Shown here: positions 1 through 64,000 of the stretch, piece after piece
Position numbering within the stretch: position 1 is the first letter of the stretch
How the letters are laid out: each line of letters starts with the position of its first letter
Assembly (NCBI GenBank): GCA_040954595.2
Contig: CM082578.2
Span: 16,848,998-16,912,997 of the forward strand
Reading direction: 5' to 3'
DNA from: Balanoglossus misakiensis
Lineage: Eukaryota; Animalia; Hemichordata
DNA length: 64,000 nucleotides
Notes under the pieces: generated by a model
What the model was told of the DNA's origin: nothing
Database searches by the model: none
The model's input: the letters and a program-made list of their open reading frames with translations, nothing else
Program-made: the position numbers and the translations under genes

Positions 1-774
1 AGTTTATTGGTGCAAGAGGGGTATCCCTGGGAACGATACGTGGGATTCCATCCTATTAGTGTTAAGTCTGCGTGGGTATTACAATGTAACAAGCCAGGTA
101 GAGATAGTGATGTCTTTGTTCGCGGTTAATTCGCGTTACGTGGGGTGTTAACATCAAAACCTTTCCGACAAATGCGTCACCCAGACAAACTCCCCGAGGT
201 TGCCACTCTCTCCGCGCCTGCTTCATTAAATCGAGTTAATTGATTTCTGAGTTAAAAGAACAACGGCGATCCTCACACGGAAACATTGGATACCCTATTG
301 CGACGACAACCACTATTTTTGTTCATCTGAGCAAATGTGATAATGTTTATGAGTGGCAGCAACACCAATTCTCTCTCCGTGCTCAGATAAGATGAATCAC
401 CCAAACGAAAGTGATGACAACTTTCATTCTCAAATCTACCACATCGTTAAATGTCGCACATTCTGGGTGATACGGCATACCGGAGCAAGTTTATTGATGA
501 CAATAAAAACGAATAGTTTTACTTTGACGTGGTTTTTCAAAGATTACACTTTTAACCGCAATAAACCGCAGTTGGTATCTATGCAGACCTTCGAAATTCC
601 AAGCCTTGTAATTTCAAATTTCAACCGGCATTTAGTCTGTGTTGATGAATATGATGAATACAAAAAGGGTGGTTTGTATAATTCATTTACTGCCTTTATA
701 TTTTGAACAGGTCAAGAGTTCAAGTATGGTATTTGTGGTGTACCCATGCATGGCCAGTCATGTAAGTCTCGATT

Positions 775-781
<7 letters not shown>

Positions 782-822
<41 letters not shown>
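782..822. repeat. (TG)n microsatellite
   Basis: About 20 perfect TG units, read directly. Confidence 0.98.
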
Positions 823-825
<3 letters not shown>

Positions 826-3508
826 AAAATTCCGTAACAACTGCCCTGTGAGTGTTTTACGTGGGGATAAAATTACCTGAAACCGAACATCACCAACTAC
901 ATACATGTATTACAGACATACACACGCAGTTCTATGTGCCATATACATCATTAACAGTACTGTCAATGCATACGTTCAATCTATGGGATAATGCGCGATT
1001 ATTGCTGTCCACATTACTATCACAGTGCCTGTAATAGAGCAACCTCGTAAATAGTAGCAGTTATGAGGACGAACGCCCTTATTATTACGTAATTTGTAGT
1101 ATTGCTTAAAGGTTATAACACCTGGTGTATACAAACTGTGCTTCCAAACCGCGTGGTTCCAGCTTTACACTTATAATACAGCTCAAAGCGTAAAGTCAGT
1201 GGCGTAAAGTATTCTTTTTACGATTTATAACTATCGGACTAGATGGAAAATTCAGTATCTTTGGATGTGTCTTCAGTCCAGCCATCGATTTGTCGTCGGA
1301 ATGTGTCAGTTTATGATGAATTGGCTAAGATTATTATGATCGCTTTCCCCAACCGCCAGATCTTGTTAGATCGAAGAGATTCGTTCTGGAATGTTTTTCT
1401 TGTCTGAGTCTGTCATCACGAAGCAATGTAATGGGTCATGGTTTGACGATTTGAAAATCTTCGCTTGAATAGCTTATGTGATAGTGTATGCTCTATCGCC
1501 GTGAAAGTTTATGATCGTTTTTTTTCCCAGTGGCCTGGCCGTTCTTGTGCTATCGAAGTGTAGGATTTTTGTGAATGAGACTGAATCACCCGAAGTTTAA
1601 TCTTCGCTCATAATTTGATCGATCGTATCTGTGGTCCTCAGAGTATCTAGCCAATATTTGAAATTAAAAATGGCCACATTCTTGATTTTCTTGAGAACAG
1701 GATAGCGGGCATCATGATTTTTAAATGACTCACCACTAGAGTCCATGGGCGTATACAGCAAGGATGGAATAGCTCAATAGGTTTAGGGGGTTTTTCTTAT
1801 ACCCGCGTTCCCACCCCGAGGTGTGATCTCCTTACGCGAGTAGGAAAGACGCACTTCTAAGACTGCGACAACTTTATACCCAGAGATATCCGTCCTCTGA
1901 AATGAAGGGCATGTTTCAATATTTCATGCACGCTTCTCAGAGGTTCGAATGACACGGATGAGTAACCAATCAGACGATCTGTCTGAATGTCACAGATCGG
2001 TATATCTTGCTATCTTTATGCATCATAGATGAAAAGATGGGACCGCTCCCCCCCCCCCCCCCGATTGGTATCACCGCAGATATTGGCGCTTAAGAGCCGT
2101 GGTATACCACAGTTTACGTCATCAAGTGTAATTCGTTGATTGCATTCCCTGGTTAATCTCCTCTGATATCACGTTTCTTGCGGTCCTGACTATGCTCAAC
2201 CAATGGGCAGTGACTGGGACGTGGTAAGGACAATTCTGAAGAAGTTTGCACTCCTTGACAGAAAAAAGTGGCATAACTTGATACCCTAGAAATGCGAGCG
2301 AGAACTGACTAGCTTATGATGGAAAAATATAATCTACAAATAATCAAAAAGACCACAGAAACTCATGACAGTTTCATCATCTCAACAAAGCACAGGTACC
2401 AAATTATTCAGCACTGGAACAGCGAAATGTGTCATGGGTGGGATATAGTGCAAAGGGGTTTGAAAAAGACCATTGAAAGTTTCTAATAAAGGGCCCAGGA
2501 TTTGTCTGGTGAAAACGCCATGATGGCGACAGAAAGAAAAATTGGCGCTTCTGAATGAAGAATGTGATCTTTGTAAGTCAGTTCCCACGCGTCAGCATCG
2601 CAAAAAATGACATTTTTCATAGTGCAGTGCATGAAAGTAGGAAAGCCCGGACAGAGACGTCGGATTAATCATAACTTGATTGCTTGGCCGATCACTCATG
2701 GCAAGAGATCTTCGACTACGCAACTCAGTTACGCAAGTAATTTGCATAACTCAACCACCTATGCACGGAAGAAGGGGTTAAGGTTTTCGTGGTTCGAGAA
2801 TGCAAAGTTAGTAGAACAAGAGCAAGCGATCGACAGGGTGGGTTATATTCTTCACAGAAAGCCTCTCAAATGGCCGGAAGAAGAAAACCGAAGAATGGAT
2901 CGTGATATGATCAGAACCAGTCATCGCTTGTATCGATACCCGTTCATGCATGTTCGAATGGGATATATATTTTATTCAGCTACCTTCATCCTATAAACTT
3001 TTGAATACGTCCCTCACATAACATAAATCACGATCTCTTCTTTTCCTGTCGTACATTTGGATCAGGTGTCGCCACTATGAGAGGATTTGTCGCAATTATC
3101 CTTTACGGCTTTTTACGATTCACAAAACATATTCCGGCTACAATTTGGACTGTCAAAATTACCAATATACAATATGTATCCAGCTGGTTCAGTGTACAAA
3201 AGTCATTTAATCACATTTTAATTCCTTGCCGTTCTCTGTTGGATGATATGAATGGTCATTATAGCCATGCCCCCATCGTAGACATTTGTGCTTAGCTTAA
3301 ATCCTTATTATAATGCTATATAGCAATGAAACCAAAGGATTGCCACGCATATATATGTATATAACCTTTGTGACACCATACACCACCATCGAGAGTCTCA
3401 TGGTGAAACTCGCGCAATGCATCGAGCAATATCAACCGTATTTCGTGCAAAATGTAACACCCACACATGACATGTGCCTATGCAAGTAATCACTGCAAAA
3501 TCAGCGTA

Positions 3509-3514
3509 TTTATT
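3509..3514 (-). terminator. Candidate polyadenylation signal (AATAAA) of the divergent G-alpha gene
   Basis: tttatt on the + strand, ~570 nt past the stop codon at 4083. Confidence 0.4.
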
Positions 3515-4082
3515 CAACAACGAAAACGTCCTTTATCTGTGTCGAATGCCAGTGCTGAATTTTTTCTATGCTACACTAATCAAGGTATAATATGAACATC
3601 ACATGTACTTCAGTTACAAGCAACGAGATGTAGAAAGAAATGCGTTCGCGTATATCCGAAATATCTAGGGTTATTAAATAATTTCAATTTGTGCCCAGTC
3701 CCCTGATGTGAAATATGCTTATACATGTCCACGCCTAGCTTGGGTTGTTCGTGGAAAGGCGTGATGGAGAGATTCTAAAGTAAGATTGTTCGTCCCAAGG
3801 AAAAAAGTAAAACGATTAAGTCCGAGTATCGTCGAGAAGGGTAACGCAACCCAGATCTGGTTGTACCCAACCTTGCCCTGTGCATTAAATAAGATTAGGT
3901 TACATGAGATCTCTGCGGCAGATTCGCGTAAAATAATCCAGATAAAAAGTACAACAGCGCGGAGATCTCGGTATAACTCCCACAACCGACCTGGACTTTC
4001 GATTTGTTTAATCAGATGCTCGGAGACCTGAAAAGCTTTCCACAATCAATCCTGTATGCGGACAATCCACAATGCACAACGT

Positions 4083-7000
4083 TTACTGTATTAAATGACA
4101 CGCCTTCAGCGAACTTCTGATGATGATGTCGGTGACATCGTTGAAAACGTGTTCGATATTTTTCGTGTCTGTGGCACATGTGAAGTGGGTGTAAATTTCT
4201 CGGTCAGGTTTAAGGTTGCATTCTTCAAACTTGGCCTGGATGAATTCGCTTGCGTCATCGAAGCTACTGGGCCCTGGAGAGAGTGAGAAAAATGTTTAAA
4301 AAGTTGTGTGAAGCTTTAGGTTTAAATACTGCTCTAGTGTGTTGACTTTCTCGTAAAGGTATATGCTGAACAGTTTATTATATTGCGGCGAAGATAGAAC
4401 AGGATATTTCAATGTCGAATATTGTGTAGTTTTGACCCCTCGGCTGTTTAGTGTATCCGCTCTAAAGGCGCTCTACTTTAACATATTTTTCTGGTCATCT
4501 TTGCGCCAATATTTTAGATCCAGTTACTTGCGACATAAAACCTAGCACGATAATTACTGCCAGTTACCTGAATATTCAGGGAAGCATATCGTCAGCGGTG
4601 AACGCGTTACCTTCTCCTCGAAAATGTCTTTCTTGTTGAGAAATAAGATGAAAGAAGTATCTTCAAACCAGCCACTGTTTAGCGTAGACTCGAACAGTTT
4701 GCGCGATTCGTGCATGCGATTCTGAAAATGAAAAAAAAAAGTCAACTTCGTAAAAAAGGGTAATCCAAACCAAGGTAGAGAGTTATGCAAATTATCCGCG
4801 CTGGTGGCGATAACAACATTAGGCCTATGTGCATCAGGTGACATTCTGAAAAAAATGTTCATGCCTTTCCTGTTTTGATTTACAAAAATGGTATTTATCA
4901 ATTAATCCAATCCGATGTCTTAAATATAACATTACATCAGCCTTCCTCCTACTCATCCCTCGAATGATCAAATGGAGAATCCCTTAGTATATCGTCTTAT
5001 CTTAGCTATGATCCTCTGTTTTATTTATACATGTATATTATTCATATCACTGTGTCCCCTGAAAACTAACCAACAATAGATGAGTGTACAATGTAGGTAC
5101 GGCGGAGTCTTTACAGTAAGCAGCATGAGGTCTGAAATCATTACTTTCTGCGAATGATGTGGAGATGTGGGGGAGTACAGCATCCCGCTGATTGGGTGAC
5201 TGTAATTCCACTGACTGGCAAGGCCGACTTAACCTCCAAATCCTCATTGCATGTACCCCCCAACTGTGGACGCGGTTTATTAAGTTAGTCGTAATGACCA
5301 CTGTTTGGGTTTCCGAACTCGGGGAAACGCACTTAAATCGTGGGACAATCTTGTTTGAGAGTCAAAAAGGCCAACTGTACAACCGTGCAAGCTTTTAACG
5401 TCGCAGGGAAATTCAATATTTAAATAAGCTTACTTGATAGTTTTACAACAAACGAATTCTTGTACAATGATACGTAAGAGTTGATGAAGTAAGACTACAT
5501 CTATATATAGATTGTATTCGTACTATATTTCACTCTTATTTAGCAATGTCAGAGAAAGGTCGGAAATAATTTCGCGGTCCGTTTTGTCATTGATTGTCGG
5601 TTCATGCTTGTTAACCAAAGCATGCTTCACACGTTTTAATAGTATCTGTATAGACTGGCAACGACTTTTAAGACGTCGGTATCAATTTGAACGTGCTTTC
5701 ATTTTTTTTATTGTCACTTGCCAATTTTGGCGATTGCGCACTATAAATCATACGATTTTAGCTCCCACACCCCCAAGGAATACATCCGCGGATCGTGGCG
5801 CTATGTTTGGAATACTGGACACGTATTTGATTATCTCAAATTTCATATGCTGTCAATCTCGGTGCGAGAACGCCATGGGAAACTTTCAAGCGGCTGAGTC
5901 GTGTTTTTTTATAGTTCTGAAAATGGTCTAATTTTGGTTTCGGTGTTTTGAAAATCCTCCCACCCAAACTCCAATGCTGTTATGCTAAATTGGATATTAC
6001 TTTGCCGAATTTTCATCATACTGAATTGGGCATCCAATCTCGAATACTATTACCTGAAACGTGCCCAATGTCAGATCACGTCAATATAACACATATCACC
6101 GTTATCATATCATATCACATCATATCATATAAAAAACGCTCTAGTTTACACAAGTAATGGCTTACCGATTGCCACACAAATGGGTCTCAGCTTACCTTTT
6201 AAAAGGTAAAAAAATCTAAGTTTAGTTCTTTGATCTTTTAGAGAAATTCTTCATAGTACAAAGATATTTGTTCAAATACATTGTATATGAGCTTTTAATG
6301 CCTCGGAGAAAACGTGGCCGTTTACATTGGATGAAATATCATATCATGATGAATGTTGACAAAGTAAGATTATATTTTTACCCTTTTATTCCGACCTGTA
6401 GGTTTTTCCTTCTAAACCCAGACTATAAAGCGCACTATCTTCTGCATTTACGGCCTTAAATATCACGGTACCCCAAGAATTCTCCGCATGTAATGGCTTA
6501 TTGATTACTAGAAAGTCTAGAGATCTTTGACCGTTTACAAAAATAATTCATTTATATATATCTTATTGCAGTTATCGTGTTACATTGACTCAAATGTTTC
6601 TGTTCGATTCATAATGCATTTACGGCCTTAAAACGAGATTATTAATGCAGCTGTCTCGACAGCTGATCCAAAAATGTTGTGTGCTAGTGTTGACGTGACC
6701 ATATCAATTTCCCCTCGTGTTCTTCAGTATATCCTAGGAAAAACATTTGAAGCTTTCATAAATGTTAAATGGTGCACTTTCACGGTGTCTATCCGTGTGA
6801 CTTAATCGCATTCTTGTGACAGCCCTGGCGGACATGACATTCAGAATTCATTCATTTTGAAAGAGTGATCGAAACTTCTTGTATCTTTCTCGATTTCTTT
6901 GCGAGCAAAGCCTGACAGGATATGTCGTGTATCGGAAGAGTGTCTCGTGGTGTGTTCATACAACACCTCAGAGCCGGCTTTCAACCGAAACCGTCACCGG

Positions 7001-10000
7001 AGGATGCGCTAATTAGTCCGGAATTGTACGCGTGTATTCCCTTATATGATAACGACTGTTTAACCCTGCTGCAAACCGATCGCCATTTGTTTCAATACAG
7101 AGAAACTGCGCAGGTCTGTGGCCAGACGATTTTTACGAACACAAGTTTGCACATGCGCGTTGCACATAGTTACTTCTCTCTTGGCTGCAAGACACTTGAG
7201 GCGACGGATACTTGCACGAAGATAAATTGAAACTTTAATGCTACATAGAGAATCGGCAATCATTCCATTCACTCGTCTACCCACTTATTTGTCCATTAAG
7301 CCGCCCATCCGTAAATTAATAATTATGAACCACGTATATAAAATATCATCTTCCTACCATTTCCTCGTCTTCAGCCAAAACTAAATCATATTCACTAAGT
7401 GCTACACAAAAGATAATGGCGGTTACGTCTTCGAAACAGTGAATCCACTTCTTCCTCTGTGACCTCTGACCCCCAACGTCTACCATTCTGTAATACAAGA
7501 GAAAAGCATTCCAGTGTTCAGTGACAGCTAAACTCGATTATTCCATCCCATGGGCTCCGAAATCTCCTCCCTTCGCGAACCGACGGCGGTGTAAGAAGTT
7601 AACTTACTTAAAATGCAGTCGTCTAAATTCGAAATGCGTTTCGACGATACCGGTTGTTCTGACCCTGCTTTTGAGGACATCTTGCTGCGTGGGAATATAG
7701 TCGGGCGACGCCAAACGGTCGATGGAGTTCAGATAGTACGTGGTAGAGTCGTTCAGTTGGTACTCCCTGGACCTCTGGAGACAACTCTGTATGCCGCTGT
7801 CCAACCACAGTCTCTTTACACACGCCGCTAACTCTGGCTTGAAGACCCCTTCTTCAACGTCGCCCGCTTTAGCCAACACCCACTGAGCATCTTTCTGTGG
7901 GTGGAAACAAACAAAGAACCCCTGGTAAATCTTAGCATATTGTCAGACTTAAAAATTACTGTTGCTTTTAATATGCTGGTAGGGGTGCTAAATACCTACA
8001 ATGCAACTGATCGTTTTCAACACAAACCAGGATAACCTTTACCCGACTATCTGACCGCCTATTCATATCTGGTTGTCGAGACGGTGACTACTCTTGACGT
8101 CATCTGTTATAGAATACAATTTGATACCTTTGGATGAAAACCAGAAATTGTAATAAAGGTTGAGTACAGAAATTTCTTGAATTTCACATTTCCGTCGACG
8201 TAAAAAGAAACCTCAGCATGCTTAGTGGCCTTGGCCAGTTATATGCTTGACGTTATTTGACATCCTGTACAGAAATACTGCATTGAAATGATAAATTATT
8301 CTGATGAACTGGCGTATTTCGGTCTGCCGTAATGACAATGCTTGCCGAAAGGTTTTTCAGCAATTATTAGAATTCTACAGTTCAACCATTTCCCCCGCAG
8401 GTTAAATTTTTATCTCTTGCTTTGGATAACTGTGAAGTCAGACGAGAGTACATATTTATTTTCCCCAAGATCAAAATCATATAGAAATCGTCACCAAAGG
8501 TCAAACCTCTCCAGAAAAAGGTCGGAGAGTGTGTTTTTATACTCCAACAAACAACGCGACGCACGTTCGTCGACTGTCGACTTCAATGGCACTCAAAGAA
8601 GATTTGACGGAACCTGCACTAATTATAACCCTGGGCAGCGCGCACAACCACTGCCAAACAAGGAATCGATTTTACGGCGAAGCAAGGTACATTACAACTT
8701 TATACCTATAGCGCAGAGTCATTACCGACTGTCATTTGTATCAGCGACGCTTTATCACCGTAAAAGAGTGCTCCAACAATGCCCCAGTTTAAACCAGCAT
8801 AACTAGCCAGTTAATATTTGAATGAAACCTAAAACGGTTTCCTGATAAACTATCAACTGACCGCAATTGAAATTTATCGACTCAATTCGTCCGTGGTGAA
8901 ATATTGATACCGTCGCCTATACATACCCCTGGCCAGATAGTTAGATTTGCCTTGTACGATCAGGAGCCGAGCATTTCTCCTGTACACCTCATATGCCATT
9001 GATTTTATCAGACTATTCGTCTTCTTCGTGATTGACTTTCACCAAGATTTTCTTAAACATTTAATTGTTCTCGTTAAAATAAATCAAATACTCGTAAAGG
9101 GTAACAAAACCAACAACGTGCTTTACTTTTAACTCTAATGTCTTTTAAGCAACACGAACACGGTGTGCGATAACTCTTAATGATTTCGAGTCGATCTGAA
9201 TTCCTTCAACCACAGACAAATAGAAAAGATATACGCAAGCAGCAAGCTCCTAACACAAAGCTGACTGACCAACAGAACAACGTTCTTCGATTGTGATGCC
9301 CGCACATCCATGCGCAGTGTGGCCTAGAGACAGAGGGATATCGGGTGATGCCCAAAAGTTCCGGGTCCTGTTGTGTCAGTTGAAGTTTCATCTCATTCTG
9401 CTCGATATTTAGGGAATATTATTTACCCTTCTTAAAATGTCTCCCACGTTCTCACATTTCCACTTTTGTTTCTCGATCATCGGTCTTGCCAGTTATTGTC
9501 GCATTTTATTTTTAATCGTCTTGCGAGTCTGCCAGACAACCACTAATCGTCTGGGGGATCAGACAGACCCCGGATCTATTACTGGGAGTTTCTATTCTCT
9601 CAACTCCGAATTGTGGCTTGTTATCCACGGAGAATACCAATAGATAATTAACGCTAACTGCTCTCTTCGATTACCTTCATTAGATTCCGATCCTCCGCGT
9701 GACGTCAACAGACAGACTTGCTGTAGACGATGCGCTCGTTTTCTTAGATTGGAAATTACCAGAATTAATCTTAATGTTTATAGCGACGGAGATCCCCCCC
9801 CCCCCCTCCCCCGTAGATACCGGGCCACTGCCCAGGTAGTGCGCACACTTGAACGTGTCGTCGGGAGAGATGGACACAATGACATAGTGGAGGGTCTGTG
9901 CCTGCTTAAAGTTACCATTCGCAGCTGATTACTCAAGTAGATGGCGCTAAATATCGTCGCCTGCTGTGCCTAATGAAATGATGAGTAGTTTGAAGAGTAA

Positions 10001-13000
10001 TGCTTTAATAAGCTGCCATTGAGGTGTTCCATTCGTCAGCCATCCCTGTGAATAACCCCACAGCATAAGCTACTACCACGTATAATATTCTGAGTGGGCG
10101 TTACATATTTAGATTGGTACCGAAATAACATCACCAATTTACTGCTATAATTGATTTCTTGAATTATCCCGAGACAGAAATGAATTGATATAAATATTCC
10201 AATCATAGTGGCATTTAACTATCGCTGAGAACCAAAACGGAAGCTTGTCCGTCGTATTAAGTTGCGTCACCCAACAGACTGACGTGTATATAGAAGTAAG
10301 ATTTAGTGCAAGTGTGCTGTCAGATTGCCATTGACGAAAGCAGTCCAGTGAGGCATGTCTGAGTGACAGAGCGGACGCAAAACTCGTACCCTCAGGAGCC
10401 CCAGATGCACGTCCATGTTCTTCTAATCCTGATAATTCTTATTAAACCATCATCCCCCGCCAAAGCAAGTACAAGAAAGTCATTAAAGGCAGTAAACTAC
10501 AACCTTCACAAAATTGCCTTTTGATTTCGTCGTCTGTGTGTCCCAGCAGCGTGATGGGTGTACCTTGATCCAGAAACTCGCCCGAATGACTTGTAGGTCT
10601 TTATACAACAGAAATGAACTGGAAAGCGTGACCTTCTCTAAGCTCACTTCTTCTTCGTAATCTTTTACGATATACCAAATGACACGTGGAAATTTCTCCG
10701 CCCAAGTAATCACCCTTCAAAAAGAATTGGTCTCGTTATCTGACTGGCCGGAATTTAAAAACAAAATATCATTTTAATATTTCCACGATTGTGAGGAATT
10801 CAAGTTTTGTCAATCAAGTATCTAGCTTTAGGTATTGTCACTTTATGTTTTCGATAAGCCAACGCACAAACCGCTCGAAATCCACTAACTTCAAACTGCT
10901 AATTTGGTCGAATCTTTAAATTCTCAAAAAAGCACGAGATCCCGAACTTGCTTCCTCTTCCCTTTTGACACTTCTAAAATGGTTTCGCATCTTTGGCAAA
11001 AAAAAGATATTCCGTGCTCCTTTCATACATATCACCCCTTTGTACGAGAAGTAAGAAAGCGCGGTTCTTTATCGCGATGATTATGTACGTTCAATTTCCG
11101 CTATATTATTACTGTCGAGGGAGACATTCTAAAAAGACGCCAACATAGGGTCAAGCAAGACGTTTACAACAGATTTAACAGACCACATCTTAAGTTGGCT
11201 GTCACCTAGCAACCATCGCATTAGATTTGTCATTGCGATAAGGAGGACTGTTATCAATTAATGAGATTTTCTCGATAATACTCTGGCGGAATTAAAATCT
11301 AAATCCACTTTGTCATGCGCACCCAGGGCGCGTTTCGGTCTCACCCTATAGTGGAATCCTTCAAGGATGGTAACGTTGATTATTTGTGGTTTGAGGGGGG
11401 GGGGGCGATGTGATTTCTACGTCATCGTGCCTCTCACTCCCTTTTGTCTTGCATGAGTGACAGTGTTTTGTGCGAGCAATAGTCTGTGGCTGGCTTATCA
11501 CATCCTGCCTAGACCATTGTCACTCTGACTAATCTGAAAGCGAAAACATGTAAACCAAATTGAATTGCATGGACACACTCATTGGGGGCCGTTGTGCCAG
11601 AGTGCCTTTTGCGTGTGTCCGTGTTTTTTTCTTTTATCGGCGCTACATAGAATCTCTTCCAATCGCACGAAATTGACATGCCATTGTACTTAGCAAACAC
11701 ATATCAATCCGCCAAATTAGTGGCGATTGCCTTTCATGTCCCAGCCAATACCAAGAAGATAACATCTGTGGGAAAGAGGGAGAGATCTGGGAGCTAAAAC
11801 GTTACTATAGCAATTATCGTACCGTTCTCATATCCATGGAGAGTTGAAAAGCGGCATTAGTACATGCTTTGCTTTGAAGGCGTTTGTTCGATATTCAAGC
11901 TTCTCGTCGCTGGAAGCTGCGGTGGCGTGCGACCAGAAGCCAAGCTATAAATTTGCATAACGAACGTAATTTGAATAAAAAGCCGGCCGATATATTTGGA
12001 TATGCCTTTTGAAAACACGCTACATTATACACGGCGCTGGTGGGCGTTTATCAATTTCTAAGCAAGCACAAATTTGGTGACTGAGCTCGCGTGCAAAAAC
12101 TAATAAGGTCATCACGGTTTCCCAGATACCACCCATGTTTTGTCGACCGCAGAATATCGTGTGAAGCAATGTCAAAATCGTCACACATCTGTTCAGGTTA
12201 AATGCAAATTTTTAACTGCAAGACAAAGGCGGATCACGTGATATCATACGTTGAAGAGTTTTGGTGTTTTGCGTGTTTACTACCGCGTACAGCTGCTACT
12301 GTTTTAGTTGTCGGAGACTGTATAATGCTTTAAAATTTTCAACAAATGTACTCCTTCGGAGTCGTCGTTGATGATTTTTATTGATCATATATTGATGCAG
12401 CGCATTCTGAAGCAAAACCACATAAGAAGCGTACGGGAAATCATTTTACTTGCAACGACGTTCAGCGTTACGCGTCGCGTCGAATAACAGCCGCCCTTTC
12501 TAGGACTTTCGAAAGCATCTCCATGGAAACTTGCCGGAGGCAAAGTCGATAATGAGGCGGCAACGTCAGTCAATGTTACTGCTTACGGCAGAAAATGAAC
12601 GTTCGAACGCTGATGTGGGTTTGTGTGTGTGTGTGTGTGTGTGTGTGTTCACCAGATTGACACGATCGATTTCGAATACCAGGCAACATATTTTTGTGAT
12701 AAGTCTTCGCCTCGTTCATATATCTTGCCAACCTGTGGACATCAGTAACCGATTGATGTCTAACATAAACATTCGAATCAACAATGATCACTGTGCATCA
12801 GTTTTAGTTGACGTTGTCTGAACTTGTCATCATTGTGCAGTGTGTTATGGAAAGTCGCGAAACGGTCAAGTTTGTTTTCATCATTTCAGCGTTTAACACG
12901 TTGCTAATGTCAGATCGTAAATTGTCAAATTGTCACCACATTCACAATTTAGGTCATAAAATATCCCCTGTGCTTGCACCGAAAGGCCATAAAATATTCA

Positions 13001-14914
13001 CAGGGCTCTTTGAATAAGCATTATGTTGCAATAAATCGCGCTACAAGATGCCTGTCCATTTCATACAGATTTCTATGGCTACGCGGTTTGGCGTTACCTG
13101 CATGTGTGCACAGAGCAGAATGCTTCTAGTGTGCAGTGTCTTGGAAACGGATAATGAGAACGATATAGGTGTAATCGCGGCCGCTGAATTTACTGCGGCA
13201 TTGAATAGACTTTTAAAACATTTATCGATTTTCACATTATTTTATGTCTATTTTAATGGCCGTTCATTAAAGGGTGCGAATAATCGTCACACGGGGCGAG
13301 GTAAGCACTTAATTATTACGAGGGAGAGGGCCGAAGACTCTCAACTCTAAAAATAATCCTTATTACTTTCAGAGTTATCACGTGACGCAGTTCTCGTGTT
13401 CAATTTGCTGTCACACGCAGGCTCGAGCAACCCGTGCACGCACGCACGCACTCAAACGGGTCCAATTTGGGCCAGTAGACAGAAGAACGAGAAAATCGAA
13501 CTAATAGCTAATGCGCTTAGTTCGTAATTTATCGATCGATTATGGTTGAATGATAAACCATAATAAAACTGAGACTTTTAGGGCAAGTGGAAATCAGATT
13601 GAGGTCAAGATTGTAAATATCGGCAGGTGGACGGTGCAATTTTATATTGGATTTCTGTTTTGCAGTCGCCATCTTTTTCGCAACAAAATTTTACGGCTGA
13701 AATTGTCCGACGAGTCATAAATTCCTGTTATAACGCCTTGTGATAAACACTGACAAGCTGATACATTTGGCATTGAAGATTTCCAAAAAAACAGTGTTAT
13801 CCGCTAAATTTTGCTAGCAATCCGTTGCTACGGTAATTAACCAAGTCTCGCGAGATCTCGCAACGAGCGGATAATCATCTATTGCAAGGCGCGCAAAAAG
13901 AATCCGCGCAAGTGTTAACATTACTTTGAACGATACATTGCTTCCTTTAGATTAGGGTGCATTCATAACTTCAGCTGTGCATAGACCATGAAGGTCACCC
14001 GCAAATCGCCCTGAATATCGATCTCGTCTGAACAGTTTGGCGCCATTTAACCAACTGCCAAAGACGTTTCAAGAGGTTATTTCCATGGTTTGACATTAAT
14101 AGTTCCATAAACGTTAAAAGGTTTCCTGGCCTCCGTACCTGTCAAGTGAAATTTCCCCACTCAGAAACTGATGGTGCAAGCCGGCCCCTTGATACCAACA
14201 GAGGCGTCAATTTAAGCTTTACATTTGTGAGTTTGTTTCTGAGTAGCGAACCTATCGTTTGTGTGCAATCTTCGTTTTAGAGAGTTTCAGAGCCGATGTG
14301 TGTCCACTGTTGTTGTGGAGCGGACAGTAATCAATGTAATTAAACGCCAATATCTGTATGCAGAGATGCTAGAAGCGTTGCCGCGCCATCGATTTGAAAA
14401 TCAGCGTGTGTCCTCAACGACCCTTCTTAATCAGTTTACGCGAATTAACTATTTTGAAATTTCAGGCACGGCTCAGTTCCCTTGTATCATTAAAGCTGTT
14501 GGCGTTTTCGGAGAAACTTAATCCGATGCTCGCACCAACACTAATCAAGAATGGACAACACTAGTTATTTCAATTTGATTTTATAACCTAGTTACACCAT
14601 CTGATCTGCATAATTGATTCCGTGCAAGTTTTGTGCGCCACTTACCTTGTTGCTCTGGGGGGTTAAATTGATCAAGAAAGGTTTTGAGTTTGAGGAAAAT
14701 TAAATATTCGTTTTGCAGCAAACTGAATTCTACAAAAGTAGAGGGCACACCTCTATTTGTAATTAGCCACATGTGACATGTCTGAGTCCGTGCTCTGCTA
14801 ACAACGATTGGGCATTTGCTACTCCCGTGTTTACAATTGCGCAATAATATTACATGTACTTGAGAATTCGTGCTCTCCTTGCTCGCTGACAAGGAAGTGT
14901 CAGCTATCAATTTG

Positions 14915-14997
<83 letters not shown>

Positions 14998-17900
14998 CCA
15001 CCACCACCACCACCATCATCATCATCACGAGTGATTCGTCTCCGCTGTTCTAACTTTAGAATCTTGACAGTTAGACTGAGTGCGCGAATTCGTGTCCAGT
15101 TCTATACCTTGATTCAGAATTCTAGTCATGCCTTCATTTTTCCTTTCACAACGGAAAGCGGTTCTTTTTGTATTCCCGTGGATTATTAAATCACAAAACT
15201 TGTCTTGATGTGTAAATTAGGCAAAGGCACCGCGCCGTTCATGACAGGAGACCACTAATTAAGTTATTTTACTATCATAACTTCTTTTTCGTGTAAGTTC
15301 ACGTCTTGTTGAATTGATGGCATAATGGCGTATATACATACCACTCGATCAGTGTCTGCATACTCGATACTAAGCATATCCATGGCTCGAATTATAGCCA
15401 GCATCGACTGAATCATATTGCCATAGACGACTGGTTTGTGACGTAGGCATTCTTCTTTGCTGAAGCCGTCATGGTGAATTATTCTGCACGAATAAGAATG
15501 CCGAAAAAATACAATCTCAACCAGACAAATTATGCGAGATCAACTCAAAGGGCACACGCAAGATCTTAGACTAGGTATAAAAATAGTTTATGCGAAGCCC
15601 AACAAACTAACAACAGTCAGGGGTCCATCTCAAAGTCTGACTTCGTCTCTTGTACACGCATTTCAGCATTTCCGCACACAATGTAAAACGACACATCACC
15701 ACCGTCTTATTCTTGCGTTCAAATCTTATGGCCAGAACTTATATACGAAACAGAACACGACTTTAAATGTCGGTCGCCAGTCTCGTTTCTCCGAAACTTT
15801 AACGCAGAAACATCCAATTTTATCACTTGCAGTGCGTTTTCCTAGAAGAACACAGGCTGCCCCCGAGAGCATTGTATGCTACGCACATAGTCTGCTTTCG
15901 ATAAGGCCAGAAATTGGACGATGGTATCACTATCTAGACAAGGGATACTTACTTCATTTGCTTCACTATCGTGCTCTTGCCCGATTCACCAGCACCTGGA
16001 CAGTTGGAAAGAATGAGAAAGTTGTCAGTGAAAGATTTCATTGGAGCAAATGCGAGGTAGGTGCTTGTACCATTTAAGGGACATTTTAGATTAATTGGCC
16101 TGAAATACAGCAGTAGTTTTTAATTTTATTTAAAACCGTGATTGAGTTTAAAACCCACACCCCTTTGAGTGACAGCCACGGCGTGTAGTTGCTGTTCAGT
16201 AGCTCTAAGTTTTGCCTTGCCGTCTAAGACACAAACAAGGCAAAACCCTGTAGAGCTACTGGACTCCAGCCGTGCCGCCATAAACGCATTTCATTGGCAA
16301 TATGCTAATCTCCGATATCCAGTATCAACCGAGGTTGAGGTGAGGTCATCCACGCAGCAGTCGATTCTCAGATAATGACGACGAAGACACGCTTAAACAG
16401 ATTCTGTATGCTATACATAGAAGACACCGCGATCAAGTCTCTTTATAAGTCATTATATCAATCTGCGTTATCCATGGCTCTAACAATTTTAGTTCGGCAG
16501 CTTTAAGATGGAACAGGAAACATTAAAACTTGATAAGCCAGAAAGCGACAACGGATTAACCCCGCCAATATCTTGCCCAGTGGTCATAAAACGTTGATTT
16601 ATCAGAATTTTGCATGTCGATCATTTCAAGGGGTAGTTTTAAAATGTCACCGGGCCACAAATCCGCGCCATATACTGAATAGTTCAGTTGTAGCAACACC
16701 TAATAAAACATTTATATCACCATTTGGCCATCAACTAATGGCGACGACTTTGTTAAAGTTATCACGTGACGTATACACCAGATTTGGTCTGTCTGAGAAA
16801 ACGCTATCCGATGCCGCTCGTCTCCTTGTGATTTATTCGCAGAATTCGCGTATTCCATTCACGGAGATTCCCAATTCCTCGGCCCTTTTCCCAGAGTGAT
16901 CGGTGATATTACCGATACCGCTTCCCTAATGGAACCTGTGGACTCCGACTAATTAAGATCACGGAGAGATTTAATTAAGTGGACGTGTCACAGAATGCCC
17001 TGCACACAAAAAGCCCGCCGTTTCGGTTTCAACTTTTCTACTTGAAAACAACAACATTATTTTTAGCAATTTCTCGGGGAGAAATCGAAGGTGGCATAAA
17101 GGATGCATGCAGAGTGTATCCGCGAGAGTATGATGAGGCCTGCACGATACAGGAAATCAGCGGATACAGGATGTGACAAGTGACATCAATTTGTCATCGC
17201 ACGTTTCCCGTTCACCCAACAAACATCAAACATCTCCGATCAGTGTTCACGTTGTGATCCCCATGTATCTTCACGGTCGGTGTGCCGCTTCTGTCTCACC
17301 TGACCTCACTGCAAGCGTCAGAGTTCAGGGAAACGTGAATTTTTTCGTGGTACATCAACGGGAACTAGGCAACTTTGACGGCCACGCATGTCTCGCACCG
17401 GTTGTTATTTTCAAGTATAAAAACATAAGGGTGGCTTGGCCGATTCAGCACGTCATGTTTATCTATACATAACCCTGTTTTCAGTCAGGTTGTCAAGGAG
17501 GCTTAAATAACATAGCAACGAAGAGGTGGGTGGGCTAGATTTAGCTGTGGATTGGTCAGGTCGACTGATGTTTTCCAAAAACACGACCTTAACCTTTTTG
17601 CCTTTGTTGCATTGTGAGATATTTATCACGATCATGTTAGTAAATTGCCAATTTGCATAGTCACGTTCGTGTGCGAGTAGTGCAACGCTTCCAAACAGCT
17701 GTGCATGGTATTTCAATCCAAGAACTTCATTTGCATATACTCGTTTCTGCACCTGACATAGCACAGTTCAGGTTGGCACCATGAATTTGTCGTGTATTCA
17801 TTCTACTTCAGATGAGAAATATCTTTGACTTTAAGTCGTTTTAGATACGTTTTAGATATTGGGTATAATTTTTATGACCCTTCAAGTATCACAGGAAAGG

Positions 17901-20900
17901 TTTGTAAATTATGACTCTTCCACGTTCTTTCCACCCACCGCACCTCCCTCCCTCCCTCCCACAACGAGTGAAAGCTTCCTTACGGAGGCAACTGTTGGAA
18001 GACAGCAGCGTCTCAGATATTACGAACATTTCATAACAGTCACTGTGCCATTTCTGTAAAGATGAGACATCCGACATCTATAAATTGGAATGTCCGCGTG
18101 AAAGTCAATCCAGGTAGAAGTGAAACCCTTTTAAAGTCTACGCACAGAAAGAACGTGATATCATCTTCAATAGGATCGGTAAAGGAGCTTCTCAAAGCCA
18201 TACGGCACGTCTCGAGTTGGATAGGGGATCTTAATCTTTGATTCTGATCTTCCCACATCAGATCAAATTATTAACGCATATGGCATGAGGAGAGTTTTCA
18301 TTATATAGATAGCACGAGAAGACACTAACGAGGAGAAACGTCCGGTAAGGTTAATCTTCGAAGCGACGGGATGTGGGCAACCATATTGTGATATTGAAAT
18401 ACCGCCATATTGAGTCTTATGTCGTTTGCTCGCTTCATGTTATTAATACCGAAGACCTTTCATGCCGTTAAACTATACATGAAGGGTTTTGCGAGGGAAA
18501 TGATGAGCCAAAATAAAGACATACAGTGGCGATTACTGCCCCAAGGACGCCAGGATTTTTTTTCTTGAAGTAGCTTTACATTGTTGTAAATTCTAATCTG
18601 CAAATTCAAGATGTTGCTGCAGAGTAAATTTCCTAGATTTATACCGAACAACCTCTGAATGTTTGGTGTGAGAATTCAGCGAGGAAATCTATTCAAAAAG
18701 GATATGCGACGCAGCTGTCAACAAGAAAGGGAAACAGATAACATTCTAATGTTCGCACCTTTGTCAAATTCTATGCCTTCCCTCCATAAAAGCCACCATA
18801 CCAAATCCCTTGCGTACATCTGGAAAAATGTGATCTGGAAAACACAACTTTGGGCTTAAATCACACCTAAATCCTGGATTTTGTGGGCTGTGGTGAGGTT
18901 AAAAGGATTTGCAATAACTAAAATCTGTATAGCTTGTTTCATATAACGATAAATCATTTCTGCAAGTTGAAGTCTAGCTTCCATGTAAAACACGGTAGAC
19001 CCTCGAGAGTCTATATGACTACACGGCATTGCCACTCTGTCCAAATCGGATATATTGTCAATAGGTCTCGTCAGCATACAACAAGCAATTGGAACCAAAG
19101 CATTTTACGAATCTTTCAGTGGCATTTCAGCTGCAGTACAGTTTGCATAGCGTCTGGTATGCATTCATTTTTGTCGCTGTATCATATGTCTGTGTTTGAT
19201 ATCACATTTCAGGGAAAATTGAAAAAACACCGCAAATTTCATTTGGTTTTGTACTTGTGTCGGTGCATGTAAGAAATCGGAGCTCAATCCTTCATAGGAG
19301 ATTTTGTAAAGTCAATTGTGTTCAGTTAAGTTCTTAATCTGTCAAAATTTTCAGGAATCTCTATATAATGAAGTAAAAATTTCACTCTATGCATAGCAAT
19401 TACTCCACCATAGTGGAAATAACTGTGTCGAGGCAGATGGTACATGCACTGGCAGAAGCAATCAGACTAGCCTATAACATACAATCAATGTAGAGCTCTG
19501 CCCAATAATGGTCTGTGTATTTTTAACATTCAGCTGTAGATAATTGGCCTATTTGACTTGCGTGTTTCCTGCCTTCGTTCCTCCGTCGCCTCACGGGTTA
19601 AACGGACACCGGAGAGTGACGTACACATTTCACAGGACAGTTCAAAACGACGGTAAAACGAGCAGAGTCGATCCGCCGTCACACATGCGCATTTAATCGG
19701 ATTTAAAACGGGGCAATTATGGTTGGTTTTCGTGATCGTTTTCTGAGCCCCTTTCACATCCTGAATTTCGGTGCTCCACAAAATAGAGTTTTTTACGCAC
19801 CGATTGTGGTTAGTCTCCATACATACAGGTGTACATTTGTAAATGCATATGTGCCCGTCAGTTGTACGCAGTCTTCGATTATGCATGTACGGTTCACCAA
19901 TTTAATATTACGGTAATGTGAGAGGCTTCGTTGTGTCGCCGATAAAACCAAACAACGTAATAAGTTAACTGTTTTGTAACTATTACCTCCCCTAAACAAT
20001 ACTTGCGCGATGACTGGATACCTGGGAAGGCAGCCACGTGGATCTAATGCATAATACCTATTGAAAGACCTGTGTAATTTGATACTCTGAAAATAAATTG
20101 AAATTTCCTTAACTAATAGGAAAATATGCCCTGGGGACACATTGTAGAGTCCTTTGATTTGGGATGATTAATTGAAACCGATAAGTACACATCCGCTTTG
20201 GAAAAAAATGAATAAGCACGTGTTTCTGTTGAATTTAAAAAGAAGTAATCTCAATGGAGAAACACTTATGGAGGAACGGACGATCTTGATTACAATGTAA
20301 AGAATATACCCTTATTGTAGAATCCTCCGAGTGTTGCAGTCTGCATTCAGTATTAAAGGTTGGAGTGTTCTTATTGGGACAGGGGGTACCTCTCAAAGAT
20401 ATCAGGGTGTTATCGGTATTCCGATTCGCGGTATAATCTGTAGGGCTTTGGTACTTAACGGTTTGTCTAATGTGATTTTTAGTGCATTCGACTAGAACAC
20501 ATGCTGCCCCACCGCGAGCAAGCAACAAACGCCATGCACTTTTGAGTAGTGACATATTTCACCATAAGTGGCCCACACTAAGTGAGACGGAATGACGTCG
20601 GTGGAAGAGTAAAGCAAATTCCTGCAGGTAATGCTCGTCCTGTCGCGAATAACTATGTCCTGGCAACATCTACCCTGACTGATCCAGATTTTCGCACTTT
20701 TGTTATTTTACAAATTAAATTAAATCACGCGACTGCGTCTGGCACGGGCCTGTCAATCCGAGTGCAAAAAATCACGATTTGAATATTACTTTCTGACCAA
20801 CTCAACCATCATGACAACTGTAGGGTGTGTGATTTGTATAATCGCGTAAGTGGCTTGCACTTTTGCAAGTACAATGCACTTACTCAGATTTCACAGCGAA

Positions 20901-23900
20901 CAGACTCGACATTGGCCAATGAATGTGTTTTGTTCCATGGTCTGTATGATATGACAATTGATCACTTATATTACGATCGACGAATAGGATGATGATTACA
21001 ATTTTTGATTTGGAATATTAGTTGAATGTATCTATTCTACCAGTGCTGCGTGTAGATGGCAATTATCCTAACCCACGCGATCTGACTCAAACCAGAAATT
21101 GTGTCAGAACGTTTAGAATTTTCACATAATTGCGCACACGCGGAGGACTGGTTGTATATGTATACAGTGATGGACAGGATGTAATTTACTGTTCACTATT
21201 GTCCAATCCGCACTACTTCAACTGTACAGTTGAAGAAGTCCCTGGCTGCATAAACAAGATCTTGAGAAGATTACTCCTCAAATGGAACAACATTACCAAC
21301 AGTGTAAAAAGATGGAAGTTTTGTCCTCCGTAGAATACAGATACAAGTGTTTGGCATTTACTAAGGGTAGTTGTGGATGAGAGCAGCGCCAGTGTGTCTT
21401 GGTATTTCTCGACACGGATTTTGCCCTGTCTGAGTTTCTTATATGGGTATTGATGTCTGTTGGCACAATTGCTTTGAGATGTGGACGAGGAGTATCATTA
21501 AGGGTGTGCTTCACCGTTCCTTTCGGTAAACCATCTCCACCTCCGCTTGCAAACTCTTGAAAACATATCCGCAGATGTTGAGCGGCAAGGTTCGACCGCG
21601 ATTGCTGTTTCACGGGGATTTCGACAAAGATTTGTCGAGTTGAACCAGGATAACGTTTTTGATGATCACTTGAGACACTCTCTGAGTTATTTCAGATGTG
21701 AATTCCATGCCAAACATAGCTCTTTGGGATCACTTCATAGATATATGGAATACCATAATTAATAGCCCTTTCGGGTATCGGGTTTTACGTGTAGAGATAG
21801 CTTTTGATGGGGATTCGGGTGATGAATTTGTACCACTTGAGACTGTTAGTAGGGACTCGGCTGTGGACTATCTCCCAAATGGTTCGCTCACATTTATTTG
21901 TCTATTGCAGTCTAACTTTCATTTTATGGGTTTACGTGTGACACGACTGTAAGGTCAATGCACGTGGGCGGTTTTACAAGCGAACCTTTTCATCAGTATC
22001 GTAACTTAACTCGATCTGCGTACACTTGTGCTTCTGAGAAACTATTTCACGTGCCAGACTTGTACTTCTCGGACAAAGTACTTAATTGGAAAAAAGGGGA
22101 CAAGAGTCTTGGAGGACTTCAGGCTGTCATTTGAAGGTTTCTCCGACAGGATTCTTTCACAAACCGTATTAGGAAACTAATAACCCACCTGACATGGCGG
22201 TTAATGATAATGGATGCGAATGCGCCAGACGTGGCAATGATTTGATAGGTTCAGGTGATGATTACATTCGCTTTAAAGAGATCCAGAGAATTACAAACAG
22301 AGTAATCAAGAAGCCGGATTGAAAAGCGTCTAAAGGAGGGAGAAATGGAAATCTTTAATTCTGCCGAGAGAAGAGTAAATCCAGTTGACAGTGAAGGGGG
22401 TAAGGGCTCGGCGAAAAAAGCCAACGAGATTAACGCAGTTTGACTAAAAGCCGGTTGAGGGGATGGGGAGGTGATGTCACTATGTAGATGAGAGATGCGA
22501 CGGGGTTAAAATCAATCGCCTATGACGAGAGTATCGACAGCTGCATCTTTTCACATTGCGAAATGAATTAAGGAAATCTTTGTGTCAAATTGGTGTTATC
22601 TTTTGATATTTTGTGTGTCTGTCTGCCGGTTTGAACACTGTACACGCGTGACCTTTGACCTTTTACTGTTTCGGCAACTAACATACACTGTATATATACG
22701 TACTCAGATTTCCTAGTTATAGGAAGTGGGAGTAAAGTTCAGTGCCATTTTTATGCAGTTATGTTTTGTACTGGAGATTTACAGGTATTAGTTTGCAGGT
22801 CATGTATTTGTGCCTCACAACACGGTCCCTCTATTCAATAATGACTACAATCACGTGATTGATGGTGTTTGCCTGAGTTTAATTAAACGTCACCCAGTTA
22901 ATCATAGTCAAAATATGGTCAAACGACTCAAATGTTTTTTTAGATAAATACGTTACAGCAGGTAATTTGAAAACAATTTCTAAAGTAATACATGTAATGA
23001 GAAACGCTGTTGTGCTCCAATTAGATTAGGTCGCATTATCAGTGCCATGCGTGCTGCCCATAGGGGGTATCAATATTTTATGTCGGTTGTATTAGTATGG
23101 CACGGAGAGTGAAAAATCGACTACATCCTCTTCATACCTGCGAGGCTCCCCGGAGAGGTTTGCCATGTTTGTACCGATGAGGAAGGAGTTTACAGGGTCT
23201 GAGGCAAACATTTGTGTCTGAAAATCGTGACAACATCGTAGGGGTGTCCAAAATAACCATCACCGCTGGCAACGAAATCGTTTGCTTGTTTTCGGATTGA
23301 AACAATATAAGGCTTCGGTTTTAACTTGGATTTGTTTTTTTGGGGGGTGGTTGGGTTGTGATTGATTGATTGATTGGTTGGTTGGTTGGTTGGTTGGTTG
23401 GTTGGTTGGTTGGTTGATTGATTGATTGATTGATTTACTATGTCTATATTTAAAAAACTGCCTCAAAAGAGATGAATAGGCATGTGCATGGCCAGGTACT
23501 CCGCAAAGAATCAATATCGCCGATTGGACTCTGACAGTGTACTTGCGTGACGCAGTGACACCATCAATTAAGAGGTTAACAGCACAAAACTTGTGCAGGT
23601 AGCGGTAACCGAACTCTTTGTTTCCTGATATTAAAGATCGGAGTCAGGGCACGCCACAGATCATTTGGAGACTGACAGCGTGGTGTGTGTATACACATCA
23701 ATTGATATGCGGCAGTGTACTTGTCCCGTCGGTTCATTATCGAAAGCAATGACGCTGTCTGCTGTAATGTAGACGGACAGAGGAGACGGGATTAGGCCAA
23801 GTGCAAGTAGCATGTTCCATTGACGATTGACTGCCCTCCCACGGGAGATCCGGCTCACGTGATAAGTAGATACGTACAGGAGATGTTAACTAACTAGATT

Positions 23901-26900
23901 CTGTGAGAAAAAATACGTATTAAGATATTCACATTACAATGCGCCGTAGTTATATCGTTTCTGGACCAGTGTTCTGAATACTCCTAGAACATTACTGCGT
24001 TCGCCACAGAGCTCGTCCTATATCTGTCATACGGGTATCAGTGAATTTATTTTCTTCTAATGTCAGATTACTGAGCATGGAACCCATGTGCCTCAGTGGT
24101 AAATCGGTCTTTTCAGCTGCAAGTGTCAGCCCCTCGCCATTGTGCAGTGAACAACTTTCAATTTGCACGAGTGGACCGCTTGTATACCCCACGTGATATT
24201 TTCCCCAGTAAGTGATTAATTTCGACTGCATCAAACCACATTAAGACATTCTCGCGTTCACCTCTAAGGCATGATTTCATTCTCGCGCTCACACCATTCA
24301 CGTGAACATTTCTACAAATGCTTCAGCGATGTGATCTTTGTACAATGAGAGCGCAGCCTGTCGAGAAGTAAATGGAAAAATTGATTTTCTGTTAAGCCTT
24401 ATGTGGGATCGCAATTTAGCACAGTCATCCAAAAGGTCGGCGATGAAAAGAACCGACTCTCCAACTTTCAAGGAAATTAAGCACATCGCGTGAGTAAGCG
24501 ACTCTGCGGATTATTTTTCTCGGTAACAGTCACGTTATGCTCGTCTATAGTCGCCATACATCTATCGCAGGAATATACAATAGTCCGTTCAAATCATAGG
24601 CACTCGAATAAAAAAGTATCTATGTTTCAATCCTCGTATAGTTCTATATATGTTCAGTGCTTGGATTACTCTCAATATCCACAACGCAAATTTATCATAC
24701 TTTAGAGAATAAATACAACAACAGAAACCAGGGCTTGTTTTTTCGTTCCAGGACGAATTGAGCAAATAAACGACGTTATCATTGTTATGCCCAATATATA
24801 TGCGGTGGGTCACATCATTCCAAGAAAGCTGGGTAGTTATACTTTGATGATCACCGCCATGATGGGAGGGGGGGGGGGACAAGTAATTTATGCACAAATA
24901 GGAATGATATTACATTCTGTCAACAGAATATCTGGACGTAATAGCTTTCTTTGTATTGGAAAGCAGTTCGGCTAAGCGTGACTGTCGGATGTGCGCTTGA
25001 CCAAGTTCAATCGCAATTGGCAGAATATTTCATTGAACACTGAAGAAAAGGTTATTATGTGCACGCAATATTGACACAGATGTGCTACTGTTCGTGCGCC
25101 TATTACCCGTAATTGCCCTTGTGATTAACATAATTTATGGCGGAGTCATTTTGATTGAAGGCGTCAAGGTTAATTACGTTTCATTCAAAAACCTCAAAAA
25201 CGTGTATTTGTCATTAACCATGTTCTTTACTAGCTGCTTGCAAGCAAGTCGGGAAAAAATGAATAATACAGAAATGCAAAAAAAAGCGTCAACTATAGTG
25301 TGGTGTCAATTATGACAACAGCTGTGTTATGCAAAACAGCTAATTTGTAGGCAAATTACACTCACGAATATGCGTATTCGCGGTAGCAAAAAAATGGCTC
25401 GTTATACACCATAGTTTCCCAAGGCTTGTGGCTTGTATATCAAATTATCAACATTTTCAATCAAGAGGCCAGACAGACTGTACACGGATTGTACCAAAGC
25501 ACAAATTGAGAGTGTGACCCCCGCCAATACATTAGTTTTTTTCTACCTTTGTTATCAACAAATTGAGGCTAAGTACGCGTCTTTCCTTGACTCCAATGCA
25601 ATTTACTTTTCTAGACGAAGTTAATGTGATGTTTTCATATTTCCATTTGCTCACAACATCGAAGTTACAGTGCCCGAAGAAAGCTATTACCGCGTCACAA
25701 GTTGACGGAAACATTAAGCCATGACAATACCAGGCGTCGCTATAGTTACGTTGTTTTCAATGTAACACGATTGTATACCATTTCTATGAATCTGAAATAT
25801 GAACTGAGTACAGCAGACTGTTATCTAATGATCACAGATACTCTTCCATAATTTTGCGACCAGGGACAAGCTTTGGAAATCAATCTGTCGGCGACGTGAA
25901 AATCAGATAAATTTCGATTTGTCAAATGCCGACTGTATGTATACGTACAAATGTATGTAGGTATATTGGCAGCGTGACAGTGTTACTAATAAACGAGGGG
26001 CGGAAGACAACCTGATTGGGTGATAAACGACGCGCTTCTCTTTGTTGTGGGGAATTTGAAAATCGTCCCGCTTTTTCATTTCACTTCGTCTGGCCTCTTG
26101 AATTTTAGCACTAGACTGTATACGTGTAAAGCGACTCTTCCCATTGGCACACAGCTGCGTGCGTGACATCGACTCGGAAATAAACTCGCTCAGTCACAGA
26201 CCGGGCCGTTCTTATGCAGTGATATCCCCCGCGAGTGAGCACTTCAAAGGCGTAATTTACATAATAGGAAAAAAGGGCTCCTATATCTCTTACTCTTAGT
26301 GATGGGAGCTGTATCGTATCATCTCTTCGGTTAAAACTGGGAGCGAAACTGCAATGCGCTTAAAACGGATTGAGTTTACTTCACTTAAAGTACATCGTAC
26401 CGCTCTCTGAGAATTGACTGGGAGTGAAAATGCGAGTCGTGATGACAGCCGGTTTTGCCATGAGCTGGGCTAACACACTCACGCACACTCACACCATGTT
26501 TAATACATGATCAACCAAATGGGCGGGCTGCGCTCACCCAGGGAAAGAAGATTGTTTTCGACATTACAAGAAATATCGCTTTCTATTTAAGGATGCCGTT
26601 GGTTCGCTAACGACTTGTCGATTATTAACTTTTCACGTGGTACGTGAAAAATCAATTCGACTTTTTATTGCTTCACTTGAACTCGGGACCCGATTAAAAT
26701 TTTACGCGCATAAACGGGTCACAACATGCCCAGAATCGAGATCGCTCGCCTGGGATAAAAACAATCGAACGTCATTTGTCCAGAAACAAACTTGCAAGAA
26801 AATCGAAGTGCATGCTCGTATACGTGGGGGAAGGGTCATTATTTCTTCAATTTTCGCGGCACACCACACGACAATATTTTCAACTAGGTCTACGCTAGTA

Positions 26901-27130
26901 TAGTGAAATTGGTCCTGCAGAGGTTATTGTTATGTAGTACATCTCGTTGTAAATATTTAGGTTTAAAAAACGCGAAATTCCGCCGCGTTCACAAACTTAC
27001 CTAGCAGGAGAAGTTTCACCTCTTTGTCCGCTCTTTGTTTTGCCGCTTTAATGTCTTTGTCGATCATTTTAGATCGTCGAGCCGCATTCTTATCCTGGTA
27101 ACTGTTGCCACAACACGTAACCATTGTCAT
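4083..27130 (-). CDS. Divergent heterotrimeric G-protein alpha subunit of the Gi/o family (local paralog of GNAI); 7 coding exons, ~358 aa
   Basis: Coding exons (minus): 27130-27001 ([44 protein letters not shown]), 15995-15953 ([15 protein letters not shown]), 15483-15342 ([47 protein letters not shown]), 7894-7608 (KDAQWV...[25 protein letters not shown]), 7487-7358 ([43 protein letters not shown]), 4721-4568 ([10 protein letters not shown]...FLNKKD...FPEYSG), 4273-4083 (...[38 protein letters not shown]). All introns are GT-AG with compatible phases. Sizes 130/43/142/287/130/154/191 sum to 1077 nt with no stop or frameshift. An alternative in-frame ATG lies at 27124. Confidence 0.95.
12622..12648. 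repeat. (TG)n microsatellite
   Basis: About 13 TG units. Confidence 0.95.
14916..15027. repeat. Compound (CAT)n/(CAC)n microsatellite
   Basis: A long CAT run interrupted by a CAC run, intronic. Confidence 0.97.
21230..21400 (+). mobile_element. Possible highly decayed RTE-type LINE 3' fragment in intron 1 of the divergent G-alpha
   Basis: Translates as [17 protein letters not shown], then across a stop and a frameshift [15 protein letters not shown]. This resembles the post-RT motif NKCLRRILxIxW..ITN...RRxxWLGHVLRM of RTE-clade elements. Confidence 0.3.
23359..23435. repeat. Compound (GATT)n(GGTT)n(GATT)n tetranucleotide microsatellite
   Basis: Read directly from the sequence. Confidence 0.95.
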
Positions 27131-29679
27131 CCCTTTTACCATATTAAAGTTATGATATAATGGTCAACTAAATCACGCCGAACAGCAAGCCCGGCCTTTC
27201 TAATTGTTCTCCACTGAGAAGATATTCCCTTGCTTTTCGAGACGCAGGAATCTTGGCCTCAGTTACACGTACATGTCATCCTTATTCTCACCGGAATCCA
27301 GCATTTCGCGAGAAAAAGCAGGTTTCTGGAACGATCGATGAGACAAGAACGCACAAGGGTGGGAATACCGTTATTGCGGTGCTCACTCGCTCACGGGACT
27401 TGAAGCCTGCCGATCCAACACACAATACGAATTCAATATGTCCAATCAAACCGCGACTTCACAGACAAATATATATGGACGTTTATGCGCACAGAAATAA
27501 ATCCGTATTCCAGTAGTCCACGGCGACGAAAGTCTAGTTTTTTTTGGAGTTAAAGGGTTTTAAAACGTAGCCGCGAAGATGGCTGATATGAACAATGGTT
27601 TAACCCCACTGTAATGAGAGAAGGGTCGCAGCAATTTTTACAAAAGTGCGATGCTGTTGGTTCCGTGCGAGAAAAACGTTACCCACTTGTACTCTGATAG
27701 GCGGATTCCTAAATCGATTGCAACAGCAGAAAATGTCGAGAATGGGACGGTTCATTCATCATCATCATCGTCATCATCTTCTTCTCGGTGAAAAAAAAAC
27801 ACCAGAGCGTCGATACGTCAGTGATGACAAAGCGGATATCGATAAACTGCAAAGGCGGATGTTAGGAGTGTATTGCAACCTCACACGGAGTAATCGCAGT
27901 TGAAAGTGAAGGATTTTTCAAATGGTTCCTGACATGTCGTGCGGCGGAGTGTCGCTTTCTGGTGCGAGGCGCCCTCATGTGATCGTCTGTCAAAATGAGC
28001 CGCGAGAGTTGTGTAGTTTTTCTGCAGTTTGGTTTGGAGTTATCAAGGCAAGCTGTGCAAGTTTATTTACGAGTAAACGGTGAGGTTTAGAAAAATGTAT
28101 GACAAAGCAAATAGAGCTGGGATATATCAGTTTAGGATTCAGCGTGCGCATTACTGTGACACAGTTTTCTTTAATTTTCTTTTATTTCAAATTTGTTTGT
28201 TGGCATCGCCCGGGAGACGCATCTCAAAGCCTGCATTATCAGGAAAAAGCGATTAAATTCCTGTATTTTCCTGTATTGCAAAGATTGATAAACCGGTACC
28301 CACACGAAAACAAAAGAAAATTCACATGATGTGATAGAGGGCCTCCTTGACATTTAAATTGATTTCTCATCCGAGTTTTTTGGCTTATGCAAATTTATAT
28401 AAATATGTGTATAAATTTCTACTTATATTTAGCAATTACTAGTAACTCTATAGTACATACATACCACCCCCCCCCCCCACACACACACACACACAACCCA
28501 GGTCTAATGATCTCACATAAGGACGAGCCATTATCTCTATATCTTAATTTAAGACTTAACACCACTTTCTTTAAATATATTTTTGTGTCTTTATTAAAAT
28601 ATAACTTGATTATAGTAAGATTTTTAGTACATGGCGAAATTGTCAGGTAATTCTATTATACAAGCAAAAGTATGATACAATGAAATATAGAGTTTACATG
28701 TACACCACGCGGTGAAAATAACTGTAACACGGGCATTTTCATTTAACTTCCCTGGAAACATGGGTGGTATTTCAGACGAAACTGATTTGGCATCAAAGAA
28801 AGTCAAGATGGACAGCTGCAAAACATTCATGAGATATCTTGTAAATAAGAACTGTCAATAAAACAAGTGTAAACGGTGCTATGGTATTGTAAATTCAGTT
28901 GTTGAAGTACCCAGTCCATCTACAGACCAGATGGAAAGCTAGAATGTTTCAAGTGAATAGGGTACTGTGAAAATAAGTCACTCATAAGAAAACAGATTGC
29001 CTGCAGAAGTCAAAATATCGTTGACAAGTTCCACAGTTGATGGCACGTATTCTGTAAAACTATAAAAAACACTCCAGATTTCATGGCTGGTTCACCAAAG
29101 GTGACTGACCAGCACCAATATCAACTCAATGATTTCACATTCAGAAGACTGCTACCACCTACGCCTTTTGCATAAATTGCACATCCACACTAGCAAATTA
29201 TGGACTTAGAATAATTTAGTCATGCCTGTCCATTATGCATATCGAAAACTCTTTAAGTATAAAACACTTTCATCTTCTTGCAACAGAACTGACATATCCA
29301 CTCCCTAAGACTAACCATGCGTAGTGGTACATTGATGCACCCATAGTCACCAAGGGATGAGTTGAAAGACTGGAAGGCATAGATGTGGAAAGACCTGCAG
29401 AAACTCAATACTTGGACTGGCTATATTCATCTGATGGGTGTATGCGAGATGAAAAACCCTGGCCAAAATCCACATTGCACATACATGTATATATTACATT
29501 AGAATGTCAAGTTGCATCACAGACCATCGAGAGACGAGTCTAAGGTTGCATACAGTCTGCTGTAAAAAATGACACAGCTTCATTCGGGAGAGGGGATATG
29601 TACAATTTTATAAATAATCAACTGATGGATCGTTTTTTATAGGGAGATGTCCAAAAAAAATAAAACTCTGATCGCTATC

Positions 29680-31098
29680 CTATGAACAGTCCGTGTATGT
29701 GGTCACCATATTGCCAACTCTTTGCGTCACTGTGCGGCAAGTTTTTCCTCCTGAAAACAAAACCATAATATAAAATGTTGACATCAATGATCATAGTTTC
29801 AGCTTAGTACAATGTACCTGACCCCATTTTACATTTTTTCCAGAATTTTTTAAATTAATTTTCCAGTAATTTTAATTCCTCACCTGATCTGTGTGTGTTC
29901 ATCTGTTTATGTACTGTTTTATGTACCTGCAAAAAAAATATATTCATTAGAAAAAACTTTAAATGGGAATTATTATTTTGCATGTTTGAAATTTAACTGG
30001 TTGGCCAACTGACTGACCGATCGACTGTCTGTCTTTCTGGGCTTGATCACTGAGTAAATCGTGCAGATGTGCAAATACCAGGCAGGCAGCAATCATGTAT
30101 AATTCAACAATACACGTAACATACCTTTGCATGAGAATTCTGGTGCTGTTTCGAAGCTCCTCCAAAGTTGAAATGGAATCCATTGCCACCACCTGTATGA
30201 CTTCCAAACAGATCTCCAAACATATCAAAACCAAAGTCATCATTATCGTCCTCGTCCCCCCAGAAGTCATTATCAAATTTAAAATGACTGTCTCCAAAGT
30301 TGAAATTGAAGTGACCATTTCCTCCTGATCGCTTGCTTCCACGCCCATGGTATGTGTTAAAACTTTCATCAAAGCTTTTGAAAAAGTCATTGAAGTTGAA
30401 TTTAAACTCTCCACCACCGCCGCCAGTGCCCCTGTTGGCATGCTCCTCAAATGCCGATGCTCCAAGTTGGTCATACTGTCTGCGTTTGTCAGGATCAGAT
30501 AGTACTTCATATGCTGCCAAGGAAAAGTAGAGACATGCAAATCAATACTTGAGAAGAAACTTAGTGAAGCAGGAGCAAAGTTAAACAGACGTAAACAACC
30601 CCTCCTTCCACCAGTGCCCCTGTGTTTGTACTATCTCTGATTTATAGCAGGTCATATTCTGATCTCAGATGGGAAGACTACAAGTTGTTTATGCCATCTT
30701 AGAAGGTTATAAAAGTTCATCACAGACAAGTAATGTTATGTGCTTGCATAAAATTACAATTGTCTGTAAGTATGACAAAATTCTCTTCATGGTGAAGCAA
30801 ACTTGTTACTGAAATTGACGTTAATAATCATGCTTGTTAGATAGAGGCCACATTCAAGAACAATCCATATGTGTACATTACCTTTGGCTATTTCAACAAA
30901 TTGACTTTCAGCATCAGGGTCTGTGTTTTTGTCAGGGTGGTACTTCACAGCTAATTTCCTGAAAGCTTTCTTGATCTGTCTGTCTGACGCATCTCTTGGA
31001 ACACCCAGAATGTCATAGTAGTCCCTTGTTTTGGAAAGGACCATTTGACAAAGCAGGAAGCTGCAGGCGCAGGCAAAGACTACTGCTTGACATTGCAT
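29680..31098 (-). CDS. DNAJB9: DnaJ homolog subfamily B member 9 (ERdj4), ER-luminal Hsp40; 4 coding exons, ~239 aa
   Basis: Exons 31098-30882 (signal peptide plus J-domain with the HPD motif), 30513-30125 (AYEVLSD..., G/F-rich region), 29926-29884 (43-nt small exon [15 protein letters not shown]) and 29750-29680 ([22 protein letters not shown]). Phases join and the total is 720 nt. The C-terminus matches the characteristic DNAJB9 tail [19 protein letters not shown]. A probable 5'UTR exon has its donor at 31439/31438, with an acceptor at 31113. Confidence 0.93.
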
Positions 31099-31439
31099 AT
31101 TTGAAGACTGTTCCTGTGAACGTGGAGATGTAGACTATGTTATGAATATGAGCGACATGCTACCAACTGGTTTGATCTAACTCCATTATTTTCAATAGCA
31201 ATGCTGGACCTTTATAAAGGGAAATTGGGGTCCAGGGGTTTAATATGAACCCCAAATCGGTCTTTGTACATCAATATGTGCAGATTATCTGTCAAGAGAT
31301 GTTGCTATGCTACGTACATATGTACTGTACGTTGGACACTTCGGTAAAGATAAGTGACAGTAGATGTTCTGACAACTGATCACATAAAAACCAGTGCCCG
31401 TGTGAATGTTTACGCCATCTCGATCAATGTACACTCACC

Positions 31440-31656
31440 TTTCTTGGACAGTACTGAAGACTTCTGATTTCTTTCTGCGCTGCGTAACTTTACCTTCGCA
31501 AACCCGGAACTTCCGTAAATAAACAGCGCTCAGCCACGACTCAAATTTTGATTGGTCGAACTGTTATCCACGTGACTGGGATGACATCATCGTGTTGTCA
31601 AAACCCGAACGGTCTCACGTTTTCACGCTTTATCTCGTCTAGCCCTGTAAACAAAT
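31440..31656. promoter_or_regulatory. Bidirectional promoter and 5'UTRs shared by DNAJB9 and CRBN
   Basis: Only ~220 bp separate the DNAJB9 first-exon donor (31439) from the CRBN ATG (31657). The segment is CpG-rich and holds an ETS-like ccggaacttccg (~31504-31515), a CCAAT box on the minus strand (attgg 31551-31555), CCACGTGA (31568-31575) and a CRE-like gatgacatcatc (31580-31591). Confidence 0.7.
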
Positions 31657-34600
31657 ATGGCTGAAGATCGACTACCATTACTTCTGTACGATGAGCACGA
31701 TGAAGATTCTTCGGATAGTGGTAAATATGGTTATAGTTTTGATATTATTCTATAATATTCACACTATTCTAATTTGAACAGAATGCAAAAAATCGAGAAC
31801 GTAGCGTGCGACTGATAAACACCGTCGTGATACCGTGTGCATACGTGCAGTGTTATTGTAAACATGCTTGTCAGTTACGTCACTGTTCTGCAACTTGCAA
31901 GACGTGTTCATCGTCGCATGCATCAACAGTGCGTTCACGTGTACGTGCTTTGATAGTGCCATTGCTTATTCCATGCCTCCGTGTTCGTCGAGACACTAGC
32001 TTGTCTGTCTTACTAAGATCAGTTTTGGAGTAAACAGTGACTTCGTGAAACAAATAATATCTGTCTTCGGTCGCTGCTATTAAATGACAATGTTATTGTT
32101 ATCATGGTTACATGTTTACAATTACTTTTATAATACATGCATAGAAAGTGAAAATGAGATAGAAATGCGTGTGGACCCAGAACCACCTCCTGTGGAGAAA
32201 CCAGCAGACACCAACTATGACCCAGCCTTGCCAACTGCTCACTCTGTAAGTATTCATCCCTTTCACTCATAGAATGAGACTGTGCCAGGACAGGAAGGAA
32301 AAACATCAACAATGCCCATGAACTTTTCTAGGCCAAAGGTTTTAGCACATTGCACATATGCAAGATTTTAAGAAGTCCGTACCATATACATTTACCTGGT
32401 TGTCTGTGCAGCAGAACTAGTTTTAGTGCTGCAGATATCAAAGTGCATTTCCGACAACCCACTGCTACTGAGAAATGGCGACTGACTTCTACCCTTTATC
32501 CAAAACAGTACCTGGGCACAGATTTAGAAGAATACAGCGGCCGTACTGTCCTGGACGATGACTGTTATATGAGTTTGCCGCTGTTGACATTACCCAGTGT
32601 GGTCCTGATACCTGGCCAGATGCTGCCATTGCATCTATTCCAACCAAGACTGGTATCCATGATGAAGACTGTACTACAAAGTAACAGAACATTCGGCCTT
32701 GTTACATGGAGGTAAGAGGCACAGAATCGGAGTCCTTCCAAGTCAATCTGCTCACTGGTAACTGGAATATTGTTCAAAATTTGTTATTGACATATACACA
32801 TTTGAACATGAGTATTACTGTTTGGAGATATGAAATCATTTCTCAGAAATGAGTCTTTTCAATTGATCAACCACTTTGATGCATTCCATCTTCATAGGTA
32901 TGATGACAATAGTGGTGAGCGTACCCTGGCTACTGTTGGAACCACAGCAGAGATTTTCTCAGTCAAGGAGGAGTCTGAAGCTGGCATTGACACCATGAGA
33001 ATAAAGGCCATGGGACGGCAGCGATTTGAGCTTATTGAAACAAGGCGGCAGGTTGATGGGTATGTCACCTTATTTCTTTGTCATGTCTCTAATTCTGCTG
33101 TGATCCAGACAAAACTGTGTGCGGTATAGTCGAATCTCAGGGCAGAACCGGTAGTTCACAATTACTACATGTTTAGTACAAATATACTACTTTTTAACAA
33201 TTCTTTCTTTTTCCCCCACCCCTTTCCTTGAAGTGTTACCATGGCAAAAGTGAAAATACTGTCTGAAAAAGTTCTACCAGAGTGTCTTGAAGGAGCCAGA
33301 CTTGATTCACAAAATCGATTCAGAATAAAAAGTGTTGTGGCAACAAGAAGGCAGGAAGATCAGGAGAGGAAGAATGGCCAGCCGGATATTGCCTGGATTA
33401 AGCGAACCAGGTTTACACCGGCCAACCTCACGTGGTGGCCTCCCTGGGTCTACCAGCAGTATGATTGTGTGAGTTCCATTTCTTGTCTGTGTTTGCTTTG
33501 ATTGTGAAGTTCATTTTGTCTCCATCAACTCTCATCTGTTTTCCCTCTCGACATTCACTTACAAGATGGGACAAAGAGACTACCGTAAAATGGGAAATTT
33601 TTGCGACAGGATCTACCGAAAATCTGTCAGTTAAACTGTGCCTATCTGTCAATTGCAGGATTTATTGATGTACAAAATACGACAAGAGTTGGCAAGTTGG
33701 TATGAAGGAACACAAACCAATGTATCATCAGTTCCATCGAACCCCACAGGTAAAAATCTTCAAGACATGTATTGTAGTTGGTCAGTGAATTGACCTGCAT
33801 GCGTGAGTCATGTCCACTAAGGATATCAGGGATGTACTTCATTAATTACTTTTTTTGCTATCTTTTTCCCCATAGATTTTTCCTTCTGGGTTGCCAGTAA
33901 TTTACCTTTGAATGACAGGTGGAGGTTACGTTTACTTGAAATAGACTCAGCAGTCCAAAGGCTACGATGCGAATTAGATCTGCTGAAGAAGGTAAGAAAC
34001 AAAGGGTACTTACCCTCTTAAAATGGTAAACCAAACCTCAGCTATGTACATATAATATTATATTGTGACAATGTTTCAGGACAATTCTGATGATGTCAGA
34101 ATTTTTAATCCTACGTAACGTGTATTTATTCTTCAACAGTGCACTGTGTTGTGTTGCAAAGAATGTCATCAACAGATAGCAAAAAAGAGTGATGTTTTCA
34201 GGTGAGTTTTTTTTTTTTTGCGAAATGTTGGAATCAATATGTTATATAAGAATGGTGAGCAGTATATTTCTTTTCACTCTTGTGAACTGATTAGATGCTG
34301 TATTGACTAATTTGTTGGTGTTGCTTGCTTACTTTTGTCTAGTATGTCACTGGATGGTCCAATGGCAGCTTATGTCAACCCAGGTGGTTATGTACATGAG
34401 ACATTGACCTGTTACAGAGCACAGGGTTTGAGTCTTGTTGGTCGAGCATCAACAGAGAACAGCTGGTTTCCAGGGTGGGTACATCATTTCATCACAGACT
34501 CTTCATAATCTGTCCAAACATACCAATAGTTGGAAGTGAAATGACTTGTATTTCAGTGCTTGCATCAAGTTTAACTTCCAAGGAAAGATCTGCCCTTTTT

Positions 34601-34843
34601 TTCAAAAAAAAGTAAATTATCTATCGTGATTTTAAATAGTCAATAATTTTGTTGTCAATCAGATATGCATGGAGGATTATCCAGTGCCGCGGGTGTGCCA
34701 GTCACATGGGCTGGAAGTTCACATCACACGAGAAAAAATTGAAACCAGAGAAGTTCTGGGGGATATGCAGATCCTCCTTGTTCCCAGATTTAGAAGGCAC
34801 CTCAGACTCTGAAGAAGATCTCCACTGGCAGCCTGTCATGTGA
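31657..34843 (+). CDS. CRBN: Cereblon, CRL4 substrate receptor (LON-N domain plus CULT/thalidomide-binding domain); 10 coding exons, ~448 aa
   Basis: Exons 31657-31720, 32145-32245, 32509-32711, 32898-33059, 33234-33468, 33659-33749, 33876-33991, 34140-34201, 34343-34474 and 34663-34843. All are GT-AG, phases are consistent and the total is 1347 nt. Motifs: [62 protein letters not shown], Zn-binding CKEC and [25 protein letters not shown] and HMGWKF. Confidence 0.96.
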
Positions 34844-34877
34844 TCTGTTGCTGACTAAACTCGCAGAAACATAGTGA

Positions 34878-35350
34878 TTGTTAGATCCCTGGATGAAGTG
34901 CCGGGGACTTCAAGGCATGGGCTTTGTCCATCTGTCCCTGATTTGCATGCATGGGCACTTGTGTCCATCTGCAGCCATTACGCAGACATGCCTGGACCAA
35001 TTTCATTCAAAATTGGTTCATGGATAATGTGTTGTGATGTATATATGATGTATATACGAGTATGCACATGTGATCCAATATGGCTGCCAGGTGGCCATTT
35101 TGTCACAATTTTTCCATGTCCCGAGCCACATATTACTCAGACAGTCATGAGCTGTTCCATTCAATCACGGTGCAAGAACAGTGAACTGTGATCAACATAT
35201 GCATGTCAGTTCCTGTCACAGTATGAACCCAATGAGCTGCTTAGTGTTTTGTGATACTGAGTGTATATAACCATGTTGGTTAATACTTTGTTTGCAAACA
35301 TTTTGCTAGCATGCCTTGATTGATTTCACTCCACTATAGTTTCCTCCAAT
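34878..35350 (+). mobile_element. Degenerate HINE/DINE-1-like (Helentron-associated) non-autonomous repeat in the CRBN 3'UTR region
   Basis: It opens with a short imperfect stem (tccctggatgaagtgccggggac), then gtccatctgtcc-type microsatellite remnants and blocks typical of these invertebrate repeats (cagacatgcctggaccaatttcattcaaaattgg; aatatggctgccaggtggccattttg). Recognised by pattern only; boundaries approximate. Confidence 0.45.
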
Positions 35351-36097
35351 GTTTTCTTGAACCATTAAACCAATTGGGACTGTGTAATTGACAATGACTT
35401 GTTCGTGTATGTCATAACGGTGCATATTTTTTAGAAATTTACAGCAGATTAAGTATGGCTAACAGCCTGTGCAATCAAAAAGAAACACTTTTCTTTGGTT
35501 TGTGAAAATTAACTTTTAATGAAAATTTGTGAGGCAGACTTAACTTTTAGTAAGCAGTGTTGTATTCTAGCTACTGGTTGTTGACAGCTCAGAAATGTTT
35601 TTCTTAATAAGTTTGTTTTGTGTCAATCGATCGTCATGTCAACAGTTACCCATAGTTACTTTACCTGTTCTAGTGAACATATATGTGTGCCCCCAGTAGC
35701 TATCAAGTGCTGTAGGAAGGACATTTGTACATACATGTACATGTATGTTCTTAGTTGGAAATCATGTATGTGCAATAGAAAGTTCTATTTTTTCTATTTA
35801 CTTGTACATCACTTTCCTTTCTAATGAAGGGAAAAATACATGTATGAGCTGACTGTTACAGAAATGAACTTGGAATGTAAAGAAATGTACCGGTAACTTT
35901 ACACCAAGGCCTGGATTGCCAAACAAGGGAAAATAGAAACAGAAAGACCACACCGTTAATTGTCTGTAAACCTATATTTTCATGTTTCCACATCCAGTGG
36001 ACTTGACATTAATCCCCCATTAACATAATAAAGACATGTATATTGAAACTTGTAATGAAGCTGCTTTACTTGACTCTAAAAATATTTGCCAGAAAAT

Positions 36098-39000
36098 TCA
36101 AATTTTACTCTGGCCGCTCATGGCTGTGACAATACTGTGCAGGGCATGCAGCTCTGATTTGCAAGCATTGTACATCTCCTCCAGTTTAGTGTCCAGGACA
36201 TCTATCTGTCTCAAGACAGCCGCTGGTGTCACACTGTGATCCTCATCAAATGCATCACCTGGCTGTGATGATGCCGGCTTCACGTGAACAATCTTTGGCG
36301 GGTAGCTGGCATGCTCGCTGGAGGTACTCTCGCGATGCCAGACAGTCTGTGGTACTGTGTGGATTTCCTAGAATAGATGGAATGGGAAAAAACTGACTGC
36401 AAATGACTGCTTTCATCACACATTTGGGAGATTAAACCCATACATAACAGCTAGTGCCCATACGGATGATCCTGACAAATGTCATGAGATTGGTTTCCAT
36501 ATGTTGAGACATAGTGTATTCTTTGTGACACATACCAAATGATACAAAAGTATCTGGTAATATTGTCATACACAAAATATGTGTACTTGTAATTTTGATT
36601 TCTGCCCCGGTATAAAAGATACCAGATGCATACGAGATCTACATGTACGTTCTCATGTTATGTTGTACCATTTTATACAGGTACAGTTTATTTGTTGGGA
36701 ATCCAAACAAAAGAGTACAATTATATTGGCAAAAGAGGGCGCCAATCGAAAACTGAACTGAAACTAACCTCATTTATGTCTTCTTGTGACCTTTCCTCTC
36801 GACTTGCTTTTTGCACCAACAACTCCTCTATTTGTTCAATCTTTCTGGCGACATCTGTCAACAGTATCGCTGTGTTGTCCGACACAAACTCTCGAACCCA
36901 GTGATCCTCTATAGGTGGGTATAAAGCAGAGATATTCCGTGTCAGAAAAGTACTACCACCTAGCACCCTATGCTGGAAACCGATTTGAACAATAAGTTTG
37001 CAACCCATTGTAGTTTATTCCGAACGTGATTAAAAGTTGTGATGACTGCAAATTTCTTACACTAAACGTCAATATTCACTGTTTACCTCTTCCCTTTCGC
37101 ACCGCTCTCCAGTTATACAGGGCGTTGTACAGCTGGTATTTCAGCTGCCGTTCAGTGTCCGGTTGAGTTTTGACCAGGTGTGGTAGAGTTGACATTCGCC
37201 TCGTCTTTATGATATTTACGTGCTGTGTTTTCTTCCCTTGGCGGTACAGTTTCCAGGTTGCTTGAATGCACCGTGCGGCGTAGTCTTTTCTCAACTGCAC
37301 AAATTCTGTCAAGTCAAACAACAAGACATTAAAGGAAAATAATTCGCTCGTGATTATCATCGTCAAACCGACCCCGCCACTGTGATCATGATTATTATGA
37401 TGATGATGATGATGATGATGATGACAACGACGAAGTGTACTGTTTTACATGGCAAACATATTTTAATTGCGCTGGAGCTTAGCCTAGCATAGGCTGCTAT
37501 TAATATGTCTCCATTTTGCTTTAGTCGCCACGGTGATTAAAAAAATTCACAAAACATGATCAGAACACAAAAAAGCCAGCGGCGTGGTAGGTTTCCATAG
37601 CCACCGTGCGTAGCAACAATGCTCCGGAAACGGTATTCGACGGGATGTCAGTCTACTGAATGTTGCGAGGCTATCCGCTGATTTCTGGTGACGTCACGAG
37701 ATGAATCAAAAAGACCTTCTGCAAATATGCATTATAAAATGAGCACTGAAGAAAATATTCCGCGACTCCTCAACAAAACAGGAGTATTGTACACACACGA
37801 TGCCGTGAACGAGATTGAAGGAACGCTGCGCAAGTCTATCCGTATGTTATCATAGAGATGCGAACCATAGAGATACCATTATCTTACCTTGTCTCTCAAC
37901 GTATGCCAATATTCGCTTCTCCTGTTGAGTCAGTGTCAATCCCTCGTGGATGACGCTGATAAGGAGAGCCATCAGAAAGATGCCGAAAATCGACGAAATG
38001 CCGACTAAAGTACGCCCGAGTAAAGAATCGGGGGAGACGTCACCAAAGCCTAGTGTTGTCATGGTAACTACTAACATCCATACCGAGTCCTGTATCGAGG
38101 ATGAAACACCCAGACAGATCATTTCCACTAGAATTAACTGATTATCAGTTCTCAGTGCAGATGACAGACCCTAAAGGTGTCATCCGGTATAGTACGATTG
38201 CCTCAAAGGCAAGTCCTTCGTTTATAGAGAAGGGAGGGTGGATCGATCAAGATCTCAAGGATCGAGATTCGCAATATTGTCTCTGCATGTTGTCGCTTTT
38301 GTATTTATGAGAAAAAACACGCCTATATCACGATGGTTCCAAACCACAGTTATATATTCTTTAAAATAAAGAGTTGCATCAAAACGAAGGAACTACGTTT
38401 CACGTGTATATGGTGAACAAGTGTGCTTCCGTCTGTTCCTAGTAAAACACTCAACTTTGATCATAAATGAAAATACACATACCTGGAATGAGTTGTAGTT
38501 TTTGTCTCTACTTGCGGCCCTATCGAAAGCATATACCGCGTAACCAACGCCAAATATATTCAAGCAGTAGAAGATGAATATCATCACAAAGGGGTGCTTC
38601 AGAAAGTAACTTTTTATCAGAAAACTTGACTGCAGTTCGGTCTGCATGACCGACGCCAAGAAACGAGTTGATTTGCTTTTGGCCATCTCGTTGTGCTCTC
38701 GCATGTATCGGGCAATCAGGTAAAATCTTAGGAAAATCAACAGCTGCATTTCCCCGGGCACGAAAACGTCCAAGAGCGGGGGGACGTGAAAAGCGCAGAC
38801 GAAGAGTTCAACCAGGTAGTAGCCGCGTAGCGGTGACGTTAGAACCGTCGCCGTTTCGGGTAGGTGATGTTTGATGATCAGAAGCCTGCACTGCTTGTAA
38901 TAGTAGCAGTACAGTGCAGCCACCGTCAGCAGTGAATCGATCGAAATTGCCATTTTAAGAACGAAAACTATTATAAGCGACGGCGGCAGTTCAGTCCACT

Positions 39001-40124
39001 TGGAGCGTGTCAAATCTGCAGCGGTGGTGTTCGGATACAGAACTCGAAATTCCAGGAGTCTCATGTTGTAGTATTCCAGATCGACGACCATCAGGCATCC
39101 CGCAATGATGGCCAGGACGCACAGCAACGTGGACACCCTGCTCAGAGATCGCCTGACATGACTCTTCGCGATCTCAATACGTTTGAATTCCTGCAATGAT
39201 TGGTTAAACCGTGACAGAAATGGCTTCTCTGACACCACGCTTCTCCTGCTGTTCCTGGCGGAACCCAGTGGCTCCGTTGAAAACACATCGTCGACATCCG
39301 ACGTAGATATCTGCGATGCTCGCCTTTGTCGCTCAGTTTGCACACCTTGATTGTTTCCGTTGATCGGCGGACATAGGAGACGCGACCCGTTATTGCAATT
39401 GGTGTGTCTGTGATGTGAGCCTTCTCGATCGTCGAATTCCTTGAGGACGGCGGAAAGCACACTCGTTTTCCTTTTGTCCATTCCCGGCTGAACATGTGGA
39501 CGGCCGCTTTGGTGTTCCTGGCGGTCGTCTTGTCGTGAAATGTCATTAACCGATGAATCATGGCTGCTATTCAACTCTTTCGTCGGAGTTGTGAAAAATC
39601 TGACATTTTTCAATTTCCTTTGGTCGTTTTCCTCTTCCCTGTGATGCGAACTCCTGATTTCTGGAACAGTCGTAAGGATAAAAGATGGATAAGTGTTGTA
39701 TGCAATTCGAACCGAACGAGGTGTAACGATGATGCCAAATCTTTATTGCAGAGCAGTCGATCGAATATGTAGTCAGAAAGATCTTGCACATATAACGTAA
39801 ATGAGAGATGCGCTATTTTAAATGACCGATGGAACCCAGGCTGTCGGACAACAGGCTAGGCCTAACGGGGGCAATATTCTATGTCTCAACGTAGCGGGTA
39901 GATTGGCCTACTGTATGCATTTCCAAAGAATCCACAGAAGGCCTGAACACCGACTCCGAATTAAATCAAATCAAATGAAATAAAAATGTTTGTATACTAT
40001 TTTACGATTTACTGTAGTTTAGACAACTGATATTCCACTCGTGTTCTGACATCCTACCTTCAGTGTCAGTCGCGTTAGGAACTACCTGTACGATGACAAC
40101 TTTCCCGTCTGTTTTACCTGCCAT
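36098..40124 (-). CDS. Divergent small/intermediate-conductance Ca2+-activated K+ channel-like (SK/KCNN family) 6TM channel, ~690 aa; first exon tentative
   Basis: Well-supported exons: 39660-38483 (N-terminus, S1-S5, with ELFVCAFHVPP, IFLRFYLIARYM and STRFLASVMQTELQSSFLIKSY), 38089-37888 (pore DSVWMLVVTMTTLGFGDVSP, S6, LTLTQQEKRI), 37305-37087 (CaM-binding-like helix AARCIQATWKLYR), 36908-36769 (coiled coil) and 36367-36098 (stop). All phases join. The frame is closed upstream of the 39660 acceptor, so either an upstream ATG exon or an internal ATG is needed. 40124-40058 (MAGKTDGKVVIVQVVPNATDTE, phase 1) fits but is low confidence; the internal ATG (MDKRKT, ~39481) is the alternative. Confidence 0.85.
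37397..37424. repeat. (ATG)n microsatellite
   Basis: About 9 units in an intron of the K+ channel gene. Confidence 0.9.
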
Positions 40125-41452
40125 CAACGTCCAGATTTTCTACGCCTTTTATAGTTGATACAGACGCTGGCCATTCCTATAGCCTGACTTTGAAGTGGTG
40201 TGTCAGAGTCGAAAGGATGCGACGGTATTCACTCCATTTTATTACCGTGTTCAAAGCATTCCAGGATAATTCGAATTTGTGGTACACAGAATCGTCAAAA
40301 CGTCGCCTGGCAACGGGAGAATGTCGTTACGCGCGCGATTAAAGGAATCGACGCCACGCGCGCATTTGTGTCCTGGAAATTTTGTTCTGCCGGGGGATGC
40401 TGAAAGTTGTTCAGACTTGTGTGTAATTTATGACTCTATTGCCATTGTCGCATATTTTGACGCCACAGTTTTCATGTTTTAAATAAAATATTTTTGAATG
40501 GCGAAACATTATTTATTTGCATTTGCATTTTGAGAATGCTGTGCTTGGAATCCATTCAAGGCGGTGGTTTCACAGAAGGGGGGGAAAGAGCCCTGTTCTG
40601 TTGATGACAAGTCTTTGTAGTTGTGTAGATCTTAGTACAATTTTGTTTGTGTTTGTAGTTTATACTCCCGCGTTCTATGTCACAGAAAATGACACGGCAG
40701 ACATACCGGCACAGGAAACTAGTGACTATTGTGTGGCTTCAAATCTTGGCTTTCAGTGAATCATCCTTGCCCGGGATCCTTGCAAATGCAAGTGAACATG
40801 GCATGAGCAATGCAAACCGCCATCTATTTCATCACCATGATTATCACTAGTTAAGAGTTTATTTCATTCAAAAGTACAGTTAGTTTATTTTTCTGGCAGC
40901 TTTCAATACGGAGATAGGCCTAATGTTTTACAAATTGTGCCCTGGCCTCAAACGAGTGACTATAATGATAGGCTGTACTGATATACCGGACCATGAACCA
41001 TGACTATCTAGTATAGTGGTAAAAATGTCAGACAGCCACAAAGTGTTAGTTGCACGAATTTTAAATGCTTCGAAGAGAATTCATTTCATGTTATTGGAAC
41101 TGTTGTTCACTTTTCCCGATTGCATTGACTTTCTGGACAACACCCATTTTTCAAATTTTATGGGCATGGTTTCAACGGTTCTCAACATCCGGGCAACTTT
41201 CCCAGCATACCTTGCATACAGGTTCGTTTTATGCTAATACGAAAATAGTCGTCCATTGATCAACAGATTCGGAGGTCTTGGAGCTCGACGACTACATGGT
41301 CAGATATACATTCGTCCAATTGAAAATTTGCCCCGTCATCTAGCCAGTATTTTTCTTATACAATTCCCCGAAAGGCGACAAGGTTTCCAGGGTTAATTTC
41401 GTTTCGCTTTTCGTGTTTTGAGAAGATTTTCCAGTCGCCGGTTTACGAGTGA

Positions 41453-55540
<14,088 letters not shown>

Positions 55541-58500
55541 AACCAAGGTACGTCATCTAAAATCATTTTGATGTCAGTAATATACAGTATCTGCACTGCT
55601 TTGTTTATAGTCCTTGTAAATTTCTTGTATATTTTAAATGTCTTATAAGTGGTTTGGGTTTGATTTTAAACACCATAGAACTCTTGTTGTATTTGAAACA
55701 TCTCAAGAAAATTGTTCCAAACATGTTTATACTTGTTTTCATTTTCACATTTACCAAGACCTGTAAACAAGTGTGACATTGACCGACGTCTGACAATTCA
55801 GATCCTTTAGGCTGTATCCTTGGCAGCTTGCTCTTGTTATGCCCACATTTTGTGAATTTGCATTTTGTATTCACATTTCTACAAATATATGACACACGAG
55901 TATTCAGTGGATGAATCTGTTAATCATAGTTTTATCTTCATACTAGTTGAGAAAAAATATGCTTTTTATGTAGACTCTTGCAGCCCCCCCCCCCTCCATA
56001 AAGAAAGATAAAGATTTTTTGCTTTTGTACCGCAGAACCTTACACTACCGAAATGCTGAAAAAAAAGAAATTTTGTCTTTTTCGTTTACAGATCTTTGTA
56101 CATGTAAATTGGCTTTTATTATTATGAAATACTGAGTCTAAGGCATTCTTGTTGTTATGGAAACCAGCGCCACAAAAGAAGAAAAAAAAGTCTGATTCAC
56201 CTGAAGGGAAGTTGTGTGTTCTAAGCTCAAGCTGTGTGTCAAAGTATTGACAGCATGCAACCAAGAAGTTGCCTTATATGTCAGCAACAGGATGCAGAAG
56301 ACCGGTCTTTATCGTGATATTATCTTGAGATTTCAAGAACAAATTTATTCTGATAAATGATCCAACTGATGTAGGTATTAGGAGAGACATTACAATTTTA
56401 TCAACCAAAAAAAATATATAAAGTTAGCTTGATTTTAGGGAGACACAGCTATTACAAACAGCTTGGATACAAAAGATAGATGCATTTGTCAAATGTAGTG
56501 TACTTGTAGTGTGTTAATTGACAACATTTTAGATTTTTGGGTAGAGAGGGTGCTTGAACCCTTGCATATTTAATCATTTCAACATTATAACTATTCTGTC
56601 CTCTGCTTTCCTCAAAGTGTCTTTGCGGAGTGTAGTAGCTTATCCCGAAATCAAGACACTCGCTCATCCAAATAATGTCCTTGAAATTGTCCCCTAGCTA
56701 AGAAAAATGTATCATTATAATTATTGTTATTATTATTATTAAGTATTTCAACAAAAAAATCTTTTTATGTACCCGTCCTGAAATTTTGTTATGAGACGTC
56801 AGAGCGCAGGCAATGCCGAGCATAGCCTGATGAGACACCACTTTGTATCTTTGGAAGCGCCATCCCAGGGTAGCAGTAGATTTGTCAGTACGCTTTTAAA
56901 TGTCACATGCCTACCAGAGTTGCGACTACTTTTAAGTTTGTGACTGTGTAGCTGCGTGACGACTCCGCTATTTTTTCACCCCTTCCATGTGGTGATGTCA
57001 TTCTTCCCTGTTAAATATAGTTTTCCATATTTCCTATATTGAGTATATAACCTACATGTAGAGCATGTATTTGTTTACTTACGTCATACTTAAAAGGAAA
57101 AAAAAAAACACACACACATTTTACGCACTCACGTAGTATTATTTTGACGAGGAAGTCCTAGAAAGAAAAGGTGACTGTTTTTAATGATAGTGACCATTTA
57201 TTATGAATTTGGTTTTCCTTAGAGAAAAGCAAATGAAATGAGTGGTCAAAGCTCAGAAGTAACCACTGACACCATTACTACCAATCTTTATTATTGTACA
57301 TCTGTATTTAAAAAAGTGATGAAATAATTGTTGTGGCCTTGGCCGAGTATGTGTTCTGTCCAAGTCTTTTTACCGTGGAAGTCCTCAGTGTTTCTCTGTA
57401 ATGTTTGAAAACTCCAGCAAATTTCACTAATTGTTTTTAACCAATAATGTTCACGAGTTGTTGTGAAAGGGACTGTCAGTTAGCTTGACTGTGTCATCCC
57501 GTCTTCACAAATGAGACTCCCGCTTCTGCCTTGCCTCCCAGTTCAGCAAGTTGCAATTTAAAAGAGAAATAGATGCTGTCTTTGCTTGTATATGCCTCTT
57601 GCCATCTAAGCCATTACATCAAGCGGAAAAAAAAAATAAAAATTCATTCACTGTTCAGTGGGAAAATGTGGTGGGTTTGAACTGGCGGTGGTCAAAAGAA
57701 AAAGAAATGATTTGTTATATTATAATATATGCGTGGCATTTTTTTGCCCTTTTAGCTGAAGTAGCTTTATTTGTTTTTTCAGAAGCTACTAGTATTTGAT
57801 GCAAGCAAGTTACTTAAAGGCATATTCAGATTGAGTATTGAATAGAACCAGGCCAGTCAGGTTTTTGATAACAGCCCCACCCATTGCTAGTTGTTTGGTT
57901 TGCCAATCGGAGCCACCGCATGTGACATCACTTCTGCCTCTGCCCCCCCCCCCTCCAAACCAGTCATCTAAAAAACCATGCAGATTTATCAACATAATGA
58001 GATGTTGTCACCGAGAAATAAAACGACATTGAGTTCAGCTACAGCCATATAAAACCAAATTCCAGATAAACGTCCACTTCCACAGTTGTCCTGGATATAA
58101 TATTCAAATGATCCTTTTCATGAATATCCCCTACATGCAATCACTGCCCTGGTTTTACACAGATTTTACCAAGCAATGGTGCCTCAAGTTATTTTATGAA
58201 GAAAAAAAAAAGATTGTGCAATAAAACTATTTGAAATTACATGTAACAATACTCTTGTAGGGGGTGCCTCATATGATCAGACACTTTGAAATTTTCTTCT
58301 ACTCCTCTCAGAATTCTCCCTCAGTTGAACTTTACGAACATACATATAATATGTTTCTGGATAATCTGAAATGGCTGAGACCAGAAATGTATTCCCTAAT
58401 TCTGTATTTGTTTGGTAGGGGAATGGACTTCTGAAATTTGGAGGGAATTGTATTGGCCAGCAAATACTTTCTACATTCCGGGTTTTTCAATGTTTGTTCC

Positions 58501-59601
58501 GTGGGAAGCTACATCATCAAAATAATTTGGTTGCAGCTGGGTCCGTTATCCAAGTGTGTTCATTTTCCCCCCAATTCACAGAAAATGGCAAGCAGAGAGG
58601 TATAAGAGAATGGGAGGCAAATCTGTCAACATTTTGTGATGGCGGCGTACTTTTTGGGGTGGTGCCGATTTTTCCTGAACAATTTGTTTGGTTTTACAAC
58701 CTGGTCTGTGACCAGGTATCGCACACGTCAATTGCAGTGAATTCTTTCTCAAGCAATGTTGTAGACAATAATGTAGAATTTGATCGATGGAGAAAGTGTT
58801 TTTTTTTTTAAAGCTTGAAGAAGGAGAAACAGAGCAGTGAACTAGTAGCTAGAAGGTTTACGTATTTAAAGTGGCGTTGGTCTGGCTAGTAGTTTTCTCC
58901 AGGTGAAAAAAAATTGCCGAGTTTGCAGTCAAAGTCTAGGTCTAGCACAGTCCCCAGCAATCTGACAAATGTAAGATATTGGGAGACTTATTAAAAGACA
59001 AAAAAAAGTATTAAGGGAATCTCGCACCTGCGTGACATGCACACGTTGAGTACTGACCTCACGAGTCACTGATTTTAAGATTTTGAAACCAATTGAGAAA
59101 TGTGAAATTTGTCCTTATGCCAAAGCAATCATGGTGTGATATGAAATAATCAGTGTAACTCAGTTTTGAAGTGAATTTTAAAGAGTCTGATACAAATATT
59201 TTGTTCTGGAGTATATATGTACTTGTATACAAGACTAAGATGAATGTGATTATGACAGCCTTGGTTTCTGTACTTCTGCTGAAATTTATCGTTGAGTTTG
59301 GGACACGCGTCATGTGTGTGTTTCACAGTTGCCATTTGGGGACTCTACAGATTTTTTTGGAAGTTGGTCTGTAGTGTCAGTTTTGGATGATCTGAGCGTT
59401 CTGTGATGGTTGTCAGTGAAGTGTTCTTTCATCATGCTACAACAGCTAGCATGGCCGGTTGTGTATGTTGCCTTCATATCATATTTTATGTGCAATACTA
59501 GCCTTACCATCAAACCATGCCAAGATTCATTCAGGGTTTGACCTGAGGGGAGAGACCCGCCATCTTTCAACTACATCTGAGTTGCCGTGTGATGGTGGTG
59601 G

Positions 59602-59646
<45 letters not shown>
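59602..59646. repeat. (TGA)n microsatellite
   Basis: About 15 units, intergenic. It is the source of the spurious poly-D and poly-M ORFs. Confidence 0.95.
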
Positions 59647-59647
<1 letters not shown>

Positions 59648-60773
59648 CACAAAATATGCTGGTGAAGAGACCGAACTTTCCTCACTTTTGGTGGTGTGTT
59701 TCCCAGGTCAAATAATTCATGTTGATACAAACTTCAAACACAACGGAGGCCATGTTATAATTTCACATACAGGTATTTACAAGAAGTGATGTTCACCCGG
59801 ACAGAAGCCACATTTTCCCCAAATGTCTGTGAAACACAGAATGTGTCCATGTCATCCAATTAGTCAGTGGAAGGGCAAAAACATCCAACGACCGGGCCAC
59901 TCGCATTCGTCAGATTTTCAGTCCAACTTTTTGTAAACTTCACATTTCAATCTTTATCGATTCAATGATTTGTGGTTGTAAATTTGACCAACACTTCACT
60001 TCATGTAATGTATTTTTCATGTCAGTTTTAGGTTTTTGATCGTACGTTTTTGTTTTTTCGTCATATTTTGGAATGTTGTTCCATTCATCGTCATCGTACT
60101 TGTAACATAGTCTAGTCAAATAAATTCTCATATTGCTGTATCTTTCAGGTTGTTGTCATTTCCAGCTACCGATTTCTACACGTGAGCTACCGATTTCTGT
60201 CCATGTGTATTTGCCTGTTGTGTTTTGTCATTTGATTTTTGTAGCCTCAATTCATGTTCACCGTGGATGACTCGGCCAAATTTGAATGAGCAAAAAACTC
60301 TTGAGTGGGTGTTCGCGGCAGAAGTGCATTGACTCTCAGCACCCTCTCAGGATTGTTGTAAACTGCGCCCTCTACGTTCAAGTTATACATCTAAACTTCG
60401 ACAGCCCACGCTTTGTTATCAATCACGACATAGAGGGCACTGTGAGAAAAAATCTCGGATGTATGCTTAGGATACGCATGGTGCAGTGGTGAGATATGTT
60501 AGTCAAAGACCGTGTTCCAGAAACATTCAATGGAAGCTTTTCTTCTCGGCAAGCCTTTGTAAAGGTTTCCAGTGAGATTACAATGATGAAAAGGTAATCA
60601 TGGTACTTGGCGCTGTGCACACGGCATTCCTTGCATTCAACTTCAAAATCATAAAACCGTTTATGCCCCTTGCTGTTTCATACATTGGCCAAAGAACACT
60701 GTCCTTAATCTGGTTGAGGGATGTTTTAAGAGAAGACAAAACAAAAACAATTTGCAGCAAAGTGAAATACTGA

Positions 60774-60779
60774 TTTATT
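60774..60779 (-). terminator. Candidate polyadenylation signal (AATAAA) of the LRR-Ig gene
   Basis: tttatt on the + strand, ~930 nt past the stop codon at 61704. Confidence 0.4.
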
Positions 60780-61703
60780 CATAATGCACATGTTGACTTG
60801 GCATCTTATATGGGTAATACATGTAGTACATTCGAGACAAGTTATAGAATCCGTGCATGTTAATTTAACACAGTATGTACCTATAATAATACATTGAACC
60901 CAACCAATTTATGAAATCTTGTCAAGCATCTTTTTTAGAATAGGAAGCATAAAACAAGGAAATGAATGATGTCACACTTTAACTAATCTATAGAAGTCTT
61001 ATTCACTAAAATAATCTAACTATAGTCGACTTTCTGAGAATCATTGTCTCGAAAGTCTTTGTACGAGTCACAAACTTTACCCCCAAGAGCTGTAAAATGT
61101 ATACACCATAACCTGGAGCTAATGGATTAATACTGGATAAGTAGGGAAAGTATATAATTTCAAATTGAACTTTTCGCTTTTAAAAACCAGCGCAATATAC
61201 ATTGTATTTTGTCAAGTGTTGAAAATGAGATCAAAAGTACGATGCTGACCCCAGCCTTTTGTTTTTTCTTTTGTTTTTGAGTCATCGAGTTGGGTGGACG
61301 TATTATAATTAGATCTACTAGAACTGTTCAAACCTTATAGATCATCAATACCTTTATAGGGGTCATAAAACACTGAGGTGTTTTTGGGATAAGATTACGG
61401 ATGAATAGCTAATACAAAAATAAGTCTGCAAGAAATGATGTACAGTGTGTACAGTGAGTATTGATAATAGTTCAGTAAATTTGAAGAACATGTCTCAATA
61501 GAACGTTAAGCATCAAAATCACTTGCATAATAGTGTTAATGTAAATGGCGACATTTTCGTGATATCCTGTCACGGCTTTGCATGAGCAGATTTCCACAGC
61601 TGAGATTTGCAGAATATATGCTTACACTAGTATTGAACTGATATTGAAAGTTCATTCAAGGTACAGGTATAGGACGTAGCAGTCGTTGATTCCTGACACT
61701 ACA

Positions 61704-64000
61704 TCAATCTCGTTCACTGCTGGTTATTTCATCGAGCTCCATGGTGAAGTCATCGTGATTGCTGCTGCATGCGCGCAACGCGTTCTGGTCGTACACGTAG
61801 CTCTCTGATTGTTTCGCGGATTTCTTCTGGCGATAGCGGATTGCAACGAAGGCAACGATGCAAAATATTACAGCCGCGGACACCACACCGAGGAGGTACG
61901 CAGTTAACCTTGTCGTGTTAATCGTCGTCGTTTCCGTTTCTGTTTCTGTTTCGTTATCCGTGCGAGTTACTCTTACTGTTCTGATCCCAGAGGAGGTTCC
62001 TTCCTTGTTTGAGGCTACACAAGAATAAGTCCCTTCGTCTTCTATTTCGACAAACGGAATGACCAAACTGCCGTCTTCTTCCTGTGCGACCTTTTCATCG
62101 GTACACGTGAAATTGTCTTCGGTTTGAGGATGTATGACTGTACCTGTTGGAGTGACCCAATATTTAACAGGATCGGGAACCCCAACCGCGGCACAATCCA
62201 AAGTTACACTTTCCCCTACATCAGCGGTTATGGTTTTGAATGTTGTGTAAAACACTGGAAGAGGGTAGCACGTAAAATTATTCAGCGGAAGTTCCATCAA
62301 AAGCTTTCCCGTGTTGTGTTCTGGTGACTCGCATATCATAGGTATGGGTCCGAGGTCCAGTCGGTCATTGTTGTCATCCAACCACACTCTGAGGTCTTCC
62401 AAACGGCAATCGCATGTCCAGGCATTATCATACATATAAAGTCGGTACAGCTCATCAAGTCCGTCGTATATATTTCCGGGTAACGTTGCAATCTCGTTGC
62501 TGTATAAGTAAACTTCATTTAACCTATCTAATCCGCTGAAGACATTCTCAGGCAATGTTTGTAGGGAATTGGAATGTACGTCCACCAGTTCCAAGTCAGT
62601 TAATCCGTGGAATATTCTCTCGGGCAACAAAGTGAGTGAATTTCTGCTTAAATCCAAGGAAGGAAGTCTGTCCAGTCCATGGAATACTTGTTCAGGCAAC
62701 ACAGATATTGCGTTATCGTACAAGCTTAGGTACCGGAGATTAGCTATGTCGATGAACTGATTCTCATGAAGACAGGTTAGGTTATTCGAGTGAAGAGAAA
62801 GATGATCCAAGTTCCGCAGACCATGGAAAATAGTCTCTGGTAATGGCGTAATGACATTGTTGTCTAGGTACAACGTGTGAAGCCTTTGTGTTTTGGAGAA
62901 TATATTTTCTGGAAGAGCGGTCAGATTATTTGAGTGCAGATGAAGATCATTTAAATCATGCAGGTTATAGAAGATGGTTTCAGGTAATGACGTTATGACA
63001 TTGTTGTCTAGGTACAACGTGTGAATACTTTGTGTTTTGGAGAATAGATTTTCTGGAAGAGAGGTCAGATTATTGGAGTGGAGATGAAGATACTCCAGAT
63101 CATTCAGGTCTTGGAAGACAGTCCCAGGTAATGAAGTGATAGAATTGCGTTGAAGATACAGGTAACGTAGTCTTACCAGACCATAGAAGAGTTTTTCTGG
63201 AAGCAGTGTAAGTTGATTTGAAAACAGTTCAAGATGATACAGCTCTTTGAGATCACTAAAGACAGTATCTGCCAATGACGTAATCAAATTTCTGTCTAAG
63301 TACAAGTACGACAGTCGACCAAGACCAGGAAATACTCCTTTAGGTAGTGAACCTAGAAAATTATTATTTAGGTACAGGTAACTTAGTTTATCCAAACCCT
63401 GAAAGCTGTTTTCATACAGTGTTGTTATTTGATTATTATCTAAGTGAAGTTTCTCCAGGCTAGGTAACCCAGAGAAGACATTTGCTTGCAGGTAGTCGAG
63501 AACGTTTGAAGACATATCGAGGTGATACAAATTCATTAGCCCATTAAAAGCATTATCCGGCAATGAAATGAGAGAATTACTTTGTAGATACATGTAACGT
63601 AATTTTTCTAGACCATAAAAAGTATTGTTATACAACGTTGTTATTTGATTATTATCTAAGTGAAGCTCCTCTAGGCTAGGTAACCCAGAGAAGACATTTG
63701 CTTGCAGGTAGTCGAGAACGTTTGAAGACATATCGAGGCGATACAAATTCATTAGCCCATTAAAAGCATTATCCGGCAATGAAATGAGAGAATTACTTTG
63801 TAGATACATGTAACGTAATTTTTCCAGACCATAAAAAGTATTGTTATACAACGTTGTTATTTGATTATTATCTAAGTGAAGCTCCTCTAGGCTAGGTAAC
63901 CCAGAGAAAACATTTGCTTGCAGGTAGTCGAGAACGTTTGAAGACATATCGAGGTGATACAAATTCATTAGCCCATTAAAAGCATTATCCGGCAATGAAA
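61704..64000 (-). CDS. Leucine-rich-repeat / LRRCT / Ig-like / single-pass transmembrane protein (LRRN/LINGO/SLIT-like cell-surface receptor); 5'-partial, intronless within the window
   Basis: Open frame of more than 763 aa running off the window edge. It has over 20 24-aa LRRs (LxxLxLxxNxLxxLPxxxFxGL), the LRRCT NAWTCDCRL...MICESPEHNTGK, an I-set Ig domain (VTLDCAAVGVPDPVKYWVTPTG...DEGTYSCVASN), a Thr/Glu-rich stalk, a TM segment LTAYLLGVVSAAVIFCIVAFVAI, a basic stop-transfer RYRQKK and a short cytoplasmic tail. Confidence 0.92.
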   Translation of the reverse strand, partial: SLPDNAFNGLMNLYHLDMSSNVLDYLQANVFSGLPSLEELHLDNNQITTLYNNTFYGLEKLRYMYLQSNSLISLPDNAFNGLMNLYRLDMSSNVLDYLQANVFSGLPSLEELHLDNNQITTLYNNTFYGLEKLRYMYLQSNSLISLPDNAFNGLMNLYHLDMSSNVLDYLQANVFSGLPSLEKLHLDNNQITTLYENSFQGLDKLSYLYLNNNFLGSLPKGVFPGLGRLSYLYLDRNLITSLADTVFSDLKELYHLELFSNQLTLLPEKLFYGLVRLRYLYLQRNSITSLPGTVFQDLNDLEYLHLHSNNLTSLPENLFSKTQSIHTLYLDNNVITSLPETIFYNLHDLNDLHLHSNNLTALPENIFSKTQRLHTLYLDNNVITPLPETIFHGLRNLDHLSLHSNNLTCLHENQFIDIANLRYLSLYDNAISVLPEQVFHGLDRLPSLDLSRNSLTLLPERIFHGLTDLELVDVHSNSLQTLPENVFSGLDRLNEVYLYSNEIATLPGNIYDGLDELYRLYMYDNAWTCDCRLEDLRVWLDDNNDRLDLGPIPMICESPEHNTGKLLMELPLNNFTCYPLPVFYTTFKTITADVGESVTLDCAAVGVPDPVKYWVTPTGTVIHPQTEDNFTCTDEKVAQEEDGSLVIPFVEIEDEGTYSCVASNKEGTSSGIRTVRVTRTDNETETETETTTINTTRLTAYLLGVVSAAVIFCIVAFVAIRYRQKKSAKQSESYVYDQNALRACSSNHDDFTMELDEITSSERD
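62810..63095 (-). repeat. Coding tandem duplication, 144-bp unit (48 aa = 2 LRRs), more diverged
   Basis: ttgttgtctaggtacaacgtgtga occurs at 62857 and 63001. In protein, LHLHSNNLTxLPENxFSKTQxxHTLYLDNNVITxLPETIF occurs twice. Confidence 0.9.
63414..64000 (-). repeat. Coding tandem repeat, 216-bp unit (72 aa = 3 LRRs), at least 2.7 near-identical copies
   Basis: ccattaaaagcattatccggcaatgaaa recurs at 63541, 63757 and 63973 (period 216). The copies differ by only a few substitutions. Confidence 0.95.

What the first reader, a model, noticed from the sequence alone, without database searches (positions are those of the whole stretch)
4083..27130. Intact but strongly remodelled second Gi-family alpha subunit next to canonical GNAI: a candidate new G-alpha subtype
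Seen: a complete 7-exon ORF whose six intron positions and phases, and exon 2-7 sizes (43/142/287/130/154/191), match the GNAI gene whose start codon lies ~14 kb away in the opposite orientation. All GTPase boxes are kept (GAGESGKS, switch-I Arg/Thr in RVRTTG, DVGGQ, NKKD, TCAT), yet the membrane-anchoring, effector and receptor surfaces are changed. Established: the 287-nt segment fits Gi length (158+129 in vertebrate GNAI; Go has one codon more), and the sequence lacks the GAAESGKS P-loop and TTATD box I recall for Gv. Inference: a neofunctionalised local duplicate defining a lineage-specific GPCR pathway, analogous to, and possibly independent of, the local GNAI duplication that produced vertebrate transducin/gustducin (GNAT).
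Basis: partly seen in the sequence, partly recalled or inferred. Interest (0 to 1): 0.82.

Follow-up and report, generated by a model that had tools for sequence, protein, structure and literature searches.

The report
Acorn-worm-specific rewired G-alpha protein
Acorn worms carry an intact second copy of the inhibitory G-protein gene whose membrane-, receptor- and effector-facing parts are altered in the same way in four species, so it likely serves its own signalling pathway and likely arose separately from the vertebrate vision protein transducin; a 2018 paper probably already noted the gene but left its origin open.

Summary
In detail: an intact 7-exon G-alpha gene on the minus strand, with the same six introns as the GNAI gene starting 14.3 kb away. 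Two corrections: the start is likely ATG 27142, not 27130, and three genes lie between the pair. Orthologs (83-93% identical) turned up only in acorn worms of three families, so the gene is over 370 My old and constrained. It is probably GIb_AcornWorm of Lokits 2018 (PMC5896119), left there as a possible transducin ancestor at bootstrap 14. Here the four copies form a clade (100/100), sister to transducin in 0 of 1000 bootstrap trees, with 3 of 27 transducin-diagnostic residues. That grouping is disfavoured but not firmly rejected (p-AU 0.02-0.31). Nesting in Go or Gq is rejected. Both paralogs lack the ancestral Gi intron 4, which favours a separate local duplication; this was not checked in relatives. 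The 39 fixed changes concentrate in effector and receptor surfaces, and the myristoylation glycine is gone. Expression and function are untested. The scan's earlier notes held no report of this gene.

The parts
27001..27142 (-). Paralog exon 1 from the likely start ATG 27142; no Gly2, tandem Cys10-Cys11
   Evidence: orthologs share this N-terminus
15953..15995 (-). Paralog exon 2 (43 nt), P-loop
15342..15483 (-). Paralog exon 3 (142 nt)
7608..7894 (-). Paralog exon 4 (287 nt), equal to canonical Gi exons 4+5 without intron 4; switch I Arg186/Thr189
7358..7487 (-). Paralog exon 5 (130 nt), switch II with catalytic Gln212, switch III
4568..4721 (-). Paralog exon 6 (154 nt), remodelled alpha3 and alpha3-beta5 loop, NKKD box
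4083..4273 (-). Paralog exon 7 (191 nt with stop), remodelled alpha4-beta6 loop and alpha5, TCAT box, one-residue C-terminal extension
41477..55540 (+). Canonical GNAI, 7 coding exons (41477-41594, 51319-51361, 51847-51988, 52187-52473, 52970-53099, 54257-54410, 55350-55540), also without intron 4
   Evidence: protein identical to P0353 (Ptychodera/Glandiceps GNAI), 353 of 354 to Saccoglossus GNAI
30104..31134 (-). Intervening DnaJ-domain gene (two exon-bearing frames; full extent not mapped)
   Evidence: PF00226, E 8e-20
32084..34843 (+). Intervening LON substrate-binding-domain gene, cereblon-like (name recalled; extent approximate)
   Evidence: (PF02190, E 2e-7)
36098..39742 (-). Intervening SK potassium-channel-like gene (extent approximate)
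   Evidence: (PF03530, E 3e-10)

Best explanation
This is an intact G-alpha gene, shared by acorn worms of three families, that likely arose by local duplication of GNAI after the lineage leading to acorn worms split from chordates, separately from vertebrate transducin, and that is predicted to work as a normal GTP switch for a different set of receptors and effectors than Gi. Shown: intact frame, catalytic boxes, orthologs, fixed changes in the alpha3/alpha3-beta5, alpha4-beta6 and alpha5 surfaces, loss of Gly2, a tandem Cys pair. Inferred: it is anchored by palmitoylation alone, like Gq; still binds G-beta-gamma; is activated by its own GPCRs through the changed alpha5 tail; does not inhibit adenylyl cyclase in the Gi manner; and signals through released G-beta-gamma plus an unidentified effector.
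For: Intact frame and G boxes. Orthologs at 93.1, 83.1 and 82.6% identity in Ptychodera, Glandiceps and Saccoglossus; 3 of 491 fetched proteins carry all 39 diagnostic residues, the next best 13. Clade 100/100 with a stem of 0.75 changes per site and a shallow crown, i.e. a burst followed by constraint. Of 258 Gi-conserved sites 39 are fixed differently; 22 of 50 in alpha3/alpha3-beta5, alpha4-beta6 and alpha5 against 17 of 208 elsewhere (Fisher p 1e-8), none of 25 in the P-loop region and none of 11 in beta6-TCAT; the changed regions are invariant among the four copies at 21 of 23, 9 of 10 and 23 of 24 sites. PMC8252600 (passages): the alpha3-beta5 loop is key to effector selectivity, the C-terminus to receptor specificity, and myristoylation is required for adenylyl cyclase inhibition. 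The G11 protein P0221 has a tandem Cys pair at 9-10. The model of the Ptychodera ortholog has pLDDT 94.3 and rmsd 0.8 A to Gi1. Origin: both genes lack intron 4, whereas eight exons is the conserved GNAI state (PMC5896119) and gene-model breaks show that border in tunicate and shark GNAI and in Go proteins. Best placements are at the base of ambulacrarian/deuterostome GNAI.
Against: Placement is weak: sister to ambulacrarian GNAI has support 53/0 and appears in 469 of 1000 bootstrap trees, sister to acorn-worm GNAI in 57. Ten quick simple-model trees placed it in several different positions, 2 of them outside all Gi, Go, Gt and Gz. The tree misplaces Gz and roots on Gt, a sign of long-branch artefacts. 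The paralog lacks three residues specific to acorn-worm GNAI (Y191, L198, Q244), so the duplication is older than those. The intron-4 state of Saccoglossus, Glandiceps and echinoderm genes was not seen; parallel loss is possible. No expression or biochemical data.
Confidence: 0.62

Rival explanations
1. It is the surviving ortholog of the transducin ancestor (GNAT0): the GNAI duplication happened in the deuterostome ancestor and the copy was lost in echinoderms, amphioxus and tunicates.
For: Lokits 2018 placed GIb_AcornWorm at the root of GNAT, bootstrap 14. Both are local neighbours of GNAI. AU tests mostly fail to reject it: 0.088, 0.31 and 0.25 under LG, 0.077 under one site-mixture run. 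It shares 3 transducin-diagnostic residues.
Against: Sister to Gt in 0 of 1000 bootstrap trees, and the forced shared stem has length 2e-6. p-AU 0.021 under the other site-mixture run. At 27 Gt-diagnostic sites the four copies have the Gi state at 17 (two are ties), another state at 7 and the Gt state at 3. It needs parallel loss of intron 4 in both acorn-worm genes and three gene losses. PMC9790638 and PMC4948711 (passages) place the GNAI-GNAT duplication within chordates.
Confidence: 0.1
2. It is an older Gi/o-type duplicate from the deuterostome, bilaterian or earlier stem, unrelated to GNAT, kept only in acorn worms or too diverged to be recognised in echinoderms.
For: Placements sister to all deuterostome, bilaterian or all Gi are not rejected (p-AU 0.2-0.87). 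It shares 6 of 27 Go-diagnostic residues. Crown-of-thorns starfish has extra Gi-like or unassigned G-alpha genes (PMC6233551, PMC5442662; passages) that were not in my set.
Against: Shared intron loss with, and position beside, acorn-worm GNAI. No diagnostic-residue match outside acorn worms among 491 proteins, although only the best 120 hits of each search were listed.
Confidence: 0.15
3. It is a tissue-restricted but functionally ordinary Gi: same receptors and effectors, with divergence from relaxed constraint.
For: 185 of 258 Gi-conserved sites are unchanged in all four copies, including 25 of 28 in switch II and 12 of 12 in switch III. The alpha5 Leu, Cys and Leu hook positions are kept.
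Against: The changed surfaces are nearly invariant among the four copies, which relaxed constraint does not predict. Gly2 is lost, and myristoylation is reported as required for adenylyl cyclase inhibition.
Confidence: 0.11
4. It is a decaying pseudogene.
For: No RNA evidence was seen.
Against: Intact frames in four species. Against GNAI, synonymous sites are saturated (pS 0.86) while dN is 0.24.
Confidence: 0.02

Closest known systems
GIb_AcornWorm (putative preGNAT0) of Saccoglossus, Lokits et al. 2018, PMC5896119
   Same: A second GNAI-like gene in tandem with GNAI in an acorn worm. P0004 lies on a scaffold of the same length (886,964) as Saccoglossus GNAI, five accession numbers away, so it is very probably that gene.
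   Different: Identity is inferred: the paper's tree files could not be read. The passages I read give no orthologs, surface changes or intron loss, and call the pair head to head in one section and head to tail in another.
G-alpha-i (GNAI1-3; invertebrate GNAI)
   Same: 65-67% identity, same G boxes, exon borders and predicted fold.
   Different: No Gly2, an eight-residue N-terminal extension with a Cys pair, 39 fixed changes, one residue shorter alpha4-beta6 loop, His for the C-cap Gly, one extra C-terminal residue so that the Cys sits fifth from the end.
Transducin/gustducin (GNAT1-3)
   Same: A diverged local duplicate of GNAI.
   Different: 56-59% identity, 3 of 27 diagnostic residues; GNAT keeps Gly2 and the Gi-type tail.
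G-alpha-q/11
   Same: No Gly2 and an N-terminal Cys pair.
   Different: 48% identity; nesting in Gq rejected; the paralog has the Gi-type 43/142 exon split.

Membership tests
Heterotrimeric G-alpha (PF00503) | Five G boxes with catalytic Arg and Gln; Ras-like plus helical domain | tested here: met
   (profile and model from the Ptychodera ortholog, 93% identical)
Heterotrimeric G-alpha (PF00503) | GTP binding and hydrolysis, G-beta-gamma binding | not testable with these tools
   needs biochemistry
Gi/o class by descent | Gi-type exon borders | tested here: met
   six borders and phases identical to the neighbouring GNAI
Gi/o class by descent | Groups inside the Gi/o class | tested here: inconclusive
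   inside in the mixture-model tree; sister to Gi+Go not rejected (p-AU 0.07-0.49); outside in 2 of 10 quick trees
G-alpha-i subtype (functional) | N-terminal myristoylation glycine | tested here: not met
   absent in all four copies from any candidate start
G-alpha-i subtype (functional) | C-terminal Cys modified by pertussis toxin (G.H5.23) | tested here: inconclusive
   Cys kept at the aligned position but fifth from the end, next Gly changed to His
G-alpha-i subtype (functional) | Inhibits adenylyl cyclase | not testable with these tools
   predicted lost
Transducin (Gt) | Gt-diagnostic residues | tested here: not met
   3 of 27
Transducin (Gt) | Forms a clade with GNAT | tested here: inconclusive
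   0 of 1000 bootstrap trees; p-AU 0.02-0.31
Go | Nests among Go; extra helical-domain residue | tested here: not met
   nesting p-AU 1e-4 or lower; insertion absent and 6 of 27 diagnostic residues; four Go rows only
Gz | GTSNSGKS P-loop | tested here: not met
   sister to Gz p-AU 0.02-0.16
Gq | Nests in Gq | tested here: not met
   nesting p-AU below 1e-30; sister to Gq 0.024 and 0.054
Gv | Groups with Gv; Gv P-loop (motif recalled) | tested here: inconclusive
   p-AU 0.012 and 0.033 against one Lingula protein chosen by a recalled motif, not a named Gv

The most novel reading that the evidence does not exclude
The gene is the living invertebrate sister of the transducin ancestor: the duplication behind vertebrate vision and taste signalling dates to the deuterostome ancestor, and acorn worms keep the copy with a separately rebuilt receptor and effector interface.
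Probability: 0.1. Interest if true: 0.75.

Novelty: new variant of a known kind. Interest (0 to 1): 0.42.

Why it matters
G-alpha subtypes are few and very conserved: the acorn-worm GNAI differs at 0-1 of 354 residues across three families. A copy that lost myristoylation, rebuilt the receptor and effector surfaces and then held them for over 370 My is a natural experiment in G-protein selectivity, and a parallel to the duplication that gave transducin. It also bears on an open point of Lokits 2018, whether transducin's origin predates chordates; the shared intron loss turns that into a simple check in existing genomes. Interest is limited because the gene was probably noted already, lineage-specific G-alpha duplicates are common, and no function is known.

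Tried and rejected
No whole genome is held for the window. No RNA holder was listed for 3300-8000; this is no evidence on expression. A metagenome scan with exon 7 gave 18 loci of 42-56% identity, none an ortholog. Rfam: 0 matches in the window. The ESM Atlas gave only generic G-alpha clusters. The scan's earlier notes: none near this place, three unrelated Naegleria notes by sequence. A first structure run on 19 sequences was poor (pLDDT 66.9); 112 sequences gave 94.3. Recent gene conversion between the paralogs was rejected: 24 of 84 fourfold sites identical, no peak near the lost intron (3 of 8). Lokits' grouping with GNAT was not reproduced with one Saccoglossus sequence: 0 of 5 quick trees; a bootstrap run of that set timed out and one mixture run crashed and was redone. 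dN/dS among orthologs could not be computed, as no ortholog DNA was available. Gs, G12 and named Gv sequences were not in the trees. Literature searches found no paper but PMC5896119 that discusses this gene; subscription papers are not covered.

Full report
Observation. Six-frame motif scans found two G-alpha genes in the window. Splicing at AG/GT borders gave two intact frames. The minus-strand gene has coding exons 27142-27001, 15995-15953, 15483-15342, 7894-7608, 7487-7358, 4721-4568 and 4273-4083. The plus-strand GNAI runs from 41477 to 55540. Exons 2-7 have the same sizes (43/142/287/130/154/191) and intron phases in both, and the proteins are 67.4% identical. The genes are transcribed away from each other, and a DnaJ-domain gene, a LON-domain gene and an SK-channel-like gene lie between them.

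Relatives. An exon-4 search (725 hits of 948 candidates, best 120 listed) and a search with the Ptychodera protein (2527 of 7982, best 120 listed) gave three orthologs: Ptychodera flava, Glandiceps talaboti and Saccoglossus kowalevskii, at 93.1, 83.1 and 82.6% identity to the window's protein. All other hits were 68% or less. The window's GNAI is identical to the Ptychodera/Glandiceps GNAI and differs from Saccoglossus at 1 of 354 sites. The window is therefore an acorn worm, probably a ptychoderid (inference). In Ptychodera and Saccoglossus the two proteins have contigs of equal length and accession numbers six and five apart, which suggests the same linkage. Ptychoderids and spengelids split more than 370 My ago and harrimaniids lie outside them (PMC11175523, passages), so the gene is older than that. 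Among 491 fetched proteins of 150 aa or more, only these three carry all 39 diagnostic residues; the next has 13. Because only the best hits were listed, a strongly diverged echinoderm ortholog is not excluded.

Prior report. Lokits et al. [quoted passage not shown] Their tree supplements could not be read, so the match to P0004 is inferred from linkage. Reviews place the GNAI-GNAT duplication within chordates (PMC9790638, PMC4948711; passages) or simply before the vertebrate genome duplications (PMC3826523; passages).

Phylogeny. I aligned 51 rows and kept 39, dropping 12: one Gi and one Go with faulty ends, three long unnamed or protist rows, and seven near-redundant rows. Under a site-mixture model the four copies form a clade (100/100) with a stem of 0.75 changes per site. 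It lies on the invertebrate-Gi side of a 96/95 branch that leaves out vertebrate Gi and Gt. Its sister in 1000 bootstrap trees was all ambulacrarian GNAI in 469, acorn-worm GNAI in 57, and Gt in none. Forcing it with Gt costs 7.3 log units (p-AU 0.088) and the shared stem collapses to 2e-6. On a fixed species-like backbone, the best placements were at the base of ambulacrarian or deuterostome GNAI; sister to Gt scored p-AU 0.31 and 0.021, and 0.25 and 0.077 with two more outgroup rows. Nesting inside Go or Gq was rejected (p-AU 1e-4 or lower), whereas sister to Go scored 0.04-0.11 and sister to Gi+Go 0.07-0.49. Ten quick trees placed the clade variously, never sister to Gt alone, twice outside all of Gi, Go, Gt and Gz. 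The main tree also misplaces Gz and roots on Gt, so long branches distort it. Protein sequence thus excludes ordinary Go or Gq identity and disfavours, but does not exclude, transducin orthology.

Diagnostic residues and introns. At 27 sites where Gt differs from Gi, the copies have the Gi state at 17 (two ties), another state at 7 and the Gt state at 3; at 27 Go-diagnostic sites, Gi 14, other 7, Go 6. Both window genes carry a single 287-nt exon. Eight coding exons is the conserved GNAI state from sponges to lampreys, and gene-model breaks mark that border in tunicate and shark GNAI and in Go proteins; the 158+129 split and eight exons in GNAT are recalled, and one search showed no such break in a Gt protein. 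One loss before the duplication is the simplest account and would place the duplication after the split from chordates. I could not see this intron in other acorn worms or echinoderms, so parallel loss remains possible. Recent conversion is unlikely (24 of 84 fourfold sites identical). The paralog lacks three residues specific to acorn-worm GNAI, so the duplication was early.

Likely working. Of 258 Gi-conserved sites, 185 are unchanged and 39 are fixed differently in all four copies. The changes number 8 of 21 in alpha3/alpha3-beta5, 4 of 6 in alpha4-beta6, 10 of 23 in alpha5 and 6 of 18 in the N-terminal helix, against 0 of 25 around the P-loop, 3 of 28 in switch II, 0 of 12 in switch III and 0 of 11 in beta6-TCAT. 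The first three regions together give 22 of 50 against 17 of 208 (p 1e-8; regions set after seeing the list). They are nearly invariant among the copies. A review (PMC8252600, passages) assigns effector selectivity to the alpha3-beta5 loop, receptor specificity to the C-terminus, and makes myristoylation a requirement for adenylyl cyclase inhibition. The paralog has no Gly2 but a Cys pair like G11. The Ptychodera ortholog models confidently as a Gi-like fold (pLDDT 94.3; rmsd 0.8 A to Gi1). I infer a working GTP switch, anchored by palmitate, coupled to its own receptors, not inhibiting adenylyl cyclase, and signalling through G-beta-gamma and an unknown effector. None of these steps was tested, and no RNA run was listed.

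Verdict. A real, old, acorn-worm-restricted G-alpha variant derived from GNAI, probably already noted as a gene but, in the papers my searches reached, not characterised. New variant of a known kind; interest 0.42. The transducin-ortholog reading keeps about 10%.

Noticed in passing
window 36098-39742 (-): SK-channel-like gene (PF03530) whose pore frame at 37850-38170 reads GFGD, where GYGD is the usual potassium-channel filter (recalled); its first long exon spans about 1.3 kb.
   Followed up: no
window 32084-34843 (+): Cereblon-like gene (LON substrate-binding domain) lying head to head with a DnaJ gene at 31134, under 1 kb apart; a shared promoter is possible.
   Followed up: partly
window 61704-63998 (-): Single long frame with many leucine-rich repeats, an Ig domain and a transmembrane segment; its first repeats are near-identical copies of about 72 aa, suggesting recent internal duplication. 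It runs off the window end.
   Followed up: partly
window 41477-55540 (+): The GNAI protein is identical to that of Ptychodera and Glandiceps and differs from Saccoglossus at one residue, over more than 370 My.
   Followed up: yes
proteins P0003 and P0129: Tunicate GNAI models contain both copies of the duplicated exon 5 that Lokits 2018 reports as alternatively spliced.
   Followed up: partly
PMC5896119 sections 16 and 23: The paper calls the acorn-worm pair head to head in one place and head to tail in another; in this window the genes are transcribed away from each other. As I recall, two human GNAI-GNAT pairs face each other at their 3' ends, which would differ; not checked.
   Followed up: no
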